From Candidatus Yanofskybacteria bacterium (GTDB lineage: Bacteria; Patescibacteriota; Minisyncoccia; 2-02-FULL-40-12; GWA2-44-9): DNA of 50,975 nt. This document shows positions 1 to 50,975 of this stretch, piece by piece. Positions within the stretch are counted from its first letter, which is position 1; the number at the start of each line of letters is the position of its first letter. The stretch covers positions 1 through 50,975 of the forward strand of contig PLYL01000022.1 in assembly GCA_003151795.1 (NCBI GenBank). Reading direction: 5' to 3'. Position numbers and translations under genes: made by a program. Below the pieces are notes generated by a model. That model did not search any database and was not told where the DNA came from. It saw only the letters and a program-made list of their open reading frames with translations.

Positions 1-5
1 GGCAG

Positions 6-95
6 AACCCCGAAAGAAAAACACCCTTTCCTTTTTCAAAAGAAATTTCACCCCCGCCAAATCAGAAATGCAAGGAGTGTTTTTCTTTCGGGGTT
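6..95. repeat. 19-bp stem hairpin upstream of LSR1
   Basis: aaccccgaaagaaaaacac (6-24) / gtgtttttctttcggggtt (77-95). Confidence 0.85.
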
Positions 96-157
96 GCCGA
101 GGCTCTGCGAGGCAGTGGCGGGACGATTCATTCTCGCTCAAAAAAAGTTCGAGCAAA

Positions 158-166
158 TGATATAAT
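158..166 (+). promoter_or_regulatory. Extended -10 promoter candidate for LSR1
   Basis: TGaTATAAT immediately upstream of the CCACCA core of the internal repeat. Confidence 0.55.
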
Positions 167-170
167 GACA

Positions 171-302
171 CCACCAAACGAAACATTGTCGGAATTAAGA
201 AAACGGAGCGATTTTGCGGGAGCCAAAATCGCGCTATCATTTTTTTCAAAACCCTTTCCGCCTACGGCGGAAGCCGTGAATTCCCAAAGCTCCCCCCAAT
301 TG
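171..302. repeat. 132-bp inverted copy of 1717-1848 (LSR1 3' end plus tRNA CCACCA)
   Basis: ccaccaaacgaaacattgtc...ctccccccaattg is the reverse complement of caattggggggag...gacaatgtttcgtttggtgg. Confidence 0.95.
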
Positions 303-1848
303 AAATCATGAAAGAACTCAAACCAAAATATTTTCTCTACGCGAGGAAATCAACAGAGGATGATGACCACCAGATAATGTCTATTGAGGCACAGCTTTTT
401 GAATTGCACGAATATGCGCGTAGAGAAAATCTTGAAATTCTTGAGGAATTTCAAGAGTCGAAAAGCGCAAAGAAACCGGGTCGTGAACTATTTAACGAAA
501 TGATGGCCCGCATTGAAAATATGGACGGCGTAGGCATCCTCGCGTGGCATCCAGACCGTCTTGCTCGCAATAGTGTCGACGGCGGGCGCATCATTTACGC
601 AGTAGACACGACCAAAATAGTTTCTTTACGCTTTCCGACATTTTGGTTTGAGCCAACTCCGCAAGGCAAATTTATGTTGCAGGTGGCGTTCGGACAGAGT
701 AAGTATTACAGCGATAATCTAGTTGAAAATATTACGCGTGGTATCCGCCAAAAAGTCCGTCGAGGCGAGTGGTTGGTGCGCGCTCCCTTTGGCTATGTGA
801 ATAATCCAAAAACGAGAAATATTGAACCTCACCCGACTAAATCTCGCATTGTGGTGAAAGCGTTTGAAGAATACGCCAAAGGGACGCACACCCTCGGCAC
901 TATCGCGGACTTTTTGGCGGATCACGGCGTGAGTACGAAAGGAACGCCACCTGCCAAAGCTTCCGTCGCTCGTATGCTCTCAAATCGTGTCTATCTCGGC
1001 TTTACATACCACAAGGGCGAGTATTACGACGGAAGCTTTGCGCCAATTATTTCTCCGACACTGTTTGAAGCAGTCCAAAAAATGCTTGCGAAAAAATCTC
1101 GCCCTCGCGTGCAAAAAGTACCGAACCATTTTCCATTTGCACAATTCGCTCGGTGCGGTGAGTGCGGAAGTATGATTACGGCTCAATATGCGACAAATCG
1201 TTTTGGTACTAAATATACTTACTATCGCTGTACCAAAAAGAAAGGTGTTTGTCATCAGCCGTATCTATCATCTTCCGCACTCATTTCGCAAGCAAAAAAT
1301 CTGCTTCAATCAGTGTCGCTTCCTCTTTCAGAAATTGAGAACATGGAAAAGCAAATTGACTTGTGGGACAAAGAGTCAATTTCCGAAAGAGGAAGTGTTG
1401 CCCAAAATCTTAAAACCAAACTTTCCGAAACGAAGGAGAAGCTGGACAAACTTGTTTCCATTTATCTTGACGGCGATATTGAACGCGAAATATATTTACA
1501 GCGAAAAGACCTTCTCCTTCGTCAGAAAGCAACGTTTGAGGAAAGTTTTAAGGATTTTGGGCAACAGAGAAAAAATTGGGTCGAACCCTTGCGGAGTTTC
1601 GTTTTGTCTTTGAGAGAAGCCGTTATTTTGGAAAAAAGCGAAAACTATTTCGCATGGAAAGAGTTTTTCCAAAAAATCGGCTCTAACCCTATTCTCAAAG
1701 ACAAAACGCTTTCATGCAATTGGGGGGAGCTTTGGGAATTCACGGCTTCCGCCGTAGGCGGAAAGGGTTTTGAAAAAAATGATAGCGCGATTTTGGCTCC
1801 CGCAAAATCGCTCCGTTTTCTTAATTCCGACAATGTTTCGTTTGGTGG
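171..1848. mobile_element. LSR integrative element 1 at the tRNA-Ala(GGC) 3' end; left part continues beyond the window start
   Basis: LSR gene reads into the antisense tRNA 3' end; 132-bp inverted repeat 171-302 / 1717-1848 ends at the tRNA CCACCA. Confidence 0.8.
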
Positions 1849-1864
1849 ACCGTACCGGACTTGA
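308..1864 (+). CDS. Large serine recombinase (resolvase, recombinase and Zn-ribbon domains plus coiled coil)
   Basis: YARKS catalytic motif, DRLARN, PFGY, CGECG...YYRC...C. Confidence 0.95.
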   Translation: MKELKPKYFLYARKSTEDDDHQIMSIEAQLFELHEYARRENLEILEEFQESKSAKKPGRELFNEMMARIENMDGVGILAWHPDRLARNSVDGGRIIYAVDTTKIVSLRFPTFWFEPTPQGKFMLQVAFGQSKYYSDNLVENITRGIRQKVRRGEWLVRAPFGYVNNPKTRNIEPHPTKSRIVVKAFEEYAKGTHTLGTIADFLADHGVSTKGTPPAKASVARMLSNRVYLGFTYHKGEYYDGSFAPIISPTLFEAVQKMLAKKSRPRVQKVPNHFPFAQFARCGECGSMITAQYATNRFGTKYTYYRCTKKKGVCHQPYLSSSALISQAKNLLQSVSLPLSEIENMEKQIDLWDKESISERGSVAQNLKTKLSETKEKLDKLVSIYLDGDIEREIYLQRKDLLLRQKATFEESFKDFGQQRKNWVEPLRSFVLSLREAVILEKSENYFAWKEFFQKIGSNPILKDKTLSCNWGELWEFTASAVGGKGFEKNDSAILAPAKSLRFLNSDNVSFGGPYRT

Positions 1865-1918
1865 ACCGGTGACCTCTTCGATGCCATCGAAGCGCTCTAC
1901 CAGCTGAGCTAACGGCCC
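1843..1918 (-). tRNA. tRNA-Ala(GGC)
   Basis: GGGCCGTTAGCTCAGCTGGTAGAGCG-CTTCG-ATGGCAT-CGAAG...GGTTCAAGTCC...GGTCCACCA; G3:U70 pair. Confidence 0.97.
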
Positions 1919-1984
1919 ATACAGAACAAGCGTATACATACTAGTACACTTTCAATTGTTCTAATGTTCTGATATAATTATATC

Positions 1985-2590
1985 ATGAGAAGACACAGTA
2001 ATCAAACTATTACTCGCCTAAAGTTTCTGAGAAAAAAGGGGCACAGTATTGAAACACTTGTAAGAGAAATGTCCCTGCCCAAAACAACCATCTGGCACCA
2101 TATTCACAAAATTAAGCTGGCGGAAAAATATAGAAAAATATTAAAAGCAAACCAAGGAGGAAGTCGGTTAAAAAAAGAGAGGGATTTATTTCGGGCCCAA
2201 GAAGAGGCGAAAAAATTACTTGAGACTCCTGATAAATATTTATATGCTACTATCGCTTCTCTTTATTGGGCAGAGGGGAGCAGGGCTAGATGTGAACTCG
2301 TAAATACAGATGGGGAAATGATTAAACTTTACTTAAAAATACTTAGAAATTATCTAAAAATTCCAGAGGATAAAATTGAAGCAGTACTAAGGATTTTTTC
2401 AAATCACGAAAGAAACGAGTGTTTAGGTTATTGGTCTAATATCACTGGGATACCTAAAAATAAATTTATTATTTTTACAAATGATGGTGGCAATAGGGGT
2501 CGAGGTCATGGAATGTGCAGAATAGTTATAAGAAAGGGTGGATACACCTTAAAATTATTTAGAGCTATAATTAACGAGCTTTGCAAATAG
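1985..2590 (+). CDS. HTH plus LAGLIDADG-like domain protein between divergent tRNAs
   Basis: N-terminal HTH (SIETLVREMSLPKTTIW); LYWAEGS...LVNTD motif; YWS..TGIP; AT-rich. Confidence 0.6.
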   Translation: MRRHSNQTITRLKFLRKKGHSIETLVREMSLPKTTIWHHIHKIKLAEKYRKILKANQGGSRLKKERDLFRAQEEAKKLLETPDKYLYATIASLYWAEGSRARCELVNTDGEMIKLYLKILRNYLKIPEDKIEAVLRIFSNHERNECLGYWSNITGIPKNKFIIFTNDGGNRGRGHGMCRIVIRKGGYTLKLFRAIINELCK

Positions 2591-2597
2591 ATAAATT

Positions 2598-2670
2598 GTC
2601 CCGGTAGCTTAATGGATTAAGCAGCCCCGTCCTAAGGGGAAGACTGCAGGTTCAAGTCCTGCCCGGGACA
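2598..2670 (+). tRNA. tRNA-Arg(CCT)
   Basis: GTCCCGG/CCGGGAC acceptor stem, GTCCTAA anticodon loop, GGTTCAAGTCC T arm. Confidence 0.93.
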
Positions 2671-2678
2671 CATACAAA

Positions 2679-4112
2679 ATGCGATTACCGAAAGAAGTAC
2701 AATCGATTCTCTCAACCCTCAAAGAAGGGGGTTTTGAGGCGTATGTTGTCGGGGGATGTGTCCGTGATCTAATCGTCGGCAATGTGCCCAAAGACTGGGA
2801 TGTGACGACCAATGCCCCGCCCGAGAAAATTCAGGAACTTTTTCCCGAACACGTCTACGAAAACACGTTCGGCACCGTCGGCGTAAAGACGGGTTCCGCC
2901 GACCCAGTGCTCGCGCTGGTAGAAGTTACGCCCTACCGCACCGAAGGCAAGTATAGCGACAAACGCCATCCCGACAATGTAAAATTCGCGGCCAGGCTTG
3001 AAGACGACCTCTCGCGCCGCGACTTTACTATCAACGCGCTGGCGATGGATATTGAGGGCAACATTATCGATCCGTTCGAGGGCAAGAAAGACCTCAAAAA
3101 CAAAATTGTCCGCACGGTCGGCGCGGCCGAACAACGCTTCAACGAAGACGCTCTGCGCCTGCTCCGGGCGATTCGCTTCGCGGCCCAGCTTGGATTTGAG
3201 ATTGATTTGGAAACACAAACCGCGGTAAAGAAAAATGCCGAGTGGCTCCGCGCGATTTCCAAAGAACGTATCCGCGATGAATTCGTTAAAATTATCGAAT
3301 CGGATCAGGGCTACGAGGGTATCTTGTTATTGGAGGAACTGGGCCTCATGAAATACATCGTGCCCGAACTGCGAGAGGGTATCGGCATCGACCAGAATCT
3401 CCACCACATCTACACAGTCTGGGAACATAATACTCGAGCCATGAAATACGCGGTTGAGAAAAAATATTCTCTGGCTATTCGGCTGGGTGCCTTGTTCCAC
3501 GACATCGGCAAGCCCCGCACCAAACGCGGCGAGGGGAAGCACGCGACATTCTATGGCCACGAAGTCGTTGGCGCCCGCATGGCGGCCGGCATCATGGATA
3601 CGTTGAAATTTCCGAAAGATATCGGCGAAAAAATCGTAAAGCTTGTCCGCTATCATATGTTTTACTACAACGTCGACGAAGTCACCGAATCTTCGGTGCG
3701 CCGATTGCTAGTCAATGTCGGCCAGGAAAATGTCGAAGACCTGCTCAAAATCCGCGAAGCCGACCGGATTGGTTCGGGCCGGCCCAAAGCCATTCCGTAT
3801 AAACTCCGCCATCTCAAATACATCATCGACAAAGTTTCGCATGACCCCATCTCGGTCAAAATGCTCAAGGTCAACGGCGAAGACGTCATGGGCAAGCTTG
3901 CTTCGGGGCCTGGCGCTAAAATTGGACTGGTCTTGAATTGCTTGCTGGCCGAGGTGCTGGATGACCCGGCCAAGAATACTAAAGAGTATTTGATAGAACG
4001 CATCCGCGAACTCGACAAGCAGTCGCCCGAAAATTTAAAAAAGGCCCTGGAAAAAATCGAGCGGGCCCAAGAAGAAGAGGAAAAAGAACGAGCGAAAAAG
4101 TACTATGTTTAG
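2679..4112 (+). CDS. cca: CCA tRNA nucleotidyltransferase with HD domain
   Basis: VGGCVRD, DWD, RRDFTINA, EDALRLLRAIRF, HDIGK. Confidence 0.93.
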   Translation: MRLPKEVQSILSTLKEGGFEAYVVGGCVRDLIVGNVPKDWDVTTNAPPEKIQELFPEHVYENTFGTVGVKTGSADPVLALVEVTPYRTEGKYSDKRHPDNVKFAARLEDDLSRRDFTINALAMDIEGNIIDPFEGKKDLKNKIVRTVGAAEQRFNEDALRLLRAIRFAAQLGFEIDLETQTAVKKNAEWLRAISKERIRDEFVKIIESDQGYEGILLLEELGLMKYIVPELREGIGIDQNLHHIYTVWEHNTRAMKYAVEKKYSLAIRLGALFHDIGKPRTKRGEGKHATFYGHEVVGARMAAGIMDTLKFPKDIGEKIVKLVRYHMFYYNVDEVTESSVRRLLVNVGQENVEDLLKIREADRIGSGRPKAIPYKLRHLKYIIDKVSHDPISVKMLKVNGEDVMGKLASGPGAKIGLVLNCLLAEVLDDPAKNTKEYLIERIRELDKQSPENLKKALEKIERAQEEEEKERAKKYYV

Positions 4113-4152
4113 TCCTAGTAAAATACTGAGAATCTGATAAAATAGCTCGATA

Positions 4153-4223
4153 CGGGCCGGAGTATGCCAGTCGTACGCACGATTCGGGTTCGTGAAGACC
4201 GAGTGCAATTCTCGGCGGCCCGA
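4153..4223 (+). tRNA. tRNA-Pro(CGG) with atypical D and T loops
   Basis: CGGGCCG/CGGCCCG acceptor stem, CACGA-TTCGGGT-TCGTG anticodon arm, CCGAG-TGCAATT-CTCGG T arm. Confidence 0.85.
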
Positions 4224-4227
4224 AGGA

Positions 4228-4280
4228 TTGACGGAAATTTTTAGAGAGAGTACACTTAATTGTAACAAAGATTATTACAA
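4228..4280 (+). promoter_or_regulatory. Sigma70 promoter and palindromic operator of the TA operon
   Basis: TTGACG-17 bp-TACACT, followed by TTGTAA-N9-TTACAA. Confidence 0.6.
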
Positions 4281-4286
4281 AAAATA

Positions 4287-4499
4287 ATGAGAAACATTAT
4301 AAATATTTCGTTACCAAAAGAACTTGTGATGTCAGTAAAAAAAGAAGTTAAAAGGGGCAATTTTGCCAGTACAAGCGAATATTTCCGCCATCTTTTGCGC
4401 ATCCAGAAAGCGGCAAATGAGATCGAGGAAGCGCGTAACGACTGGGAGAATGGCCGTAAGAATTGGAAAGTATTGAAATCGCTTAAGGAATTGATGTAG
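4287..4499 (+). CDS. Ribbon-helix-helix (ParD-like) antitoxin
   Basis: INISLP...GNFASTSEYFRHLLR; lies directly upstream of a RelE-like toxin. Confidence 0.8.
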   Translation: MRNIINISLPKELVMSVKKEVKRGNFASTSEYFRHLLRIQKAANEIEEARNDWENGRKNWKVLKSLKELM

Positions 4500-4503
4500 G
4501 CTA

Positions 4504-4761
4504 ATGAAAATCTTTTACCACGCGAACTTCAAACAACAGTTTAAAAAGTTGCATCGCAATATACAGCTCTCGGCGTTGCACAAGGAACAAATTTTCAAAA
4601 TTGACCCATTTGATAAAAGCCTCGAGACCCACAAACTTCACGGACCGTTTAAAAACTCGTGGGCTTTTTCCGTGAACAACAAGTACAGGATAGCTTTTGA
4701 TTTTATGGACAATGATTTAGTTCTTTTCTTCGCCATAGGCACCCACGATATTTATAAATAA
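4504..4761 (+). CDS. RelE/ParE superfamily toxin
   Basis: 85 aa; HKLHG, YRIAF, IGTHDIY. Confidence 0.85.
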   Translation: MKIFYHANFKQQFKKLHRNIQLSALHKEQIFKIDPFDKSLETHKLHGPFKNSWAFSVNNKYRIAFDFMDNDLVLFFAIGTHDIYK

Positions 4762-4774
4762 AGAATATACGGCC

Positions 4775-5452
4775 ATGCGCGTCGCGATTTTTGGGAACAA
4801 TAAAGCTGAAGCGGAAAATCTGGCCGAGAAGGCCGGCTTCACTTTGGCTGATGACAAGCTGGATTTTGTCGTCAGTTACGGCGGAGATGGCACGTTTATG
4901 AAATCAGAGTTCGCGTATCCAGGCGTGCCGAAAATAGTTTTGAAAGATAGCCAAATCTGCAAAGTCTGTTCGGCATTTCCGAACGATGAAGTGCTGGCCA
5001 AAGTCCGAGCGGGGAGCTATGAGATTAGACCGCTCATCAAACTTGAAGCCACCGCCAATGGCCGGGCTATCACCGCCATGAACGATATCATCGTCCATAA
5101 CTCCGACCCGCGCCATGGCATCCGGTATCAAATTTGGTCAGATGGCCGTCAATTCGGCGATACCATCATCGGCGACGGCGTCGTCGTGGCCACGCCGTTC
5201 GGTTCCACGGCCTACTACCGAAGCATCACCGACAGCTTCTTTGAAACCGGCCTCGGCTTGGCCTTCAACAACAGCACCGAGCAGATGGACCATGTCGTCC
5301 TTGATGACCAGAAGACTATCAAGATTAAAATCACCCGCGGTATGGTCGGTGTCTACGCCGATAATCAGGAAGAACATTTAAACCTAAAAGAAGATGACGA
5401 AGTGGTAATTAAAAAATCAGCTTCGGTCGCACAGTGGGTAATAGTGAAATAG
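4775..5452 (+). CDS. nadK: NAD(+) kinase
   Basis: GGDGT, ND, GDGVVVATPFGSTAY. Confidence 0.9.
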   Translation: MRVAIFGNNKAEAENLAEKAGFTLADDKLDFVVSYGGDGTFMKSEFAYPGVPKIVLKDSQICKVCSAFPNDEVLAKVRAGSYEIRPLIKLEATANGRAITAMNDIIVHNSDPRHGIRYQIWSDGRQFGDTIIGDGVVVATPFGSTAYYRSITDSFFETGLGLAFNNSTEQMDHVVLDDQKTIKIKITRGMVGVYADNQEEHLNLKEDDEVVIKKSASVAQWVIVK

Positions 5453-5462
5453 CTTAATAATT

Positions 5463-5652
5463 GGGCCTGTCGTAAAGTGGTATTATACGACATTCGTTCA
5501 CCCGCCCAAACTTTCCCCTGGGCCCATAGCTCAGCTGGTAGAGCGCGTCATTCGCATTGACGAGGCCGCCGGTTCGAATCCGGCTGGGTCCACAGGAAAG
5601 TTTAGGCGGGCAAGTTGCCGGGTCGGGAGTCCGATTCTCCCCAGGTCCACCA
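5463..5652 (+). tRNA. Interrupted tRNA-Ala-like gene (outer), with a roughly 115-nt insert in the anticodon loop
   Basis: 5' half GGGCCTG-TC-GTAA-AGTGGTA-TTAT-A-CGACA-TTCG; 3' half TGCCG-GGTC-GGGAG-TCCGATT-CTCCC-CAGGTCC-ACCA; G3:U70 pair. Confidence 0.75.
5520..5592 (+). tRNA. tRNA-Ala(CGC), nested inside the outer tRNA-like gene
   Basis: Canonical cloverleaf: GGGCCCA/TGGGTCC, CGTCA-TTCGCAT-TGACG, GGTTCGAATCC. Confidence 0.96.
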
Positions 5653-7119
5653 GAGAGGAAATTGCAAGTTTTTGGGCATAGGGCCGCCGCAGGCGGCCAC
5701 CAAATCGTAAGGAATTTTGGGCGAAAAAAGCAGTTGGCGATTCTGCAAAATGCAGTTCGAGCCGATATTTTTAAGAAATGTTGTCATTTCCGATTTGTTT
5801 TCAAATTCAAGCAGTTTAGAGGCTTGATTCAAGGACAAAACAAACTCACGAGCCGGTTCGAGCCAAGATAATCCTATTTGTTCAAAATCCGTAATTTTCT
5901 CGCCAAGCCCTACCTTTTGGATAACAAGGATTTCCTTTCTTACTTTGTAGTCATCGGCAGAAATGACCTCGTTAAGATATACGTCAAGAAGTTTTTGGAG
6001 TTTGGCCTCAATCTTGGTTAATTCTGTTTTGAAATTTTGAACAGTAGTTTTAGCTTCCTCTTTTGCTCGGCTTTCATCTTTTTCTAGCTCGGCTAAAACT
6101 TTCTTGGTGTCTTGGCTTGACAAAGAAACTTTTTGAAGAAACGACTTAACTTGTTTATATAGTTCTTCATCTCGCAAAAAATACTTTTCTTGGCACGGCC
6201 CTTTCTTTTTCGTGCACCGATAGTAAATATATTCTCTACCGCTTGGCTTGATTTTCTTTTCGGCTGTTATAGCTGCAGAACAAGGACATTTCATTAAGCC
6301 AAGAAAAGCAAAATTATGTTTCTTAATTTTTTGCGATTTTCCTTTTTCTCGCATGATCTCTTGTACTCTATCAAAAAGTTTCTTTGAAATAAGCGGCTCG
6401 TGAGTTCCTTGGAAAATTTCTCCTTTGTATTTCATCAGCCCTATATAAAAAACATTTTGGAGTATTTTAGGGACTTGCGAGATATACATACCTTTATCCA
6501 AATTGCTTTTGGTACTTACTCGCATATACCACTCGGCTAATTCTCGGAGGTTGTAATTTCCAGTGGCATAAAGCTCAAAAAGTTTTTTTACTTTGCGGGC
6601 TTTTTCTGTATTAACATCAATCCCGCGTGTCTTTGGATTATTGAGATAGCCGAGCGGTGCTTTGCTAGGCCAAACTCCGTTTCTCACTTTTTGTCTCATC
6701 CCACGAGTTACATTTTCACGTAGGGCGTCCACATAATATTTTGATTGGCCAAAAGCAATTTGGAGCATAAAAAGTCCTTGTGGCGTTGGTTCAAACCAAA
6801 ATGTTGGAAATTTCAACGCTTTAATCAAGCCGCGATCTATCATGTGAATTATTCTTCCGCCATCTACGGAATTACGAGCAAGACGGTCGGGATTCCACGA
6901 AAGTATGCCGTCCGCTTTTCCTCTCTCAATCAATGCCAACATTTCTGCGAATTTAATTCGCCCAGGTTCTTTGGCAGTTTTTGCCTCTTGAAGAGAGGCG
7001 ACGATTTCAAGTTTTTCTTTGGCGGCAAATTCTTTTAACTCAAAGATTTGGGCCTCAATACTCAAAATTTGTCTATCGTCATCTTCGGTGCTCTTGCGAG
7101 CGTAAAGTATATATTTCAT
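5602..7119 (-). CDS. Large serine recombinase
   Basis: YARKS, DRLARN, PLGY, CPC...YYRC...C, coiled coil; C-terminus reads into the antisense tRNA. Confidence 0.95.
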   Translation of the reverse strand: MKYILYARKSTEDDDRQILSIEAQIFELKEFAAKEKLEIVASLQEAKTAKEPGRIKFAEMLALIERGKADGILSWNPDRLARNSVDGGRIIHMIDRGLIKALKFPTFWFEPTPQGLFMLQIAFGQSKYYVDALRENVTRGMRQKVRNGVWPSKAPLGYLNNPKTRGIDVNTEKARKVKKLFELYATGNYNLRELAEWYMRVSTKSNLDKGMYISQVPKILQNVFYIGLMKYKGEIFQGTHEPLISKKLFDRVQEIMREKGKSQKIKKHNFAFLGLMKCPCSAAITAEKKIKPSGREYIYYRCTKKKGPCQEKYFLRDEELYKQVKSFLQKVSLSSQDTKKVLAELEKDESRAKEEAKTTVQNFKTELTKIEAKLQKLLDVYLNEVISADDYKVRKEILVIQKVGLGEKITDFEQIGLSWLEPAREFVLSLNQASKLLEFENKSEMTTFLKNIGSNCILQNRQLLFSPKIPYDLVAACGGPMPKNLQFPLWWTWGESDSRPGNLPA

Positions 7120-7152
7120 ATGGTTTTGATTAAAAATTTTCTTTTCCCAAAA

Positions 7153-7253
7153 TGCAGAATCGCCAACTGCTTTTTTCGCCCAAAATTCCTTACGATTTGG
7201 TGGCCGCCTGCGGCGGCCCTATGCCCAAAAACTTGCAATTTCCTCTCTGGTGG
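7153..7253. repeat. 101-bp inverted copy of 5647-5747
   Basis: tgcagaatcgcc...ctctggtgg is the reverse complement of ccaccagag...ggcgattctgca. Confidence 0.95.
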
Positions 7254-7338
7254 TCTATTCTTAAAGTAGTTCGGACGCATTTCGCCGCCAAGGGCGGCGG
7301 GGATCTGGCCAAAAATTCCGAACCGAAATTCTGAACTT
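7250..7338. repeat. 89-bp inverted copy of 8294-8382
   Basis: gtggtctattcttaaag...ttctgaactt is the reverse complement of aagttcagaa...ctttaagaatagaccac. Confidence 0.95.
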
Positions 7339-7446
7339 AAAAACTGCCAAAGAACCTGATAAAAATATCGGCTCGGACCGCATTTTAATTTTGGGAAAAG
7401 AAAATTTTTAATCATTTATTATTAAATCATTAAGCATATAATTTTT

Positions 7447-8229
7447 ATGTCTAACGAAGAATACAAACCAATACCCAAGGAGGTTACAGGCGCAGAAACA
7501 TCTATGCCTGCTGAGCATAGTGAGGCAAGAAGCAAAGATTACAAAACATACGACATTCCAAGACTCACACTAGATTTAACCAACGAACTTGAAACCAAGC
7601 TTATTGTCCCACTTGAAGAAGCTCGTCAAGTCAAGGCTGCTTTAGAATCACTCGAAGATCTTGCGAAGCGTGTTCCAATTAGAATCATCAAAAGTTCTTT
7701 TTCTGGCGGTAGTGGTCGTGCAGATCCTCATAACGAAGGTCCCGGCCCGTGGGCTCCTGAAACAGCAATTAGATACTTGGAATTAGAAGGTCCAGAAGTT
7801 GGATCCCTCAACGAACTTGCATCATCTCTTCGCTATCTAATTGTGGATTTTAACACCGCGAGGAAAGCTGCTGTATCAATTAAACAACAAGGTGGATCAG
7901 GGAAGAAGGCTTTTATTATGATACCTAATTCTGAAGAGAATGGCCTCTATGTAAATCTACATAAGGCCATAGATAAGAAGGGTATAATCGACCACTTTGA
8001 ACCAATAGCACAAGCCAAACTGGATAATGTCACTCAGGAGTGGATTCCACGACTTAGGTCTAATATAAAGAGTACTTTCTTAAAGGCAGTGGAGATTCTT
8101 CGAGAATCCGCTGCAAATCCATCAAGTTGGTCGGATTCGAGTGACCCCTCAACATTCCCCAAGGATCGTCCTGAAACTCTCTTGAGTTTAGCAAAGGAAA
8201 TTGAGGAAATGGAAAGACATATAAACTGA
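7447..8229 (+). CDS. Hypothetical protein, sole cargo of element 2
   Basis: 260-aa ORF with ATG start, divergent from the LSR; no recognised motif. Confidence 0.75.
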   Translation: MSNEEYKPIPKEVTGAETSMPAEHSEARSKDYKTYDIPRLTLDLTNELETKLIVPLEEARQVKAALESLEDLAKRVPIRIIKSSFSGGSGRADPHNEGPGPWAPETAIRYLELEGPEVGSLNELASSLRYLIVDFNTARKAAVSIKQQGGSGKKAFIMIPNSEENGLYVNLHKAIDKKGIIDHFEPIAQAKLDNVTQEWIPRLRSNIKSTFLKAVEILRESAANPSSWSDSSDPSTFPKDRPETLLSLAKEIEEMERHIN

Positions 8230-8479
8230 GTCTGGGGCCTTAGAGTTCAAATAAGAAGAGAATTTGCCGCCAAAGAAAAACTTGAAATTGTCAAAGTTCA
8301 GAATTTCGGTTCGGAATTTTTGGCCAGATCCCCGCCGCCCTTGGCGGCGAAATGCGTCCGAACTACTTTAAGAATAGACCACAACGTTGTCAACATAATT
8401 CATTGGAAGTGGATAAGTGTCTAGTGAAAATAGAGATCCCTAAATTAGGCCTTGTTTTTCCTTAGTTTTTAATGCTTAA

Positions 8480-9004
8480 ATATCTCTATATGCGACAGGA
8501 AAGCTAGCGTATATATCGGGGTCGTTCCATGTTCAGTCCAACAGTGCACGGCAGATTCTACGCGAACACGGAATTTCCTACGGTGACAACATTCGATCAA
8601 TCGTGCGCGCAGTCGTCGAAGACATCATCGGCCGAGGCTGGTCGGTGGTACTCGACGGCATGATGTTGGGGGAAGACGAACGTATGATCGTGCGCAACCT
8701 CGCCACCAAGTACAACGCCCTGTTCTCTTTCAACGCCATGATCTGCGATCCAAACCTGGCCGAAGAACGAGCGAGGAAACGATATGCGGACGGCAAGGAG
8801 TCAAGCTTTGAAGATTGGCGAGCCAGTGATCCGGAACAGTATTTCAAGGACATCCACAGCCGCACCAAGCTCGTGGAAGAACTGCTCGCCAAAATCCCGA
8901 CTGATCCGCTGGAACGGATCGGGATGATCGACAACAACGCCGGCGAGCAAGATCTGGTCAACTGGCTGCACCCGATCTGGAGAAACATTGCCAACCGACT
9001 GTAA
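8480..9004 (+). pseudogene. Possible 5'-degraded AAA_33/nucleotide-kinase-like gene
   Basis: GWSVVLDG and CDPNLAEERARKR lid-like segment; open frame extends to about 8480 without an ATG or intact P-loop. Confidence 0.45.
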
Positions 9005-9016
9005 ACCCAGAACTCC

Positions 9017-9046
9017 AAAATGGGGTCCGCCACGGACCCCATTTTT
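9017..9046 (+). terminator. Rho-independent terminator
   Basis: aaaatggggtccg-cca-cggaccccattttt. Confidence 0.8.
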
Positions 9047-9079
9047 TCTTTGGTTGAAATAGGCTAAAATACAGGACAC

Positions 9080-11086
9080 ATGTCAGCGACCAATCCAATC
9101 CTCAAAGGACTGAATGACAAACAGCAGGAAGCCGTCAAGACGATTGACGGCGCGGTTTTGGTTATCTCGGGGCCGGGTTCGGGCAAGACCAAATGCTTGA
9201 CCCATCGAGTGGCCTGGATGATTTCTAAAGGCATCGAGCCGAGGAATATCCTGGCAATAACTTTTACTAACAAATCCGCCAATGAAATGAGAGAACGGAT
9301 TAGAAAATTGCTCGGGTTAAATAAACTCGGTAATGAGAACTGGGAACTCAAAACGTCTTCAAATCTACCAACCATCGGAACATTTCATGCTATTGGGTTA
9401 CGAATTTTAAGAAGAGAGATTCCCATACTCGGCTACAAATCTAATTTCAATATCTGCGATTCGGATGAACAGCTTTCGATGATGAAACGCATAATGGGCA
9501 ACCTCGAAATCGATCCGAAGCGCTACAATCCCCGAAGCATGCTGGGCAAGATTTCCAAACTCAAAACCGCTTTAGTCTGGCCCGATGACTATGAGCCCCA
9601 CGAATACATGGAAAAATTGGTGGCGAAACTCTATGGCCACTACCAGAACGGGCTCAAAGAAATGAATGCGTTGGATTTCGATGATTTGATTGTTCTCACA
9701 GTTAAAATATTCAAAGAAAATCCCAAAATCCTAGAAAAATACCAGGAATGGTGGAAGTACATCATGGTGGATGAGTATCAGGACACCAGTCATGACCAGT
9801 ACCAATTCGTCCAGCTCCTGGCGGGCAAATACAAAAACATTTTCGCCATCGGCGACGATGCCCAATCCATTTATGCTTTTCGGGAAGCCGATATCAGGAA
9901 TATTTTAAATTTCCAAAAAGATTATCCCGAGGCCCAGGTCATCATGCTCGAGCAAAATTACCGCTCGACCCAGACGATTCTCGCGGCCGCCCAGAATATT
10001 ATCTCCAATAACAAAAACCAGTTCCCAAAAACTTTATGGACCGACAACGCGGCAGGAGAGAAGATAGTGGTCAAAGAAACCCTCAATGAACGGACCGAGG
10101 CCAATTTCATCGTCACCCAAATCGTAAAGTACATGCGCAAAGGCTACGGCTTGAATTCGTTTACGATTCTGTACCGCACCCACGCCCAATCCCGCTCGAT
10201 GGAAGAAGCGCTCATCAGCCACGGCTTGCCGTATCAGATTGTCGGCGGGTTGAAATTCTACGAGCGCCGAGAAATCAAAGACATCATGGCGTATTTGAAA
10301 TTAATCCATAACCCGATGGATATTTTAAGTTTGGAACGCATTTACAACGTGCCGGCGCGCGGCATCGGTGATACGACCTACCAAAAGATTCTGGCCGTCG
10401 GCAATCCCAATTTGTTTGAAAGTTTAGCGAGTTTGATTGATAAGGAAGGAGCGACCAAAAAAGCCAACGCTTTAAAATCATTTCACAATCTCCTGACTGA
10501 CTTAAAAAAATTCGCCGACAATAACACGCTCACCAAAACCATGAAACGGATTGTCGAGGCCGTCGGCTATGAACAATACATCCGCGCCCAAGCCCTGGCC
10601 AAAGGCGCCAAGGCCGAAGAAGTCGAATCCCGCATCGAAAACATCGCCGAGTTATTTACCGTCGCCAAAGGCTATGATGTCCTTGACCCTGAAGCGGGAC
10701 GCGGTAAGTTCCTGGAAGAAATCGCGTTGCTTCAACAGGCCGACGCCATCAAAGACAACGCCATTCGTATTACCCTGATGACCATGCATTCGTCCAAGGG
10801 TCTGGAGTTTCCGATTGTCTTTATCATCGGCATGGAAGAAGGCCTCTTCCCGCACGCTCGCACGCTCTACGCGCCCCACGAGATGGAAGAAGAGCGCCGT
10901 CTCTGCTATGTTGGGATTACGCGGGCCAAGGAACGCCTGATTTTGACTCATGCCAAATACCGCAACATTTTTGGTACGACCGAGGTTAATTTGCCGTCGC
11001 GTTTTCTGCACGAGATACCGGCGGAGTTACTAGATAGACAAGTGTCTGATCCGAATAATGAGTATGAGGATGTGGTTGAATATTAG
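9080..11086 (+). CDS. pcrA: UvrD/PcrA DNA helicase
   Basis: GPGSGKT, VDEYQD, GDDAQSIY, QNYRS, KGLEF, EEERRLCYVGITRA. Confidence 0.95.
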   Translation: MSATNPILKGLNDKQQEAVKTIDGAVLVISGPGSGKTKCLTHRVAWMISKGIEPRNILAITFTNKSANEMRERIRKLLGLNKLGNENWELKTSSNLPTIGTFHAIGLRILRREIPILGYKSNFNICDSDEQLSMMKRIMGNLEIDPKRYNPRSMLGKISKLKTALVWPDDYEPHEYMEKLVAKLYGHYQNGLKEMNALDFDDLIVLTVKIFKENPKILEKYQEWWKYIMVDEYQDTSHDQYQFVQLLAGKYKNIFAIGDDAQSIYAFREADIRNILNFQKDYPEAQVIMLEQNYRSTQTILAAAQNIISNNKNQFPKTLWTDNAAGEKIVVKETLNERTEANFIVTQIVKYMRKGYGLNSFTILYRTHAQSRSMEEALISHGLPYQIVGGLKFYERREIKDIMAYLKLIHNPMDILSLERIYNVPARGIGDTTYQKILAVGNPNLFESLASLIDKEGATKKANALKSFHNLLTDLKKFADNNTLTKTMKRIVEAVGYEQYIRAQALAKGAKAEEVESRIENIAELFTVAKGYDVLDPEAGRGKFLEEIALLQQADAIKDNAIRITLMTMHSSKGLEFPIVFIIGMEEGLFPHARTLYAPHEMEEERRLCYVGITRAKERLILTHAKYRNIFGTTEVNLPSRFLHEIPAELLDRQVSDPNNEYEDVVEY

Positions 11087-11128
11087 TTAGTTTTCAGTTA
11101 TCATTTTCCAGTTTCCAATAAGTTCTCA

Positions 11129-11482
11129 ATGGATCAAAGACCAAACAAATACCCCTTAGAAAATCGCACCGCTGAATTTTCACGGCGTATTATCCAGTTT
11201 TGCAAATCTTTGAAACAGGATTCTGTATCGCGTCCCATAATAGATCAGCTCATGCGGTCTGGCACAAGTATTGGCGCTAATTACATGGAAGCAAACAATG
11301 CCAGTTCCAAGAAAGACTTTCGAAATAAGATCTTCATTTGTAAAAAAGAGGCGCAAGAAACAAAGTACTGGCTCGCTATGTCCAAAGAAATTATTGCAAC
11401 AGAAGAAGTTAAGTCTTTATCGCAAGAAGCCCAAGAGCTTACCATGATATTCCAAAGCATAGTATCAAAAATTGATAAATGA
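11129..11482 (+). CDS. Four-helix-bundle protein (23S rRNA IVP-like family)
   Basis: DQLMRSGTSIGANYMEA...DFRNKIFICKKEAQETKYWL. Confidence 0.9.
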   Translation: MDQRPNKYPLENRTAEFSRRIIQFCKSLKQDSVSRPIIDQLMRSGTSIGANYMEANNASSKKDFRNKIFICKKEAQETKYWLAMSKEIIATEEVKSLSQEAQELTMIFQSIVSKIDK

Positions 11483-12273
11483 AAATTGCTGCGAAAAAAA
11501 GTTTGGGGCAAAACTTTTTAATAAATCAGGGGATAATAGATAAGATCATTAAAGCCGGAGAAATTTATCCGGAAGACATTATTATCGAGGTTGGTCCTGG
11601 TACGGGTAATTTGACCAGAACATTGATTGAAACAGGTGCTAGAGTTATTGCAATTGAGAAGGATCACCGACTAATTGAAGACTTGGAAGCAGAGTTTAGT
11701 GCTGTGCAAATTGAAATCGTGGAAGCAGACGTTTTAGAACTGAAAACTGAAACACTTATTGAAAACTGGGAACTGAGAAATGGAAACTACAAGATAATTG
11801 CCAACTTGCCGTACTACATCACCTCGCATTTTATCCGCACCGTTTTTGAAGAATGGCCGCAACCATTGCACATGGTCCTGATGGTTCAGAAAGAAGTGGC
11901 CAAGCGAATCCTGGCCAAACCGCCGGAGATGAATCTGCTCGCGCTCTCGGTGCAGTACTATGCCCAGCCGGAAATTATCACCCAGGTCAGCCGCGGCAGT
12001 TTTCGGCCCATACCGACCGTGGATTCGGCGGTGATTCGGCTCACACCGAGAACCGAATATTCTTTGCCGGTGGAAAAAGAAGCTCTATTTTTCTCAATTC
12101 TCAAATCGGCTTTCGGCGGAAAAAGAAAACAGCTCATCAATACGCTCCCGCCAATCATCGGCAAAAACAAGCAGGGGACGGCCGAGCTCCTGGCTCAAAT
12201 CGGCCTCACCCCCCAAACCCGCCCCGAAACTGTCGATCTGGCTCACTGGCTCATTCTGGTGAATAGCCTATAA
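11479..12273 (+). CDS. rsmA: 16S rRNA dimethyladenosine transferase
   Basis: KKSLGQNFL, EVGPGTG, ANLPYYITS, MVQKEVA. Confidence 0.95.
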   Translation: MKIAAKKSLGQNFLINQGIIDKIIKAGEIYPEDIIIEVGPGTGNLTRTLIETGARVIAIEKDHRLIEDLEAEFSAVQIEIVEADVLELKTETLIENWELRNGNYKIIANLPYYITSHFIRTVFEEWPQPLHMVLMVQKEVAKRILAKPPEMNLLALSVQYYAQPEIITQVSRGSFRPIPTVDSAVIRLTPRTEYSLPVEKEALFFSILKSAFGGKRKQLINTLPPIIGKNKQGTAELLAQIGLTPQTRPETVDLAHWLILVNSL

Positions 12274-12284
12274 TTCAGGCAGGT

Positions 12285-13778
12285 ATGGGCCAAGTTAGAA
12301 CCATTATCAAAAGGTTATCGGAGACAAAGCTAACTGAATTTTGGCCTGGTTTTGTTTTTGGATTAGTCTACTTTGGCTATATATTTTGGTGGTTCTGGTC
12401 TCTATATCCGCTGGACACACTTGGGGTTTCTAGTAAATTTTTATCGTTCATTCTTGTTTGTGCGACATTTTCAATCAGCATAATTGGTATGGCCTTTTTT
12501 TGGGGACTTTTTTCATTTTTTAGCATTAAAATTTTACCTAAACAACAATACCAATACCTCGCACCATGGTATCTGGCGAGTATGTTTGTTCTTATTGAAT
12601 ATGCTCGGGCATGGGGTTTTGGCATACTCTGGCTTGGCAGTGGAAGTCTTCTGGGTCCGCACTGGACCATTGGTAACCCGGCTTATTTCTTCGGCACTTC
12701 TCCGATACTACTTGGGACCGCGTCAATTTGGGGAATCTATGGCATCGATTTTATAATAGTTTTTATCATTAGCGCGATTTGCACCCTGGTATATTTCAAA
12801 AAAAGAAAGACTAGATTCATAGTGGCAGGAGAAATCATTCTTGTTATAGGAGTAATCGCTCTCACGCATCTGCTGACAATCAAACCACCGCAAGAACAAG
12901 CAGGGGTGACATTTTCCGTAATCCAGACCGAAAACCAAACAAAGATTTATTATACACCGGGCGAAATACTGACAGACTTTAGCCAAAAAAATGCGATGCT
13001 CAAAAGCGCCACTAATAAATCGGATCTTATTATTTTCCCAGAAGGAGCTGATTTTTCACAAACGTTAACTGACTTTCTATCTCCAGCAGCAGTTCAAAAA
13101 TATTTCAACAATCTAGCTCCTGAGAATAGGCTCATAATAGACAGTGATGCCATCATGGAATCTTCTGAATTAAAATCAAAAGTTATTTTTATCGATTCAA
13201 AACAAGGGATTGTTGGGTTTTATGACAAACAATTATTAACTCCGGCTGGGGAATTTATTCCCTACTTACTTAAGTTTCCATTTTTGATAATCGGACACAT
13301 ATCGGGGAAGAGTCCGGAAGTGGCGACCGAATTCACGAAGGGATCGGGAACCGATATTATAACCTATCAAGACAACACCTTTAAGATTCTCGTTTGTTCG
13401 GAAATCATCTCTCCGCTTATTTCTCGAACCGGATCATTCGGCTTCATGATTAATATCGACAGTCTAGGCATATTCAAAGGGGACAGTAGGATGAACAGCG
13501 AACTCTTGTCAAGTGCCCGGTTCCGAGCTGCTGAAAACGGTAAATACCTCATTATGGCGTCAAATTATGGCCAATCTTACCTTATTAATTCCGCTGGTAG
13601 TATTACTGATTCAACTAGTTCGTCTGGTTATCAGATATTAACAGGAACGATTGTGCCCAATAAAACCCGTACGTGGTACAATAGGTTAGGAGATTGGCCA
13701 ATTTTGTTATTATCAGTCCTGTTCTTTAGTCTTGGTCTAATCTCAAAAAAATGCCCAGGAAAATCAAGATTGTTCTAA
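12285..13778 (+). CDS. lnt: Apolipoprotein N-acyltransferase-like protein
   Basis: Multi-TM N-terminus; nitrilase triad FPEG / YDKQLL.P.GE / VCSE; RAAENG; TWYNRLGDW. Confidence 0.85.
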   Translation: MGQVRTIIKRLSETKLTEFWPGFVFGLVYFGYIFWWFWSLYPLDTLGVSSKFLSFILVCATFSISIIGMAFFWGLFSFFSIKILPKQQYQYLAPWYLASMFVLIEYARAWGFGILWLGSGSLLGPHWTIGNPAYFFGTSPILLGTASIWGIYGIDFIIVFIISAICTLVYFKKRKTRFIVAGEIILVIGVIALTHLLTIKPPQEQAGVTFSVIQTENQTKIYYTPGEILTDFSQKNAMLKSATNKSDLIIFPEGADFSQTLTDFLSPAAVQKYFNNLAPENRLIIDSDAIMESSELKSKVIFIDSKQGIVGFYDKQLLTPAGEFIPYLLKFPFLIIGHISGKSPEVATEFTKGSGTDIITYQDNTFKILVCSEIISPLISRTGSFGFMINIDSLGIFKGDSRMNSELLSSARFRAAENGKYLIMASNYGQSYLINSAGSITDSTSSSGYQILTGTIVPNKTRTWYNRLGDWPILLLSVLFFSLGLISKKCPGKSRLF

Positions 13779-14722
13779 CTCTCGTGGCCATAGTCGCCGT
13801 ATTTTCGGTTTATGAACTAGCCCACTATGTTCACCTCGCAGCAAACGGGGAAAGTGCGGCCATTTTGAATTCTACAAATCTTCAAGATACTCAAAATTGT
13901 CCGACGTGCGACCCTAATCATGATGGCCTGACCAACGCTCAGGATATTATCTGGGGGATAGACCCGCTCGGACCAAACAAAAACAGCCAAGGATATGTGT
14001 ATGGCGAAGAGGTTGCAGCTGGACGTAATCCGATCACTGGAGAGCTTTTACCGACAATCGACAGCTCTTCTTCGGCTAACATTACTGATGGATTAAGCAC
14101 ATTGATGACTTCAGGGATGTACGCCGGTGCTCTGGATCCGAGCAATCCGACCGCCTACAACAACGCGCTTGCCGATATCAGTTCGACCGTACTGGATAAC
14201 GGCGCACAAGCTCTCGATCCGAGTACGCTTCAACTGGATTCCGCAATCACTTCGTCAGACTCAAAGGCAGACCAAGAGAAATACGTAAACGCCATCGGAT
14301 CCATAATCGAAAGTGATCTATGGGGCGAGATGGTTAATGAACCTACACAAGTTGCGGCCCAAGTTATTACTCTCACAAATCAACCCGCTGATACCGACGC
14401 TCAAAATTTCTTCCAAACTAAGGCGGACTATTATCATAATGTACTCGTAAAAATTAACTCAACGCCGGTGCCGCCGTCTTGGAACGATATCCATCAAAAA
14501 CTATTAACAGCCATCAAGGGCTTGGAAATTGATCACCAAGCACTGGGACAAATAGGGAATGATCCCATGAAAGGAATGATTGCCATGAGTAACCTTGTTT
14601 CGGTTTATCAAAACATACCTCCAATACTTGTCAGCATTGCCCAGAAGATAAACGACGGCCACCTTAATCCGCCAAATAGCCAATTGTGGAGTTTGATTAA
14701 TTCATTAACCAATGGACTTTAG
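13751..14722 (+). CDS. Membrane-anchored hypothetical protein with a DxxxDG Ca-binding-like motif
   Basis: N-terminal TM; DPNHDGLTN; GEEVAAGRNP. Confidence 0.7.
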   Translation: MPRKIKIVLTLVAIVAVFSVYELAHYVHLAANGESAAILNSTNLQDTQNCPTCDPNHDGLTNAQDIIWGIDPLGPNKNSQGYVYGEEVAAGRNPITGELLPTIDSSSSANITDGLSTLMTSGMYAGALDPSNPTAYNNALADISSTVLDNGAQALDPSTLQLDSAITSSDSKADQEKYVNAIGSIIESDLWGEMVNEPTQVAAQVITLTNQPADTDAQNFFQTKADYYHNVLVKINSTPVPPSWNDIHQKLLTAIKGLEIDHQALGQIGNDPMKGMIAMSNLVSVYQNIPPILVSIAQKINDGHLNPPNSQLWSLINSLTNGL

Positions 14723-16214
14723 AAAAAAGATTATCTCAATAATCCTTGTAGCAATCCTACTAGAAGCTTGTTTTACTCCATTTGCTAATGCCACCGATTG
14801 GGCAACGGCCGCGGAATGGGCGGCGAACACAGCACTAAAAGCGGCGGCGCAGGCTGTTTATAGAAATGTAACTAACCAGATTATCAGTAAAATCCAAACC
14901 GCTGGTGAAAACGGGAAACCTGCGTTCGTTCAAAATTGGATTAGTTACTTAACCCAATCACAATACAAAGGAGAGGGTATTTTTCGAGCGGAATTAAGCA
15001 CTGCCCATCTGTGCGACTATCTGTCCACAGATATCAAAAAAACTTTCGGCGTAGACCCGAACGCTAAGACGCCTCTCGCAGGGCAGAACACCCGTACTGA
15101 TTCCTCTCAGCCATTTAACCTCCAAGCAAATTGTACTATGCCCGCCGGCTTCACTCCGCAAAAATACCAGCAGGATTTTGCCGGCAACGGCGGCTGGGAT
15201 ACTTTCTCGCGGATGCTCGAACCGCAGAATAATTCTATGGGCCTCATGGCTCTTTCGCAAGATGAAATGACAAAACAAAGAAGTCTCGCAGAATCGGCAG
15301 CTACTGACGAAGCGAATGGGACTGGATTCACTGGAGCCAAAGGTGCCTGCAAACTTCAGGGACCGGGAGGAATTTGTCTCATATCTGGAGACATCTTAAC
15401 TCCCGGTTCAATTTTAGATCAAGGAACTGCTAATGCGCTCAATGGAAGTATTGGATTTCTTACCACCGCAGATGCGGCTTCCGGAGCAATTGCCGCACTA
15501 GTAAATTTTGCCACGGACAAATTATTTAATTTAAGTGCATCAACCACATCAAATTCCAGTACAAGCGACGTCCAAACAACTAATAACTCTTACAATCAAG
15601 AGTTTTGTACCGCTAAAGACGATATGTCTCTTGAAGCGAAGACTTACATTTCGAAGACTTTTCCCCAAGCATACAAAAATTTCCCACCTGGAGGGGGCAG
15701 TTCCCTTAGTTTTCTTCCAGGCCATAGTAACGGCACCGGGAGCTATTGTCAGAGCTTAAATGATAGCAATAATCCCGCCCCTTATACTCGTTGCGTAGTG
15801 AGTTGTGAGAAAGCTGTCAGCAGTGTGCCTAATAATGTGGAGGTATCATCTCCTCCTCCAATAGCATCAACCGCACCACCAGAAAAATCGTGGGCGTGCA
15901 CGCAGTTGGTGACGGACGAACCGAATTTTATGCTTCCTTTATTACAAGCGATACCAGCTATGAACCCGATTACCATACCGGCTTCCCAAATCTATCAGGA
16001 CGCGGTGCAAAGTGTGGTAAGTCAGGCTAATGCTAAATTTGGGGCGCAAACAACTGCCCTGGGTGAAACCACGGACGGAACCGCGGTCCTCTATTATCCT
16101 AATAATGGCACTATCGGGGCGCCGGAGTTCTATCTGGCCGGACCGATACCCGGGCGGACAGTTTCACCACAAACGGGCCTCCCGTGGGATGTTGTCGTCC
16201 GCTGTACTCGTTAA
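14712..16214 (+). CDS. Secreted Cys-containing hypothetical protein
   Basis: Signal peptide (PFANA); 500-aa ORF overlapping the previous gene. Confidence 0.75.
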   Translation: MDFRKKIISIILVAILLEACFTPFANATDWATAAEWAANTALKAAAQAVYRNVTNQIISKIQTAGENGKPAFVQNWISYLTQSQYKGEGIFRAELSTAHLCDYLSTDIKKTFGVDPNAKTPLAGQNTRTDSSQPFNLQANCTMPAGFTPQKYQQDFAGNGGWDTFSRMLEPQNNSMGLMALSQDEMTKQRSLAESAATDEANGTGFTGAKGACKLQGPGGICLISGDILTPGSILDQGTANALNGSIGFLTTADAASGAIAALVNFATDKLFNLSASTTSNSSTSDVQTTNNSYNQEFCTAKDDMSLEAKTYISKTFPQAYKNFPPGGGSSLSFLPGHSNGTGSYCQSLNDSNNPAPYTRCVVSCEKAVSSVPNNVEVSSPPPIASTAPPEKSWACTQLVTDEPNFMLPLLQAIPAMNPITIPASQIYQDAVQSVVSQANAKFGAQTTALGETTDGTAVLYYPNNGTIGAPEFYLAGPIPGRTVSPQTGLPWDVVVRCTR

Positions 16215-16231
16215 ATTAATTTGCGCCCGAC

Positions 16232-18514
16232 ATGCAACTTAAACAAAGACAAAAAATAATTAGCATTGTGGCCCTCGTAGGACTCGTGTCTTTCTTTTTG
16301 CCCACTTATTTTGCCCATGCCTCCTTGTGGGATTATTTAACACCAAGTGGCCTTATAACAACCCTCCTCCAACAAGCTTTTGTTGGGATTAATGGCCTAA
16401 CGGCAGTTACCGCCAATGCCTTATCTCTGGCCGTCGTCGTCCGCGCGGGCGGAAGTATTCCAGTCGTGGCGACAACTTGGAAAATCCTTAGGGATTTCGC
16501 CAACATGTTCTTCATCATCATGCTTATTTATATGGCCTTCGCGACCATCTTTGATCATGGAAAATATACTTTCAAAGATATGATTGTCCGATTTGTGATT
16601 GTCGCGGTTTTAATAAACTTCAGTTTGGTTATCGGCAATATGGTCATTGATGCCAGCCAGGTCTTGGCCAATATTTTCCTGGGCAGTATTGGTAATGTGG
16701 GTAATAGGATTGGTTCACTCCTCAATCCATCCGTGCTGTTTAATGCCGCGAGCGGGGGCGGAATAGATTTTGGCACCGGCGCCAGCGCCGCTTCAATAAC
16801 ATCTCTGCTCTTCGCCATCATCTTGGCTCTGATTTTTCTCTTCAGCTTGCTGGTGGCGACGGTATTCTCAATTGTCCGCATACCAATCATCTGGGGGTTG
16901 CTCATTGTCTCGCCGATTGCCTGGATGAGTCATATCCTCCCGGGAACCAACAAGTGGTGGAGTAAATGGTGGAGTATGTTTTTCGGCTGGAATTTGTTCC
17001 TGCCGGTCTATTTATTTTTTATGTATCTGGGTCTAACCTTCCTCGCCCAGCGCAACCAGATTATAAACGCAGTCATCCAATCTAACAATAGCGGCGTCAA
17101 TCCGGCCAATCTTGGCCTGATAAATGGCCTGGCTAACGGCCTTAGCACAAATCTCACCTTCAATCTTCTATTTTTCTATCTTTTCGCCGCTTTCGTCATG
17201 GTCGGGGGAACCTGGGCCGCCAAAGCAACCACCAGTTTGATGGGTTCTGGTTTTGATAAAGGCCTTGGCTGGGCAAAGAGTTTTGTTAAACGTGTCCCGT
17301 TGCCATACGTCGGCAACTTACAGGCTGGAGAAACCGCGGCCAAAGCGCGCTATGGACAATTCCAGCAAGAAGGATTTAAGCAAGGTGGCTTTATTAACAA
17401 ATGGACTGGTGGCGCGGCAAATAAAGTTTTTGGCGGTGCCGACGCCCAGACTCGCGCCGATGCAAAAGCTGGAGCCAGATTTGGTGTTGAAGGTGCACTG
17501 GAAAAGGGTATCGATATGGAAAAGAAAAGACAAAAACCTTTTACCAATAACATTGAGGAGCTTAAAAAACTTGCCAATACAGGTTCCACCCAACAGAAAA
17601 TCGCCGCACGCATGCGTCTTACCGACTTGGGGGCTTTGGATCCCGCTAGAATAGAAGAAACCTACAGCTGGTTAGGGGGAGATAGAAGCGAAGCGGCAAA
17701 TAAGTATTTGGGTGGTATTGATTTCACCAAGCTTTCTGATAAAGACCGCGAACGTCTCGAGAAGTCGACCAAAATAACCGATATTGAAATTCGCAAAAAG
17801 ATCATCACTGCCATGATTGAGAAAGACAAACTTTCCAAAGATAGAATTGAAGAATTAATAAGAAGCATTGCTATTAACGAGGGGGGTCAAATGCTCAACA
17901 TGGGTCAGCTGAAAGATATTCTTGATAAGGGAAACAAGAAAAACATGCTTGCGGTCGCTAAGGTGAAGTCTGAGATGGGCTTTGAAAGAGACCCATACGA
18001 AAAAGTACTTCAGGATTCACTCAAAAAAATGACCGACGATCAAATATTAGAAACAATGAACGAGTTCAATCTGGCCCCAGGTGCTTCCAATGAATTTACT
18101 GAAGCAATGGAAAAGGTCTTTGAAAAGAATCCTAAGCGCCTAGAATCTCTAGCCGCAAAAGCTGCCGGCGATACCGCCGCGCGACTAGATGAGTTGGCGA
18201 AAGACGCCAAAAGTAAAATAAATGCACCAAAGATTGATAAGGAAGTTAAGAAAAGAGAAAAAGCAGTAGATAGTATACAGGCCGCAGCTACGAAATTAGA
18301 CCAGATTGAAAAACAGATTCGCGGCATGCAAGGCCAGATTGCACTCAACCCGAGTCCAAGTAGCGATGCCAACAAGAGATTCAGAGTAATAATATCCGAT
18401 CTTGAAAAACAGCGTGATGCCAAAAATAACGATGTAAAGTCTCTTAACGAAAAGGTTGAAAAAATAGGTGAAAAAATTGAAGACGTAACCACTGGTACCC
18501 CCACCACACCATGA
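16232..18514 (+). CDS. VirB6/TrbL-like polytopic membrane protein with a coiled-coil tail
   Basis: WKILRDFAN, VAVLINFS, R...IWGLLIVSPIAW...LP; upstream of prgI/virB4. Confidence 0.7.
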   Translation: MQLKQRQKIISIVALVGLVSFFLPTYFAHASLWDYLTPSGLITTLLQQAFVGINGLTAVTANALSLAVVVRAGGSIPVVATTWKILRDFANMFFIIMLIYMAFATIFDHGKYTFKDMIVRFVIVAVLINFSLVIGNMVIDASQVLANIFLGSIGNVGNRIGSLLNPSVLFNAASGGGIDFGTGASAASITSLLFAIILALIFLFSLLVATVFSIVRIPIIWGLLIVSPIAWMSHILPGTNKWWSKWWSMFFGWNLFLPVYLFFMYLGLTFLAQRNQIINAVIQSNNSGVNPANLGLINGLANGLSTNLTFNLLFFYLFAAFVMVGGTWAAKATTSLMGSGFDKGLGWAKSFVKRVPLPYVGNLQAGETAAKARYGQFQQEGFKQGGFINKWTGGAANKVFGGADAQTRADAKAGARFGVEGALEKGIDMEKKRQKPFTNNIEELKKLANTGSTQQKIAARMRLTDLGALDPARIEETYSWLGGDRSEAANKYLGGIDFTKLSDKDRERLEKSTKITDIEIRKKIITAMIEKDKLSKDRIEELIRSIAINEGGQMLNMGQLKDILDKGNKKNMLAVAKVKSEMGFERDPYEKVLQDSLKKMTDDQILETMNEFNLAPGASNEFTEAMEKVFEKNPKRLESLAAKAAGDTAARLDELAKDAKSKINAPKIDKEVKKREKAVDSIQAAATKLDQIEKQIRGMQGQIALNPSPSSDANKRFRVIISDLEKQRDAKNNDVKSLNEKVEKIGEKIEDVTTGTPTTP

Positions 18515-19005
18515 TTTCTTACGAACAATACATAGACTACAGCCCATACTTTGCCCAAATTGATATTGAGGCTCCATCAAGCCGAGCTGAATTTTTGGAA
18601 TTGTTTAATAAAACACCACAGTTAATCAAAAATTGGGTTACATCAACAGAAACAGCCGAACTTTTACTTAACATGGGTATATCATTCAAGCTAGATGAAT
18701 ATGATACTGAAGCTATCGCATATGTTATCAGGCAGATTGTAGTGGGGGAAATACCGCTAATCGAAGCACCAGATACCATCGCCCAAGAAATAAAAATTTC
18801 TCCCAACACGGCACGAGAAATTTTAGGCGCATGCCTTCGAGATATATTGACTCCTGTGCTCGAGGAAGTGAAAAAAATACAAGCCGCACGATTTCCAAAT
18901 ATTACTCCTCAAACAAAGAATCAAAACATGGCAAATCTACAAAAATCTTTTGCTCCATCTGCTGATGTGAACCCATCAAACATTGTCGATCTGCGCACTA
19001 AGTAA
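18511..19005 (+). CDS. Hypothetical protein
   Basis: ATGA overlap with the upstream stop; C-terminal NIVDLR. Confidence 0.75.
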   Translation: MISYEQYIDYSPYFAQIDIEAPSSRAEFLELFNKTPQLIKNWVTSTETAELLLNMGISFKLDEYDTEAIAYVIRQIVVGEIPLIEAPDTIAQEIKISPNTAREILGACLRDILTPVLEEVKKIQAARFPNITPQTKNQNMANLQKSFAPSADVNPSNIVDLRTK

Positions 19006-19022
19006 AACTAAAAAGAGCTCTG

Positions 19023-19535
19023 TCATCGGGACAGAGCTCTGAGTGCCACCTCCTGGTTGGCCCTTGTTTGAGTTTCTTTTTCGGCCAGTCGAGCGGTCTT
19101 ACTGGCTACTTCGGCGGCATCGAACTCGGCGACTAGGCAATCAGCCATTTCGGTCAAGCGTCGGTGCATCATCGGAATCGACCTACAGGGCTTCCACCCC
19201 AAGTTGATGCCGAAAACCCTCGAGAAGTTGAAGAGGACTTCATCTTCATATTCACAGATCTTGACTGTGTCCTTGGGTGGATGTTGGGCATGCTTGAACT
19301 TGCCTTCTACCACCTTGCCGTCACGATAGAATTTCACCTCGGCCGTCACTCGAGAAATGTCTTCCTGTCGAGTTACGAGAACAACTCCCCGGAAAACACC
19401 TTCGGGTACCTGCAGCAGGGTAGTGCATTCTACCGAATCGCGAAAGAACATTTTTCCGATCCGTTTCGACTTCCAGGCAGCCCCCTGCCGAGCTAGCTGA
19501 TCAAAACACTGAAACAACTCCATATCATCCTCCAC
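19023..19535 (-). CDS. Hypothetical protein
   Basis: 170-aa ORF filling the gap, opposite strand to the cluster. Confidence 0.55.
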   Translation of the reverse strand: MEDDMELFQCFDQLARQGAAWKSKRIGKMFFRDSVECTTLLQVPEGVFRGVVLVTRQEDISRVTAEVKFYRDGKVVEGKFKHAQHPPKDTVKICEYEDEVLFNFSRVFGINLGWKPCRSIPMMHRRLTEMADCLVAEFDAAEVASKTARLAEKETQTRANQEVALRALSR

Positions 19536-19632
19536 GCTTAACTACGCCTTTAATCATACTCTAAATTACCACAAAAGTCAAGATGTTGACTAAGTGGGCT
19601 TAAGTTGGGGCTTATTTTGCTATACTTAATCC

Positions 19633-19953
19633 ATGAGATTCCAACTGCCCCAATTCATCGAGACGGAGATAAAGATTATCGGGCCGTTCACGCTCAAGCA
19701 ATTCTTGTGGGTCGCTGCGGGAGCGGTGTTTATATTTTTGGATTTCAGCTTATTCACCGGTCTCATCGCCATTGTCATTGCTGTTCCGATTATCGGCATT
19801 GCCGGAGCGTTCGCGTTCTTGAGAATCGACGACATGCCGTTAATTAACTACTTCGCCAACATGCTTTCGTTCTCCTTCGGCAGTAAGAAGTATCTATACC
19901 GAGACGAACAACAAATGAGCAATGAGCAGGGACCAATGAACATACGCAAATGA
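19633..19953 (+). CDS. PrgI family membrane protein
   Basis: MRFQLPQFIETEIKIIGPFTLKQF plus two TMs. Confidence 0.88.
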   Translation: MRFQLPQFIETEIKIIGPFTLKQFLWVAAGAVFIFLDFSLFTGLIAIVIAVPIIGIAGAFAFLRIDDMPLINYFANMLSFSFGSKKYLYRDEQQMSNEQGPMNIRK

Positions 19954-20022
19954 GTAACCTACTTTTCAATGGTACAATTAAAGACGTGCGGTGTTCATTG
20001 TTCATTGTTCACTATAATTCCT

Positions 20023-20670
20023 ATGGCTACTAAATCAACCAAAGATCTTGTTTCAATCGCGGACATTAAAGACAGCATCGTCTTGCTTAAGAACGGCTCC
20101 CTGCGTGCCGTCATCGAAGTTTCGGCGGTTAATTTTGAATTGCGCTCCGAAGAAGAGCAGACCGGCATCCTCCAAAATTTTCAAAGATTTTTAAACTCGA
20201 TTGATTTTCCGTTGCAGATGATTGTCAATTCCCGCCAACTGAATATGGATGAATACTTGAAAAAAGTCGATGCCGTCGCCGAATCCGCCACCAATGAACT
20301 CCTCAAAATCCAAGCCATTGAATACAGCAAATTCGTCAAAGAATTGCTCGAACTCTCCAACATCATGACCAAGCATTTTTATGTCGTCTTGCCGTTCTAT
20401 GTCTACGAAACACCGACCAAGACCGGGCTTTTGGAAACCGCCAAAGGCTTGTTCAGCAAATCGCAAACGGTTGTCCAAATTAAACCCGAACAGCTCGAAA
20501 CATACCGGACTCAACTAATGCAACGGGCGGAATTGATTCTCGACGGCCTAATTGGCATCGGCTTGAAAGCTCGAATGATGGAAGGCCAGGAAATAAACAA
20601 TTTATATTACAGTTTGTATAATCCCGGCGAAAAGATGACCGTCAATGCGCCCGATAAATTGCCCGCCTAA
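20023..20670 (+). CDS. VirB4-associated (TraC-like) protein
   Basis: AVNFELRSEEEQ, FLNSIDFPLQ, FYVVLP; lies between prgI and virB4; start moved to MATK. Confidence 0.75.
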   Translation: MATKSTKDLVSIADIKDSIVLLKNGSLRAVIEVSAVNFELRSEEEQTGILQNFQRFLNSIDFPLQMIVNSRQLNMDEYLKKVDAVAESATNELLKIQAIEYSKFVKELLELSNIMTKHFYVVLPFYVYETPTKTGLLETAKGLFSKSQTVVQIKPEQLETYRTQLMQRAELILDGLIGIGLKARMMEGQEINNLYYSLYNPGEKMTVNAPDKLPA

Positions 20671-20672
20671 AT

Positions 20673-22427
20673 ATGGCTGATAATCTCACCCAACAACCCC
20701 AGACTCTGCCTGAAACGCTCGCCCCGGCGGCGATGTCGGTGTCTTCGAATTATATCCAAATCGGGCCGAAATTCGCTCGGACGATTTTTCTGGCCACCTA
20801 TCCGCGCTATTTAAACACCAATTGGCTTTCGCCGATTATTAACCTCGACCGCGCTTTTGACGCGGCAATATTTGTCCATCCTAAGAGTACTTCCACCATG
20901 CTCAAGCAGCTGCGCGACCAGCTCGCGCGCTTGCAGGCTCAAGCCATGGAAGAAGCCTCCAAAGGCAAAGTCCGCGACCCGATTCTGGAAACGGCCATGG
21001 GCGACATTGAAGCCTTGCGCGATAAGCTCCAGCAGGGGACCGATAAATTCTTCGAGCTCGGCGTCTATATCACGATTTATGAAAGCAGCGTCAAAGAACT
21101 CGACGATACCGAGATTAAGATTAAAGGTTTACTGGAATACCAGCTGATTTTTGCCAAGCCGGCGACGTTCCGCATGATGGAAGGTTTTAATTCCACGCTC
21201 CCCACGGACGATGACCGCCTCAATGTCCACACTTCTCTCAACACCGAGCCTTTATCCTCGCTCTTCCCGTTTATTTCTTTTGACCTCACTTCCAACTCCG
21301 GCATTCTCTACGGCATCAACACCCACAACAACTCGCTGGTTTTGTTCGACCGGTTCAAACTCGAAAACTACAATTCGGTCGTCTTCGGCAAGTCCGGCGG
21401 AGGCAAAAGCTATACCATTAAACTCGAGATTCTGCGCAGCCTCGTCTTTGGGACCCAGGTTTTAATCATCGACCCTGAAGACGAATACAAATATCTGGCC
21501 GATACCGTCGGCGGTTCGCCCGTTAAAATATCCATTAATTCCGACCAGCATATCAATCCGTTTGATTTGCCCGCCCCCAAAGAGGGGGAACTGGGCGCCG
21601 ACATCTTCCGCTCCCACATTCTCGATCTTTCCGGTCTGATGAAATTGATTTTAGGCACGCTCACGCCCGAAGAATCGGCCATTCTCGACGAAGCCCTTAT
21701 TCAGACCTACGCCATCAAAGATATTTCGCCCGAATCCGACTTCACTAAGTTGCCCCCGCCGGTCTTGGGCGACCTTCAGAGCATTCTCGAAGGCTTGACC
21801 GGCGCCGAATCCATGGCCACGCGCCTCAAGAAATACACTTCGGGCACCTTCGCTGGATTTTTGAATCAGCCGACTAACGTCCCGCTCGATAACCCCATGA
21901 TTGTGTTCGGTATCCGCGATATGGAAGAAGAGCTGCGTCCGATTGCCATGTATCTCATCTTAAATTTTATCTGGGTCAAGGTTCGGCGTGATATTAAACA
22001 AAGAATTATCCTCGTCGACGAGGCCTGGGTACTGATGAAATACGAAGTCGGGGCCAATTTCTTGTCTAACATCGCCAAGCGCTGCCGCAAATATTTCACA
22101 GGCCTGACAACTATTTCCCAAGACATTCCCGATTTCCTCGCCAGTCCGCAGGGCAAGACTATTCTCACCAACTCATCCATTCAAATTCTGATGAAACAGT
22201 CGCCGGCGGCGATTGATATCGTCCAACAAACCTTCAATCTCACCGACGCCGAGAAATTCTATATCCTCGAAGCCCGGGTCGGCTTCGGTTTATTCTTCCT
22301 CGGCCAAAATCATATCGGCATCCGCATCGTCGCTTCCTACGCCGAAGACCAAATCATCACCTCCGATCCGCGCCAAATTATCGAAATCGAAAAAGCCAAA
22401 GAAGAGTGGGCCCAGATCCAGAAATAA
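20673..22427 (+). CDS. VirB4-like ATPase
   Basis: GKSGGGKS Walker A, IIDPEDEY, INPFD, VDEAW, KRCRKY, SQD. Confidence 0.9.
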   Translation: MADNLTQQPQTLPETLAPAAMSVSSNYIQIGPKFARTIFLATYPRYLNTNWLSPIINLDRAFDAAIFVHPKSTSTMLKQLRDQLARLQAQAMEEASKGKVRDPILETAMGDIEALRDKLQQGTDKFFELGVYITIYESSVKELDDTEIKIKGLLEYQLIFAKPATFRMMEGFNSTLPTDDDRLNVHTSLNTEPLSSLFPFISFDLTSNSGILYGINTHNNSLVLFDRFKLENYNSVVFGKSGGGKSYTIKLEILRSLVFGTQVLIIDPEDEYKYLADTVGGSPVKISINSDQHINPFDLPAPKEGELGADIFRSHILDLSGLMKLILGTLTPEESAILDEALIQTYAIKDISPESDFTKLPPPVLGDLQSILEGLTGAESMATRLKKYTSGTFAGFLNQPTNVPLDNPMIVFGIRDMEEELRPIAMYLILNFIWVKVRRDIKQRIILVDEAWVLMKYEVGANFLSNIAKRCRKYFTGLTTISQDIPDFLASPQGKTILTNSSIQILMKQSPAAIDIVQQTFNLTDAEKFYILEARVGFGLFFLGQNHIGIRIVASYAEDQIITSDPRQIIEIEKAKEEWAQIQK

Positions 22428-22438
22428 CTTCCAATGCC

Positions 22439-22897
22439 ATGCCCACCGAAGAAGATATTATTAAACTTAATCTCGACCGTCAGCGCCGAGCTTATCAGGC
22501 TAGACAGCTTGAAAGCGAAGCGGAGGATGAGCAGAGCACAGCCGAGAGACCAAACCAGATGGGCTGGATTGTTTTTCTAATTGCTTTAGCTTTTACGTTT
22601 ACTCAATTGGGGATTGAGGCGATAACCGGCGGGACAATCGGTTTCATTTTATGTGCGCCAATTAGTGTCGTTCTGTGGTTTATGATGCGTCCGTATACCA
22701 AGTCCCTCAAAGCAGCCAAATTTATTGTCGGCACGTCTTTAGTCGTCGATTCACTGCCATTCATCGGCTTGCTTCCGGTCGATATTGTGGCCATAATATA
22801 CGTGTTCGTAAAATCCCGAAGCGCTTTGGCCGAACATCTGGCGAATCTGGCCGAAAAACGCCAAAACAAACAAGAACCGCTCCAAATAGCCGCCTAA
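22439..22897 (+). CDS. Small membrane protein
   Basis: Hydrophobic segments and DSLPFIGLLP; start taken at MPTEE. Confidence 0.7.
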   Translation: MPTEEDIIKLNLDRQRRAYQARQLESEAEDEQSTAERPNQMGWIVFLIALAFTFTQLGIEAITGGTIGFILCAPISVVLWFMMRPYTKSLKAAKFIVGTSLVVDSLPFIGLLPVDIVAIIYVFVKSRSALAEHLANLAEKRQNKQEPLQIAA

Positions 22898-22908
22898 TCC
22901 CGCCCGCA

Positions 22909-23991
22909 ATGACTAGCCAAAAGCAATTAATTATCTTAATCGTCATTACAGCCTCGCTGACCTCCTTTTTGGTAGGCTACTTGCTGACCCAGCCTTCCAG
23001 GCAAAGCGCCGACGTCGTCCAGCAACAGCGCGGCGCGCTGATTGACCGCTTCAGCAGCGTGACCGACAGCTCCACGCCGACTCCGCTGCCGCCGGGACTT
23101 CTTCAGGCGACCACGGATGCCGCCCTCGCCTCCGCCAACGCGCCCGATAGCGACGCGGTGCTCTATTATCACCCTGACAATGGCCATGTGTCGAAGCTCG
23201 ACCTTGAAACTCGGCTCAACACGGTCATCTCCTCTGCCCAACTGACCGGCCTCACGGACGTGATTTGGTCGCCGGATAAAAATCGGGTGATTACGGTCTC
23301 GCGAAGCGCCAAAGGGCCGGTTTATAAATATTTCGATTATACTACCCATGAGAACGGCTTGTTGGGCGCCAATATTAAAGACGCCGTCTTTTCACCCGAC
23401 AGCCAGCGGGTGGCTCTCGTCCGTTCGCTAGGGGATGAAAGCGATATTGAGATTGCCGATTTTGACGGCAAAAATTCCCAAACAATCTCTAAGACCCACC
23501 TCGCCAATATCCACCTCTCCTGGCCCAGCGACCATCTCCTCTCGTTTATCGCCGATGACGCCGGTACCGGTACCCAGTCGCTTTACACGCTGACCGAAAG
23601 CGGCGATCTCGGCGCTCTGGTCGACGGACAGAATAATATTTCCGCCCGATGGTCGCCCGATGGTTCGAAATTCTTATATTCGGACCAAGAAAACGGAAGC
23701 GTTGTCTTGCGTCTTTTCGATATTGCTTCCCAACAAGCCCAAGACGTGCCATTTCAAACAACCGCCACCAATTGCGCCTGGCTCCTGGACCAACGCTCGG
23801 CCATCTGCGCCGTCGAAGCCCAAGGCGAGACCTCGATTGATCAAATAACCTTTGCCGATCTCTCGACAAAAACCCTCTTCTCCAACCTCATCATCTCGCC
23901 CCAAGAAGTCTTCCTGTCCCACCTCGAAGATTTCCTCATCCTGACCAGCGCCGGCGACCAAAGCCTCTGGGAACTCAAGCTCGCTCAGTAA
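22909..23991 (+). CDS. Membrane-anchored TolB/WD40-like beta-propeller protein
   Basis: N-terminal TM; WSPDK, FSPDS, WSPDG repeats; start taken at MTSQK. Confidence 0.8.
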   Translation: MTSQKQLIILIVITASLTSFLVGYLLTQPSRQSADVVQQQRGALIDRFSSVTDSSTPTPLPPGLLQATTDAALASANAPDSDAVLYYHPDNGHVSKLDLETRLNTVISSAQLTGLTDVIWSPDKNRVITVSRSAKGPVYKYFDYTTHENGLLGANIKDAVFSPDSQRVALVRSLGDESDIEIADFDGKNSQTISKTHLANIHLSWPSDHLLSFIADDAGTGTQSLYTLTESGDLGALVDGQNNISARWSPDGSKFLYSDQENGSVVLRLFDIASQQAQDVPFQTTATNCAWLLDQRSAICAVEAQGETSIDQITFADLSTKTLFSNLIISPQEVFLSHLEDFLILTSAGDQSLWELKLAQ

Positions 23992-24198
23992 TTAGGGTTT
24001 TCTCACGGCTTCCTCTTGGACTAGTCCTAAAAATTATCTCTCATTTCTCTGGCCGCCCGGGATTACCCTTGTCGGGCCATGTGGTTTTCCTTTCAGGAAA
24101 GCCCATTCCCGACATTCCCGGCTCGGTTCCCAGAGAAATCTCTATATAATTTTTGAACTAGTTTCCAATCGTGCAGATTGTGAGAAAACCCTAATTAC
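23988..24198. repeat. Long imperfect hairpin with 19-bp perfect terminal inverted repeats
   Basis: gtaattagggttttctcac / gtgagaaaaccctaattac plus nested inner arms. Confidence 0.85.
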
Positions 24199-24423
24199 CT
24201 CGCTCGTATTTTTTGGAATTAAAAGAGGCCGTCGCGAGATGCAACGGCCTTATTTCCGAAGCGGCTATTGCCGCGGTTTTGGAAATGGTTTGCCGACATT
24301 ACTGAAGCTTTCGAGGATGCAGGGTCCAGCAGGACCTGTACTCACTTCAGTATTTCCATTATAGCAAACTGGTATAGATTGTCAAGCCCTCGTAAAAATG
24401 GCTCAAAACAAGGGTTTTTTAAT

Positions 24424-24637
24424 GAGTGGGGTTAAGCTAATTTTTCTCACTCCGCAGGCAAGAAAATCTTTGAAAGCGAAATCGTATTGATTCAATAATC
24501 ATAGGTCAAGCCACTTAGCTTTAGCTAAGCATAGGTAGAGGCGCGGGTTACCTGTGATTATTGAGTATCAATACTGATTGAGGTGAGAAGATTTCTGAAG
24601 CCGAGGACCAGGGAGAAAAATTAGATTAACCTCACTC
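24424..24637. repeat. Long imperfect rod-like hairpin
   Basis: gagtggggttaagctaatttttctc / gagaaaaattagattaacctcactc; gtattgattcaataatcataggt / acctgtgattattgagtatcaatac. Confidence 0.8.
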
Positions 24638-24638
24638 T

Positions 24639-25115
24639 CTATGAGCGGTATGGCTTCACCACAATCCGGCGTTGGGGTTCTTGGCCGATGGACTCGGTGG
24701 TGATGTCGGATATGGAGGCGAGTTCCATGTGGACGATCCGGCGCTCGTAGGGAGACATGGGGGTGAGGGCTTCAGCGCGCTGGGTGTTGCGAACGCGCAG
24801 AACGGCTTCTTTGGCAAGGGTGGCGACATGGTTGGCTCGGGACTTCTTATAATCATTCACGTCGACGAACAAAGTCATGCCCTGATCTTTCTTTAATAAC
24901 AGGCTCCGCACGACATGCTCGAGGGCTTGGAGATTTTGGCCGTTCTTGCCAATCAGAAACTTAGCATCTTCGGGCGCGGAAATCGAAGCAAAGACAATTT
25001 CTTTTTCTCCGGCTTTTTCTTCGCGGACATCAACCTCGCACGCCACATTCATGGGCAGGATAATCCGTTTGATGGTTTCGGAGATATTATTCTTTTGTTC
25101 AGTGGTTAGACTCAT
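24639..25115 (-). CDS. jag: KH plus R3H RNA-binding protein (Jag/EloR/KhpB-like)
   Basis: LIGKNGQNLQALE, DVNDY, ERRIVH, ESIGQEPQRRIVV; downstream of yidC. Confidence 0.88.
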   Translation of the reverse strand: MSLTTEQKNNISETIKRIILPMNVACEVDVREEKAGEKEIVFASISAPEDAKFLIGKNGQNLQALEHVVRSLLLKKDQGMTLFVDVNDYKKSRANHVATLAKEAVLRVRNTQRAEALTPMSPYERRIVHMELASISDITTESIGQEPQRRIVVKPYRS

Positions 25116-25122
25116 TATCGTA

Positions 25123-25827
25123 TTATTTGGTTCGGCGCAGATAAAATTGTTCTCCGATTGAAAACAAGGTCGTCGTTATCCAGTATAGTATCAGACCGGC
25201 CTGAAGATTCCAACCGATGATGACAATCATGACGGGGAAGAAATACAGCATCTGGGTGTTGAGAGCGGCCATCTGGGGATTAGCCCCGCCGCTGGATTTC
25301 ATATAGGCCATGCTTTGCTTGGCCTGGATGAATTGCAACACCCCGGCCAGCACGGCCAGAACAACATTCCGGCCGGCAATACTGATAAATCCAAGAAAGA
25401 ACGGGTTGATGGCGCCGGGATTGTGCACAAACGGATAGAGCATCGCGAGGCTTTGCGGATTGAGGCCGGCTATAAAAACCCGGTAGAGAGTAATGAGAAT
25501 GGGAAGCTGAATCAGTAAAGGCAAGCACCCGGCGATGGGATTGATGTTGTGCTCCTTGTAGAGTTGCATCATGGCCGCGCCTTGGGCAGCTTGGTCGTGT
25601 TTGTGTTTTTCTTTGATGGCCTGGATGTGGGGATTAATCGCGTTTAAAGCTTTTTGGGAACGCTGGGACTTAATCGAAAGGGGGAAGAATAGAAAACGGA
25701 TTACAATCGTCAGAATAATGATGCTCAAGCCCAAATCGTGATTTGGTATAAAATTAGAAAAGAAAATCAGCGCGTTAAAGAGCGGTATATAGAGAACAAT
25801 CTTAAAAAATTCGAATATGGTGCTCAT
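25123..25827 (-). CDS. yidC: Membrane protein insertase
   Basis: LSIIILTIVIR, INPIAGCLPLLIQLPIL, GLILYW. Confidence 0.93.
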   Translation of the reverse strand: MSTIFEFFKIVLYIPLFNALIFFSNFIPNHDLGLSIIILTIVIRFLFFPLSIKSQRSQKALNAINPHIQAIKEKHKHDQAAQGAAMMQLYKEHNINPIAGCLPLLIQLPILITLYRVFIAGLNPQSLAMLYPFVHNPGAINPFFLGFISIAGRNVVLAVLAGVLQFIQAKQSMAYMKSSGGANPQMAALNTQMLYFFPVMIVIIGWNLQAGLILYWITTTLFSIGEQFYLRRTK

Positions 25828-25939
25828 CCCGTAGGAAATCGTAGGAACAGGCCAGACGTTATAGTGAGACACTGATGCTACGATATTATACTTAGTGTTT
25901 AACCTTCAAACCCGCTAGGGCGACTTCTGACGGGACTCA

Positions 25940-26170
25940 TTAGGGATAGTCGACACCGCCCGAGCCGAAGGGATTACAGCGGATAATACGGCCGAGGGCC
26001 TTCCACGAACCTTTGATTACGCCGTACTTCTGAACGGCCAGTTCGGCGTATTCGGAACAGGAAGGATGAAACTTGCAGGTGGTGTAGGCAAAACCAGGCA
26101 CTTGGGCCGAGCGAAACCACGCTGTTACTCGGCGATAGAAACGAATGCAGGCGAGAACGGGATTCGTCAT
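25940..26170 (-). CDS. yidD: Membrane protein insertion efficiency factor
   Basis: CKFHPSCSEY, RIIRCNPFGSGGVDYP. Confidence 0.93.
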   Translation of the reverse strand: MTNPVLACIRFYRRVTAWFRSAQVPGFAYTTCKFHPSCSEYAELAVQKYGVIKGSWKALGRIIRCNPFGSGGVDYP

Positions 26171-26505
26171 ATGAATCGAGCCTGGCGCAACGTGGCGACG
26201 AAATCGTCCCGAATAACCGAGATGTCAGCCGGAATCTTTTTCGTTACCACTACTACGGTATCGCATGATGGCATGTTGGGCAAGCGATCGGGCCAAATAA
26301 CATCGGCTAAGAGCCGGCGAACTTTATTCCGAAGCACGGCTTTGGGAGCGAATTTGGCGGCGACGATAAAACCAAAGCGGGGATAGCCGCGAGACGATGG
26401 GAGTGCTTTCAGAAACAAAAAGGAGCCGTTCAGAGCCTTTCCTTTTTTAAAAACGGCGTCGAAATCCTTTTTGTTCTTGAGGCGATTCTTGGTCGGGAGA
26501 GCCAT
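26167..26505 (-). CDS. rnpA: RNase P protein component
   Basis: RLKNKKDFDAVFKKG, RFGFIV, KAVLRNKVRR. Confidence 0.92.
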   Translation of the reverse strand: MALPTKNRLKNKKDFDAVFKKGKALNGSFLFLKALPSSRGYPRFGFIVAAKFAPKAVLRNKVRRLLADVIWPDRLPNMPSCDTVVVVTKKIPADISVIRDDFVATLRQARFI

Positions 26506-26514
26506 ACGACAGCG

Positions 26515-26661
26515 CTAGACGGTCAACTTTTTGCGGCCTTTGCGCCGACGGCGGGCGAGAACAGTGCGGCCGTTTTTGGTGTGCATGCGAGACAAAAAAC
26601 CATGCTTTCTTTTGCGCTTGGCTTTTTTAGGGTTGTAAGTGAGGGCGAGTGATTTAGACAT
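26515..26661 (-). CDS. rpmH: 50S ribosomal protein L34 (absent from the ORF track)
   Basis: Hand translation [48 protein letters not shown]. Confidence 0.95.
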
Positions 26662-26944
26662 TGGATAAGCTGATTATTTTATTAGAGTATAGCCGAAAAT
26701 TGGTGTTGGGTCAATCCCACTGTTGAAGCACTACGATTAAAAAATTAATTTGACACAATAACAAGCACCGACACCTTGCTTGCAGGTTTTTATGTGCGGG
26801 GTCAATATTTACTATTTTTTTACGCTTGCTATACCAAATAGAGCGGGCGAGGGAACTGCGACGACTTATGAACACCATATCCACTGGCCGGCATGTTCTA
26901 AAAATTTTATTCAGTATAATGAATCGATAAATACCTCTCGATCA

Positions 26945-28318
26945 ATGACGAACGAAGAATTATGGAAGGCGGTGCTTGGTGAAATGGAGCTCTCGCTGAC
27001 GCGCGCGAACTTTATTACCTGGTTCAAGAACACGACTATCGTCGCCCGCGACCATAGTTCTATTGTGGTGAGTGTCCCTAATGGCTTTATCAAGGAATGG
27101 CTCGAAAATAAATTCAATAGAAAAATTCTCCAGTCCATTCGCGGCCTCACGCCGGAAATTCGGGAGATAAAATACTCGATTGGGAAACCCAGAGTAGACT
27201 TTGTCCGCCAGGATATATCGCGAATTATCCTTGAGAAAGAATTAGAGGAGAAGACAAATATTGTTTCGATCGATACTGATGTTGATCATCTCACCAACCT
27301 AAATAAGCGCTACTCCTTTGATTCCTTCGTTTCTGGCTCAAGCAACGAGATGGCGTATGCGGCCTGTCTTTCCGTAACCAAGAACCTCGGCAAAATATAT
27401 AATCCGCTTTTTATCTATGGCAATGTCGGCCTGGGCAAAACCCATCTCATCCAGGCGGTCGGGAACAAAGTCGCGGAAAACAAGGAAAAGAAAGTGCTCT
27501 ATCTCCAAGCGGAACGCTTTACGGCTCAAATTGTCGAAGCAATCATGAACCGGACGATTGAAGACTTAAAAAGCCAATACGAAAAAGTTGACCTGCTCAT
27601 CCTTGATGATGTTCAATTTATCGCCGGCAAAGTAAAAGCTCAAGAAATAATCTTTGCCACATTTAATGAGCTGTATGGAAGGAACAAGCAAATTATTCTC
27701 TCGTCAGACCGGCCGCCGGCCGCCATCCCCACCCTTGAAGAGCGCCTGCGCTCGCGTTTCGAGGGCGGGATGATTGCCGATGTCGGGGTGCCGGAACTGG
27801 AAACCCGTCTGGCCATCTTAAAACAGAAGCTAATCGGTAAAAATGTTGATTTGGGTGAAGAGACTCTTTCTTATATCGCCACCCACATGCAGAAAAATAT
27901 CCGCGAACTGGAAGGCGCGCTTAATCGAGTGGTGGCCTTTACTCAAATCTACAACAAAGTGCCCGAACTCAAAGAAGTTAAAAACATCCTCAACACCTAC
28001 TTGAGCACGCCTTACAAAAAGACCTCCCCGCAGGTAATTTTGAAAGCGGTGGCTGATTTTTATAATATTTCGGCCGCCGACCTGATAAAAAGGAGCCGTA
28101 AAAAAGAAGTTGTCCGGCCCCGGCAAGTCGCCATGTTTTTATTGCGCGATGAAACAAAACTTTCCTTCCCGGAAATCGGCCAGAAGCTCGGCGGCCGAGA
28201 CCATTCGACAGTTATTCATGCTTGTGAAAAAATAAGAAATGAATCGGCGATCGATGAACCCCTTAAACAAGAGCTGACTTTAATTAAAGAGCGCGTGTAT
28301 AACTCTTTTGATAAGTAG
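26945..28318 (+). CDS. dnaA: Chromosomal replication initiator
   Basis: [45 protein letters not shown]; start taken at MTNEELW. Confidence 0.97.
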
Positions 28319-28537
28319 GGGATAATTCGTGGATAAGGATGTGTTTAAAATATATCCAGACAAAGTATTATTAAACTATCCCTTAATATTCCAGTGCCTG
28401 TCCACAATATTTATGAATAAAAATTCACTTAAAAATATCGGCCTAGTAACGGTTTTTAGACCATATTTAATTAATTATTCACATATCCACTCTCTTAATA
28501 GTAATAATAAAAATATGAAACATAATATTTATTAATT
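28319..28537. other. Probable oriC (dnaA-dnaN intergenic region)
   Basis: DnaA-box-like cgtggataa, ctgtccaca, ttattcaca, atatccact; taa-tag-taa-taa trio-like run; AT-rich tract. Confidence 0.8.
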
Positions 28538-29626
28538 ATGAAACTTATTGTCAATCAAAAAAATCTCAAGCGAGCCATTAGTCTAGTAGAGAAAGTTGTT
28601 TCCAAAAATACATCCCTCCCAATTCTTGGAAATATATTATTTAAAACCGAAAATGGCCGATTGCGGTTATCAGCCACTAATTTAGAATTGGGGATTAATA
28701 CTTTAATCGGAGTAAAAATAGAAGAAGTCGGGGAAATTGCCGTTCCGGCCCGAATATTCTCTGATTTTATAAACACGGTTCAAGACGAAAAAGTCACTCT
28801 TGTGACTAAAAATAATACCCTGACGATTAACGCCGAACATTATAAAACAAGCATTCTCGGCTTCGACCCGAAAGATTTTCCGATTATTCCAAAAATAAAG
28901 TCTGAACCGATTGTTTCGATACCCGCCAGCATTCTCAAAGGCGCTCTGGTAAAAGTGCTAGACTCAATGGCTATATCCGAGACTAGGCCCGAACTGGCTG
29001 GCGTTCTGGTGCAGATAAAAGACAATCAATGCGTTTTTGTTTCGACCGATATTTTCCGGCTCTCTGAAGTAATTTTACCGATTAAGGCTTCCGCTTCCGC
29101 TTCGATTATTCTTCCCAGAAACACGGTGGCTGAATTAGTGCGCATGTGCAGCGATCTCGAGGGTGATGTGCAAATTAAATACGCCGACAATCAGGTCGCT
29201 TTCGTGGCTGAAGATATAGAGCTTGTTTCCCGAGTGGTGGACGGCACCTATCCGCCGTACAAAAACGTGATTCCAGAGAAGTTCATATCTCGAGCTTTGA
29301 TTAAGCGCGGTGAATTAGAAAACAATATCCGCCTGGCGGGCTTATTCGCTTCCAGTATTTCCGACGTGAAGATTGCCTGCTCAAAAGATAAATTGACGAT
29401 TACCGCCCGCAATAGCGATAAAGGCGAGATTGAGACCGATGTGCCGGCGGTTCTTAAAAACGAGCCGTTTGAGCTGTCTTTGAACTACCGATACATTCTG
29501 GACGGCCTTAAAAACATGCCCGGTAACGACGTGATTATTGAATTTACCGGCGCCGGCAGTCCGCTCGTCATGCGTCCGGGCGATGATAAGTCTTTCGTGT
29601 ATCTTATTATGCCTCTTAGAAACTAG
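28538..29626 (+). CDS. dnaN: DNA polymerase III beta clamp
   Basis: LPILGNI, ATNLE, SRVVDGTYPPY, YLIMPLR. Confidence 0.96.
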   Translation: MKLIVNQKNLKRAISLVEKVVSKNTSLPILGNILFKTENGRLRLSATNLELGINTLIGVKIEEVGEIAVPARIFSDFINTVQDEKVTLVTKNNTLTINAEHYKTSILGFDPKDFPIIPKIKSEPIVSIPASILKGALVKVLDSMAISETRPELAGVLVQIKDNQCVFVSTDIFRLSEVILPIKASASASIILPRNTVAELVRMCSDLEGDVQIKYADNQVAFVAEDIELVSRVVDGTYPPYKNVIPEKFISRALIKRGELENNIRLAGLFASSISDVKIACSKDKLTITARNSDKGEIETDVPAVLKNEPFELSLNYRYILDGLKNMPGNDVIIEFTGAGSPLVMRPGDDKSFVYLIMPLRN

Positions 29627-29650
29627 GGGTTATATTAATATAACCCCCCC

Positions 29651-29932
29651 ATGTTCCGAAATATTCAAGATCGCTTCGCGCGACGTCTCGAAAACATTAA
29701 GAGCAAAACCCAAACCCAAACGGAGCTCGAAAAAAATATCCGCTCATTTTTGATTCAAGAATTCGGCCCCATCGGAGAATCATTAAGTTTTAAAGCCGCT
29801 CAAGAAAATAAAAAAATACACATTCGGCTGGAGAGCAAGACGGCGGCCAATGAAATCGTGTTGCGGAGCGGCAAACTTAAAGAATCTCTGCGCGCTTTCG
29901 ATAATAAAATAGAAACTATCAATATCGACTAA
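29651..29932 (+). CDS. Hypothetical protein, possibly DciA/DUF721-like
   Basis: Position after dnaN; IHIRLESKTAANEIVLR pattern. Confidence 0.5.
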   Translation: MFRNIQDRFARRLENIKSKTQTQTELEKNIRSFLIQEFGPIGESLSFKAAQENKKIHIRLESKTAANEIVLRSGKLKESLRAFDNKIETINID

Positions 29933-29954
29933 GCTTGCCCGCCTAAGTTTTATT

Positions 29955-32156
29955 CTAAAAGTTTGGCGTGGGCGTCGGAGAAGGAGTCGGTGTGGGGGAC
30001 GGATAATTACCATATGACGCCTCGCCGTAGGCCTGTAGGACCGGCCAGTCCCAATTGGCGAACTGGGGATCGTTGCCAGGATTGGATGGGATTGGACCCA
30101 GCGGGTCGGTCCGGTCGACGTAATAAAGGATTTCATGGTACTGGGTCGGCCCGCCGTCTGGCGGGGTGTAGCTTATGTTGCCATTCAGCATGGGCTTGTC
30201 AGAGCTCACCGGGTCCGGATCGGGGAATGATTCATGGGGAAAAGTCGCCAGGGCTTGGGTCATGAATTCGTGCCACATTGGTCCGGCGGCGCTGACACCG
30301 GCGCCGGCTTGGGTCATGGAACTGTTGTCGTTGTTGCCGGTCCAGACGGCCGTGGAGATGGACGGACTGAAGCCGACCAGCCAGCCGTCGCGATTATCTT
30401 GGGTGGTGCCGGTTTTGGCGGCCACGTCGTAGCCGGGAATATAGAGCGAACTGTTGTAGCCGAACTCCGGCGCCCGGGCGGAATTATCAGAGAGGACATT
30501 ATCAATTAATCGAGCGGTTTGGGTGTCGAGAACACGCTGGGGCTGGTCCTGGGCTTGTTCCAGGATGTTGCCATTCACGTCGGAAACGCTTTTGATAATG
30601 CGATACGGATTACGGACGCCGTCATTGGCGAAGACGCCGTAAGCCGAAGCCATGTCGATTGGTTTCACTTCCGCCCCGCCTAAGACCAAGGAGAGGCCGT
30701 AGCGGCTCGGGTCGGTCAGGGTGGTGATGCCCATTTCTTGAGCGAAACTGATAGTGTCGGGGATGCCCGCGAGATAGAGCGTTTTTACCGACGGCACATT
30801 GAGCGATTCATCAATGGCTTGGCGCATCGTAACGGCGCCGCGGAATTTACCGTCATAATCTTGGGGGTGGTAGCAAGCTAACCCGTATTGGTCGGTGGTC
30901 TGATTTCCATCCGGCGAGCAGTTGGGATTGAATTCTGTTTTGTAATCGAAGATGGTCGTTGAGTCGGGGTAGCCCTTCTGGAAAGCGACCGCATAGGCAA
31001 ATGGCTTGAATGAGGAACCGGGCTGGCGGGCCGCGGTGGCGACATTAAAGTTGCCTTGATTGGCGACGTCGAAATAATTAACCGAGCCGACTAAAGCAAG
31101 GACGTCGCCATTTTTCGGACTGACGGCGACCAGAGCCGCGTTCGAGGCTTTGTATTTTGTTTTGTTGATGGCCGCGTATTTGGTCACGGCCGCTTCGGCG
31201 TAGCCCTGGAGGGTGGCGTCGAGGGTGGTGATGATATTAAAGCCGCCGCTTTCAATCGCCGCCTCGCCGTATTTAGCGGCCAGATAATCTTTGACCATAA
31301 TCACAAAATGCGGAGCGGTGATGCTTTCGGTACTCGAATGAAAGACCGGCTTTTCGGCGACGGCTTGCTGATAGTCGGCGTCGGAGATTGAACCGAGCTT
31401 TTTCATGCTGGCGAGAATAGTATTCTTGCGGGTGATAAGGTCATCAATGTGATTGCCGTAGGGCGAGTAGTAGCTCGGCGCTTGGGGCAGGGCCGCCAGC
31501 GTGGCCGCTTCGCTCAAATCTAATTGAGAGGCGCTTTTGCCGAAGAATGTTTTGGACGCCGCCTCGATACCGTAGGCGTTCGAGCCGTAAGGAATCTGGT
31601 TTAAATACATCCAAAAAATCTGGTCTTTGGAAAACTGGCGTTCCAGCTCAACCGATAAAATCAACTCTTCAACTTTACGCAAGGCTGTTTTCTGGCTTCC
31701 GAGGAGAGTCTGCTTAACTAATTGTTGGGTAATTGTTGAACCACCCTGCGATAAGCTGAAGGTTGTAACATCATTATATATCGACCGAAGAATACCTTTT
31801 ATATCAAACCCGCCATGAGAATAGAAACCGCTGTCTTCGGCGGCGAGAGTCGCGTTCTTTAAATTGGCCGGGATTTGTTCCCAAGGAATGATGGTTCGCT
31901 TTTCTTCGCCATGGATGTCATAGAGAAGGACCTGGCCCGTCCGATCGTAGATTTTGGTCGATTCGCTGACTTTGCGATCGGCGATGGAGTTGGGGTCGGG
32001 AAGGATGCGCTGGATATAGATAAACAAGCCGAAAAACAAAATCGCGCCGATGACGACAAGCCAGAGCACGAACATTCCCACTTGCTTCAGGCTCGGCTTT
32101 TTAATTTTTGAACTCTTGAATACTCGGCCGATAATAGGCGACATGGCTGACATCAT
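29955..32156 (-). CDS. Class A penicillin-binding protein (PBP1A family)
   Basis: AEDSGFYSHGG, GGSTITQQL, RKVEE, SSFK, SLN, KTGT. Confidence 0.95.
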   Translation of the reverse strand: MMSAMSPIIGRVFKSSKIKKPSLKQVGMFVLWLVVIGAILFFGLFIYIQRILPDPNSIADRKVSESTKIYDRTGQVLLYDIHGEEKRTIIPWEQIPANLKNATLAAEDSGFYSHGGFDIKGILRSIYNDVTTFSLSQGGSTITQQLVKQTLLGSQKTALRKVEELILSVELERQFSKDQIFWMYLNQIPYGSNAYGIEAASKTFFGKSASQLDLSEAATLAALPQAPSYYSPYGNHIDDLITRKNTILASMKKLGSISDADYQQAVAEKPVFHSSTESITAPHFVIMVKDYLAAKYGEAAIESGGFNIITTLDATLQGYAEAAVTKYAAINKTKYKASNAALVAVSPKNGDVLALVGSVNYFDVANQGNFNVATAARQPGSSFKPFAYAVAFQKGYPDSTTIFDYKTEFNPNCSPDGNQTTDQYGLACYHPQDYDGKFRGAVTMRQAIDESLNVPSVKTLYLAGIPDTISFAQEMGITTLTDPSRYGLSLVLGGAEVKPIDMASAYGVFANDGVRNPYRIIKSVSDVNGNILEQAQDQPQRVLDTQTARLIDNVLSDNSARAPEFGYNSSLYIPGYDVAAKTGTTQDNRDGWLVGFSPSISTAVWTGNNDNSSMTQAGAGVSAAGPMWHEFMTQALATFPHESFPDPDPVSSDKPMLNGNISYTPPDGGPTQYHEILYYVDRTDPLGPIPSNPGNDPQFANWDWPVLQAYGEASYGNYPSPTPTPSPTPTPNF

Positions 32157-32209
32157 GCCACAAAAACCGCATATTTACAACATTCTGATTACAGGATACT
32201 ATATACATC

Positions 32210-33382
32210 ATGAATGAAATACTAGAACGAGGGGTTGAAGAAATAATCGAACAGGACCATCTAAAAAAACGATTACAAAACGGCGATGTTCTTCGGGTCA
32301 AACTTGGTATCGACCCAACCGCGAAGGATTTACATCTGGGCCACACGGTAGTGCTTCGAAAACTAAGGCAGTTCCAAGATGCGGGCCACCAAGCAGTGTT
32401 TATTATCGGCGATTTTACTGCGCTGATAGGCGATCCTTCGGGCCGAAGCGATTTACGCCCAGTATTAACATCTGAACAAATAAAAGAAAATCTCAAGAAT
32501 TATCTCAAGGAGGCCGGCAAAGTTATTGATTTAAAAAAAGCCGAAGTTCGGTACAACTCTGAATGGTTGGGTAGTCAGGGCCCGGGTTTTATTATGGAGC
32601 TCGCCAGTAAGTTTACTGTGGCGAGGATGCTTGAACGGGATGATTTTCAAAAACGGATTAAGAATGACCAGGATGTTGGAGTTCTCGAAATTATGTACCC
32701 GATTTTACAGGGATATGATTCCGTGGCGGTGAAAGCGGATGTGGAGCTTGGTGGCACAGATCAAAAATTCAACTTGCTTATGGGTAGAAAGGTTCAGAAA
32801 CGCTATGGCCAGCCGGAGCAGGACATAATAACATGCCCGCTTATTGAAGGGCTGGACGGTGTAAATAAAATGAGCAAAAGTCTTGGCAACTATGTCGGTA
32901 TTTCTGATATTCCTGCCGATATGTTCGGGAAAATTATGTCCTTGCCGGACGGCTTGATGATAAAATATTTCACCCTTCTCACTGATGTCCCACAGGAAGA
33001 AATTGATCAGCTAAAAAAAGAGCGAGAAGATTTAAGAGTAACTCCTACTCGCTCGCCAAAAGAATGGAAAGAGAAATTGGCCCACGAGTTGGTTAGAATG
33101 TACCACGGAGAAAAAGAAGCCCAAAAAGCCCAAAAAGAATTTTCTAATGTTTTCTCAAAAAAAGAATTACCAGAAGACATCCAGGAATTTTCCGTCGCCG
33201 GGCAATCAATTCTAGATTTTATTTCTGACAATAATTTAGCCGAGTCTCGTTCGGAAGCAAAAAGATTACTTGAGCAGAAGGCCGTGAAAGTAAATTCGAT
33301 ACATGTTACAGATTGGGGGCAAGTGCTATCGAAAGGGGATATTATTCAAGTTGGTCCGCGAAAATTCGCAAAAGTTAAGTAA
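32210..33382 (+). CDS. tyrS: Tyrosine-tRNA ligase
   Basis: GIDPT..DLHLGH, GGTDQKFN, KMSKS, C-terminal S4 domain. Confidence 0.96.
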   Translation: MNEILERGVEEIIEQDHLKKRLQNGDVLRVKLGIDPTAKDLHLGHTVVLRKLRQFQDAGHQAVFIIGDFTALIGDPSGRSDLRPVLTSEQIKENLKNYLKEAGKVIDLKKAEVRYNSEWLGSQGPGFIMELASKFTVARMLERDDFQKRIKNDQDVGVLEIMYPILQGYDSVAVKADVELGGTDQKFNLLMGRKVQKRYGQPEQDIITCPLIEGLDGVNKMSKSLGNYVGISDIPADMFGKIMSLPDGLMIKYFTLLTDVPQEEIDQLKKEREDLRVTPTRSPKEWKEKLAHELVRMYHGEKEAQKAQKEFSNVFSKKELPEDIQEFSVAGQSILDFISDNNLAESRSEAKRLLEQKAVKVNSIHVTDWGQVLSKGDIIQVGPRKFAKVK

Positions 33383-33414
33383 TATAAAATCGGCCTCTCG
33401 GCCGATTTTATATT
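33381..33414. terminator. Bidirectional terminator
   Basis: aatataaaatcggcc-tctc-ggccgattttatatt between convergent genes. Confidence 0.85.
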
Positions 33415-33418
33415 TGAA

Positions 33419-33607
33419 TTAAGAGGTGACTGGTGGCTCTTCCTCATCTTCTTCTTCATCCTCGTCATTTTCATCCGTGTCGTCTTTGTCCACATCTAGG
33501 TCATCTTCCTCATCTTCATCCTCGTCGGGCTTGTCTGGGTCTACATCAGCTTCGAGATTAAGCATCTTCTTTTCGAGTGATTCTTCCAACAAGGACTGGT
33601 CAGTCAT
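33419..33607 (-). CDS. Small highly acidic protein
   Basis: 62 aa with an Asp/Glu-rich tail; downstream of ruvC and upstream of the terminator. Confidence 0.6.
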   Translation of the reverse strand: MTDQSLLEESLEKKMLNLEADVDPDKPDEDEDEEDDLDVDKDDTDENDEDEEEDEEEPPVTS

Positions 33608-33682
33608 AGCGACTGTAAATATCTTCTTTGCGCCGAGCAGATTCCATTAGGAAACAGCACTCATTCACAAACAAGATGGTTA

Positions 33683-34156
33683 TTATACCGATATTCTAGT
33701 AGACGCGGAGCAAATTGCAATAGCTAAGGCGTCGGCGGCGTCATCGGGCTTGATGGGTTCTTTAATATTCAATAGCATCTTAACCATTCGCTGGACCTGG
33801 TCTTTATCGGCTCGGCCATAGGCGCTGATGTTTTGTTTCACTTGTAATGGTGTGAATTCATGGACGGGCAAGTTGTGTTTGGCAAGCGTCAGCATAATCA
33901 CGCCCCGCATCTCACTCACCGCCATCACGGTTTTCTGGTTGTTAAAGAAAAACAGCTTCTCGATACCCGCCGAGTCGGGCTTATATTTTTTAATCAACTT
34001 CGTCAGTGCTTTCTCGGTTTCGATAAAATCAAACAGCTTATCTTTGCCGGTATTGGAAATAATTCCATAGGCAACACAACTCATCTTGTTCCGATCATGC
34101 TGAACGACGCCATAGCCAATTCTGGTTGTGCCGGGATCAATGCCTAATGCTATCAC
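33683..34156 (-). CDS. ruvC: Holliday junction resolvase
   Basis: LGIDPG..RIGYG, IEKLFF, PDDAADALAIA. Confidence 0.95.
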   Translation of the reverse strand: MIALGIDPGTTRIGYGVVQHDRNKMSCVAYGIISNTGKDKLFDFIETEKALTKLIKKYKPDSAGIEKLFFFNNQKTVMAVSEMRGVIMLTLAKHNLPVHEFTPLQVKQNISAYGRADKDQVQRMVKMLLNIKEPIKPDDAADALAIAICSASTRISV

Positions 34157-34225
34157 TAGCGTGCAAGCGGTAAGCTAGTAAGTCGGCAAGCTTTTTGCTT
34201 ACACGCTTATCAGCTTACATACTTA

Positions 34226-34732
34226 TTAGCTTTCCAAGTTTGAGGCCACATCATCGACATCGTCTTGGTCATCGAGGGCTTCAAAGAGGGAATCGAGTTT
34301 GGCGTGGTCTTCGGGGCTAATTTCAGCGGGGGTGTGGAACATCCAATCGATGCTTCTGGGTTGAACCATTTTGGCATGGTGGCCGGTTAGTATATTTCGT
34401 ATTTCCGTAATGGTGCGATTCGAATTATCGGTAATGGCTTTAATCTTTAAAGCAACTCCGCCGGGACCGATAGCTTCAACCATAATTTCTTGGAGCTGGG
34501 CCGCCGACTTGTCCGACACTTTCTTGATGGCTCGGTCGATGTTTTCCTTGGGCATATTCGCGGCTCGAGCTTGTTCAATCGCGCCAGCGAGCGTGGAATT
34601 GGATTTTTGGTCGCTTCCATTGCGGGCGGCAAGAGTAATATTCTTTGAAAGTTTCGAAAACAGCTGGCCGCGTTTCTGGTCAGTCGCGCCTTTCTTGTGC
34701 TTGATTGTCGACCATTTCGAATGCCCGCTCAT
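34226..34732 (-). CDS. yebC: YebC/PmpR family protein (short form)
   Basis: MSGHSKWSTIKHKK, NMPKENIDRAI, TDNSNRT. Confidence 0.92.
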   Translation of the reverse strand: MSGHSKWSTIKHKKGATDQKRGQLFSKLSKNITLAARNGSDQKSNSTLAGAIEQARAANMPKENIDRAIKKVSDKSAAQLQEIMVEAIGPGGVALKIKAITDNSNRTITEIRNILTGHHAKMVQPRSIDWMFHTPAEISPEDHAKLDSLFEALDDQDDVDDVASNLES

Positions 34733-34771
34733 AGGATAGTAATTAGGACTTAGAAATTAGTAATTAGAAAT

Positions 34772-35866
34772 TTATAAATCCAGCCCCGCATTTTTGGGTG
34801 GATTTATTTTGATGTGTTTGTAGCCACCCGGAGTGAGGACACGGCCTTTGGAGGTGCGGGCGAGGAGGCCGAGTTGCATGAGGTAGGGTTCGTAGACATC
34901 TTCGACCGTCGCTTCTTCTTCAGAGATGGTCGCGGCGATGGTTTTCAAGCCCACGGGTCCGCCCGCGAATTTTTCGGCGATAGTGAGGAGGATCTTCCGG
35001 TCGGTGTCTTCCAGGCCCTTGTCGTCGACCTCCAGCATGTCTAATGCTTGTTTAGCTAGTTCAGCAGTGATCACCGTATCCTTCATCCCGTCAGAAGTCA
35101 CGCTCGCGCTCGGAGCGCGAGTCCGGAGGACCTTGGCGGGGCTACTTCCCACGGGATTCATCTGGGCGAAATCACGGACGCGTTTGAGTAGCCGATTCGC
35201 CACCCGAGGCGTATACCTAGAAGCAACAGCAATCGCTTTGATCGCTTCGGGTTCGGCTTTAACGCCCAGCAACTTGGCGGAACGGGCGATGATTTTGGAT
35301 ATTTCGGCTTCGTTGTAGAAATCTAAACGGAAGCTAACACCGAAGCGAGAACGAAAAGGCGCCGACAACAACGAAATCTTAGTCGTGGCGGCGATGAGAG
35401 TAAAACGGGGGAGTCCAATCTGGAGGGTTTTGGCACTGTTGCCTTTGCCGATGACGATATCGAGATTAAAGTTCTCCATGGCCGGATAAATAACTTCCTC
35501 AACGCTTTTATTGAGGCGGTGGACTTCATCTATGAATAACACATCGCCATCTTGAAGGCCCGTCAGAATCGAGCCGACATCGCCGGCTTTTTCCAGGGCC
35601 GTGCCGGAAGTGATTTTAATCGAAGTACCCAGTTCTTTGGCTATAAGGTAAGAAAGGGTGGTTTTACCGAGGCCGGACGGGCCATGAAGCAAGAGGTGCT
35701 CGATGGGCTCATTGCGCTTCTTGGCCGCGCCAATCATGACCTTGAGGTTGGCCTTTATTTTCTCTTGGCCGATATACTCATCAAATGTCTTTGGCCGGAG
35801 GGCCTGATCGAGCAATTGGTCGTCTAGGACGGCTACCGGAGTTGTGGAAGAAGGCTGTTGTTTCAT
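34772..35866 (-). CDS. ruvB: Holliday junction branch migration helicase, with an in-frame insert
   Basis: [49 protein letters not shown]. Confidence 0.96.
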
Positions 35867-35938
35867 TGGGCTTGACCCCTCACTTGAAAAGCAGTTACTT
35901 GCAGTATTGGGGCCAATTTCTGCTTTTCAAGTGAGGGG

Positions 35939-35967
35939 TTGACATTCTCCTTAATTTGGATTAAAAT
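35939..35967 (+). promoter_or_regulatory. Near-consensus sigma70 promoter facing a non-coding structured region
   Basis: TTGACA-17 bp-TAAAAT; a 20-bp inverted repeat (35875-35894 / 35920-35939) abuts the -35. Confidence 0.65.
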
Positions 35968-35989
35968 ATAAGCATAGTATCGACTCGGA

Positions 35990-36154
35990 AGGACCTCTTT
36001 AATCTGTAGGCAATTAGACTGCTCCTTAAACGTGGCGGTCTAATCGGGGTATTATCGTGATGGGCGACTCGGCCTCGGCTGGGTCTACCCTCTGACCTAT
36101 CCTGGCCTGCTTCCTTATGGAAACAGGTTTTTGCCTACAGATTAAAAAGGTCCT
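35990..36154 (+). ncRNA. Candidate structured ncRNA (multibranch, 24-bp closing stem)
   Basis: aggacctctttaatctgtaggcaa / ttgcctacagattaaaaaggtcct enclosing internal hairpins; downstream of the promoter; no ORF. Confidence 0.4.
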
Positions 36155-36317
36155 ATTAACTTAGTGGGCGCACGCTCTCGCCTTCGGCTACCGAGCGGCT
36201 CTTGGCCAACTGCTTCGTTGAATCCTCCGCTTGCTCCTCGCTGTACCACTAGTACAGCTCGTCGCAATGCTCGGATTCGCCTCGCATTTGACCAAGCCAC
36301 TGGCGTTAATTAATCTA

Positions 36318-38015
36318 TCAACCCAAAATGCGTTCAATCTCGTCAAACGAGGTTACGCCGGCCAGTAATTTCAAATACGCGTCTTGGCGCATCGTAATCA
36401 TCCCTTGCTTGACCGCTAATTCCGTAACATCGGCCATCGACGGATTCGACATAATTAATTTCTCCATCTCCGGCGTGACATGGAAAGCCTCGTAGACGCC
36501 GATACGGCCCTTGTAGCCGGTGGTGTTGCACTTCTCACAGCCGACCGGTTCAAAAATTTCCATATTCTCGGTCAAAGTAGGAACTTTGTCAGCCAGAGGC
36601 TGACCCGCCTTTGGCGGGAATTTACCCCTAAGGGGTTCAAGGTCGGTTTTTATTTTGGCTAATCGACCGGCGGCTAATGGTTTTTTGGCTCGGCAATTTT
36701 CACACAATTTTCTTAACAAGCGCTGGGCCATGGCCATGCGGATGGCGGGCGCGATAATTTGAGGCTGGACTTTCAGATCAATCAGGCGGGGGATAGTGCC
36801 GGCCGCGTCGTTGGTGTGAATCGTCGAAAGCACCAAGTGGCCCGTCAGAGCCGCGTTCAAAGCGATCTCGGCGGTTTCATTATCTCGGATTTCACCGACC
36901 AGAATAATGTCGGGGTCTTGGCGGACAATCGAGCGCAGGCCGTCGGCAAAAGTGTATCCTTTGGCGGGATCAACTTGGGTTTGGGAGATGCCGGTAATGT
37001 GATATTCAATCGGATCTTCAATGGTGATAATCTTTTCTTCCGATGAGTTTAAAAAGTTCACGAAGGCATACAGCGTCGTGGTCTTGCCGGAACCGGTCGG
37101 GCCGGTGGTCAGGATAGCGCCCGTCGGTTTGGCCAACTGTTCCTTCATCATGTCGAGGAAATCGGGGCGCATGCCCAAGTCTTCGAGCTTGCCTTTGATA
37201 CTGCGCGGGTCGAGCAAACGCATGACGATGGTCTCGCCGAATTCGCTGGGCAGGATAGAAACACGGACCTCGATATCGATGCCGCCCTCGCGGATCGTAA
37301 ACCGGCCGTCTTGGGGCGCACGCTGGATGTTGAGTTTGAGGTGCGAGAGAACTTTAATGCGATTCACCACTTTTTCATATGATGCGCTTTCGATGGTGGT
37401 CACGTCTTCCAGAACGCCATCCATGCGGTAGCGGAGACGGGCATTTTCGTGAGTCGGTTCAAAGTGAATGTCCGAAGCGCCAATCTTCAAAGCGCCGGCC
37501 AAGAGAATTTCCAGCATCTTGGTAACGGATACGCTGGCGACCTGTTGCTGAAGATCTTTGATTGACCCAATTTTGCTTTGGAGTTCGGCCAGGTCGGCTT
37601 CTTTAATATCAATCGAGCCGACTTCAAAGGTGTCGACGCGTTTTAGGTTAATGTATCTCTGCCAGGCATGAGCAAGGCCGGCGGGGGAGGTCATGATGAT
37701 GTGAATCGTGAATCCGCGGGTTTTGAGACTTTTGATTGATTCCAAACCGTCAATTTTGGCGGGGTCGGTAGTAGCGACGGTTAGAGCCACGCCTGTTTTG
37801 AGGATAATAGCGAAATTTCCGGCTCGGGCTTCTTCTTCGGAAACTAAACCCAGCGCGCCGGTGTCGATGGGCGCCGAGGCCAGGTCGGAAAAAGGGATAC
37901 CAAGCTTCTGGGCCGCCGCCTGGAACGAATCCTTGCTTCCATGAGCGCTGATTTGCCCCAGCTTTTTCTCCAATTCTTCCTCTCGTTTTACTTGCGGTGT
38001 TTTGGGGTCTGCCAT
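36318..38015 (-). CDS. pilB: GspE/PulE/PilB family type IV pilus ATPase
   Basis: ASDIHFEP, PQDGR, GPTGSGKTT, TIEDPIE, RQDPD, TGHLVLSTIH, Zn-binding CxxC pairs. Confidence 0.9.
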   Translation of the reverse strand: MADPKTPQVKREEELEKKLGQISAHGSKDSFQAAAQKLGIPFSDLASAPIDTGALGLVSEEEARAGNFAIILKTGVALTVATTDPAKIDGLESIKSLKTRGFTIHIIMTSPAGLAHAWQRYINLKRVDTFEVGSIDIKEADLAELQSKIGSIKDLQQQVASVSVTKMLEILLAGALKIGASDIHFEPTHENARLRYRMDGVLEDVTTIESASYEKVVNRIKVLSHLKLNIQRAPQDGRFTIREGGIDIEVRVSILPSEFGETIVMRLLDPRSIKGKLEDLGMRPDFLDMMKEQLAKPTGAILTTGPTGSGKTTTLYAFVNFLNSSEEKIITIEDPIEYHITGISQTQVDPAKGYTFADGLRSIVRQDPDIILVGEIRDNETAEIALNAALTGHLVLSTIHTNDAAGTIPRLIDLKVQPQIIAPAIRMAMAQRLLRKLCENCRAKKPLAAGRLAKIKTDLEPLRGKFPPKAGQPLADKVPTLTENMEIFEPVGCEKCNTTGYKGRIGVYEAFHVTPEMEKLIMSNPSMADVTELAVKQGMITMRQDAYLKLLAGVTSFDEIERILG

Positions 38016-38123
38016 TCCTGTAATTATATCACCTTAGTTTGTTTGGGATATCACCAACCCTGTGTCTGGCCATACCCTAACGGACTGAATAGCAAAGTAA
38101 ATGTTTTTTTGTGGATAAGCTTC

Positions 38124-38304
38124 GCCATCGTGATTCTTTCGCTGTTCTCTCCGCTCGTCTCGTATCCTCAACCTCGTTATTGTTCCGAACAAAAAGGCCA
38201 CCTGATTTACGCTTCGCTACAAACATCCTTTTTGTTACCGGAACAATTTCTTCGCTTTCGGTACGAGAGTAGAGCGTCGTTCAACGCTCAGAAATCACGA
38301 TGGC
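38124..38304. repeat. Long imperfect hairpin upstream of hicBA
   Basis: gccatcgtgatt / aatcacgatggc; attgttccgaacaaaaagg / cctttttgttaccggaacaat. Confidence 0.8.
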
Positions 38305-38371
38305 TCCGCTTCTTTTGGTTGGAGCAAAGAAAGAGTTTGTAAATTTTAAGGGTCTATACTACAATGACCGC

Positions 38372-38608
38372 ATGACGACGAAGAATCAATTTACGGCTGT
38401 ATATAAAAAGACCAAAGATTGGTTTATTGCTTGGGTTGAAGAAATTCCCGGCGTAAATACTCAAGGGAAAACCATGAAAGAAGTTCGTGAAAATCTACAC
38501 GAGGCCCTTTTGCTTGTCCTTGAAACCAATCGTAATCACTCAAGATCTGCTCTAAAAAAAGACTCCTCTGCTAAACGAGAGCTTATTAGTGTAAGGCTGT
38601 CTGCGTAA
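38372..38608 (+). CDS. hicB: HicB family antitoxin
   Basis: WFIAWVEEIPGVNTQGKTMKEVRENLHEAL. Confidence 0.88.
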   Translation: MTTKNQFTAVYKKTKDWFIAWVEEIPGVNTQGKTMKEVRENLHEALLLVLETNRNHSRSALKKDSSAKRELISVRLSA

Positions 38609-38796
38609 TGAAGCGGAGAGATTTTATTCTCCACCTAAAAAAATATCACTGTTTTCTTGTCCGTGAGGGAGCAAACCACTCTATTTTTCGTAATGTAAAA
38701 AACAATCAGGTCTCCACTGTTCCCAGGCACAACGAAATTGATAATTTTCTATGTAAAAAGATATGCAAGGACCTCGGTGTTCCTCGCATAAAGTAA
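38608..38796 (+). CDS. hicA: HicA family toxin
   Basis: REGANHSIF, TVPRHNEI, KICKDLG. Confidence 0.9.
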   Translation: MKRRDFILHLKKYHCFLVREGANHSIFRNVKNNQVSTVPRHNEIDNFLCKKICKDLGVPRIK

Positions 38797-38969
38797 AGAT
38801 TCCTCAAGATTATTTCTGGCCCAGCTCCCAATCGTGCAGATTGTGAGAAAAGTAACAAGGCCCCGCTTCTTTTGATGTTGATAAGTTTTCACGGGCTGTG
38901 AGTTTATAAGGGTTTTTTGATTAGTCCCACAGGGTGTACAACATGTAAAAATTCACATATCATAAGGGT

Positions 38970-41282
38970 ATGCCCGAGTTAACTAAATCACTAGAAAGTG
39001 CAACGAGGAAAAAAATAGACAATTGGCTTAGAGAATTAGGGTGGAACATATTTGAAGATTCTCCTGATTGTAATGTATTCACGGAGCGAGCAAAAACTAT
39101 CGAACAAAATAAAAAGTTTGGTGGCAAAAAACCCGACTATGTTCTTTACAAAACTGGTACCGACAATCCAATAGGAATTATTGAAGCAAAGAGAAAGGGG
39201 CAGTCGATTGATGAGGCATTACAGCAGGGTATAGAAAGATACGCCAAACCAATTGGTGTCGATATTGTATTTGCGATTGACGGTACTTTTGTAAAAGCAT
39301 TTTCAATTTCGGAAAATTCAGTATTAATGCTAGATAACGAATCTCTGCTAGAGCTTGTTTCGGAAAAAAAATTACTTCGATTTATCAATGAGGGAGCGAC
39401 TATAAAAGAAGCCCCAGACACAGTAAGACACTCTCGCGAGGAGTTGATTCAGACATTTCGCTGGGCGAATGACTTATTAAGAAAAGAAGGATTGAGAAAT
39501 CTCGACAGATTTGTTGAATTTGCCAACATTTTATTCATAAAGATAATGAGTGAAATCGAGAATGAACGAGAAGCGACTGGTGAGCCACGTCGCTTGGACG
39601 CATCTCTTTGTTGGGAAAGTTTTTCAGAAATGGAAGACCCGAAACAAATGTTGAACTATATCAATAATTCAGTTCTTAAAGATGGGTTTGCAAAAAAGTA
39701 TAACCACAGTGATGATATTTTTCAAAAAACATTACAAATTCGCAACCCCGATACCGTTAAAGATATAGTCAACAGATTATCAAAATTAACCTTAATAAAT
39801 ACGGAGTCAGAAATAAAAGGAGATGCTTTTGAATATTTTTTGAAAGAATTGGCATCAGGGAACGATCTGGGAGAATACTTTACGCCTCGACATGTTGTAA
39901 AACTAATGACCAATATTGTTAACCCAAAATACGGGCAGGCTATATATGACCCATGTTGTGGTACTGGTGGATTTCTGATTGAAGCGTTTAGGCATATAAA
40001 AAAGTCATGCAATACAAACGACAAGGAAATAATGAAAAAACTGACCGAAGACACTATTTTTGGGGTTGAACTAACCGATACTTATAAAATTGCCAAGATG
40101 AACATGATTATTATTGGTGACGGTCACAATAATATAGTTCAAGGAGATTCATTATCTCCACAGTCAAAAAAAGATGAATTTAGTGAGGTTGTTTTAACCA
40201 ACCCACCCTACAGCCAAAAAACAGACTACGGCGAATATTATCCTGTTACATCAAAACAGGCTGATCCAATATTTCTACAACACATAGTCCTTTCACTAAA
40301 AGATGGTGGTGAAGCGGCAGTTATTGTTCCGGAGGGCTTATTATTTAGAAGCGGAGTTTTTGAACAAGTGAGGAAATACCTGTTGGAAAAATGCGATTTG
40401 AAATCTGTTATATCTTTGCCCGCGGGAGTCTTCTTGCCCTACACGGATGTTAAAACAGACGTGATTATTTTCGAGAAAGGTAAATCTACTAAACGAGTTT
40501 GGTTTTATGAAATATTAAATGATGGCTTTGAGCTTAATAGAAATAGACGTCCAATAAAAGGTAGTGATATTCCCGATTTATTAGAAAAGTGGGGCGAAAA
40601 ACCAGAATCTGAAAAAAGCTGGTGGGTAGACATAGAAAAAATAAAAGACAAAGACTTTAGTTTGAAGCCGGATGATTATAAATTTCATGAAAAAGTTAAG
40701 AGTAAATACCCACTAGTTAGATTGGAGGATGTGGCAGAAATATCCGCTGGCTCCACTGCGTCTCAAAATAGAAGCCATTACGAGAGTGGGAGATACCCAT
40801 TTATTCGAGTAAAAGATTTAGCTTTTCCAGAAAATTGGAAATTTGTTGTAAAAACAAGGGACAAAGTAAATGATTTGGCCGTTCAAGAGAAACGGTTGGT
40901 TAAAGTAAAAAAACATTCTATCATTTTTCCTAAAAGTGGCATCTCGCTCCTGCATAATAAAAGAGCAATTTTAAGCGAGGATTCCTTTGTTGTAAATCAC
41001 TTTGCCATCTTATACCCAAACGCAGAAAAAATTGACTATCAGTATCTTTATTACGTTCTTAAAAAAATTGATATGGGAAAATACTGCAATAGAACAACAC
41101 TTCCATCGTTAAATCTATCCGTAATAAAAGAAATAAAGATTCCGTTACCACCCTTGAATAAGCAACGAGAAATTGTAGATAACATTATTGAGCGCGAGAA
41201 TATGATCAAAGAAACCTCCAGCAAGGTTGAATCTTACCAGAAGGAGATTCAAGGTCAGTTGGATAATTTGTTTGAAGAATGA
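38970..41282 (+). CDS. Fused restriction nuclease, N6-adenine MTase and specificity (TRD) protein
   Basis: PDYVL...IEAKR nuclease, GEYFTP, DPCCGTGGFL, NPPY, C-terminal HsdS-like IPLPPLNKQ. Confidence 0.88.
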   Translation: MPELTKSLESATRKKIDNWLRELGWNIFEDSPDCNVFTERAKTIEQNKKFGGKKPDYVLYKTGTDNPIGIIEAKRKGQSIDEALQQGIERYAKPIGVDIVFAIDGTFVKAFSISENSVLMLDNESLLELVSEKKLLRFINEGATIKEAPDTVRHSREELIQTFRWANDLLRKEGLRNLDRFVEFANILFIKIMSEIENEREATGEPRRLDASLCWESFSEMEDPKQMLNYINNSVLKDGFAKKYNHSDDIFQKTLQIRNPDTVKDIVNRLSKLTLINTESEIKGDAFEYFLKELASGNDLGEYFTPRHVVKLMTNIVNPKYGQAIYDPCCGTGGFLIEAFRHIKKSCNTNDKEIMKKLTEDTIFGVELTDTYKIAKMNMIIIGDGHNNIVQGDSLSPQSKKDEFSEVVLTNPPYSQKTDYGEYYPVTSKQADPIFLQHIVLSLKDGGEAAVIVPEGLLFRSGVFEQVRKYLLEKCDLKSVISLPAGVFLPYTDVKTDVIIFEKGKSTKRVWFYEILNDGFELNRNRRPIKGSDIPDLLEKWGEKPESEKSWWVDIEKIKDKDFSLKPDDYKFHEKVKSKYPLVRLEDVAEISAGSTASQNRSHYESGRYPFIRVKDLAFPENWKFVVKTRDKVNDLAVQEKRLVKVKKHSIIFPKSGISLLHNKRAILSEDSFVVNHFAILYPNAEKIDYQYLYYVLKKIDMGKYCNRTTLPSLNLSVIKEIKIPLPPLNKQREIVDNIIERENMIKETSSKVESYQKEIQGQLDNLFEE

Positions 41283-41290
41283 CCGCAGAG

Positions 41291-41319
41291 TTGACTTGGG
41301 GATAACCATCTGGTATTAT
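41291..41319 (+). promoter_or_regulatory. Sigma70 promoter for nusA-tig
   Basis: TTGACT-17 bp-TATTAT. Confidence 0.6.
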
Positions 41320-41405
41320 TGGGGAGTAAGTCAGCTCTATAGTGTTAACGGTCCGCGAGAGCGGGCTTGTTTCTTTAAATAACCAACAATTAACTAACCA
41401 AAACT

Positions 41406-42686
41406 ATGTTCGACATGAAAGAATTCGCTTCGGCGATGAAGCAGATTTCGGAGGAAAAGGGGATCTCGGCAGAGAGTGTATTCGAAACCATTGAAGCGGC
41501 TATCGCCGCGGCCTATAAGCGCGAGTACGGCGAGAAGGGCCAGATTATTAAGGCGACCATGGATCCACAAACTGGGGTTTTGAGCATGACCCAAACTCAC
41601 TATGTCGTGGAAGGCGTGGACGAAGAGGGGAATATCACCGGCCCGTTGCCGGTGAAAGTCGTCGAAGAAAAACCGGACTTCCAAGACATGGAAGGCACGC
41701 GCCGCCGCCCCGCCGCTTTCGGGGCAAGCCGGCCCGGCGAAGAAGCTCCGGTGGAAACGGGCGAAGTTAAAATTAAATTCAATCCCCAGAAACACGTTCT
41801 ATTAGAAGACGCGAAGAAGAAAAACAAAAAGGCCACGGTGGGGGATGAAGTCATCACCAAGCTTGAACCTAAGACTGATTTCGGCCGGATTGCCGCCCAG
41901 ACCGCAAAGCAGGTTATCATTCAGCGCTTGCGCGAAGCCGAGCGGGGCGCGATCTTCAATGAATTCAAAGATCGCGAAGGCGAGATTATTTCGGGTGTCG
42001 TCCAGCGCCGGGAGGGAGCCCTGGTGTTTGTCGACCTAGGCAAGACCAATGGTCTCGTTCCGCCGGCCGAACAAATGTTCACCGACAACTACCGTTTGGG
42101 TCAGCGCTATCGATTTGTCATTACCAAAGTCGAAGAAACCTCGCGCGGGCCGGTGGTGATTTTGTCCCGTTCCAATCCGAAACTGGTGGTCGGTCTTTTT
42201 AAAACCGAAGTGCCGGAAATAGACAGCGGTAGCGTGGAAGTCAAAGCCATCGCCCGCGAGGCGGGCTCGCGCACCAAGATTGCCGTCGCTTCGACCGAAG
42301 AGAGCATTGATCCCATCGGCTCGCTCGTTGGCCAAAAAGGCGTCCGGGTCCAGACCGTCATTAATGAAATCTCGGGCGAAAAAATAGACATCATTCTCTG
42401 GAGCGATAAACCGACTGATTTTATCGCCAACTGTTTCTCGCCGGCTAAAGTGCTCCAAGTCAAAATCGTCGATGAAGAGCGCAAGCACGCGCTGGTTGAA
42501 GTTTCTGACGACCAGTTCTCCCTTGCCATTGGCAAGAAAGGCCAAAACGTCCGCCTGGCCGCTAAGTTGAGCGGTTGGAAGATTGACGTCCGTTCGCCGA
42601 AAGAAGCCGTCACTTTTGACGAGACAGTTGAAGCAGATCCGAATGCACCCATAGTTGAAGTTGCTCCTGATAAATCAGAATCTTAA
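41406..42686 (+). CDS. nusA: Transcription factor NusA
   Basis: FGRIAAQTAKQVI, AREAGSRTKIAV, LAIGKKGQNVRLA. Confidence 0.96.
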   Translation: MFDMKEFASAMKQISEEKGISAESVFETIEAAIAAAYKREYGEKGQIIKATMDPQTGVLSMTQTHYVVEGVDEEGNITGPLPVKVVEEKPDFQDMEGTRRRPAAFGASRPGEEAPVETGEVKIKFNPQKHVLLEDAKKKNKKATVGDEVITKLEPKTDFGRIAAQTAKQVIIQRLREAERGAIFNEFKDREGEIISGVVQRREGALVFVDLGKTNGLVPPAEQMFTDNYRLGQRYRFVITKVEETSRGPVVILSRSNPKLVVGLFKTEVPEIDSGSVEVKAIAREAGSRTKIAVASTEESIDPIGSLVGQKGVRVQTVINEISGEKIDIILWSDKPTDFIANCFSPAKVLQVKIVDEERKHALVEVSDDQFSLAIGKKGQNVRLAAKLSGWKIDVRSPKEAVTFDETVEADPNAPIVEVAPDKSES

Positions 42687-42717
42687 TTCTTTATTCTAAA
42701 TTCTTAATTCTAGTCAG

Positions 42718-44022
42718 ATGACCTCGACCAATAAAAAATTAGACGCCGACCATATCGAACTGGCCGTTGAACTCGGGCGGGATGAACTGGCCGAATATGT
42801 TCGTTCGGCCGAAGATGCCCTAATCCAAGAAGTGACGATTGATGGTTTTAGACCCGGAAAAGCCCCGCGCGACAAAGTCCGCCAGCACGTCGGTGAAGCC
42901 CAGGTCCTTGAATCCGCCCTCCAGACCGCGGTCCAGCAAAGCCTGGCCAAAGTTATTGCCGAGCAGAAACTGGACGTGATTGAAGCCACCGACCTTTCGG
43001 TGAAAGAAAACACGCCCGACAAACTGGTCTACAGCGTGAAGCTCCAGATTTTTCCGGAAGTGAAGCTTCCAGAACTGACCAGTATTAAAGTCAGCCGGCG
43101 TGATGTTGTTATTGATAATAAAGAAATTGATGAGGCACTGGAAACCGTCAAAGCCTCTCGAGCGGTTTTGACTGCCACTGACGAGCCAGCCGTCAAAGGC
43201 GACCGGCTTGAGGTTGATTTTGAAGTCAAAGAAAAAGACGTCCTCATCGAAGATGGCACTAGCGTCAATCACCCCGTCGTCATCGGCAAAGAAAATTTTG
43301 TCCCTGGATTTGAAGACCAATTGATTGGCCTGAAAAAAGGCGAGCGCAAAGAATTCTCTTTGACGGCCCCTAAAGATTTCGCCAATAAAACCGTGGCCGG
43401 CAAGAAACTTGATTTCGCCGTGACGGTGAAGGATATTAAAAAAGTCACCTTGCCCGTGCTCGATGACGCCTTCGCGAAGTCGCTGGGCCAGTTTGAAAAC
43501 CTCGACCAACTCATGCTGAACATCCGAGATGGCTTGACCGAAGAAAAGAAAGACAAAGAAAATCAGCGCGTGCGCCTGGAAATTATGAATGGCCTGATTG
43601 CCAAAACTGTCTGTACCGCCTCGCCCTCGATGGTTGAAGACCAGCTTACGACGATGATGCAGAATTTTGACCAAGATCTGCATCGTCATGACATGGAGTT
43701 GAGTCTATATCTCGCCAAGATTGGCAAGACCCAAGAAGACATCAAGAAAGAATGGCGGCCGGAAGCGGAGCGCCAGGTGAAAATGGCGCTAGTCTTGCAC
43801 GCCATCGCCCGAGAAAATAATCTTGAGATTACCCGCGAAGAAACCGATGAAGCGCTCGAATCATTAATCCAATCAACGATGTTGAGAAGCCCAGCCGGAG
43901 GCGGGCAAGGCGGGGGAGCGAGCCCCAATCTCGATATGGAACGGATGCGTTCCACAATCCAATCCCGGCTTTTGAGCGAGAAGACCTTTCAGTTTCTTGA
44001 GAAGACTTGCCTTACAGTTTAA
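42718..44022 (+). CDS. tig: Trigger factor
   Basis: GFRPGKAP, FVPGFEDQLIG. Confidence 0.95.
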   Translation: MTSTNKKLDADHIELAVELGRDELAEYVRSAEDALIQEVTIDGFRPGKAPRDKVRQHVGEAQVLESALQTAVQQSLAKVIAEQKLDVIEATDLSVKENTPDKLVYSVKLQIFPEVKLPELTSIKVSRRDVVIDNKEIDEALETVKASRAVLTATDEPAVKGDRLEVDFEVKEKDVLIEDGTSVNHPVVIGKENFVPGFEDQLIGLKKGERKEFSLTAPKDFANKTVAGKKLDFAVTVKDIKKVTLPVLDDAFAKSLGQFENLDQLMLNIRDGLTEEKKDKENQRVRLEIMNGLIAKTVCTASPSMVEDQLTTMMQNFDQDLHRHDMELSLYLAKIGKTQEDIKKEWRPEAERQVKMALVLHAIARENNLEITREETDEALESLIQSTMLRSPAGGGQGGGASPNLDMERMRSTIQSRLLSEKTFQFLEKTCLTV

Positions 44023-44061
44023 CACTTGTGGCAGGACCTATTCTAAGAGTAGAATTGAGCT

Positions 44062-44448
44062 ATGTGGCAATCCCTCCAAACTTCTCATCTGATTTTGCGC
44101 TTATCCCTGGCCATCGTGTTCTTGTGGTTTGGGATTGATAAATTTTTCCATCCGGCCTATTGGCTCAATGCTTGGATGCCTCATTTTATTATAAATTTCG
44201 GGGCCATGTTTCATGTCTCGGCCAACTCGCTCGTCTACAGTATTGGCGTGATTGAGCTTCTGGTGGGGATTAGCCTGGCCAGTAATATGTTCATCGATTT
44301 TTTTGCTCTCATCGCCGTTGTATTCTTGGTTGTCATTTCTCTATTCTATGGCTTCAACGAAGTCCTTGTCCGCGATGTCGGGCTTATCGGGGGATTGTTA
44401 GCGCTTGTTTTTTGGCCCGGTAGTAGAAGTTCGGCCAGCTGGCGCTGA
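44062..44448 (+). CDS. DoxX family membrane protein
   Basis: LRLSLAIVFLWFGIDKF, IELLVG, RDVGL. Confidence 0.8.
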   Translation: MWQSLQTSHLILRLSLAIVFLWFGIDKFFHPAYWLNAWMPHFIINFGAMFHVSANSLVYSIGVIELLVGISLASNMFIDFFALIAVVFLVVISLFYGFNEVLVRDVGLIGGLLALVFWPGSRSSASWR

Positions 44449-44531
44449 AAGAAATAACCGAACTTCGCTACCGGGCAGGCCCTCTCTGTTTAGCTTGCCA
44501 GGTAGTTAATTTTCGAGTAGTATTTCGCCGT

Positions 44532-45701
44532 ATGCAGAAGCATAAAGGCAATCGAAAATTCTACTACCTGGATAATGCCGCTGCCACGCCGATTGACTCT
44601 CAAGTGTTGTCGGCGATGAATAAAGCGGCGGGTCTGTACGGCAATCCGTCGTCGTTTAATAATGCTGGCCGAGCGGCTCGCGCTGAAATTGAAAAATCCC
44701 GCCAAGCTATCGCGGCCTTTCTTGGCGCCCGGCCAGATGAAATTGTGTTTATGGGTTCGGGAAGCGAAGCTAATAATCTAGCCATCCTTGGTTCGCTTTC
44801 AGGCCTAGAATCGGGAACCGTACTGACGACACTCATCGAGCATCGCTCCATTCTGGAGCCATTAAGGCGACTAGCGCTTAAGATTAAATATATTTCTGTC
44901 GATCAAACCGGACTCATTGATTTAAAAGAATTTGAGCGGCTTCTCGGGACCGACTGCCGCATGGTTTCAGTGATGTATGCTAATAATGAAATCGGCACGA
45001 TTGAGCCGATAAAGAAAATATCCCGAACAATCAAAGCGTTTAACAAGAAGTATAATACGAAGATATTATTTCACGTCGATGCTTGTCAGGCGACGCTATT
45101 CCTTGAGATGAATGTTCAAAATCTCGGGGTGGATTTTTTAAGTTTTGATGGTTGCAAGATTTATGGCCCGCACGGCGTCGGCGGACTATACATTCGAAAA
45201 GGGACGGTGGTACAACCTCTTATCGTTGGGGCGGGTCAAGAGCACGGCTTAAAAGCAGGGACCGAAAATATCCAAAATATTGTTGGACTGGCTGAAGCGA
45301 TTTCTCTGATACAGCCAGCTCAAGGAATTAAAATTTCCGCTCTGCGAGATTATGCCATCGGCAAACTTCGGGTAATCCCAGAGGTCATGGTGAACGGGCC
45401 GGCCGGAGATGGGCGCTTACCCAACAATATCAATCTTGCCGTCGCCGGTTTGACCAGCGAAGTCTTGCTCCTGGAACTCGACAAGCATGGCATCTACGCC
45501 GGCTCCGGTTCGGCCTGCACCTCCCATGGCGTCGAACCATCTCGGGTGCTCAAAGCCATCGGCGTACCCGCCAGCCACATCAACGGCGCCCTCCGTTTTT
45601 CCCTCGGCCGGGCCACCACAAAAAAAGATATCGACTACCTCGTTAAAACTCTGGTCAAAATTATTCCCCAACTCGCTAAGCGCTACGCTCGTTTAAGATA
45701 A
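44532..45701 (+). CDS. iscS: Cysteine desulfurase (IscS/NifS)
   Basis: YLDNAAATP, GNPSS, NNEIG, HVDACQ, KIYGP, GSACTS. Confidence 0.9.
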   Translation: MQKHKGNRKFYYLDNAAATPIDSQVLSAMNKAAGLYGNPSSFNNAGRAARAEIEKSRQAIAAFLGARPDEIVFMGSGSEANNLAILGSLSGLESGTVLTTLIEHRSILEPLRRLALKIKYISVDQTGLIDLKEFERLLGTDCRMVSVMYANNEIGTIEPIKKISRTIKAFNKKYNTKILFHVDACQATLFLEMNVQNLGVDFLSFDGCKIYGPHGVGGLYIRKGTVVQPLIVGAGQEHGLKAGTENIQNIVGLAEAISLIQPAQGIKISALRDYAIGKLRVIPEVMVNGPAGDGRLPNNINLAVAGLTSEVLLLELDKHGIYAGSGSACTSHGVEPSRVLKAIGVPASHINGALRFSLGRATTKKDIDYLVKTLVKIIPQLAKRYARLR

Positions 45702-46234
45702 AAAAGAAACTCTTTGTTTTTGCCCTTCTCGCCCAGGATGGGAGATTCGGTCTCGCCGAGTATTTCCAAACCAAGCCCTTTGAGCTTGGCTCTGACTTCG
45801 TGTAAAACTTCGGGGATAGCTTCCTCGGGGAGCTTGCCTTTGATTAGTCTGGGTTGGGCGACTTCATAGTGCGGTTTTACCAAAGTGATGATGTGACCGT
45901 CCGGTTTAAGATTTAAGAGGGCGTTAGGTACGACCTTTTCCAGTTTGGTCCAGCTGGTATCGATAGTTATAAAATCCATTTTCTCGGGTAATTCAATGTG
46001 CATCGCGTTTTTCTTTTCCATCACGACCACCCGCGGGTCATTGCGCAGTTTCCAATCCAAAACACCATAACCAGTTTCAACGGCATAGACTTTCTGGGCG
46101 CCGTGTTGCAAAAGGCAATCCACGAACCCGCCGGTACTGGAACCAAAATCCGCGCAGACGAGATTGGTTACGTCAACTTTGAATTCCTTGAGCGCATGCT
46201 CCAGTTTTTCTCCCGCGCGCGAGGCATAAGCCAT
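45683..46234 (-). CDS. tlyA: TlyA-like rRNA methyltransferase lacking the S4 domain
   Basis: SRAGEKL, DFGSSTGGF.DCLLQ.GA, LVKPHYE, GNKE-like KNKEF; start taken at MAYASR. Confidence 0.85.
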   Translation of the reverse strand: MAYASRAGEKLEHALKEFKVDVTNLVCADFGSSTGGFVDCLLQHGAQKVYAVETGYGVLDWKLRNDPRVVVMEKKNAMHIELPEKMDFITIDTSWTKLEKVVPNALLNLKPDGHIITLVKPHYEVAQPRLIKGKLPEEAIPEVLHEVRAKLKGLGLEILGETESPILGEKGKNKEFLFYLKRA

Positions 46235-46382
46235 GTGTGCCCTTGCTCGGTCTCGGAAACCGAGTATCAAGACAGTATAAGGCTTTTTGAGCGATTTTTC
46301 CAGAGCTGGATTGAGCCCGCTCGGTCGGGGTCAAAAACCCAAAAAATGCCAAAATTTTGGTGCGCCTATATCTAAGGTCTAA

Positions 46383-46648
46383 AAAGTGACAGTTACAAAA
46401 GTGACACGAAAATGTAACATTGGACTGTCACTTTCCCAAGGTCAGAATGTTACAAATGTTACAGTATAAAAGGAGTATGGACTGTAACATTCCGGTGTCT
46501 CATTTCAAAACCAGACCTGTCAAAAACCAAGGATATTTTAACGAATGAGACAAATGAGACACTGTAACGGTATTCGGGACTGTCTCATTTGTCTGTCCCA
46601 AATCTGACAAATGAGACAGTATAAAAAGATGTGGTTTGGTGTCAGATT
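46383..46648. repeat. Array of 9-bp AATGWKACA-like direct and inverted repeats
   Basis: Four head-to-head units with spacers of 19, 19, 19 and 21 bp. Confidence 0.85.
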
Positions 46649-46700
46649 TTAGGATGCATAAGACCTAGCTTTTATCAGCCAAAACTGATTAAATATAGAC

Positions 46701-49178
46701 ATGGGATTTGAAGGACCGCCACAAATTAAAAAGGTTGAGAAGTTGCCTGAACCAATTACGCCTCCGTCAGAGGAGGTTATTGAGTCGAAACTAGAAAGCC
46801 GAGAACAGCAAGCAGAAATTATAACCGAGGCTCAAGAAGCGCGTGGCGGTATAGCGAAAAACCTATTAACCTCTGAGATAGTTAGTAACGGACTGGATGT
46901 TCTGCCATTTGCCGGTAGTGGCAAGATGGTAGTTGAAGCTGTGTATGGTGGCACATTATCAGGTAGAGAACTATCAGGCAAAGACAGGATTATCCACGGA
47001 GCTATGGGTGCAGGTATGCTCGCGTTAGATTTCACGGGTGTCGGTGAAGCTATTGAGCTTGGCGGCAAAGCCATACCTCTTGTTGAAAAAATCGGAGCGT
47101 CATTAGCTGAAAAAGGAGCAATAAAAGGTGCTGCTATTTTTACAAAGACAGCTGAATTTATGGGTCGACATCCAGAACTTACTGCTAAAGCAGAAGCTTA
47201 TGCCGAAGGAGAATTAAGAGGAGTGATTACTCAAATAAAAGATTATCAAAAAGAAACTAGACCCGTTCAAGATGTTTCTGTAGAAGAACCTGTAATTGAA
47301 TCTTCACTAATTCCTGGAAGGAATTTAAATGATAATAAAGCTGTCGAGAAAGAATCTGAAAAATCTGTTCAACAAGAAGCCATTCAAGAGGTAGCAACTG
47401 AATCTCCATCACAAACTGAAACAGAAGTTGTGGGTAGAGAGAGTAGAGATTTTAGCAAAAAATATGGGTCGTTAGCTCGCAATGTTCTTGCGGGACAATT
47501 AAGGCACATGAAGGCAGAGTTATCGCAAGGTCGGTCAGGTAAACAAGAATCTTTACAACAAGAAATTTTGGAGAAGGAAAATAATCTTGGTGCTTTGGAA
47601 CAAGAATATAGTCAGCTAGAACAAGAGCTTAATGATAAAAAGAGTAGTTTTGTTAGTCGATTATTTAAACGCACTGAACTATCAAAGTTAGAGCAAAACT
47701 TACAAGAACGCAAAGCTACATTAGATGAGGTAAAAAAAGATATTACAGAACGACAACAATTATTATCAGAAGTTAGTGGATTAGCAGGAGCTGAACAAGA
47801 CCGTACGGAGGTGCGAAAAAAATTGGACGAGTTTTATAAAGACCAAGCTGGACTTAATGAACAATTCGAAAAGGAGCAAGGTGCAAGGAGTGTTGAAGAA
47901 ATTAGTAAAAAAGAAGGGGTATTATTTATTCATGCCATGTCCTTAGCGGGAGAGGTGCAAAACGGTTCAGAATACAATAACTCTGTTATTAACGGCGGAG
48001 CAGTTGATATTAAAACTAAATTAAAGTTAATTATGGGCTTAGAGCCTACGTTATCTTGTTCTACAATAAAAAATGGAGACACTAGAAATGAAATGTAACA
48101 AAAGTCAGGAATTATTCTTGGGCAAGGTAAGGTATTATTCGCAAAAGGCGAAGATGCTCGGACCATTGTTGATAGTAGCCCACTCACAAGACGTTCAAAA
48201 AATGAAACGGAGGATTATAATCCCCTAAGAAGTGACTTACAGCAAAATCCGGAAGGTAACATAAAAGAAGCTATCAATCACAAAGTTGATGGTAAAGAAG
48301 CATATATATCGGGTTATAATGAATTGATAGTTGAAAATCCACAATGTGCAGGTTTCTTTTTTGACGCAGAATCCTATAAAAAAGATACAGCTAAAATTGA
48401 GGAGTTACAAAAATTAGCTGAAGAATTTGGAGTTCCGTTGTATGAATGGAGAGATGGGAAAATGCAAGCATTTGAAGGTTTGGATAAAACAAATGGACAA
48501 GAAATCAGTACTTCTGAGTTACTAACTCGAGCACCAGAGCCATCGTCTGAAATTAAAAGACAATGGCTTGAGGATACTATAACTGAAAGACCATTTAAGA
48601 TAAATACAGAAGTTCAAAGAATGTACACGTCTTATGGTGACGGCGAGTTGGCTTATAAAATACTTACAGAAAAAGACCCTAGAAAGGCTTCAAACGCTAA
48701 AAAATTTAGTACGGATTATGCTTTAATAAAAAGGAAATTTAATGAGGATGAGGATCGGGTAGATGTGAGTGTAAACTCTCCAGAAAATTATTTACAAGAA
48801 ACAGATAATATTGTTAAGAGGTTGGAGAAAGATATTCAAAAATTAACTGTAGAACTTGCAAAACCTAACATTAAATACGAAAAGGCAAGATCATTGATGG
48901 AAGAAAAACAAGGATACAAAGAAAACATCGAGACTGTCTATGCTCTAGTTTATTCTATTAGCGAAACTGCTAGAAAAAATGACAATTTACCGATAGTAGG
49001 AATGATTGATAAATGGCTGATAGATCATTCGGCTAGAGAAAGAATGCAACAGTTCGTAAGCGAAAGAATTGATGAAGATGGGCAACTTAAATTCATAGAA
49101 GAAAAAGATGTGCCAAAAGAAGTTAGGGAAAGATTGGTAACTAATGCAAGTCTGGATACATTAAAGAAAGCAGCATGA
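46701..49178 (+). pseudogene. Polymorphic-toxin-like protein (PT-TG-like N-terminus, coiled coil, ART-like domain) split by one in-frame TAA at 48096-48098
   Basis: ORFs 46701-48098 and 48324-49178 share a frame and the 75 codons between them are open. Confidence 0.7.
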
Positions 49179-49345
49179 ACAAAGAAGAATTAAAACAAAT
49201 CATGATAAAACTGGTCGGGTTAGGCGAGGATAAAGACGAATTAGCCTACTGGCTTTATGTTTTTGATGATCTACCTGAAGAAAAACAAAAAGAAATAACA
49301 TCTAATTTTCAAGGTGAATTAAAGAAACTGTCTAGTACAACCTAA
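49175..49345 (+). CDS. Small 56-aa protein (absent from the ORF track)
   Basis: ATGA overlap; MNKEELKQIMIKLVGLGEDKDELAYWLYVFDDLPEEKQKEITSNFQGELKKLSSTT. Confidence 0.7.
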   Translation: MNKEELKQIMIKLVGLGEDKDELAYWLYVFDDLPEEKQKEITSNFQGELKKLSSTT

Positions 49346-49372
49346 AACCGCCCAGCTGGGCGGTTTTAGGTT
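49339..49372. terminator. Perfect 34-bp palindrome, probable terminator
   Basis: aacctaaaaccgcccagctgggcggttttaggtt. Confidence 0.75.
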
Positions 49373-49423
49373 ACCAACTACCCCGCCTGGACTCCCTTGC
49401 GGGTCTGCGTCATCTCTTAGGGT

Positions 49424-50746
49424 ATGAACAATACAACCCAAGTGCCAATCGGGGCTATGGCCAAGGGAATACCAGCCCCCATAAAGGTCAGATATTGCCT
49501 GTATGCAAGAAAAAGCACCGAGTCAGAAGAACAGCAGATCCTCAGTATAGATAGCCAAATCAAGGAGATGCTGGCTATAGCCGAGCGTGACCATCTGGAA
49601 GTAGTAGAGATCAAGAAGGAATCCCACTCTGCCAAGGAAGCCGGACAACGACCAGTCTTCAATGAAATCGTGGATGAAATCAAGATCGGCAAATTCAATG
49701 GCATCCTGACCTGGGCGGCCGATCGTATCTCCCGAAACGCCGGAGACTTAGGCCGAATCGTCGATCTCATGGATAGCCAACAACTCATTGAAATCCGAAC
49801 CTATGGGCAGAAATTCACCAATAGCCCGAATGAGAAGTTTCTTCTTATGATTCTCGGGAGCCAAGCCAAGCTCGAGAACGACAACAAGGTCGTAAATGTA
49901 AAGCGAGGGCTAAGAGCCAGATGCGAGATGGGCTTGTGGCCATGTACTGCCCCGACCGGATATCTAAACAGCACCAGCAAGGAGAAGAGTTGTCATGTTG
50001 AGTTAGATCCCCACCGAGCACCCGTCATCAAGAAGATGTTTGAAAAGATAGCTTATGAAAAATACAGCGGCCGGAGATTACACGCTTGGCTCAAAGATGA
50101 ACTGAAATTCACGACTAAGAATGGCAAGCCACTTACAATCAGTAATATCTATCTGACTCTTCGCAATACCTTCTACTATGGTAGTTTTGAATATCCGAGA
50201 GGCGGAGGTCAGTGGTATACCGGCAAGCATACGCCCATTATTACTAAGGAATTGTTTGATGCCGTTCAAGCCCAGATGTCAGACTATGAACTCAAAGGAA
50301 GCCATAAGGAGTTTGCCTTCACGAAATTAATGACCTGCGGTCTCTGTGGCAGTGGCATTACCGCCGATGAGAAATTCAAGAAACAGCAGAATGGCAATCT
50401 CCATCGCTATGTCTACTATGGTTGCTCAAGATTCCAAAATAAGAATTGCAAATCCGGCTATATGCGAGAGGAAGATTTGATTGAACAACTAGCTGGTCTT
50501 ATGGACAAGATCGACTTGGACGAGATTGGCATAAAAGAACGAATCAAATCTGAAATCGAACGGCACAAGAAATTCCAATCAGGGCTTCTTGGTATCAGAG
50601 AAAAATCAATCAAAGTTGGCGATATTGATATCCGGAACTATGCTAAATATATACTAAGAGACGGGACGATATTGGAGAAGCGGGAGTTACTAACTTGTCT
50701 GAGGAGTAAGATAACGATGGCGAACAAAGAAATTAAAATCATCTAG
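49424..50746 (+). CDS. Large serine recombinase (short C-terminal region)
   Basis: YARKS, DRISRN, PTGY, CGLCG...YYGC...C. Confidence 0.94.
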   Translation: MNNTTQVPIGAMAKGIPAPIKVRYCLYARKSTESEEQQILSIDSQIKEMLAIAERDHLEVVEIKKESHSAKEAGQRPVFNEIVDEIKIGKFNGILTWAADRISRNAGDLGRIVDLMDSQQLIEIRTYGQKFTNSPNEKFLLMILGSQAKLENDNKVVNVKRGLRARCEMGLWPCTAPTGYLNSTSKEKSCHVELDPHRAPVIKKMFEKIAYEKYSGRRLHAWLKDELKFTTKNGKPLTISNIYLTLRNTFYYGSFEYPRGGGQWYTGKHTPIITKELFDAVQAQMSDYELKGSHKEFAFTKLMTCGLCGSGITADEKFKKQQNGNLHRYVYYGCSRFQNKNCKSGYMREEDLIEQLAGLMDKIDLDEIGIKERIKSEIERHKKFQSGLLGIREKSIKVGDIDIRNYAKYILRDGTILEKRELLTCLRSKITMANKEIKII

Positions 50747-50750
50747 CTGA

Positions 50751-50796
50751 AAGCAAAGGAAAACCCATCAAATATTCGATGGGTTTTCCTTTGCTT
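50751..50796. terminator. Terminator hairpin between LSR3 and tRNA-Arg
   Basis: aagcaaaggaaaacccatc / gatgggttttcctttgctt. Confidence 0.8.
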
Positions 50797-50850
50797 GACT
50801 CAACCGAACCGGTGTCGCCTTGACCCCGTTCGGTCGGTCTCACATGCCTG

Positions 50851-50922
50851 TGCGCCCGGAGGGAATCGAACCCCCACCAACAGCTTCGAAGGCTGCTGCT
50901 CTATCCGTTGAGCTACGGGCGC
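50851..50922 (-). tRNA. tRNA-Arg(TCG)
   Basis: GCGCCCGTAGCTCAACGGATAGAGCA-GCAGC-CTTCGAA-GCTGT...GGTTCGATTCC...CGGGCGCA. Confidence 0.96.
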
Positions 50923-50975
50923 AAATTTGATTTTAAAATTTCTTCACTCCTTGGTGTATTTATTGTACCAAGTTA

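Follow-up and report, generated by a model that had tools for sequence, protein, structure and literature searches.

The large serine recombinases (LSRs) of phiC31, Bxb1, A118/LI and SPbeta (SprA) share with the recombinases described here the domain set of Resolvase, Recombinase and Zn-ribbon with a coiled-coil insertion. They also share short sites with a core of a few bp, in which the attP motif lies 5–6 bp farther out than that of attB. What decides whether a serine integrase integrates or excises is still under active study, and to our knowledge the answers so far always involve a separate directionality protein at the base of the coiled coil. For the SPbeta integrase, the essential helix of the directionality factor packs at that base (accessible text of PMC11722253), and a title cited in the same text makes the extreme C-terminus of SprA a component of a 'toggle switch'. 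The locus compared with these systems lies in a window of 50,975 nucleotides, the whole stretch of DNA analysed, from a Candidatus Yanofskybacteria bacterium (contig PLYL01000022.1).

In SSV1-type elements, the integrase gene is split by integration, with the cut in its middle. In the yeast 2-micron plasmid (FLP/FRT), inverted repeats of 599 bp carry the recombination site and set apart two unique segments, the recombinase gene being in one of them. The mycobacteriophage BPs has its attachment site in a gene, the repressor, and integration alters the product, as is the case here (accessible text of PMC4557955). BPs and SSV1 use tyrosine recombinases, unlike the serine recombinase of this locus. 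We know of no inverted spare copy of the severed piece in either. Tycheposons are likewise small cargo elements at tRNA genes, also arranged in tandem, a minority of them using an LSR (10.1101/2020.12.28.424599). The accessible text of that paper describes neither an inverted copy of att nor an att site located in the recombinase gene, and inverted repeats appear there only in a reference title.

Unlike in the phage LSR systems, the crossover at this locus lies inside the predicted recombinase ORF, the integrated element retains another attP-type copy, complete and inverted, the repeats are near-perfect and 85–435 nt long, and the attB motif is the universal tRNA T-loop. The elements are like the 2-micron plasmid and Hin/Gin in having long perfect inverted repeats with a short site, and flips of the cargo segment are suggested. 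They differ in that the enzyme is an LSR, not a tyrosine recombinase or a small invertase, that they are mobile and integrated in tRNA genes, and that the recombinase segment is almost never flipped. Nor do they look like Hin/Gin-type invertase loci, in which a small serine recombinase with a C-terminal HTH acts on a fixed chromosomal segment: the proteins here have 505–518 aa with LSR domains, and the locus is an insertion absent from relatives. We think it probable that this is a ~10-kb LSR element in tRNA-Ala(GGC), that its integration severs the conserved C-terminal helix of the recombinase, and that it keeps an inverted spare copy. In the literature we found no description of this architecture, although large recombinase catalogues may list members without their layout, and no recombinase gene whose C-terminus is split by a serine integrase.

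Layout, insertion and distribution of the elements

Window 128–1918 is the tRNA-proximal end of a ~10-kb LSR-driven integrative element (element 1) at the 3' end of tRNA-Ala(GGC) (Table 1). The preliminary description, made from the sequence alone, had given that span for the element. An element end does lie there, but 1918 is the 5' end of the tRNA, found on the minus strand by both ARAGORN and Rfam, and the element stops at 1848. The same description saw 171–302 as an inverted copy of 1717–1848 that stops at the CCACCA of the tRNA, and the alignment bears this out, with 132 nt at 100% complementarity. The CCACCA of the tRNA 3' end occupies 1848..1843, and the opposite arm opens with CCACCA at 171–176. 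With a 4-nt indel allowed, the repeat reaches 314/1709, or 144 nt at 97.2%. Also as described, each element has a GC-rich palindrome (ttccgcctacggcggaa in 171–302, ggccgccgcaggcggcc in 5647–5747), and the arms of elements 1 and 2 are unrelated, BLAST giving no similarity between them.

Table 1. Positions of the parts of elements 1 and 2 (window coordinates unless marked C2).
Feature	Position	Strand	Remarks
Element 1, arm B, core-proximal 174 nt	1..174	+	remainder at C2 contig end
Element 1, arm B', inverted partner of arm B	begins C2:46579
Element 1, spare intact 3' end of the LSR1 frame, 57 codons + stop	128..301	-	from translation, frame and motif conservation
Element 1, internal crossover core CCACCA	171..176	+	junction of arms B and A'
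Element 1, arm A'	171..302	+	LSR1 5' leader on plus strand; perfect inverted copy of 1717–1848
LSR1 ORF, integrated form, 518 aa	308..1864	+	Resolvase, Recombinase and Zn_ribbon_recom domains
Element 1, arm A	1717..1848	+	encodes LSR1 residues ~470 to 513; P'-type half of attL
tRNA-Ala(GGC), integration target	1843..1918	-	3' CCACCA common to arm A
Element 2, 2,736 nt, same design as element 1	5647..8382	-
LSR2 ORF of element 2	5602–7119	-
Element 2, arm A	5647–5747		CCACCA at 5647–5652; A/A' repeat 101 nt, 100%
Element 2, arm A'	7153–7253
Element 2, arm B	7250–7338		B/B' repeat 89 nt, 100%
Element 2, cargo ORF, 260 aa	7447–8229	+
Element 2, arm B'	8294–8382

The design can be written as A - LSR - A'.B - cargo - B'. 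The 132-nt repeat is half of a composite repeat consisting of arm B, a 4–6-nt core and arm A. One complete composite copy lies inside element 1 (window ~1–302), where arms B and A' around the internal core make an intact attP-type site that is inverted relative to attL and the element ends. The second copy is split by integration, so that arm A stands at attL by the tRNA and arm B' at the opposite end. The start of the window falls within arm B, whose whole length is ~366 nt by comparison with locus L006. A distal copy of the sequence left of 171 had been predicted, and it is present on contig C2, adjoining a GTGG core: C2:46579–46603 reads GTGG and then the reverse complement of window 150–170, with identity ending at the core. 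After the distal copy come a 20-N gap, ~7.6 kb of cargo (a type I restriction-modification system and an AbiL-like pair) and, at the end of C2, the rest of arm B. L006 aligns unbroken across the end of C2 and the start of C22; the orientation of the element 1 cargo depends on a scaffold join.

Comparison of occupied with empty sites in related genomes, where the boundary falls at the att core, shows the insertion of both elements. In G003, from the same genus, the gene that flanks the element on C2 lies 51 nt from a 97%-identical tRNA-Ala(GGC), and the empty site reads ..TTTTAAGTT/GTGG/ACCGTACCGG. In G002, a tRNA-Ala(CGC) lies 37 nt from the next gene, an interval that in the present genome measures 3.48 kb and contains element 2. 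Among relatives, the distribution is patchy: a match occurs in 26 of 41 genomes and in 3 of the 5 within the genus.

The supposition that the design is a family trait was upheld, since it recurs in 5 elements of this genome, with recombinases 40–57% identical, and in most related public loci. The A/A' repeat flanks the recombinase in 42 of 45 testable public loci, drawn from numerous independent assemblies with contigs of 0.6–1.1 Mb among them; of the three misses, L069 and L072 carry the repeat farther upstream, and L073 has a weak match only (72% over 99 nt). L069 and L072 suggest that the inverted copy is older than Patescibacteria or reaches outside that group. The B/B' repeat is found in 20 of 25 loci. 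For 9 loci, no distal arm B' was found in the stored upstream sequence with 7 half-site mismatches allowed, and their cargo may be longer than the stored flank. Every element has an intact internal site immediately 5' of the recombinase gene. At the gene's 3' end, 56 of 66 loci have a convergent minus-strand tRNA, and at least 11 tRNA types serve as targets. These small cargo-carrying elements stand at tRNA genes in tandem arrays and make up several percent of this 766-kb genome. The 'gccactcgggttaag..' flank shared by the C2 and C15 elements matched no Rfam family; its probable origin is a tRNA-Ser 3' end that has decayed, with CCGCCA as the core. The preliminary description also had the repeats kept identical within each element. 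The arms do co-vary (5 shared substitutions in L005, 7 shared and 1 different in L007), but they are not always identical, being 92% alike in L006, where they look recombinant, and 90.8% alike in C15.

PF00239 matches LSR1 (E 5e-22) and LSR2 (1e-20), and PF07508 and PF13408 score above their cut-offs in the recombinases, with four invariant Cys. R13-K14-S15-T16 is invariant in the 5 paralogues and in 43 sequences, the catalytic Ser lying within YxRxST. At least 6,321 database proteins reach E ≤ 1e-30 among the 8,000 candidates scored, and there are at least 580 matches in species-representative genomes. The family, which carries defence cargo such as that of element 1, is found mainly in Patescibacteria, a group with poorly known mobile elements. 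The viral contigs of IMG/VR hold only 5 relatives, so these recombinases are not typical phage integrases.

It is extremely improbable that the inverted repeats were made by metagenome assemblers or amplification chimeras. Contig breaks at the repeat, immediately 5' of the recombinase gene, are indeed frequent (33 of 80 loci begin <500 nt upstream of that gene), and the window, too, begins inside an arm. However, the same layout is found with differing sequences and arm lengths, from many assemblers and in contigs of 0.2–1.1 Mb. Imperfect arms (72–96% alike) would not be expected from an artefact, nor would arms that co-vary between related elements, and the arms are represented in Logan contigs from three studies (four runs).

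The attachment sites and the reading frame across the core

Arm A terminates 3–6 nt inside the tRNA. GTTCG lies 23–24 nt from the repeat boundary in arm B, and the T-loop GTTCRA of the tRNA lies at 18 nt in most loci; four loci have the T-loop motif at 15 nt and the arm B motif at 21. In 27 of 34 loci, the arm B motif is more distal than that of the T-loop by 5 or 6 nt. In the accessible text of PMC3783163, the motif for the zinc-ribbon domain is shifted 5 bp between attP and attB; the sites here have canonical LSR geometry, and their shift agrees with that rule. We had considered that arm B might be equivalent to the tRNA half-site, in which case products would equal substrates and there would be no directionality problem, and rejected this because the motif is shifted 5–6 bp, as in canonical attP and attB.

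To judge from the predicted translations, the crossover core is inside the recombinase ORF, which is new. In 50 of 56 loci, the ORF of the integrated copy meets no stop in arm A and runs on into tRNA antisense; the final 5 codons and stop of LSR1 are tRNA-Ala antisense. When arm A is instead joined across the core to the reverse complement of arm B, there is one continuous frame in 37 of 40 loci, with the stop 40–62 nt beyond the arm in 22 of 27. This joined reading terminates in a conserved peptide, (I/L)(L/I)xFARTxFE, in which R is found in 46 of 46 elements, T in 44 and F in 40, and the crossover falls ~8 codons before the invariant Arg. The information per codon position is 0.86, 1.07 and 0.51 bits, the third position being the lowest, and codon changes in the peptide are hydrophobic-to-hydrophobic. 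The bases that vary in the GGTTCGnGCAAA DNA motif coincide with the wobble positions of Ala and Thr. Since the arm B motif must also act as a recombinase-binding half-site, part of this conservation is not protein-coding constraint. A six-frame scan of the genome gave 9 motif matches, of which 7 belong to four elements and fall at their internal or distal sites.

The arm left of 171 reads as coding on the opposite strand, which was beyond the view of the preliminary description, and it holds the conserved last ~14 recombinase codons, absent from the integrated gene. The spare copy at 128..301 has an unbroken translation that takes in the arm-A linker and the core and closes with the conserved peptide of the C-terminus (..GGVIISFARTFFERE and a stop), with a motif scan match at 140–166 on the minus strand. 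In the present orientation, no recombinase body is joined to it, and a search for it as an independent small ORF gave no ATG, GTG or TTG start yielding at least 50 aa. The same stretch contains TGaTATAAT (157–166), with TAnnAT family-wide, which was considered as a -10 box. This was downgraded because the two conserved A's are the second codon positions of two hydrophobic residues; a promoter scan gave no flag there and found no recombinase promoter. With the core within the ORF and the helix coded by the reverse complement of arm B, a full-length recombinase would be readable only when A joins B', and we infer that the recombinase C-terminus depends on the integration state.

The coding content of arm A is a short conserved helix and then a variable linker. 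In the AF2 model of P0057 (mean pLDDT 81.1), residues 484–495 and 499–505 fall below 50, and the arm-A linker is probably disordered. They are followed by a helix at 511–528, with means of 75 and 71 over 10-residue blocks, and long helices at 339–387 and 392–419 form the coiled-coil insertion. A complex model of the body (1–483) with the tail (484–529), that is, two pieces of one protein modelled from a shallow alignment with 8 rows for the tail, scored 0.64, against 0.01 for the best of 3 controls. Of 80 solved complexes, 58 reach the mark for this score, as do 2 of 110 mismatched pairs. Across runs, at least 77% of contacts agree and the partner pLDDT is at least 57. The modelled contacts are between tail 510–527 and body 337–352, 422–431 and 473–482, the first two of these being the start and return of the coiled coil. 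The models thus place the C-terminal helix at the coiled-coil base, where directionality is controlled in other LSRs, and the docking could reflect likeness to solved complexes of LSRs with directionality factors. Compared with the SPbeta factor, the helix here is in the recombinase itself, and its presence would be set by the arrangement of the element's DNA.

A simpler account is that these are ordinary LSR elements, in which the inverted copy is only a cis-regulatory module that either supplies the recombinase with promoter, operator and leader or serves as a terminator insulator; the arm B motif would be only a DNA-binding half-site and the peptide a functionless by-product. Arm B must indeed be a P-type half-site, and its GTTCG mirrors the tRNA T-loop. 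The arms carry hairpins scoring terminator-like in both orientations, the position of the internal site suits a control region, and other integrases are known to autoregulate through binding their own att region. We nevertheless regard this account as unlikely. A binding site explains neither the frame kept across arms of varied length nor the ORF that stays open through arm A and core. The least conserved positions are third codon positions, with hydrophobic residues exchanged for one another, the tail models as a helix docking on protein, and the promoter scan left the internal site unflagged.

Gene structure and orientation of the segments

If integration severs the helix, as we favour, the integrated form would have exchanged it for a few codons of tRNA antisense. 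In the excised circle, arm A would be joined to B', giving the full-length recombinase; alternatively, the LSR segment may flip between the A arms to face the internal copy, with the same outcome. If the helix docks at the coiled-coil base, integration would switch the activity or direction of the recombinase with no separate directionality factor involved. The element would keep, in its inverted internal copy, a spare 3' end and perhaps also the 5' control region, and excision, or recombination between the long perfect arms, could restore the full gene, which would account for nearly all found copies being in the truncated orientation. Were the truncated recombinase simply inactive, the elements would need rare inversion to move; were it capable of excision, the spare copy would serve no evident purpose.

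We put forward only tentatively the fuller scheme of an LSR family with a gene-structure switch, in which the circle makes the full-length enzyme, the integrated form makes a helix-less one and the inverted attP spare lets recombination between perfect arms of 100–400 bp rebuild the gene in place. If true, the integration state would be sensed with no directionality factor, a mechanism that is, as far as we know, undescribed for any recombinase, and the family would be a source of many natural attP/attB pairs using the tRNA T-loop, each element supplying one for recombinase tool development. The family offers a testable alternative to a separate protein, in that the element's arrangement adds or removes a C-terminal helix predicted at the coiled-coil base. 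Most database entries of these recombinases end in translated tRNA antisense, without the true C-terminus. Contiguous full-length forms do occur: among the 120 best database proteins, 7 match the motif pattern and one more, noticed by eye, has a variant of it, and the ORF ends in the motif in 7 of 67 metagenome loci with a readable ORF end. One of the full-length forms is in L114, whose arms are only 72.5% alike, so that its assembly is unambiguous; other contiguous full-length ORFs, which would fit a circle, are ambiguous and could be assembler paths through perfect repeats.

The elements might instead be invertible-segment systems, shufflon-like or 2-micron-like, whose main job is segment flipping, either to phase-vary the cargo or to isomerise a circle, with the C-terminal swap of secondary importance. 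Each segment does lie between long perfect inverted repeats with a site at their outer ends, and the excised form would carry two inverted composite repeats, like the 2-micron plasmid. Homologous cargo is oriented in element 1 opposite to 10 other elements and in L006 opposite to 4, and the recombinase segment is flipped in L029 and L180. These two are the only ones flipped among 160 loci, however, so that recombinase orientation is near uniform; both end in the repeat and could also be assembler paths. Empty sites and many tRNA targets point to mobility, not to a fixed switch, and the 2.7-kb element 2 has no replication gene, none being recognised in the cargo examined. Canonical LSRs, moreover, do not recombine attP with attL or attR (accessible text of PMC3783163). 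Altogether, we find it quite improbable that flipping is the main function.

Contig evidence on this point comes from Logan contigs, built from 31-mers, of the four runs, compared with window 1–9000. A single 'opposite strands' joint, at 7250/8383, is found in X5 and X6; there, contigs from two further studies continue from 8383 into the reverse complement of the sequence that starts at 7250, with the element 2 cargo inverted, as an invertible segment would have it. Against this, the joint has 2–4x depth and relies on 31-mers across an 89-nt repeat. The contigs gave neither an excision nor a circle joint, but contigs from 31-mers cannot phase repeats of 89–132 nt, so this absence carries no meaning, and since the circle junction is the same sequence as the internal site, short contigs cannot show the circle. 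X2 has a 118-nt skip at 5496/5615, which is taken to be from another organism.

Layout of the elements and its spread

The elements follow one plan, A-LSR-A'.B-cargo-B', in which arms A and A' flank the large serine recombinase (LSR) on its 3' and 5' sides, and arms B and B' flank the cargo internally and distally. In element 1, the 132-bp inverted copy of the LSR1 3' end noted in the preliminary description is exact, and the CCACCA tRNA-Ala core at which it was said to stop opens the left arm, with the tRNA 3' CCACCA closing the right arm on its outer side. LSR1 is recognized as a large serine recombinase by its three domains. The same inverted-copy plan, with two arm pairs, is found in element 2, as had been proposed; there, the A/A' and B/B' pairs share a GTGG overlap, and the recombinase, LSR2 (505 aa), is 48% identical to LSR1.

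Features of elements 1 and 2 and of the interval between their tRNA genes
Feature	Position	Strand	Remarks
Arm A' / arm A of element 1	171-302 / 1717-1848		Inverted repeat, 100% complementary over 132 nt
LSR1 ORF	308-1864	+	518 aa, between arms; Resolvase, Recombinase, Zn_ribbon_recom domains
tRNA-Ala(GGC)	1843-1918	-	
NAD-kinase-like gene			Between the tRNA-Ala genes
CCA-adding enzyme / poly(A) polymerase-family gene	2679-4112		Between the tRNA-Ala genes
tRNA-Arg(CCT)			Between the tRNA-Ala genes
201-aa ORF			Between the tRNA-Ala genes; no family
Arms A / A' of element 2	5647-5747 / 7153-7253		Around LSR2
Arms B / B' of element 2	7250-7338 / 8294-8382		Around 260-aa ORF
HsdR-like protein			Element 1 cargo
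HsdM-HsdS fusion			Element 1 cargo
HsdS fragment			Element 1 cargo
AAA_21 ATPase + RloB-like protein			Element 1 cargo; best match AbiLi/AbiLii

The genome carrying the window is 766 kb in 25 contigs, and the window starts within arm B of element 1. The distal inverted copy predicted for this sequence is on another contig, C2, where C2:46579-46603 is the reverse complement of window 150-174, including the GTGG core, beyond which identity ends. Next come a scaffold gap of 20 N and, past it, 7.6 kb of genes. The final ~160 nt of C2 are an inverted copy of the sequence directly past the gap (136 nt, 3 mismatches). L006, a public locus with a recombinase 99% identical to LSR1, aligns unbroken over the end of C2 and the start of the window contig, C22; by this alignment, only ~25-30 nt are lost between the two, and the full arm B is ~366 nt.

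Insertion takes place at tRNA 3' ends. In G003, a genome of the same genus with an empty site, the gene flanking C2:46578 is 51 nt from a tRNA-Ala(GGC) of 97% identity, with GTGG at the junction. In G002, another related genome, 37 nt separate tRNA-Ala(CGC) from the homologue of the window gene at 9080; the corresponding interval here is 3.48 kb, including the 2,736-nt element 2. A match at E <= 1e-40 is present in 26 of 41 genomes, and in 3 of the 5 within the genus, with 0-8 copies per relative.

The design proved to be a family trait, as anticipated: five elements have it in this genome alone (two in the window, C2:21990-24640, C15:47377-51122 and a C6 copy cut by the contig end), their recombinases being 40-57% identical. 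Three shorter LSRs of the same genome are without the repeats. The family scan, with one genome per species, found at least 580 relatives, of which the best 80 were kept for the counts. Among these, 42 of the 45 loci with enough flank have the A/A' repeat, with a median length of 133 nt and a median identity of 98.5%. The three misses are L073, with a weak repeat, and L069 9193-11540 (on a 1.15 Mb contig labelled Bacteroidetes) and L072 19-2444 (Chitinophagaceae), where the inverted copy is present 620-740 nt upstream of the recombinase; these two copies extend the design beyond Patescibacteria. The B/B' repeat occurs in 20 of 25 loci, A' shares 4-9 nt with B in 22 of 26 cases, and arm A runs 3-6 nt into the minus-strand tRNA. 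The targets comprise at least 11 tRNA types, with a convergent tRNA at the recombinase in 56 of 66 loci. Since the contig starts <500 nt upstream of the recombinase in 33 of the 80, the repeat breaks assemblies.

The expectation that the repeat is kept identical within each element held in part: the arms do co-vary within elements, 21 of 55 A/A' pairs are identical, and L006 appears recombinant. Where recombinases are 93-99% identical, the cargo is unrelated, and arm-B homology then ends 28-41 nt from the core; therefore, most of B moves along with the cargo.

Tandem arrays of two or three elements occur at L038 (1-14400), L031 (7500-17883) and L114 (3000-11357). In the latter two, the core alone separates arm A of one element from B' of the next, and the joints resemble the product of attP recombining with an attR-type site. 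Between the elements of L038 there is a recurring 175-nt spacer that starts with a tRNA-Ser 3' fragment.

A reading frame across the crossover core

The crossover core lies inside the recombinase ORF. Homology between LSR1 and LSR2 stops at residue 468, the inner edge of arm A, and in 50 of 56 loci the ORF is open via arm A, over the core and into tRNA antisense; two of the others are frameshifted genes. Joining arm A over the core with reverse-complemented arm B, as they would lie in an excised circle or once the recombinase segment has flipped, keeps the frame in 37 of 40 loci, with a stop 40-62 nt beyond the arm in 22 of 27. Past the core, the joined reading continues in frame into a conserved C-terminal peptide, [C/W/G]xx[I/L][L/I]x[F][A/V]-R-T-[Y/F/H]-F-[E] across 46 elements (R 46/46, T 44/46, F 40/46). 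Mean information by codon position is 0.86, 1.07 and 0.51 bits, with the minimum at the third; the hydrophobic positions use many different codons; and the conserved DNA motif, GGTTCGnGCAAA, when reverse-complemented gives the Phe-Ala-Arg-Thr codons, with its variable bases at wobble positions. Integrated LSR1 ends ...SFGGPYRT and a stop, and window minus strand 301-128 translates ...SFGGVIISFARTFFERE and a stop, so that the element holds an intact inverted spare copy of the 3' end. A six-frame genome scan for the peptide motif gave 9 matches, 7 of them at internal or distal sites of four elements. The L069 inverted copy includes the motif.

The att geometry is canonical. GTTCG in arm B is 23-24 nt from the repeat boundary and the tRNA T-loop GTTCRA 18 nt, a shift of +5 or +6 in 27 of 34 loci, the remainder being regex mis-hits. 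It is the shift in register that the zinc-ribbon-domain motif shows between the attP and attB half-sites of LI integrase (PMC3783163). On this basis, B.core.A' makes up a full attP-type site, with attB at the tRNA end; once integrated, the element contains attL and attR together with an additional inverted attP.

The C-terminus fits the motif pattern in seven of the 120 best database proteins (of 6,321 relatives) and is a variant of it in one more; in most others of those 120, it is tRNA-antisense translation. Recurring ends among these proteins (P0001-P0120), such as GDPTGNRTPI.. and GGPYRTRTCH..., are tRNA-Glu and tRNA-Ala antisense translated; public protein entries with such endings therefore have a false C-terminus. 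Of 80 metagenome loci, the recombinase ends in a tRNA-antisense tail in 49 and in the motif in 7; in 13 it runs off the contig. For most motif-ending forms, an assembler path through perfect repeats could be the source. L114, where the recombinase reads into the neighbouring element's B' arm, is unambiguous because its arms are only 72.5% alike. The flipped state, with the order tRNA(+), core, leader, recombinase, is seen in L029 and L180, and both contigs stop in the other arm. Element 1 cargo genes are opposite to homologues in 10 other elements, an orientation that depends on the scaffold join, and L006 cargo genes are opposite to homologues in 4. Contigs of two other studies have the element 2 cargo inverted, but at 2-4x depth and with 31-mers spanning the 89-nt repeat.

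The predicted tail helix and a proposed switch

An AF2 model of the full-length member P0057 (43-row alignment) has a mean pLDDT of 81.1 and a pTM of 0.44. The arm A-encoded residues 484-495 and 499-505 fall below pLDDT 50, and in the terminal helix 511-528 the 10-residue block means are 75 and 71. In a complex model, which here joins two parts of one protein, tail 484-529 against body 1-483 gave a score of 0.64, with 0.01 for the highest of 3 controls; of 80 solved complexes, 58 attain the mark for this score, as do 2 of 110 mismatched pairs. Contact agreement among runs was at least 77%, with partner pLDDT at least 57. The modelled contacts are between body 337-352, 422-431 and 473-482 (coiled-coil base) and tail 510-527. 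Resemblance to solved LSR-directionality-factor complexes may add to the score; in SPbeta integrase, an essential helix of the directionality factor packs at the coiled-coil base (PMC11722253). The same paper cites work in which the extreme C-terminus of SprA is a toggle component.

The C-terminal peptide would be a functional helix at the directionality-control region, lost when integration uses the attP copy situated at the 3' end of the gene. The helix-less enzyme may be inactive or direction-switched and so would stabilise the integrated state, possibly the reason that nearly all copies are seen in the orientation found here. The full gene would come back on excision, or when the long arms recombine. 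The internal copy may also act as promoter or operator. In the literature searched, neither this arrangement nor a serine recombinase whose gene spans its attP was described. The closest analogies are the SSV1-type split integrase genes, the inverted repeats of the 2-micron plasmid and the integration-dependent immunity of mycobacteriophage BPs.

Surroundings and other repeats

Window 1919-5519 lies between two divergent tRNA-Ala genes 3.6 kb apart, from which elements 1 and 2 face outward. The 18-nt flanks of tRNA-Ala(CGC), 5520-5593, pair (5501-5526 with 5585-5610), lengthening the acceptor stem. A second tRNA-Ala 3' half (5615-5650), 27 nt downstream, shares 86% identity with the native 3' half of genome G005; element 2 adjoins this older fragment, not the intact tRNA-Ala(CGC) gene. 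The C2 and C15 elements adjoin near-identical flanks, gccactcgggttaag... (C2:21927-21989 and C15 ~47310-47376), with core CCGCCA or CCGC, in which no tRNA or Rfam family was called; another copy of the C2 flank is at C2:26408-26463.

The shorter LSR type (~440 aa, 33-36% identical to LSR1; window 49424-50922, C2:14471-15508 and C15:23888-24940) adjoins tRNA-Arg(TCG) or tRNA-Ser genes and is without the inverted-repeat design; the window copy has 34-46-nt palindromes at each end. A 49-nt direct repeat (window 24140-24188 and 38803-38851; 82% identity, 14.7 kb apart) is unrelated to the elements.

Follow-up and report, generated by a model that had tools for sequence, protein, structure and literature searches.

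The question raised by this locus is why a small integrated element should carry, between its own genes, an intact and inverted copy of the joint that its two ends would form. The window, i.e. the whole stretch of DNA analysed here, comprises 50,975 nt of contig PLYL01000022.1 (Candidatus Yanofskybacteria bacterium, GCA_003151795.1), and the element occupies positions 5647-8382. The first-pass annotation had described a large serine recombinase (LSR) element with a second, inverted attP, and our analysis confirmed this observation, both repeats being exact and the 186-nt site being as claimed. The main features are as follows.

171-1848 (+): second element of the same design, with arms 171-302 and 1717-1848 around an LSR gene at 326-1720 (+).
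5602-7119 (-): LSR as integrated, 505 aa, with Resolvase (PF00239), Recombinase (PF07508) and Zn_ribbon_recom (PF13408) domains; PHROG integrase, 1.7e-70.
5647-5650 (no strand): core CCAC at attL, the 4-nt overlap of the two repeat families, common to all three sites.
5647-5747 (no strand): outer X arm (P' arm of attP), a 101-nt 100% repeat that, by its reading frame, also codes for LSR residues ~458-490.
7153-7338 (-): internal intact inverted attP copy, made up of X' (7153-7253), core GGTG (7250-7253) and Y' (7250-7338).
7447-8229 (+): cargo ORF of 260 aa, divergent from the LSR gene, no family match.
8294-8382 (no strand): outer Y arm (P arm of attP), here attR, an 89-nt 100% repeat with its core at 8379-8382.

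The 101-nt inverted repeat arms 5647-5747 and 7153-7253, and likewise the 89-nt arms 7250-7338 and 8294-8382, are 100% complementary. Since the inner arms have the 4 nt at 7250-7253 in common (GGTG, the reverse complement of CCAC), the 186-nt segment 7153-7338 is the exact inverted end-joint, that is, the exact reverse complement of the right end of the element fused to its left end at CCAC. Exact repeats of 89-101 nt inside 4 kb are far beyond chance, and the 186-nt site has matches at only three places in the 766-kb assembly, the two ends and the internal copy, with spacings of 955 and 1405 nt (about 1.0-1.4 kb) between the copies. Crossover is presumed to take place within the 4-nt CCAC core. 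The G+C content is 0.35-0.45 within the element and 0.47-0.56 in the flanks. The element thus departs from the normal arrangement, in which integration divides the sole attP between attL and attR: an intact inverted copy persists at 7153-7338.

At its left end the element adjoins the remains of a tRNA gene.

5520-5593 (+): intact upstream tRNA-Ala(cgc), separated from the element by 53 nt (ARAGORN; Rfam tRNA, 69.2 bits).
5620-5650 (+): displaced 31-nt 3' fragment of tRNA-Ala (T arm and 3' strand of the acceptor), the left half of attB, ending in the core.

The boundary at CCAC with a tRNA-Ala 3' end, proposed in the first-pass annotation, was upheld. The element is absent from the same locus in two genomes of the genus, G012, which reads NAD kinase, tRNA-Ala(cgc), ~40 nt and helicase, and G009; the insertion is present or absent at one locus among related genomes. 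The 3' flank of the locus differs between species. The piece adjoining the left end is a displaced tRNA-Ala 3' fragment rather than an intact tRNA, a point absent from the earlier note; it is of native type and, judged by eye, similar to the 3' portion of the tRNA-Ala that G009 has at this locus. In 23/50 loci of the family, the outer arm and a tRNA 3' end have 3-8 nt in common. A T-arm word pattern was found in 25/119 cases as against 4/640 controls, and was left out of the evidence as overly strict. An Rfam search of the targets of L035, L038 and L032 gave no family.

Among contigs built from reads at k=31 (depth 2-5; four runs from three studies) we found neither a circle joint nor an empty site. 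A contig from X1 showed the reference linkage at the Y arm, and contigs from X5 and X6 connected 7339-7391, in reverse complement, with the right flank by way of the Y arm, an 'opposite strands' joint of 7250 with 8383. Since the 89-nt repeat is longer than k=31 and the runs X5 and X6 have gaps beside the repeat, these opposite-strand paths may be graph chimeras and were left out of the evidence. Loose contig ends at 5594, 5620 and 5650-5652 were tRNA-like pieces from other organisms or strains.

The survey of homologous LSR loci, suggested earlier as a test that could overturn the observation, did not do so. Upstream of the LSR gene, the attL arm recurs in inverted form in 47/51 assessable loci of the genome set and 50/51 of the metagenome set, and the layout of tRNA end, X, LSR, X'·Y', cargo and Y is common to about a hundred related elements of Patescibacteria-type bacteria; loci of the same family are kin, and the genome and G-labelled sets overlap, so that these counts do not represent independent events. 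Both abutting repeat pairs were detected in 10/20 of the first loci and 60 second (Y) repeat pairs were found, the X arms showing a median identity of 99% across loci. L069 and a few others have lost the internal copy and are still located at tRNAs. The 766-kb genome itself harbors five copies of the family, including the second element listed above, whose outer arm extends into the 3' end of the gene for tRNA-Ala(ggc) (1843-1918, minus strand) and whose cargo side runs off the contig. One-genome-per-species records hold 591 relatives, and viral contigs only 11, all distant.

The recombinase is a typical member of its class, with matches to PF00239 over residues 4-150 (E 9.6e-21), to PF07508 (E 1.1e-12) and to PF13408 (26.3 bits, cut-off 25.3). 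In an alignment of 10 family members R8, K9 and the catalytic S10 are invariant, as are C278, C280, C302 and C309 of the Recombinase and zinc-ribbon part. Among solved structures, relatedness in sequence was found only to C-terminal domains of the A118 integrase and to a single catalytic domain from the resolvase family. The presumed crossover falls within the recombinase gene, and the LSR frame runs through the core into a conserved tail. In 97/102 distinct inner sites this frame stays open for at least 9 codons beyond the core, the corresponding numbers for the other two frames being 23 and 48, and the median open length past the core is 27 codons as against 5 and 4.5. The tail carries the motif W-x(5-10)-RT in 81/102 distinct inner sites, and in 39 motif-selected sites the third codon position is the most variable (1.20 bits, compared with 0.86 for the first and 0.42 for the second). 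The internal copy, read on the plus strand, corresponds to the final 60 codons of the circle form of LSR (ORF 7152-7334), whereas the final 15 aa of the integrated LSR are encoded by the antisense strand of the tRNA fragment.

Since the LSR frame crosses the core into the conserved tail, integration is expected to truncate the enzyme. We infer that in an excised circle of 2,732 bp the LSR gene would read over the joint and end 27 codons on, giving a protein of 517 aa, and that integration at a target ending in GGTCCAC would exchange the conserved tail for 15 codons of antisense tRNA. The cognate tail is present in three proteins of 517-519 aa, P0001, P0012 and P0013, from contigs 3345, 3233 and 1970 nt in length; the contigs may represent circles, or the assembler may have taken a path through the 101-nt repeat, and they were left out of the evidence. 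P0011 and P0017, near-identical to tail-bearing proteins, end in tRNA-antisense sequence. The apparent tail-bearing copy G095:C6 turned out to be a 5'-deleted gene with an unrelated end. The internal copy as source of a free 60-aa tail peptide was also considered and rejected, because a start codon is present at the border between U (defined below) and X' in only 2/11 elements.

Around the internal site we found four short inverted matches (I3, I4, I5 and I7), absent from the earlier note.

5747-5773 (no strand): Xext, a piece coding for the LSR C-terminal part (I5, 27 nt, 93%), with its inverted copy at 7360-7386.
6963-7036 (no strand): N2 (6963-6982) and N1 (7000-7036), LSR codons ~28-52 (I7 and I3), with inverted copies at 7339-7358 and 8256-8292.
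7127-7153 (no strand): U, the 27 nt directly upstream of the LSR start (I4), with a perfect inverted copy at 7388-7414.
7339-7414 (+): leader N2'-Xext'-U'; in the minimal relative L088 a colinear region precedes the LSR start.
8256-8292 (no strand): N1', inverted copy of LSR codons ~28-40 (I3, 37 nt, 95%), adjoining the outer Y arm.

Xext has the same arrangement in 28/34 elements, and N1' adjoins the outer Y arm in 23/34. The DNA fold of the U/U' region is strong (-59.7 kcal/mol, z -5.4); a structured RNA at the internal site was rejected, there being no Rfam match and the fold being explained by the U/U' repeat. The minimal relative L088 lacks both internal copy and cargo and has the order host, c'Y'-N2'-Xext'-U'-LSR-X'c', tRNA; it aligns colinearly with positions 7250-7414 of the window and with L024, of which the cargo ATG is aligned with the LSR ATG of L088.

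The internal copy together with its small flanking pieces fits one ancestral inverted duplication. In this model the segment consisting of the first ~40 LSR codons, the 5' leader and attP would have been duplicated in inverted orientation within a minimal element devoid of cargo (L·M·R giving L·R'M'L'·R), the duplicate would have been retained, and passenger genes would have taken the place of the duplicated LSR 5' end, so that the cargo would now be preceded by an intact copy of the junction and by the native LSR leader. The model accounts for every short inverted piece, and the positions fit in 28/34 elements. The presence of N2'-Xext' upstream of the gene already in L088 is unaccounted for, and was counted against it.

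The cargo slot agrees with such a replacement, the cargo genes being different in every element and occupying the position of the LSR start codon in the minimal form. The elements are 2.6-4 kb in size with one or few cargo genes, including those for enolase, DHODH, a fluoride channel, glycoside hydrolases, methyltransferases and restriction-modification; the cargo proteins are mutually unrelated (mean column identity 6%; differing Pfam families). The 260-aa cargo ORF of this element gave no match in Pfam, PHROGs or PADLOC, and its Atlas matches were all below 0.9. The largest cargo ORF is directed away from the internal site in 29/34 elements and faces it in 5/34.

In the internal copy a promoter-like pair, TTGCAA-N17-TATTCT, spans the core on the plus strand with 8 of 12 matches as counted by eye; the promoter scan of the window, with a threshold of 9 of 12, did not list this pair. 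When scored in one fixed register spanning the core, 22/39 sites gave 8 or more of the 12 matches and 13/39 gave 9 or more; on the reverse strand, the best score reached 9 in 1/39 sites. In 14 more distant sites the fixed register is not promoter-like, though the design is kept. Integration would also split the -35/-10-like pair at the ends. Taken as a whole, the best reading is that the internal attP is a retained and constrained junction copy heading the cargo cassette, for which it would serve mainly as a permanent control region, as an LSR-binding site and probably as a promoter. Gene conversion would hold it identical to the ends. For this combination of ancestral duplication, cassette control and repair by gene conversion we have modest confidence, somewhat on the favourable side. 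The length of 186 nt, which exceeds the need of a promoter or an operator, was counted against the control role.

Other roles, or none, have to be weighed against this reading. As the internal site is identical to the joint over 186 nt, LSR should bind it, and the first-pass annotation had suggested capture of attB through it; however, a full-length LSR starting beside the tRNA, the product expected of integration through the internal site, was found in 0/80, 0/80 (cognate) and 0/68 loci, and no split element between two tRNA-type half-sites was met among the loci examined, so that a working second attP, with either site of the circle able to integrate or the internal one able to recombine with an attB on another molecule before any excision, appears unlikely. 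Inversion of the 2-micron type, also raised there, found no support either: the cargo segment was flipped in 0/28 informative elements and the LSR segment, with its gene joined to the cognate tail, in 0/80, 0/80 and 0/68 loci, the single case of LSR joined to a foreign arm (1/80) being L138, in which LSR runs into the Y' arm of another subfamily. The absence of a flipped segment from every locus argues against flip-flop, and the two orientations of an invertible segment do not both occur in these data; all these counts refer to consensus assemblies, which could miss isomers of low frequency or occasional recombination at the internal site. The same counts bear on a reactivation switch, in which integration would disable or change LSR and rare inversion through the X arms would restore the full-length enzyme for excision without a recombination directionality factor (RDF). 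Integration removes the conserved tail, precisely those lost codons are present in frame in the internal copy, the X arms have the length and near-identity that homologous inversion demands, and no RDF-like gene is conserved, because the cargo differs everywhere; but the gene was never seen joined to its cognate tail, and repeated flipping, excision and reintegration should have left the cargo flipped in some elements, which makes such a switch distinctly improbable. Self-contained directionality, with the circle encoding full-length integrase, integration removing the tail and the inverted attP serving as the spare gene end that re-arms excision, we likewise consider rather improbable.

The copy could be functionless, left by one inverted duplication and persisting through gene conversion from the selected ends. 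The duplication model needs no function of the copy to account for the anatomy, differences in the X arm are nearly uniform (67/4720 beside the core and 136/6272 further out), and the few elements lacking the copy, such as L069, are still at tRNAs. A neutral relic is nevertheless hardly probable, considering that the copy is kept in 97/102 assessable loci of small, deletion-prone genomes, that the 40 nt of the Y arm beside the core show about four-fold fewer differences than the rest (10/2000 versus 58/2756 positions), and that the cargo direction is biased. A folded substrate, in which a single-stranded circle anneals joint and internal copy into a duplex attP, had also been proposed, and the two copies are perfectly complementary. 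Serine recombinases act on two duplexes and break all four strands, which on a loop-closed stem would leave chromosome breaks capped by hairpins; loops of 1.4 and 0.95 kb would be involved, no replication, rolling-circle, transfer or ssDNA gene was found in the element with Pfam and PHROGs, and L088 sits at a tRNA end without an internal copy, which L069 lacks too, all of which renders this proposal barely conceivable. Equally remote from credibility is an assembly artefact in which integrated, circular and inverted forms were mixed: the repeats are longer than the k-mers in common use, contig breaks are frequent near the sites and L027 has an N gap within its site, but the design recurs at ~100 loci with element-specific arms and in four contig-name styles (scaffold_, NODE_, k141_ and contig_), and the junction words U-X' and Y'-N2' must occur in reads for the assembly to contain them. 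Fusion of two circles with palindromic sites was rejected, because the core has no palindromic dinucleotide.

With serine integrases of the phiC31, Bxb1 and A118 type the LSR shares its class and the domain order Resolvase, Recombinase, Zn ribbon, and the elements share a short identical core at the ends and variable presence between related genomes. They differ from that type by the crossover in the recombinase gene, the second intact inverted attP, the targeting of the last bases of tRNA genes, the size of 2.6-4 kb and the lack of a conserved directionality factor. In SSV1-type archaeal viruses attP lies inside the integrase gene and integration partitions the gene, but that enzyme is a tyrosine recombinase and its gene is left in two large parts, whereas here only the final ~27 codons are replaced, and the element carries a duplicate of them. 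The yeast 2-micron plasmid is a circle with two long inverted repeats, each with a recombination site (FLP/FRT); in the present elements there are no replicon genes and neither segment is flipped in assembled copies. In CTXphi/XerCD and integron attC, close inverted copies fold into single-strand sites on which tyrosine recombinases exchange one strand pair; pairable inverted copies exist here as well, but the recombinase is of the serine class and ~1 kb (955 and 1405 nt) separates the copies. For Tn4451/Tn4453, with the LSR TnpX, the circular form creates a promoter at the joint, according to the title of Lyras and Rood 2000 (cited in PMC13023037). In the present family a candidate -35/-10 pair spans the core in 22/39 sites; the joint copy, however, is permanent in the integrated element and faces the cargo, not the recombinase. 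Tycheposons of Prochlorococcus are small integrative, tRNA-targeting and cargo-carrying elements, of which 910/937 use a tyrosine recombinase and the rest an LSR (bioRxiv 10.1101/2020.12.28.424599); many carry replication genes, and the portion of that account used here does not mention an internal inverted attP, nor does the term attP occur in it. We found no published description of an inverted-attP LSR design or family, and supplementary att-site tables may bear on its novelty.

The crossover within the gene and the retention of an intact inverted joint lie outside the textbook picture of serine integrases, and raise the testable question of how direction and cargo expression are controlled without a directionality factor. 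If self-contained directionality were true, the activity state of the recombinase would be written by its own recombination products. The family is also a source of numerous compact integrases whose attP and tRNA-end attB sites come as natural pairs. For Patescibacteria-type genomes, it is a widespread family of very small mobile elements shuttling single accessory genes, and these elements may be a main route of gene gain in organisms otherwise poor in mobile elements.

The inverted repeats reported in the first-pass annotation were reproduced exactly: 5647-5747 pairs with 7153-7253 (101 nt, 100% identity) and 7250-7338 with 8294-8382 (89 nt, 100% identity), the overlap of the two inner arms being the 4-nt core at which crossover presumably takes place. 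The left outer arm is designated X, the right outer arm Y, their inverted inner copies X' and Y', and the core c. The 186-nt internal site, the inverted copy of the joined element ends (attP), is found nowhere else among the 25 contigs (766 kb) of the assembly. The length of the element is 2,736 bp and its G+C content is below that of its flanks; family searches gave no match for its cargo ORF. The features of the window are as follows.

5602-7119, minus strand: large serine recombinase (LSR) ORF, 505 aa, with all three large serine recombinase domains
7447-8229, plus strand, divergent from the LSR: cargo ORF, 260 aa
5520-5593: intact tRNA-Ala(cgc), bracketed by 26-nt inverted flanks (5501-5526 and 5585-5610)
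171-1848: second element of the same design, with perfect inverted arms of 132 nt (171-302 and 1717-1848)
326-1720: LSR paralogue of the second element, 48% identical
49490-50566: third, shorter serine recombinase, 37% identical over 348 aa

The outer arm of the second element overlaps the 3' end of a tRNA-Ala(ggc), and its cargo side lies beyond the contig start. Near the third recombinase are a tRNA-Arg(tcg) (50850-50922) and a 23-nt palindrome (50751-50796); because long inverted repeats are absent, 49490-50922 represents a different kind of element.

Adjoining the left end of the element are 31 nt similar to part of a tRNA (T arm and acceptor 3' strand), namely the tRNA-Ala(cgc) that G009, a genome of the same genus, has at this locus; the intact tRNA-Ala(cgc) of the window is separated from the element by 53 nt on the upstream side. 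A second genome of the genus, G012, has NAD kinase followed by tRNA-Ala(cgc), some 40 nt and the helicase, and therefore lacks the element, which is absent from G009 too. The tRNAs of both genomes end with GGTCCAC followed by C or A, consistent with the left boundary, while the downstream flank is not conserved. Since window 8383-9076 is likewise missing from G012 and is replaced by other genes in G009, the tRNA locus is a variable hotspot. This stretch, between the element and a UvrD-like helicase, is G+C-rich and carries an AAA_33 kinase-fragment ORF (8603-9004). At the right boundary, attR, a sigma-70-like hybrid site is present on the minus strand (8365-8393; 10/12): its TTGACA belongs to the host flank and its TAAAGT, after a 17-nt spacer, to the Y arm. 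The site is directed inward, facing the LSR and antisense to the cargo. The intact tRNA-Ala(cgc) has on one side the 3' fragment 5620-5650 and on the other, at about 5446-5479, a piece that by eye resembles a tRNA-Ala 5' half. The stretch 5446-5650 thus has the appearance of a native gene into which an entire replacement tRNA was inserted. In read run X2, 5497-5614 is missing from one contig (depth 2.2).

The inverted-attP observation is real and general. Of the 62 genomes of the family, 37 have LSR homologues, among them the source genome, which carries five LSRs of this kind. Both repeat pairs abut at a middle site in 10 of the 20 loci fetched with wide flanks, and 2 more have the LSR-flanking pair; an N gap breaks the site at locus L027, and a contig edge adjoins the gene at L029 and L039. 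A one-genome-per-species scan and a metagenome scan yielded 591 and 475 relatives, respectively, labelled in the record titles as Patescibacteria or Parcubacteria-group lineages with a few other labels, and 80 loci were retained from each. Among assessable loci (those with the 3' end of the gene and at least 300 nt upstream), the attL arm recurs in inverted form upstream of the LSR in 47 of 51 (genome set) and 50 of 51 (metagenome set), although these counts are not independent events because the loci are related and the sets overlap. The second (Y) repeat pair was found 60 times; in the genome set, 20 of the 36 loci that extend 3 kb or more upstream have it, and the cargo can exceed 4 kb. In 23 of 50 loci a tRNA predicted by ARAGORN shares the last 3-8 nt of its 3' end with the outer arm; many different tRNAs are involved, and the orientation is constant, with the LSR 3' end toward the tRNA in all. 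Two paralogous elements on contigs C2 and C15 of the source genome (L035:5951-5996 and L038:5838-5883) adjoin a shared non-tRNA sequence that ends in ...CCGAGTGGC|CCGC and gave no Rfam match.

The cargo is different in each element, ranging over enolase, DHODH, NAD(P)HX dehydratase, CrcB with DUF190, glycoside hydrolases, multicopper oxidase, a SET protein, DNA methyltransferases and restriction-modification genes, and for 29 of 34 elements the largest ORF is oriented outward from the internal site. Full-text searches, covering the main texts of articles in non-subscription journals, turned up neither an LSR element with an internal inverted attP nor an attP inside an LSR gene, and returned no paper pairing Patescibacteria with large serine recombinase or Parcubacteria with serine recombinase.

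The crossover point falls within the recombinase gene itself. Reading of the window LSR as it would be in the circle (body, X', core, Y') gives a protein of 517 aa, of which the end is identical to that of ORF 7152-7334. Beyond the core, the LSR frame remains free of stops for 9 codons or more in 97 of 102 distinct inner sites, against 23 and 48 for the other frames (medians, 27 codons versus 5 and 4.5), and the pattern W-x(5-10)-RT is found in 81 of the 102. Third codon positions were the most variable (1.20 bits versus 0.86 and 0.42) for 39 motif-selected sites, the selection itself biasing positions 1 and 2. In every assembled copy but one the LSR gene continues into antisense tRNA instead of the cognate tail, which was contiguous with the gene in 0/80, 0/80 and 0/68 copies. 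The sole exception is L138 (2627-2846), where the LSR X'-core continues into a Y' arm belonging to a different subfamily and resembling those of L041 and L171, forming a hybrid site of two elements with an open foreign-type tail.

The window core is spanned by TTGCAA (7233-7238), a 17-nt spacer and TATTCT (7256-7261), a promoter-like pair of 8/12 noted by eye and under the scan threshold. In one fixed register, a score of at least 8 was obtained for 22 of 39 sites and at least 9 for 13 of 39, while the reverse strand reached 9 in 1 of 39; 14 more distant sites did not fit this register. That the LSR TnpX has a joint promoter is indicated by the title of Lyras and Rood (2000), cited in PMC13023037. 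Of 128 inner X arms, 103 have the outer arm of the same element as their nearest match (12 ties; median identity, 99.0% versus 94.9% for the best foreign arm), a case of concerted evolution. Differences between Y arms fell at 10 of 2000 positions up to 40 nt from the core versus 58 of 2756 farther out, and those between X arms at 67 of 4720 near the core versus 136 of 6272 farther out; by these counts the centre of the internal copy looks constrained.

Three mechanisms had been proposed in the first-pass annotation for the internal site. Flip-flop inversion as in the 2-micron plasmid is contradicted by the fixed orientation of both segments, and no products of capture through the internal site were seen, both judged on consensus assemblies, from which rare events could escape. 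The enzyme class, loops on the kilobase scale and the lack of a ssDNA gene argue against a folded single-strand attP, as does L088, which is without the copy yet resides at a tRNA end. The boldest reading, that the internal copy is part of a self-contained on/off switch of the recombinase, we consider improbable. The variant loci are listed below.

L088 (position 4262-4510): 1.75 kb in all, the minimal form, lacking both cargo and internal site
L069: cargo present, internal site absent
L073: fusion of the Y' arm with the LSR at about residue 40
L227 (contig C6 of genome G095): first 19 codons lost

Short inverted pieces of the LSR gene and leader (I3, I4, I5 and I7, corresponding to N1', U', Xext' and N2') surround the internal site, at the same positions in 28 of 34 elements and never in a flipped position among the elements surveyed. 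N1' adjoins the outer Y arm in 23 elements, N2' adjoins the inner Y' arm in 5, and in 28 some 20 nt separate Xext' from the inner arm. The order in L088 is host, c'Y'-N2'-Xext'-U'-LSR-X'c', tRNA-Arg, and by alignment this region is colinear with window 7250-7414. If L stands for N1-a-U, M for Xext-N2 and R for Y-c-X, the composite is written L·R'M'L'·R; such an inverted duplication, about 390 nt long, would explain all the short pieces, and the duplicated LSR start would subsequently have been replaced by cargo. The cargo ATG of L024 is aligned to the LSR ATG of L088. The best-supported reading is that of an LSR mini-element residing at tRNA ends, in which the internal attP would be a retained inverted duplicate of the joint at the head of a cargo cassette.

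Follow-up and report, generated by a model that had tools for sequence, protein, structure and literature searches.

Region 5647-8382 of the window, by which we mean the whole 50,975-nucleotide stretch of Candidatus Yanofskybacteria DNA that was analysed, is a 2.7-kb integrative element that carries, between its two genes, an inverted and 100% identical copy (7153-7338) of its own joined ends, the attP site. This copy forms the core of a 288-nt segment, here called the staple (7127-7414), which is complementary almost throughout to distant parts of the element, and comparison with relatives supports the view that this tiling is under constraint for complementarity. The best reading, which we hold tentatively, is that the fold has been selected in single-stranded DNA (ssDNA), where it would splint both termini into a duplex attP.

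A small element with an inverted copy of its joined ends

The element consists of a large serine recombinase gene, one cargo open reading frame (ORF) and the staple, which is non-coding and lies between the two divergent genes, immediately upstream of the recombinase start (Table 1). The recombinase matches the Pfam families Resolvase (9.6e-21), Recombinase (1.1e-12) and Zn_ribbon_recom (9.8e-06), its residues R8, K9, S10 and T11 are invariant in paralogues, and the closest solved structures are those of SPbeta SprA/YokA and the A118 integrase. Its stop codon sits in the host flank and the reading frame spans the left attachment site. The element belongs to a large Patescibacteria-wide family that inserts at tRNA gene 3' ends via a large serine recombinase, with a short crossover core (0-10 nt overlap across the family). 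Here the displaced tRNA gene half shares 86% identity with the 3' portion of tRNA-Ala(cgc) in a genome of the same genus (G005), and four bases complementary to the internal core GTGG are found at both element ends, 5647-5650 and 8379-8382. Pfam, PHROG and Atlas searches recognised no capsid or Rep gene in the element, and relatives in a viral contig collection numbered only 5. The cargo ORF had no Pfam match over the cut-off, no PHROG match and no informative look-alike in the Atlas search; inverted repeats of at least 10 nt number 1 in it and 9-10 in the recombinase gene. Across elements, 41 of 42 cargo ORFs are singletons.

Table 1. Features of the element and its left flank, in positions of the window
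Feature	Positions	Strand	Evidence or partner
tRNA-Ala(cgc), intact	5520..5593	+	ARAGORN; element begins 54 nt downstream
Large serine recombinase, 505 aa	5602..7119	-	Pfam domains; catalytic motif; structure neighbours
Displaced tRNA-Ala gene 3' half	5615..5650	+	final bases (..CCAC) are the left crossover core; sequence inspection
beta', left terminal arm (P' side)	5647..5747	+	pairs with 7153-7253, 101 nt, 100%
gamma', in recombinase 3' coding region	5747..5773	+	pairs with 7360-7386, 27 nt, 93% (25/27)
H', arm of long-range intragenic helix	5774..5788	+	pairs with 6932-6946, 15 nt, 93%
Arm of most conserved intragenic helix	6121..6136	+	pairs with 6371-6386, 16 nt, 100%
Arm of another intragenic helix	6497..6512	+	pairs with 6749-6764, 16 nt, 100%
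H	6932..6946	+	partner of 5774-5788; 15 nt from kappa'
kappa', in recombinase 5' coding region	6963..6982	+	pairs with 7339-7358, 20 nt, 100%
eta, local 6-bp hairpin between kappa' and epsilon'	6983..6999	+	sequence; compensatory changes
epsilon', in recombinase 5' coding region	7000..7036	+	pairs with 8256-8292, 37 nt, 95%
alpha, staple-closing stem arm	7127..7153	+	pairs with 7388-7414, 27 nt, 100%
beta, internal left-end copy	7153..7253	+	reverse complement of 5647-5747
Internal core GTGG	7250..7253	+	common to beta and xi arms (repeat overlap)
xi, internal right-end copy	7250..7338	+	reverse complement of 8294-8382, 89 nt, 100%
kappa, staple copy of recombinase codons	7339..7358	+	partner of 6963-6982
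gamma, staple copy of recombinase 3' codons	7360..7386	+	partner of 5747-5773
alpha'	7388..7414	+	partner of alpha 7127-7153
Cargo ORF, 260 aa, no recognisable family	7447..8229	+	not self-complementary
epsilon, recombinase-codon copy at cargo-arc far end	8256..8292	+	partner of 7000-7036
xi', right terminal arm (P side)	8294..8382	+	includes right core 8379-8382 at its end

Besides the attP copy, the staple holds inverted 20-nt and 27-nt stretches of the recombinase gene and a 27-bp closing stem, and a fourth copied stretch, of 37 nt, is located at the far end of the cargo. The left terminal arm beta' doubles as coding sequence for the C-terminal tail of the recombinase. A sequence-only reading had described six long-range pairings with helices that abut almost without gaps and cover nearly all of 7127-7414. 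When inverted repeats were sought across positions 5000-9000, each of the six was recovered where it had been placed, with gaps of 0-1 nt between neighbours and 286 of the 288 staple bases in helices, 7359 and 7387 being the exceptions. The epsilon helix, given there as 33 of 34 bases between 7000-7033 and 8259-8292, proved longer (37 nt), and the local hairpin proposed for the 17 nt of eta has 6 bp that are kept with compensatory changes in 29 relatives. Beyond the earlier list, the H/H' helix encloses most of the coding sequence (CDS) and adjoins the 20-nt kappa and 27-nt gamma helices, making a third junction; it occupies a conserved column position and is present in 23 of 76 CDSs. Folded alone as ssDNA, the staple reached -59.7 kcal/mol, closed by the alpha stem; none of 100 shuffles did as well (z = -5.4). 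Exact inverted repeats of at least 11 nt are rare by chance, with a mean of 0.83 and a 99th percentile of 6 in 1054 genome windows of 1.4 kb. Since this background is low and the tiling recurs in a 64%-identical paralogue, chance is excluded as its source.

Complementarity kept while sequences change

In that paralogue, on contig C2, alpha, gamma and kappa differ in sequence and each of the six helices is 96-100% complementary; epsilon' is 97-100% identical between the two copies, which are 64% identical overall. The same architecture is shared by five paralogues of this genome and was found on contigs of 0.77-1.8 Mb (L039, L055 and L091). A repeat bracketing the recombinase gene was present at 34 of 45 evaluable loci and was 100% identical in 17 of the 34. 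In the 37 loci defined by such a repeat we counted xi 25 times, gamma 24, epsilon 19, alpha 18 and kappa 18, and all six helices abutted at 11; more distant family members have the two long repeats only. Short arms are 93-100% complementary within an element, against 52-80% identity of the same arm between elements, and the eta hairpin is paired in 78.2% of cells compared with 65.6 ± 2.0 in shuffles (reached by 0 of 500) and 26-44% with a slid partner. The sequence-only reading had held that simple duplication does not give such tiling and had staked its proposal on covariation of the short helices in relatives; the 64%-identical paralogue and many Patescibacteria elements, with their changed arm sequences, bear it out on both points. 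In every complete element no more than about 30-130 nt separate the junction copy from the recombinase start. The terminal arms of the element are perfect over about 190 bp, far beyond the need of a recombinase site, and have none of the mismatches or extrahelical bases that set strand choice in CTXφ and attC; such perfection could also be reached by gene conversion or recent insertion, without selection on a fold.

Pairing with segments of the CDS is wider than had been claimed, with conserved nested helices throughout the recombinase gene. The five paralogues contain 9-17 exact inverted repeats of at least 10 nt, compared with 0.9-1.6 in 200 synonymous shuffles and 0-2 in control genes of exact repeats of 10 nt or more. 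Over 70 recombinase CDSs the mean was 9.9 against 1.36 after shuffling, and 65 of the 70 exceeded all 20 of their codon shuffles. Per kb, the cargo arcs of 24 elements have a median of 1.74 inverted repeats, near background, and their recombinase genes 6.77. The most conserved intragenic helix is paired at the same position in 65 of 76 CDSs (81.5% of cells); the pairing of amino acids 248~331, seen in 65 of 76 CDSs, uses 30 distinct arm sequences, and the second helix listed in Table 1 keeps its position (amino acids 121~208) in 14 CDSs. All 97 voted pairs are mutually nested. Intragenic helices were paired in 65.6% of cells versus 59.9 ± 0.4 in shuffles (0 of 500 reached this value) and 36-46% in slid controls, a contrast that is inflated for the slid controls by the helices having been derived and tested on the same sequences. 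Change on both sides affected 62 of the 97 pairs, against 47 ± 3.2 in shuffles (0 of 500), which related sequences may beat without any structure. RNAalifold on 29 diverse CDSs returned 24 consensus pairs only, 1 of them compensatory, and about one third of cells in the intragenic helices are unpaired; we therefore regard the intragenic fold as variable rather than as one rigid structure.

Mismatches within the helices comprise 91 transitions and 62 transversions; as G·T they number 47 on the recombinase-sense strand and 44 on the other. In 172 conserved column pairs, 54% are Watson-Crick and G·T makes up 8% and 9% on the respective strands, not above slid controls. One study reports that G·T is neutral in the structures of ssDNA viruses, whereas RNA structures strongly maintain G·U (PMC6993869). 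Watson-Crick pairing without G·T preference on either strand points to DNA rather than RNA. Where a fold of single-stranded DNA or RNA had been proposed, the constraint on complementarity stands and the choice of molecule is narrowed toward DNA. The orientation is fixed as the one that allows pairing: of the short matches linking the upstream region to the CDS at 45 loci, 101 are inverted and 5 direct, with some direct instead of inverted matches at 4 of the 45, and the cargo bracket stands upstream of the recombinase at 23 of 32 loci and downstream at 0 of 40. This exclusively upstream placement implies that integration does not make use of the internal attP copy as a second site, despite its identity.

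A proposed folded single strand and the alternatives

If the element became single-stranded, the staple loop of either strand could pair over its full length with four distant segments, two of them the termini and two in the recombinase gene, in its 5' and 3' parts. The outcome would be a duplex ring of roughly 237 bp with four corners, and the recombinase gene would be held in nested helices. The 5' and 3' termini would meet on the staple at one corner; a perfect duplex attP would be rebuilt from one strand, with the ends in register for joining or recombination. Candidate single-stranded stages are uptake by the competence machinery of the host and template strands exposed at replication, during which the fold may protect the strand and provide a substrate for recombination or circularisation. 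The sequence-only reading had suggested three possible roles, namely display of a duplex attP, protection of a transfer intermediate, and control of the recombinase. Both the single-stranded stage and the action of the recombinase or of host enzymes on a folded substrate are steps that we infer. Genes for ComEC (188 bits) and DprA (254 bits) make the genome a permissive context; both are common, and 10 and 11 of 14 control genomes, respectively, have a match. The k-mer contigs examined included none with a circle junction or an empty site, and no circular or single-stranded form of the element came to light. Serine recombinases act on duplex sites by concerted cleavage of both strands. On a hairpin attP such cleavage would leave hairpin-capped chromosome ends, a chemical difficulty for any ssDNA route.

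The repeats might instead work as duplex DNA under concerted evolution, which we consider unlikely. The internal attP copy would be an operator or decoy for recombinase self-repression or inactivity, or the long inverted repeats would form an inversion switch like that of the yeast 2-micron plasmid, and gene conversion would keep the arms identical. The constant position of the junction copy just upstream of the recombinase start fits such a role, and full identity of the long arms at 17 of 34 loci is expected under frequent conversion; inversion would in addition account for contigs from two independent studies (X5 and X6) that join a flipped cargo arc to the right flank and for the direct short matches at 4 of 45 loci. 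A protein site, however, requires tens of bases and not about 190, conversion is not expected to keep 10-37-nt arms up to 1.2 kb apart, and neither operator nor switch explains the nested covarying helices of the CDS or the exact abutment of the short copies. Free inversion also predicts isomers at similar frequency rather than the ratios of 101 to 5 and 23 to 0 found here. As for the flipped contigs, they cross the 89-nt repeat, longer than the assembler word size, which we take to be 31, and may be graph-path artefacts. A non-functional origin, in which the copies are scars of template switching or fold-back synthesis inherited from the family ancestor and look conserved since the elements are young and related, seems to us quite improbable. 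It would account for the resemblance of each junction set to two reciprocal products plus one retained substrate, for the kappa-gamma join of the staple, which equals the recombinase gene minus the H stem-loop, exact at the stem base, as a polymerase jumping a hairpin would give, and for arm mismatches that resemble neutral mutation (91 transitions, 62 transversions). It accounts poorly for recombinases that differ by 40-55% in protein and retain short helices of different sequence at 93-100% complementarity, a divergence at which a neutral 20-37-nt repeat would have decayed, and for intragenic helices at homologous positions with many distinct arm sequences; moreover, template switching over such helices would itself need an ssDNA fold in vivo.

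An RNA fold, which we also judge quite improbable, would make the staple the 5' leader of the recombinase mRNA, pairing with the 5' and 3' parts of the CDS and, in the circle, with the far end, to limit translation or set mRNA stability, with the intragenic helices as mRNA structure. The staple does lie where a leader could be, with the divergent cargo gene on one side and the start of the recombinase on the other, its partners other than the right terminus share one transcription unit, and the recombinase strand has weak promoter-like hexamers at 7411-7382 and 7453-7426; such matches are, however, at chance level (6 versus 5.1 ± 2.2 expected), and the integrated form places the 89-nt right arm outside the recombinase transcript. 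A perfect 101-bp intramolecular RNA duplex is an expected RNase III substrate. The G·U-compatible mismatches, in addition, are unfavoured (47 versus 44, with 62 transversions; 8% versus 9% in conserved columns), while RNA structures reportedly keep G·U strongly (PMC6993869). Assembly error, finally, has a negligible probability. The genome is a metagenome assembly, contigs frequently end at these repeats, and reads of circular and integrated forms could have been mis-joined into an internal junction copy; yet the five paralogues share the architecture, dozens of independent assemblies agree, including the long contigs mentioned above, contigs from four runs match the window base for base where they cover it, and a mis-joined circle junction would be neither inverted nor flanked by copies of recombinase codons. 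Selection of the fold in ssDNA remains our preferred reading.

Comparison with known systems

Large serine recombinase elements and prophages (phiC31, Bxb1, A118, SPbeta SprA, Tn4451 TnpX, SCCmec Ccr) have in common with the present element the Resolvase, Recombinase and zinc-ribbon domains with the catalytic serine motif, a short crossover core, site specificity for one gene class and a recombinase gene at one end. Compared with them the element is very small (2.7 kb), carries a single cargo gene, which is variable, and lacks a recognisable directionality factor. In the literature searched we found no described case, for these systems, of a second inverted full attP inside an integrated element, of recombinase-codon copies flanking an attP copy and cargo, or of conserved inverted repeats filling a recombinase gene, and no description of a self-folding element of this type. 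As a circle, the element would resemble the yeast 2-micron plasmid (Flp/FRT) in holding two inverted identical sites that split a recombinase arc from a second arc. That plasmid switches freely between two isomers and is without short tiling helices or an intragenic fold, whereas one arrangement is found here almost exclusively (101 vs 5; 23 vs 0). Conserved pairing in coding regions with G·T not selectively maintained recalls the genome-wide structure reported for ssDNA viruses (PMC6993869); those viruses package ssDNA genomes, whereas the present element is integrated in a chromosome.

In logic, CTXφ with the related IMEX elements comes closest. In the ssDNA of CTXφ two inverted att-like sites fold and unmask attP(+), and in CTXφ and IMEX, as proposed here, inverted attachment copies in one strand pair into a duplex site and are kept after integration (PMC3089051). 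CTXφ differs in using the host tyrosine recombinases XerC/XerD to exchange a single strand pair, where our element encodes a serine enzyme, and in being a filamentous phage with a known ssDNA genome, where we place the ssDNA stage by inference. Its hairpin of about 150 nt is imperfect (forked) and local, in contrast to a perfect duplex of about 190 bp whose arms are 1-1.4 kb apart and would be held by further helices. Integrons likewise use a single-stranded intermediate with sites folded as single strands (PMC3089051). They too combine a conserved platform with unrelated single-gene cargoes. Unlike integrons, each element here has one cargo and its own recombinase, and pairing extends across the whole chassis. 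An attC site is a short hairpin with imperfect pairing in which extrahelical bases determine the strand used, and the enzyme acting on it is a tyrosine recombinase. If the ssDNA fold is true, the element would couple the logic of CTXφ attP(+) and integron attC to a serine recombinase.

Anatomy of the element and its insertion site

The element under study (5647-8382) carries a large serine recombinase (LSR) gene and a cargo open reading frame. The recombinase matches the N-terminal resolvase catalytic domain PF00239 over residues 4-150 (9.6e-21), the C-terminal recombinase domain PF07508 (1.1e-12) and the zinc beta-ribbon domain PF13408 (9.8e-06, 26.3 bits against a cut-off of 25.3). Its R-K-S-T catalytic motif with the nucleophilic serine (R8 K9 S10 T11) is invariant in all five paralogues of this genome, and the nearest solved structures are those of SPbeta SprA/YokA (9dxh) and the A118 integrase (4kis). 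The reading frame crosses the left arm of the element, its stop codon lying in the host flank. The attL and attR ends share a short core of four identical bases (5647-5650 and 8379-8382), whose complement is found at 7250-7253 in the overlap of both long repeats; therefore 7153-7338 corresponds, on the minus strand, to the right end fused with the left end. The integrated element contains, in inverted orientation, an exact internal copy of its own circle junction (attP). The two termini are not complementary to one another, each pairing with this internal copy.

Features of the element and its left flank, with the paired segments of each helix
Feature	Position	Strand	Description
tRNA-Ala(cgc)	5520-5593		intact
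Displaced tRNA-Ala 3' half	5615-5650		86% identity with the tRNA from a same-genus genome
Large serine recombinase	5602-7119	minus	505 aa; Resolvase, Recombinase and zinc-ribbon domains
Cargo ORF	7447-8229		without recognisable family
Helix beta (left terminus/staple)	5647-5747/7153-7253		101 nt, 100% complementary
Helix xi (staple/right terminus)	7250-7338/8294-8382		89 nt, 100% complementary
Helix alpha (both arms in staple)	7127-7153/7388-7414		27 nt, 100% complementary
Helix kappa (recombinase gene/staple)	6963-6982/7339-7358		20 nt, 100% complementary
Helix gamma (recombinase gene/staple)	5747-5773/7360-7386		27 nt, 93% complementary
Helix epsilon (recombinase gene/near right terminus)	7000-7036/8256-8292		37 nt, 95% complementary
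Hairpin eta (recombinase gene)	6983-6999		17 nt
Extra helix (recombinase gene)	5774-5788/6932-6946		

No Rep, coat, morphogenesis, relaxase or conjugation gene was recognised in the element itself by domain and family searches, and no candidate directionality factor by domain, family and look-alike searches. The cargo ORF returned neither a family nor a look-alike. Cargo genes of different elements are unrelated, with 41 singletons at 1e-5 among the 42 ORFs of 22 elements.

In 44 of 50 loci the recombinase-proximal terminus adjoins the 3' end of a tRNA gene encoded on the opposite strand, mostly with an overlap of a few bases; eleven isoacceptor types occur there, most commonly Gln (13) and Ser (12). 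A same-genus relative has the order NAD kinase, tRNA-Ala(cgc), UvrD with a tRNA-UvrD gap of about 40 nt, compared to 3486 nt in this genome, and this synteny comparison identifies a tRNA-linked hot spot. A search of 30 relatives, with UvrD synteny in same-genus genomes, recovered no exact empty site, and at the DNA level the right flank lacks conservation among the 30 relatives. The compared assembled contigs, which cannot show absence, included neither a circle junction nor an empty site. The displaced tRNA 3'-half copy (within 5594-5650) begins 20 nt past the intact tRNA-Ala, and the 697 nt between the element and uvrD (8383-9079) have no counterpart in the same-genus genome; both may be remnants of earlier insertions at the hot spot.

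The six-helix staple and its relatives

The sequence-only reading had claimed that nearly every base of the staple, the 288-nt segment upstream of the recombinase start (7127-7414), is complementary to another part of the element. A repeat search found all the pairings it had named, and only 7359 and 7387 are left unpaired. The pattern is far from chance because exact inverted repeats of at least 11 nt have a genome-wide mean of 0.83 and a 99th percentile of 6 (1054 windows of 1.4 kb). The extra helix abuts gamma', the intragenic arm of gamma, and lies 15 nt from kappa', that of kappa; kappa, gamma and this helix therefore make up a third junction. Each internal attP arm also contains a G+C-rich local palindrome (7202-7218 and 7283-7299), placed symmetrically at about 40 nt from the core. 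Both are hairpins in the ssDNA fold of the staple, and similar ones occur in the arms of other paralogues.

A 99-codon open frame (7415-7116, minus strand) spans exactly the staple and runs into the recombinase start; about 100 codons are also open at this place in most relatives. We rejected the staple as a protein gene: the peptide motifs that recur in it come from conserved recombinase codons in reverse complement, in a frame that differs by element, and the distance from the stop of the staple frame to the recombinase start ranges from -8 to 270 nt across relatives. The open frame is probably a consequence of reverse-copied coding sequence and the staple is treated here as non-coding, though a small protein could conceivably be encoded by it. 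Promoter and terminator matches were at chance level only.

This 766-kb genome (25 contigs) encodes five recombinases of the family, the window's copy included, with 41-58% protein identity to that copy; three further recombinases belong to an unrelated, shorter family. A long near-perfect inverted repeat brackets the recombinase gene in all five family members, several of which lie at contig ends. The paralogous element on contig C2, with 64% DNA identity to that of the window, has the same six helices, with lengths of 114 (99%), 106 (100%), 34 (100%), 28 (100%), 23 (96%) and 20 nt (100%), and its alpha, gamma and kappa sequences differ from the window's. The family is abundant well beyond the five copies here: in contigs of species-representative genomes, one per species, 581 of 599 pattern-matched stretches encode relatives. 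Nearly all of the best 80 loci come from Patescibacteria MAGs, and only 5 relatives were found in viral contigs. The bracketing repeat is present in 34 of the 45 loci with enough flank (100% identical in 17, at least 98% in 26), and several of the 11 loci scored without it reflect threshold or position effects. Among the 37 loci with both this repeat and enough upstream flank, the counts were 25 for the second long pair, 24 for gamma, 19 for epsilon, 18 each for alpha and kappa, and 11 for all six helices abutting within 6 nt; the most distant members have the two long pairs only. Arms are 93-100% complementary within an element, whereas the same arm is 52-80% identical between elements.

The window contig begins inside a second element of the family (1-1918), whose staple and cargo are cut off. 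Its recombinase (323-1864, plus strand; 47.5% protein identity by tblastn) is bracketed by a 132-nt, 100% repeat (171-302/1717-1848), and its outer arm overlaps the 3' end of a tRNA-Ala(ggc) (1843-1918). The three shorter-family recombinases (window 49487-50563, C2:14471-15505 and C15:23906-24940; matches of about 345 aa at 35-36% identity) have 0-1 intragenic repeats, no excess; the copy in the window is near a tRNA-Arg(tcg) (50850-50922) and local palindromes (49339-49372, 50751-50796). Immediately beyond the left end of the C2 element, three 41-nt direct repeats are spaced by about 110 nt (C2:21626-21885; 1026-1285 of its locus, L002). The C2 element and that of contig C15 have about 20 nt of left flank in common, which suggests a common non-tRNA or degenerate target. 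The sole other region of the genome with comparable inverted-repeat density is C20:18200-20300 (locus L009), which is filled with a short AT-rich self-complementary motif, within and around two ORFs of 808 and 183 aa. An rRNA-like identity of this region (18-20 kb) was rejected, with no Rfam match, and it is unrelated to the element.

Helices within the recombinase gene

The fold proved wider than the sequence-only reading had described: it extends through the recombinase gene, where that reading had not noticed it. With the terminal arm left out, the five paralogous CDSs contain 9-17 exact inverted repeats of at least 10 nt, compared to 0.9-1.6 in 200 synonymous-codon shuffles, and controls (the other recombinase family, uvrD, a 477-aa ORF and the cargo ORF) contain 0-2. 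In 70 family CDSs the mean was 9.9 repeats versus 1.36 after shuffling, and 65 of them exceeded all 20 shuffles. The median repeat density in 24 elements was close to background in the cargo arcs, at 1.74 per kb, and 6.77 in the recombinase gene. Across 76 CDSs, 816 helices were found, and these form clusters at homologous positions, with a helix joining residues 248~331 in 65 CDSs (with 30 distinct arm sequences), 361~413 in 47 (39), 243~418 in 34 (23) and 60~447 in 23, while 167 of the 284 clusters are singletons.

When 29 CDSs were aligned, 97 pairs received votes from at least five sequences, and all of these are mutually nested. Of their cells, 65.6% are paired, compared to 59.9 ± 0.4% after shuffling (reached in 0 of 500) and 36-46% when slid; these helices derive from the same sequences used to test them, and relatedness alone can beat shuffles. 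Changes on both sides were seen at 62 of the 97 pairs versus 47 ± 3.2 (0 of 500), by statistics that ignore phylogeny. The 17-nt eta hairpin is 78.2% paired versus 65.6 ± 2.0%, with 27 double-change cells versus 9.9 ± 3.9. One third of the cells in the proposed intragenic helices are unpaired, and RNAalifold on the 29 CDSs returned 24 consensus pairs only, one of them compensatory, which counts against one rigid common fold. Epsilon is 97-100% identical between the element under study and the C2 element (L002 2743-2776/3901-3934), compared to 64% for the whole elements, and its segment is nearly invariant at synonymous sites in many relatives (alignment columns about 85-120); this conservation seems stronger than the pairing constraint alone needs.

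Helix mismatches in 80 loci comprised 47 G·T on the recombinase-sense strand, 44 G·T on the other strand and 62 transversions. At 172 conserved column pairs (76 CDSs), 54% of the combinations are Watson-Crick (21-28% when slid), 8% and 9% are G·T on the two strands and 29% are other, with at least two Watson-Crick pair types at 109 of the column pairs. The G·T pattern is DNA-type and strand-symmetric. In the sections of PMC6993869 considered here, G·U is strongly maintained in RNA structures, whereas G·T is near neutral in ssDNA-virus structures. The G·U result disfavours a fold of the recombinase mRNA as the origin of the helices, which we consider very unlikely. In this family, self-complementarity at the DNA level has evolved jointly in the recombinase gene, the region upstream of it and the element ends. 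Whatever the mechanism, a coding gene with about ten conserved, covarying long-range DNA helices carries unusual overlapping constraints, and the repeats explain many contig breaks in Patescibacteria assemblies.

Candidate mechanisms and known systems

Across 45 loci, the upstream region shares 101 inverted and 5 direct short matches with the CDS. The cargo bracket lies on the 5' side of the recombinase in 23 of 32 loci with flank and on the 3' side in 0 of 40; the arrangement is fixed. With the cargo bracket found on the 5' side only and the tRNA mostly at the recombinase-proximal terminus, the internal attP copy, though identical, is thus never the site of integration. In contigs of X5 and X6, sequencing runs from two independent peat studies, 7250-7486 is joined to 8383 onward, giving a cargo arc opposite to that of the window, whose orientation is the one found in contigs of the probable source sample. 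The flipped joins represent a true inversion isomer or else an artefact of the assembly path through the 89-nt repeat.

These flipped contigs keep alive an explanation at the duplex level, in which the repeats would be an operator, a decoy or an inversion switch, combined with gene conversion. The joins cross the 89-nt repeat, which is longer than the assembler word size, taken here to be 31, and the explanation leaves the short and intragenic helices and the fixed isomer unaccounted for; we judge it unlikely. Inherited scars of template switching misfit the 93-100% complementarity kept at 40-55% protein divergence and appear distinctly improbable. An assembly artefact is hardly conceivable and was rejected, the same architecture being present on contigs of 0.77 Mb (L039), 0.92 Mb (L091) and 1.8 Mb (L055) from relatives.

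We infer a single-stranded DNA stage of the element, and likewise infer all mechanistic steps past the anatomy. The staple loop, closed by the alpha stem, would pair with gamma (27) first, then with kappa (20), then with the right (89) and finally the left terminus (101), giving a four-cornered duplex ring of about 237 bp. The first corner would carry the alpha stem, the second the long-range helix with the folded recombinase gene, and the third epsilon and eta; at the fourth, both element termini would abut on the staple, so that a duplex attP is rebuilt from a single strand. The pairs cross as in a pseudoknot, which could form provided that both terminal arms are wound on as free ends, or that closure of the alpha stem is the final step. 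Such a fold may protect the strand and supply a substrate for circularisation or recombination. The host encodes ComEC and DprA, and imported single strands are therefore one possible source; this context is only permissive because both genes are common. Insertion of a single strand, as in CTXφ, would directly yield the observed order of terminus, recombinase arc, inverted attP, cargo arc and terminus. Enzyme chemistry is the weak point of the single-stranded model: to our knowledge, serine recombinases cut duplex sites only, and on both strands.

We tentatively propose, as a possibility that we still doubt, that these are the first mobile elements to pair a serine recombinase with a self-folding ssDNA intermediate. 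A splint made of the inverted attP copy and three guide segments would ring the strand, align the termini and rebuild attP; one imported or displaced strand would suffice to circularise or integrate, and the recombinase gene would have been shaped codon by codon as a scaffold too. If true, this would amount to a naturally occurring DNA-origami intermediate of transposition and would give the ultra-small Patescibacteria a transformation-based route of gene transfer, suggesting how small elements spread among them. Large serine recombinases are major genome-engineering tools and, as far as we know, are treated as strictly duplex-DNA enzymes with simple sites. A single-stranded route, if real, would be categorically new for them and would offer a natural design for the integration of single-stranded donor DNA.

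By every feature testable here, the element is a member of the LSR integrative elements, a class that uses duplex attP x attB, concerted double-strand cleavage and a directionality factor for excision. In the literature searched, we found no description of an internal inverted attP, of copies of recombinase codons as tiles or of a helix-saturated recombinase gene, nor is the architecture described in the portions considered of an inovirus survey covering CPR hosts and serine recombinases (PMC6813254). An insertion sequence has termini that are inverted repeats of one another, unlike those of the element. A 2-micron-like or invertible switch would be expected in both orientations, which the counts (101 versus 5; 23/32 versus 0/40) do not show. 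The closest likeness in logic is to CTXφ. Its inverted att-like sites fold in the ssDNA genome and unmask attP(+), and one strand exchange followed by replication completes integration, a single-stranded intermediate being likewise used by integrons, according to the parts of PMC3089051 considered here. In the element, too, two inverted att copies lie on one strand (5647-5747 and 8294-8382 with 7153-7338), at 100% and conserved in its family. However, CTXφ relies on the XerC/XerD tyrosine recombinases and one strand-pair exchange, whereas the sole recombinase of the element is of the serine type. CTXφ has a documented single-stranded genome; the data compared for the element were assembled contigs. 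Integron attC sites are short imperfect hairpins with extrahelical bases, acted on by the IntI tyrosine recombinase, in contrast to the perfect arms of about 100 nt and the serine enzyme of the element. By analogy, the element would work like CTXφ and attC but lacks what defines them, namely a tyrosine recombinase and a hairpin that is local and imperfect. If its fold acts in ssDNA, the principle of CTXφ and integrons would extend to serine recombinases.

Follow-up and report, generated by a model that had tools for sequence, protein, structure and literature searches.

REP and REPIN sequences with RAYT, and the transposase-less derivatives of IS200/IS605, are short multi-copy hairpins with a conserved tetranucleotide beside the stem foot and a patchy distribution among relatives. 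To our knowledge, they carry no cargo in their loops, do not replace two bases of a target and do not occupy tRNA loops. Rickettsia palindromic elements are small palindromes that have spread through a reduced genome and have entered genes, some of them functional. In tRNA-dependent lysogeny, as outlined by Guerrero-Bustamante and Hatfull (2024, PMC10865867), an actinobacteriophage inserts itself into a tRNA gene of its host and does not restore that gene. In archaea, some tRNA genes are interrupted or split, and loop inserts pass from one tRNA gene to another (Fujishima 2010, as cited in PMC10714607; Sugahara 2012, PMC3293823). These inserts are cut out of the RNA at a bulge-helix-bulge motif, by EndA together with a ligase, and it is the outer tRNA that functions.

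The window, that is, the whole 50,975-nt stretch of DNA analysed, is contig C22 of a 766-kb genome (G000) of Patescibacteria (CPR) type, 99.6% complete in 25 contigs. In it, a tRNA-Ala(CGC) gene is interrupted by a hairpin-armed cassette that encloses a second tRNA-Ala(CGC) gene (Table 1). The best explanation as a whole, to which we assign a probability of about 0.78, is that the resident gene was replaced in place by the cassette-borne copy. Full-text searches of the literature found no description of tRNA-in-tRNA nests in Patescibacteria, and tRNA gene swapping by hairpin cassettes in these bacteria is apparently unpublished.

The nearest published logic is that of tRNA-dependent lysogeny, in which the incoming element likewise enters a tRNA gene without rebuilding it. 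As presented there (PMC10865867), the element is a whole phage with a tyrosine integrase and an attP/attB core, whereas the cassette is 118 nt long and has a tRNA as its sole gene. The cassette also lies inside the target loop and has hairpin arms, and the neighbouring recombinase element is of the serine type and is joined 32 nt away, at the tRNA 3' end. The archaeal genes are a more distant parallel: a loop insert is common to both, and so is a long helix that joins two tRNA parts. In contrast to what is described for archaea, no such processing machinery was found here, there is no exact exon junction, and the inner gene is read as the functional one.

The arms themselves resemble other elements. 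With 7-14 solo copies in G000 and CAAG or TAAG after the stem, the hairpin family shares with REP and IS200/IS605-derived elements the multiple copies and the conserved flanking tetranucleotide and, like them, is probably handled as folded single strands; unlike REP/RAYT systems, G000 has no Y1/RAYT gene. A Rickettsia palindromic element is tolerated inside the gene product, whereas the cassette is read as destroying and replacing its target. MITEs (DDE-type) have similar inverted-repeat arms; instead of a target-site duplication, the target of the cassette has lost 2 nt (CA).

Structure of the nested locus and its exact lesion

The preliminary description, made from the sequence alone, had proposed an inner tRNA on a 16-bp stem with one mismatch, an outer acceptor stem with G3:U70 and a 5' break after TTCG. 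Every one of these structural statements holds by sequence, ARAGORN, Rfam and folding. The inner tRNA-Ala(CGC) scores 69.2 bits with the Rfam tRNA model RF00005 (family threshold 29 bits) and is called Ala(cgc) by ARAGORN. Read from the sequence, the 16 bp of the cassette stem (5501-5516 / 5595-5610) contain a single C.A mismatch, the outer acceptor stem GGGCCTG/CAGGTCC has G3:U70, A73 and an encoded CCA, and the outer D hairpin is present. The minimum-free-energy fold of 5463-5655 is the exact nested shape (-84.5 kcal/mol, z = -4.2), and none of 200 shuffles was as good. Outside its tRNA, the cassette amounts to only 45 nt, and the insert has no protein gene.

Table 1. Coordinates of the parts of the nested locus and of the adjoining recombinase element in the window
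Feature	Position	Strand	Basis and remarks
Outer tRNA-Ala(CGC), 5' part (positions 1-35)	5463..5496	+	Ends TTCG (U32 U33 C34 G35), i.e. after C34 G35 of the CGC anticodon; 97% identical to 5' part of intact genes in G007, G021, G015, G032, G016
Hairpin-armed cassette, 118 nt, standing in for C36-A37 of the outer gene	5497..5614	+	Intact relatives, X3 contig, family membership
Cassette 5' tail TTCA	5497..5500	+	TTCA in 25/46 family members
5' arm of 16-bp stem	5501..5516	+	Pairs with 5595-5610; stem positions co-vary across 27 nests
Inner canonical tRNA-Ala(CGC)	5520..5592 (end 5592/3)	+	ARAGORN; Rfam; G3:U70, A73, no encoded CCA
3' arm of 16-bp stem	5595..5610	+	Pairs with 5501-5516
Cassette 3' tail CAAG	5611..5614	+	CAAG demanded by the nest search pattern; CAAG/TAAG independently seen after solo hairpins of G000
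Outer tRNA-Ala(CGC), 3' part (positions 38-73) and CCA	5615..5652	+	Last bases CCACCA already part of the recombinase-element repeat
Serine-recombinase element at outer tRNA 3' end	5647..8382	.	Left junction CCAC 5647-5650, right CCAC 8379-8382, inverted attP-like junction 7250-7253
LSR2 large serine recombinase gene	5602..7119	-	Pfam Resolvase + Recombinase + Zn_ribbon_recom

The outer gene has uninterrupted counterparts. A BLAST search with 5455-5660 against 40 relatives found the outer pieces two bases apart on one strand in five genomes (G007, G021, G015, G032 and G016), at 87-97% identity (mostly 91-97%). These five copies, all from genera other than that of the window, are uninterrupted tRNA-Ala(CGC) genes that ARAGORN calls and that score 51.7-59.5 bits with the Rfam tRNA model; their anticodon arm reads CGGCA TTCGCAT TGCCG. 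In two members of the same genus (G002 and G005), an uninterrupted tRNA-Ala(CGC) gene with the loop TTCGCAT starts no more than about 10 nt after the NAD kinase gene. The NAD kinase gene of the window ends at 5452, directly ahead of the outer tRNA. In G002, a UvrD gene follows the tRNA within about 45 nt; the UvrD gene of the window starts at 9080. Since relatives have an uninterrupted gene at the same NAD kinase locus, the outer gene is the syntenic chromosomal tRNA-Ala(CGC), and the insert is a later arrival. The proposal that the outer halves are a real tRNA-Ala gene is thus borne out by syntenic and by 97% identical copies, and these genomic comparisons show the halves to be those of the resident chromosomal tRNA-Ala(CGC) gene.

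The same relatives define the lesion. Where they read TTCG-CA-TTGCC, the window reads TTCG, then the 118 nt of 5497-5614, then TTGCC. In run X3, a Logan contig lacks 5497-5614 and has the two letters CA between 5496 and 5615. This 'empty' contig, with a match of 33 nt on its shorter side, probably represents another locus or organism with an intact gene and not an empty allele of this one. A suggested check had been to run ARAGORN with and without the insert. The outer gene is not called as encoded. When a script put CA between the halves, ARAGORN recognised a tRNA-Ala(cgc); GT in the same place produced Pro(cgg), and the halves without a linker went uncalled. The intact relatives, the X3 contig and the rejoining script agree on the replacement of C36-A37. 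By these comparisons, it is shown that in this lineage a 118-nt DNA cassette has replaced these two anticodon-loop bases of tRNA-Ala(CGC).

A chimera of two tRNA-Ala alleles, created during assembly, would imitate such a nest. The source is a metagenome assembly, and the depth of the Logan contigs is low (2-5). However, a contig of run X1 (5443-5630) spans both cassette junctions, and a contig of run X5 (5568-5747), from another study, spans the 3' junction, each with 0 differences. This is the read support for the nesting that had been asked for, and since independent contigs from two studies carry the junctions and the same architecture occurs at 27 other distinct loci, a chimera is scarcely credible.

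The outer gene is now a shell. It gives no Rfam tRNA call at E<=1 and no ARAGORN call with the intron option. In a census of the 46 tRNAs of G000, the inner gene is the sole callable tRNA-Ala(CGC). The shell differs from the intact gene of G007 at 2 of 70 positions, and one of the differences (G29 to A) creates an A.C mismatch in the anticodon stem at a pair that is kept in the intact genes compared. The outer T arm is GGGAG/CTCCC with the loop TCCGATT. The preliminary description had noted this loop, correctly, and had called it atypical, but it is not a sign of decay, as it also occurs in uninterrupted genes of G021, G023 and G005. A shell so nearly intact does not prove by its sequence decay that the gene is dead; it is best read as recently killed. 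With only these two differences, the window appears to catch a replacement soon after the event. A tmRNA-like identity of the shell was considered and dropped: with 18 bits, its 3' half stays below the threshold of 84, the likeness being confined to a shared Ala-type T arm and acceptor.

A hairpin family that carries tRNA genes

In cargo-free copies of the hairpin, a loop of a few bases connects the same arms. G000 contains seven such solo hairpins by strict matching and about 10-14 by looser matching. Solo hairpins are found in 25 of the 105 genomes of the order, in which a reversed control pattern had 0 matches, and they are patchy even among congeners (8 in G002, 0 in G005 and 0 in G001). 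The solo copy at about 29934-29975 (minus strand) has no counterpart at the orthologous site of G002 or of G003, where the alignments, at 74-75% identity, are too divergent for a base-level junction. An ORF with a Pro/Thr-rich tail takes its final codons and its stop from this copy. On the 3' side of the stem, solo copies retain CAAG (or TAAG), while the four bases in front of the stem vary; TTCA occurs mainly in cargo carriers.

With a looser arm pattern, the genome collection gave 47 loci, the viral collection 1 and the metagenome collection 89, which together with the window copy make 99 distinct sequences. The search pattern for nests placed no condition on the cassette flanks beyond the required CAAG. 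A tRNA lies between the arms in 28 of the 99 distinct matches, namely in the window and at 27 further loci. The cargo comprises Ala, Val, Met, Arg, Thr, Ile, Pro, Leu, Glu and Gln tRNAs with 19 different anticodons. The search for similar stems inside tRNAs, also proposed earlier, therefore yields a hairpin family: the named records that hold it are Patescibacteria-type assemblies, plus a few labels that resemble mis-binning. In two genomes of the same order (G028 and G029), the same arms have a tRNA-Ala between them and tRNA-Ala halves outside. The single match in the viral collection has no tRNA inside. Among the 71 matches that lack a tRNA, only 19 pair at >=4 of the 5 unconstrained outer stem positions, compared with 27 of the 28 with a tRNA, and judged by this pairing the 71 are mostly chance matches.

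In the nests, the stem varies in sequence and retains its pairing. Stem pairs 1-5, on which the pattern set no constraint, form in 25-27 of the 27 nests. Pair 4 occurs as GC, CG, GT, AT and TA, pair 11 as TA (22) or CG (5) with no mismatch in the 27 nests, and pairs 15-18 show all four Watson-Crick types. Judged by these substitutions, the cassette stem is maintained. Whole cassettes are conserved within a cargo type, at 96-98% among three that carry Ala and at 87-91% among three that carry Arg(CCT). Taken together, these genomic patterns show that the window cassette is a cargo-bearing member of a hairpin repeat family of about 35-45 nt that is patchy across related Patescibacteria genomes.

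The position of the cassettes within their shells follows a rule. With CA restored, 12 of the 28 shells become callable and 16 do not. The anticodon of the callable shells is that of the cargo in 11 of 12 cases and the orientation in 12 of 12. Arms on the same strand as the tRNA go with insertion in the anticodon loop (5/5), and arms on the opposite strand go with insertion in the D loop, at positions 16-18 (7/7). In all five callable anticodon-loop nests, only CA restores the anticodon of the cargo. In the D-loop nests, the missing bases, judged by eye against the D loop of the cargo, are TG in the tRNA sense. A tolerant local-alignment test covers all shells: 22 of 28 best match a cargo with the same anticodon and 6 of 28 do not, and four of these six still show, by eye, the cognate anticodon motif. 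Cargo cassettes thus almost always sit in a tRNA gene of the same anticodon and orientation, either in its anticodon loop at CA or, with the arms inverted, in its D loop at TG (tRNA sense).

Some members depart from the simple form. The shells at L053 and L077 bear extra small hairpins of other families, at L077 one of them at the same anticodon-loop position, and dead shells seem to collect further insertions. Some members (L046, L081, L064 and L084) have tRNA-less, AT-rich loops of 70-100 nt, and at L084 a minimal 44-nt hairpin stands beside a partly nested second copy.

As a rival reading, the nest could have been born in place, by local duplication or rearrangement without a mobile element, with the arms as a locally evolved processing stem. 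At four loci (L074, L140, L154 and L178), the inner and outer genes are indeed very alike. In the window, however, the shell has a local alignment score of 24 against its own cargo and of 46 against the cargo of L088, and the outer gene is 97% identical to genes of other genera. Moreover, the same arm sequence surrounds tRNAs of 19 anticodons on unrelated contigs, and the arms also exist as solo repeats, present or absent between congeners. An origin in place is accordingly highly improbable.

The window cargo is, on the sequence relationships, foreign. Compared by eye, the D, anticodon and T arms of the inner gene are unlike those of the outer one; around the anticodon, 11 nt in a row are identical in cargo and target. 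The inner gene is 91-92% identical to the tRNA-Ala(CGC) genes of G035, G012 and G019, of which those of G012 and G019 stand free. G029 has a shell that belongs to the window's inner type. As inner and outer types swap roles in different genomes, tRNA types appear to replace one another. Two related loci are more complex. The gene in G035 (L008, contig C6, about 148000-148074) is a tRNA-Ala(CGC) with 92% identity to the inner gene; it lies within a degenerate shell, between arms of a different family. At L015 (G016, contig C15, 2103-2177 region), a tRNA-Ala(TGC) of the window's outer type comes immediately after the 5' arm of the family. The 3' arm does not adjoin this gene and may have been moved away by an insertion after CCACCA.

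Probable replacement in place and its alternatives

An RNA-level explanation deserves to be weighed with the lesion in mind. The preliminary description had offered an intron-like hairpin as one possibility: the 118 nt would be an RNA intron, cut at the foot of the stem, and ligation of the outer halves would give two tRNAs from one gene, one of them intron-encoded. In favour of it, the entire unit folds into one cloverleaf within another, the shell has hardly changed, and co-variation of the stem is also expected from RNA-level selection. However, C36 and A37 are absent, so that the exons are not intact. Among 576 precise excisions around the insert, ARAGORN made 41 calls over many anticodons and none was Ala(CGC); two excisions gave Ala(ggc) or Ala(tgc) with a non-standard length of 75 nt. 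RtcB (PF01139) and the splicing endonuclease EndA (PF01974) have no match in the 99.6%-complete G000, and the controls matched. No Rfam intron family matched at E<=1, and a covariance search of 5440-5680 for a group I intron core returned the inner tRNA and sub-threshold noise only. Across the family, the arms of D-loop nests are reverse-complemented relative to the tRNA, and 16 of 28 shells are no longer callable. Splicing of the outer tRNA is therefore unlikely to occur, and the intron reading as a whole is very improbable. The idea that the insert carries a replacement tRNA fared better and is supported.

Replacement in place would proceed as follows. The insertion would inactivate the resident gene, because the anticodon is broken and no simple excision rebuilds it. 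One transcript would contain both cargo and shell, RNase P and 3' processing would free the cargo, and the CCA-adding enzyme encoded at 2679-4112 would complete the inner tRNA. The cargo would then be the source of tRNA-Ala(CGC), and the host would come to depend on the incoming copy. A promoter scan found one weak sigma-70-like site at 5304-5331; such sites are no more frequent than in shuffles. Upstream of the locus, the CCA-adding enzyme gene lies directly after a tRNA-Arg(CCT) gene (2598-4112), and a small toxin-antitoxin pair of the RHH and RelE-HigB-like kind, with weak Pfam scores, occupies 4287-4761.

The insertion itself would act on DNA and not on RNA, and the use of the arms in both orientations relative to the tRNA points to DNA recognition. 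Known transposition chemistries give target duplications or conservative joins, unlike the clean loss of CA, and we know of no nameable transposition chemistry that fits the exact loss of two target bases. A search for transposase candidates among Y1 and TnpB-type families found none in G000: the Y1 HUH transposase (PF01797) had no match there, with the control matched in 6 genomes, and a TnpB-type transposase was not found. A Y2 profile had no match in G000, nor in any control. Serine recombinases were considered as the mobiliser and rejected, as they are present in 16 of the 25 hairpin-bearing genomes compared with 65 of the 105 of the order, and G002, with 8 hairpins, has none.

How the cassette reaches its cognate gene is suggested by its near-exclusive residence there. 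The pattern left the flanks free, and at other sites an additional tRNA ought to do no harm. Insertion would therefore need homology to the cognate tRNA gene, or else the cassettes would spread by recombination between cognate loci. One possible form of targeting is that the cassette finds its target by means of its own cargo, through pairing of DNA or transcript with the resident gene, which would make it a self-targeting replacement drive for each tRNA species. A spare tRNA elsewhere, being harmless, should be seen, yet 22-27 of the 28 cassettes lie in a cognate shell. We put this form forward tentatively and regard it as doubtful. If true, it would be a new principle of target choice.

The wider meaning of the replacement reading lies in the tRNA complement of these bacteria, which hold a single copy of most tRNAs and in which tRNA genes would be replaced in place, one inside the other. 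It would offer a mechanism for the turnover and horizontal spread of tRNA genes, one that annotation pipelines hide as the shell goes uncalled. Among bacteria, the nests would correspond to the split and interrupted tRNA genes known from archaea, except that no splicing would take place. With about 45 nt of arms and a gene that makes loss costly, the cassette may be the smallest known 'addictive' mobile unit. tRNA halves beside hairpins in Patescibacteria would be read as dead shells, and not as introns or island fragments.

Serine-recombinase elements beside tRNA genes

The element that the preliminary description placed at the 3' end of the outer tRNA is confirmed as a serine-recombinase element of 2.7 kb, joined to the shell by a crossover between GGT and CCAC. 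It contains perfect inverted repeats at 5647-5747/7153-7253 (101 nt) and 7250-7338/8294-8382 (89 nt). The frame of its recombinase, LSR2, runs antisense through the outer 3' part and has its stop inside the 3' arm of the cassette. Like integrative elements at tRNA 3' ends, the LSR2 element is site-specific at the 3' end and supplies the last bases of the tRNA. It differs from them in its large serine recombinase and in the long perfect inverted repeats around the recombinase gene. The element is separate from the cassette and not its cause, because the crossover lies 32 bases from the cassette end. A likeness between an LSR2 repeat arm and the hairpin arms, weak and seen by eye only, was dropped.

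A second recombinase of the window, LSR1 (308-1864, plus strand), is 48% identical to LSR2, and its element is joined in the same manner to tRNA-Ala(GGC) at 1848. The LSR1 gene is bracketed by perfect 132-nt inverted repeats (171-302 / 1717-1848). For both LSR1 and LSR2, one repeat arm begins exactly at the CCACCA with which the tRNA-Ala ends, and the tRNA contains, in antisense, the end of the recombinase frame.

These junctions bear on whether the shell is maintained, and not merely young, because its 3' half serves as the attachment site of the recombinase element. The preliminary description had offered, as its other possibility, a decayed shell kept as an att landing pad; the recombinase element is there, but with 2 of 70 positions different from the G007 gene, 'decayed' was an overstatement. 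The junction of the LSR2 element with the shell between GGT and CCAC, the joining of LSR1 at the same motif of tRNA-Ala(GGC) and the intact T arm and acceptor strand of the shell agree with such a role. However, the 5' half, useless for attachment, is equally intact, which a recent insertion fits better. There is also no evidence of selection on the shell, and an element that has already integrated needs no preserved site. Maintenance as an attachment site is thus unlikely.

Recombinases of this kind are numerous in the genome. Eight large serine recombinase genes lie in the 766 kb of G000 (contigs C2, C6, C15 and C22), and two of them touch tRNA-Ala genes. The third recombinase of the window (49499...) has no long inverted repeats within the contig; it converges on a tRNA-Arg(TCG) at 50850-50922. 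Within the LSR2 element, the ORF at 7447-8229 was considered as a recombinase paralogue and showed no similarity. This ORF lies in the segment 7339-8293, between the repeats 7250-7338 and 8294-8382. In Logan contigs of runs X5 and X6, the segment is inverted (7250 joined to 8383, on opposite strands), and this opposite orientation indicates that it is a real invertible segment of the recombinase element.

Follow-up and report, generated by a model that had tools for sequence, protein, structure and literature searches.

Serine integrases are valued genome-engineering tools that act in one direction, and their reversal normally needs a second protein. The integrase of Mx8 and the SSV-type integrases are tyrosine recombinases. 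In Mx8 the attP site lies within the integrase coding sequence, and after integration the gene is a recombinant one with another 3' end, whose product is changed and not inactivated (cited passages of PMC6070905). The SSV-type "suicidal" integrases of archaeal viruses and plasmids also have the recombination site within the ORF, and their integration disrupts the gene (cited passages of PMC7253208). Among serine recombinases, the Dehalococcoides DsiB gene overlaps attP and attL at the 3' end of ssrA (McMurdie et al. 2011, PMC3146451). The DsiB stop codon depends on the neighbouring sequence, and in the part of that paper cited here its authors suggest that the protein may be fully functional only on the circle. 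The overlap of gene and attP is already in print for Mx8 and DsiB. The initial annotation of the DNA described below had invoked Mx8 and SSV as systems in which an attP inside the integrase gene alters its 3' end. The passages of PMC6070905 and PMC7253208 cited above agree with this, and the precedent is wider, taking in the serine recombinase DsiB as far as the cited part of PMC3146451 goes.

Phage large serine recombinases (LSRs) provide the other comparison. For the Listeria integrase, the ZD motif of attB is closer to the centre by 5 bp than that of attP (cited part of Rutherford et al. 2013, PMC3783163). Here we describe two elements from a Patescibacteria genome in which an LSR gene contains its own crossover site, and the family to which they belong. 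In our search of the literature on serine recombinases of Patescibacteria or the Candidate Phyla Radiation, and on attP sites in integrase genes, no description of this family was found.

Results

Two large serine recombinases on one contig

The window is the entire contig C22, 50,975 nucleotides long, from a genome of 765,936 bases in 25 contigs, which its relatives assign to Patescibacteria. The two recombinase genes of the window are as follows.

308..1864, + strand: LSR1, large serine recombinase of element 1, integrated form, 518 aa (ORF; Pfam)
5602..7119, - strand: LSR2, large serine recombinase of element 2, integrated short-tail form, 505 aa (ORF; Pfam; AF2 model)

Both are LSRs by domain criteria. 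Pfam matches the resolvase-type catalytic domain (PF00239; E 9.6e-21 in LSR2, 5.1e-22 in LSR1) and, in both proteins, Recombinase (PF07508) and Zn_ribbon_recom (PF13408). In family alignments YARKST R8 and S10 are invariant or nearly so, and C278, C280, C302 and C309 of the zinc ribbon are invariant. The AF2 models place long helices at 335-452, as for an inserted coiled coil. None of the named LSR subfamilies of NCBIfam (XisF, CcrA/B/C) reaches its cut-off; the best score is 96 bits for XisF against a cut-off of 375, and CcrB scores 92.8 against 900. The genome holds 8-9 such recombinase genes, and seven of nine point with their 3' end towards the 3' end of a called tRNA gene.

Structure of element 2

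Element 2 spans 5647-8382 (2736 nt) and has the following features (strand is given where it applies).

5463..5652, + strand: tRNA-Ala(CGC)-like gene targeted by element 2 (public contig joint; ARAGORN on the joined form)
5647..5747, - strand: outer A arm, the last 34 LSR2 codons to the crossover, attL-type junction tRNA/A' (inverted repeat I2; junction alignment)
7152..7334, + strand: inner inverted copy of the LSR2 gene end, attP-type, intact (ORF of 60 aa; inverted repeat; junction alignment)
7271..7283, + strand: TCGGAC (7271-7276) in the attP arm, read as R (7272-7274), T (7275-7277) and H+F (7278-7283) (sequence)
7447..8229, + strand: cargo gene, 260 aa (ORF)
8294..8382, - strand: outer B arm, attR-type junction B'/X, with core CCAC at 8379-8382 as the end of element 2 (inverted repeat I3; junction alignment)
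7127-7153/7388-7414: inverted-repeat piece Q, 27 nt, upstream of LSR2, second copy upstream of the cargo gene (I8)
5747-5773/7360-7386: inverted-repeat piece P (I11)
6963-6982/7339-7358: inverted-repeat piece R1 (I13)
7000-7036/8256-8292: inverted-repeat piece R2 (I6)

The anticodon loop of the target tRNA is split by 118 nt (5497-5614) comprising a stem of 18 bp and, at 5520-5593, another tRNA-Ala(CGC) that is complete. ARAGORN misses the outer gene because of this interruption. In a public contig from the same sample 5496 is joined to 5615 with CA between, and there ARAGORN calls a tRNA-Ala(cgc) of 74 nt. The last 14 codons of LSR2 (5602-5646) run antisense through the T arm and acceptor end of this gene, and the protein ends ...FPLWW-TWGESDSRPGNLPA-stop.

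Within the element the gene end is present a second time, in inverted orientation and a short way ahead of the LSR2 start. The inner copy consists of an A arm (7153-7253), the core GTGG (7250-7253) and a B arm (7250-7338). Its A arm repeats the outer one over 101 nt at 100% identity (5647-5747/7153-7253). Its B arm forms a perfect 89-nt inverted repeat with the far end of the element (7250-7338/8294-8382), and this repeat overlaps the inner copy of the gene end by 4 nt. The ORF across the junction (7152..7334, +, 60 aa) reads MQNRQLLFSPKIPYDLVAACGGPMPKNLQFPLWW-SILKVVRTHFAAKGGGDLAKNSEPKF-stop, i.e. ...FPLWW-SILKVVRTHF... to the stop. The short inverted pieces Q, P, R1 and R2 are copies of parts of the LSR2 gene or of the DNA ahead of it; all 16 related elements examined have such pieces, though not every one has the full set of four. 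The 260-aa cargo protein has no NCBIfam or PADLOC match and no Pfam match above cut-off; DUF4695 is a sub-threshold hit (E 0.0019; 18.8 bits, cut-off 27).

Crossover sites

Read in the sense of the recombinase, with the crossover marked by a slash, the end of the element 2 gene enters the tRNA as ...CTCTGGTGG/ACCTGGGG..., the inner copy reads ...CTCTGGTGG/TCTATTCTT... and the far end of the element reads ...CAACGTT/GTGGTCTATTCTT.... The three junctions have the core GTGG in common, and its complement CCAC at 5647-5650 corresponds to tRNA positions 71-74. The outer halves when joined give the empty target ...CAGGTCCAC/AACG..., which places the crossover at tRNA positions 71-74 and leaves the tRNA intact. 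The triad S1 (tRNA/A'), S2 (A/B) and S3 (B'/X) is the pattern of attL, attP and attR. Two other elements of the genome (contigs C2 and C15) show the triad as well, and in all three elements its sites have a 4-nt core in common. No called tRNA adjoins those two elements, and Rfam finds no family in their target regions.

Element 1 is clipped by the start of the contig, and has the same features in part.

128..302, - strand: inner inverted copy of the LSR1 gene end (inverted repeat; junctions; reading)
1717..1848, + strand: outer A arm, LSR1 gene end to crossover (inverted repeat I1; junctions)
1843-1918, antisense to the LSR1 tail: tRNA-Ala(GGC), target of element 1 (tRNA call)

LSR1 ends ...SFGG-PYRT-stop within the antisense of tRNA-Ala(GGC). 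The inner copy joins the gene end (171-302) to a B arm (1-170, clipped by the contig start) and reads ...NSDNVSFGG-VIISFARTFFERE-stop, with the stop at 130-128; TCGAAC in this copy is the reverse complement of 147-152. The A-arm inverted repeat (171-302/1717-1848) is 132 nt long and 100% identical, and its inner copy again lies a short way ahead of the recombinase start. S1 and S2 are seen at the locus itself and S3 is on contig C2, where the outer junction X'/B lies beside an N gap (G000:C2:46576-46604).

The initial annotation had given integrated and attP-form tails for both elements, and all four peptide readings are exact to the base. It had also claimed that integration swaps the recombinase C-terminus, a claim upheld by the junction triads and by the recurrence of the repeat across the family described below.

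A family of very small elements in Patescibacteria

The two elements are members of a large family of very small integrative elements found in Patescibacteria, each with one recombinase gene and usually one variable cargo gene. A scan of genomes, one per species, returned 587 relatives, and a metagenome scan returned 471. From each of these 80 loci were taken for analysis, which together with four elements of the genome itself gave 164 elements.

The gene-end repeat is present in 120 of the 164 (58/80 genome loci, 58/80 metagenome loci and the four own elements), each with two alternative tails. Of the 22 genome loci without it, 11 have less than 300 nt upstream, four lack the 3' end of the gene, one has the repeat at a contig edge and six are real exceptions. 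Both repeat pairs, abutting one another, were found at 54 loci, where the elements measure 2408-5815 nt (median 2872). An assembly artefact was considered as the origin of the layout and rejected, as the layout recurs in 116 of 160 independently assembled loci and in the four elements of the genome. These data support, family-wide, a crossover inside the recombinase gene and a swap of the C-terminus on integration.

In 78 of the 116 loci a tRNA is called on the other strand with its end at the junction, and 14 isotypes are represented. At ten of the other 38 the contig ends first; the remaining 28 are other sequences, many of them still with D/E-S-N-P. The cargo is almost never common to relatives, even at about 90% recombinase identity. 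No conserved small gene was found in the elements, which usually have a single cargo ORF. Viral contigs yielded only four weak relatives, which argues that this is not a phage feature.

The attP arm as a DNA site

The inner flank is readable over at least 36 nt in 109 of the 120 repeat-bearing elements. Counted from the crossover, 85 of these 109 inner copies read R-T-x-F/L at +7 to +10, and 87 have R-T at +7/+8. Arg occupies +7 in both elements of the window and in two further elements of the same genome. The recurrence at +7 to +10 is far beyond chance.

It is the DNA that fixes the R-T core. TCGAAC, with at most one mismatch, stands at a fixed place in 97 of the 109, mostly 17 nt after GGYGG, and is in the recombinase frame in 93 of the 97. 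Arg +7 is encoded by CGA in 35 of 42 non-redundant sequences, compared with 202 of 1072 Arg codons (19%) in the gene bodies, and this excess indicates a constraint on the DNA. The sequence (A/G)TTCGAAC is the antisense of the tRNA T-loop. The motif occurs only on the tRNA or B-arm side and is absent from the A arm and the downstream flank.

The motif is also shifted between the two sites. Both copies of the T-loop-like hexamer were placed in 78 elements. The B-arm copy is farther from the crossover than the tRNA copy by 5 bp in 57 of them and by 4 bp in six; the other 15 mostly pick a second hexamer. A shift of 5 bp is what the published comparison of attP and attB for the Listeria integrase predicts. 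Element 2 has the motif at +18 to +23 in the B arm and at +13 to +18 in the tRNA, where the copy is GTCCGA at 5629-5634. By hand count the positions in element 1 are +19 to +24 and +13 to +18, a shift of 6 bp and not 5. We predict that the R-T codons are the recombinase's own distal, zinc-ribbon-type DNA motif. TCGAAC would then be a putative zinc-ribbon-bound motif that copies the antisense T-loop and thereby fixes the R-T codons, and the family could use nearly any tRNA because the motif mimics the T-loop. Beyond F +10 the arm contains a GC-rich hairpin whose stem is preserved through compensatory substitutions: element 2 has GCCGCC...GGCGGC and the relative L012 has GCCGGC...GCCGGC. Residues past this point appear to follow the hairpin and are not read here as protein conservation.

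The attP arm as a coding sequence

In the recombinase frame the first 11 codons of the tail are free of stops in all 42 sequences, whereas stops occur in 15/42 and 23/42 in the other sense frames and in 7, 11 and 21 of 42 in the antisense frames. Where codon +3 begins with TA it is TAC (10) or TAT (2) and never TAA or TAG, its third position being otherwise free. Ile and Leu at +2/+3 are retained through synonymous and two-step codon changes. Codon position 2 carries more information than position 3 in seven of ten tail codons, which is too weak to count alone.

In a within-codon test the translated tails were scored pairwise with BLOSUM62, and the mean was set against 300 shuffles in which every DNA column was permuted on its own. 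The test used 57 non-redundant sequences out of 92; these are related, and the other two frames are the sole control for relatedness. With that control the tail gave z=11.4 in frame 0 (reached by 0 of 300 shuffles) and z=1.0 and 2.2 in frames 1 and 2. The A arm, which is known to be coding, gave 9.2, -0.1 and 3.0. This supports protein-level constraint on the tail in the recombinase frame, as judged from sequence conservation. On this evidence the arm is dual-coded, with frame-specific conservation beside the DNA constraint.

In some relatives the arms and the frame have come apart. In five (L115, L124, L145, L148 and L164) the recombinase gene continues out of frame into a foreign B-type arm, and the inner copy is out of frame in two (L073 and L146). 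In L090 the recombinase enters a foreign B arm in frame. Such hybrid junctions suggest that arms may be exchanged between elements. The out-of-frame relatives imply that the tail is not indispensable for persistence of the gene.

The RTxF-type tail that the initial annotation had placed in the attP arm of both elements is borne out when attP-form C-termini are aligned across homologs, given the 85 of 109 with R-T-x-F/L and the frame-specific coding signature. The possibility it had left that RTxF is conserved at the DNA level only is contradicted by the z of 11.4 and by the open frame in all 42 sequences, even though the DNA fixes R-T and several hybrids of relatives are out of frame.

Long-tail proteins and structural models

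When the 60-aa ORF is compared with longer proteins, it matches over 98% of its length a protein of 517 aa, P0001, which ends ...FPVWW-AILKVVRTHFAACGGENLAKNSEPKP (...FPVWW-AILKVVRTHF...). The 90% cluster of P0001 has 25 members, and 11 of the 15 that are listed are full length. Among these listed members three are long-tail proteins, on contigs of 1970, 3233 and 3345 nt, and eight have the tail that is antisense to a tRNA, on contigs of 7,189-157,400 nt. An integrated twin, L088, is 99% identical to P0001 and lies in an element of 3244 nt. The short contigs fit what excised circles would give, although wrong assembly joins across the inverted repeat could have produced them instead.

P0001 was modelled with AF2 from an alignment that combined 53 gene bodies with 77 fragments of inner copies, and the model has a mean pLDDT of 80.4. 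A last hairpin (455-466) and a short helix (471-479) are followed by a helix at 489-513 that starts from V-W-W and has a pLDDT of 83 over 491-500. Residues 1 to about 474-478 match solved LSR structures: SPbeta (9y66/9dxh) with Z of 17.8/17.6, Bxb1 (9iu2) 15.3, LI (4kis) 14.9 and phiC31 (9rah) 14.2. In the models the tail is added on after the canonical LSR fold, which the integrated protein is predicted to keep complete. Integrated LSR2 has pLDDT below 50 over 472-505, from an alignment without tail fragments. The contrast of an ordered with a disordered tail is suggestive and may be an effect of alignment depth.

Discussion

The enzymes described here work like the group with attP in the integrase gene and are not members of the tyrosine recombinase families of Mx8 and SSV. 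As in Mx8, to judge from the cited passages of PMC6070905, the attP lies in the integrase gene, which gains a new 3' end after integration. Here, however, the enzyme is a large serine recombinase in which only a short helix past the canonical fold is swapped, and an inner inverted spare attP is not mentioned for Mx8 in those passages. The SSV-type integrases are likewise similar, as far as the cited text goes, in having the recombination site within the ORF, but there the gene is split in two, whereas here the canonical fold is intact and only the tail changes.

DsiB is similar in being a serine recombinase whose gene overlaps attP and attL at the 3' end of a tRNA-like gene. According to the cited part of PMC3146451 it belongs to large islands that have six genes in their integration module and a direct repeat of 20 bp, the overlap is divergent in the DsiB alignments, where the attP-form tail of the present family is conserved with a coding signature, and an inverted inner attP is not reported there. 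The phage LSRs (Listeria A118/LI, SPbeta, Bxb1, phiC31) share the domain set, the fold from residue 1 to about 478 (Z 14-18) and a zinc-ribbon DNA motif that in attB lies closer to the centre by some 5 bp than it does in attP. The present elements differ in that they target almost any tRNA at its conserved T arm and acceptor end, the attP lies in the recombinase gene with a second, inverted attP inside the element, and there is an extra C-terminal helix with no conserved gene for a directionality factor. What the present analysis adds is the origin of R-T from a T-loop-mimicking motif with an attP/attB shift, frame-specific evidence for selection of the tail as protein, and long-tail proteins on element-sized contigs.

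The explanation that we consider probable as a whole combines a family of small elements with an LSR, the swap of its tail, a dual-coded arm and an inner copy in the form of a spare attP. The LSR would join the attP of the element to the 3' end of a tRNA gene (attB), with crossover at tRNA positions 71-74, and the crossover in attP falls about 12-40 codons ahead of the end of the recombinase gene. On a free circle the gene would end in the far-arm tail x-hydrophobic-hydrophobic-(E/D/K)-x-(I/V)-R-T-x-F, and in the integrated state it instead reads into the antisense tRNA. The long form is thus presumably made from the excised circle. Its tail would be translated and selected as protein, folding into a modelled amphipathic helix past the canonical LSR fold, and the swapped tail probably has a function. 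The copies at 7152-7334 and 128-302 are the standard inverted spare attP of the family, displaying the attP-form tail.

Other readings of the inner copy and of the tail have to be set against this. The ORF at 7152-7334 might be a separate small gene of 60 aa that mimics the recombinase C-terminus, for instance a regulator, and in element 2 and its closest relatives L008 and L015 an ATG does fall exactly at the repeat boundary. Yet just six of 62 elements have an ATG no more than 3 nt from the boundary, six of 62 have no ATG, GTG or TTG ahead of the junction, the start is 32 nt from the divergent start of LSR2 with no promoter room outside LSR2, and the ORF has no family match. An independent gene was rejected because its start codon is not conserved in relatives, and a separate gene of this kind is in our judgement extremely improbable. 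The conservation of the tail might alternatively be a mere by-product of the DNA site, with an arm never translated to any effect and an open frame that is incidental. The preference for CGA at Arg +7 (35/42 against 19%), the identity of the motif with the antisense T-loop together with its attP/attB shift, the hybrid junctions that read the same DNA out of frame, and the GC-rich compensatory hairpin, which accounts for A-A-x-G-G after RTxF, can all be read in this way. It is nevertheless improbable in view of the frame-specific conservation (11.4 against 1.0 and 2.2), the 0/42 in-frame stops, the retention of Ile/Leu +2/+3 through synonymous and two-step codon changes, and the natural full-length proteins with the long tail.

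A further proposal, made in the initial annotation, is that the two isoforms differ in activity and set directionality without a separate factor, and that inversion across the A arms restores the long form in place. The long tail of the circle would integrate and the tail-less integrated form would excise, or the reverse. The elements are too small and variable for a conserved directionality-factor gene, and their 14 tRNA isotypes and 8-9 copies in a 766-kb genome indicate that they move. The tail appears to be under protein-level selection, and its modelled helix lies directly after the last zinc-ribbon strands and beyond the fold of solved LSRs. Mx8 offers a parallel in which integration yields a new integrase 3' end and changed properties (cited passages of PMC6070905). 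The geometry of the inversion is as proposed, the 101-nt A arms being placed such that it would join LSR2 to the long tail, and one relative, L124, has the flipped layout tRNA/A'-LSR-A/B. That layout, however, occurs in one of 120 assemblies (L124, at a tRNA-Leu) and its arm is out of frame there, and the cargo genes common to relatives are in the same orientation in eight pairs and in the opposite one in none. The Logan contigs (k=31) have an "opposite strands" joint 7250/8383 (runs X5 and X6) that is uninformative on orientation, because inverting a segment between perfect repeats that exceed k in length yields the same k-mer set; the joints listed for these contigs, which drop rare variants, include none that bypasses 5647-8382. 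We hold this account of directionality to be doubtful.

In a further reading, the tail helix might be a built-in switch. The long form would then carry out attP x attB, and the tail-less form would act in excision, or in inversion against the spare attP, free of any factor; we put this forward as a tentative and rather unlikely suggestion. With similar reserve, it is conceivable that the spare inverted attP stores the tail and lets the element toggle or donate the tail again. If true, this would be direction control of a serine integrase without a factor, written into the overlap of a gene with its binding site.

The elements appear to move with no room for a directionality protein, and integration changes a helix that appears to be under selection. 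With two natural isoforms and three natural site types, the family makes direction control internal to the integrase testable. A protein tail coded in the same DNA as the protein's own putative site would be a compact case of overlapping constraints, and mimicry of the T-loop would explain how one family of recombinases can use almost any tRNA as its landing site.

Target and internal structure of element 2

Element 2 (5647-8382) encodes the large serine recombinase LSR2 (5602..7119, minus strand), and its target is a tRNA-Ala(CGC)-like gene with an interrupted anticodon loop.

5463-5652, tRNA-Ala(CGC)-like gene, anticodon loop interrupted

The loop is split by a 118-nt insert (5497-5614) containing an 18-bp stem, in which 5498-5515 pairs with 5594-5611. 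Between the two strands of the stem, at 5520-5593, lies another tRNA-Ala(CGC), this one complete. On one contig of the same sample the gene is uninterrupted, with CA where the window has the 118 nt.

Four segments from LSR2 and the region upstream of it recur as short, perfect inverted copies, crowded together next to the B arms (the far arms of attP).

7127-7153/7388-7414, inverted piece Q, 27 nt
5747-5773/7360-7386, inverted piece
6963-6982/7339-7358, inverted piece
7000-7036/8256-8292, inverted piece

Piece Q lies upstream of LSR2 and of the cargo gene alike, at a similar distance. Comparable short inverted pieces are present in all of the related elements inspected (16/16), and the copies are identical within each element.

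The codons of RTxF, the tail motif that the B arm contributes to the recombinase in its attP form, are followed at once by a GC-rich hairpin.

7284-7298, GC-rich hairpin GCCGCC AAG GGCGGC; mirrored copy in 8294-8382

Compensatory changes preserve the hairpin in relatives (e.g. GCCGGC GAA GCCGGC in the fetched locus L012). The tail's A-A-x-G-G residues are explained by this hairpin.

Other recombinases of the genome and their targets

The far junction of element 1, the element of recombinase LSR1 (308..1864), is located on another contig of the same genome, C2.

C2:46576-46604 (locus L007, 1076-1105), far junction of element 1: flank, GTGG, TGTCATTATATCATTTGCTCG

A 20-N scaffold gap directly follows this junction. 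The junction therefore links C2 to the contig of the window (C22) via the missing cargo of element 1.

The 766-kb genome contains 8-9 large serine recombinase genes, distributed over contigs C2, C6, C15 and C16 and the window, and a called tRNA gene adjoins the recombinase 3' end in seven of nine. One in the window is of a more distant type; its own stop lies about 100 nt ahead of a tRNA-Arg(TCG) at 50850-50922.

49424-50746, large serine recombinase, more distant type, 440 aa

The elements on C2 and C15 are each bordered by a sequence of roughly 70 nt, the two resembling one another (GCCACTCGGGTTAAGT...GGCAGTATAAGGGTTTC...); neither gave a tRNA call or an Rfam family match.

C2:21927-21982, sequence abutting the C2 element
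C15, around 47310-47376, sequence abutting the C15 element

The C2 copy recurs as a direct repeat at 26408-26463 (88%).

Hybrid junctions in related elements

Six metagenome loci (L090, L115, L124, L145, L148 and L164) carry hybrid junctions, in which a B-type arm from a different element subfamily is fused to the end of the recombinase gene. L124 is the sole locus with a flipped layout, and here the inner copy, the inverted spare attP-type site, adjoins the tRNA. The hybrid junctions suggest exchange between attP-type sites.
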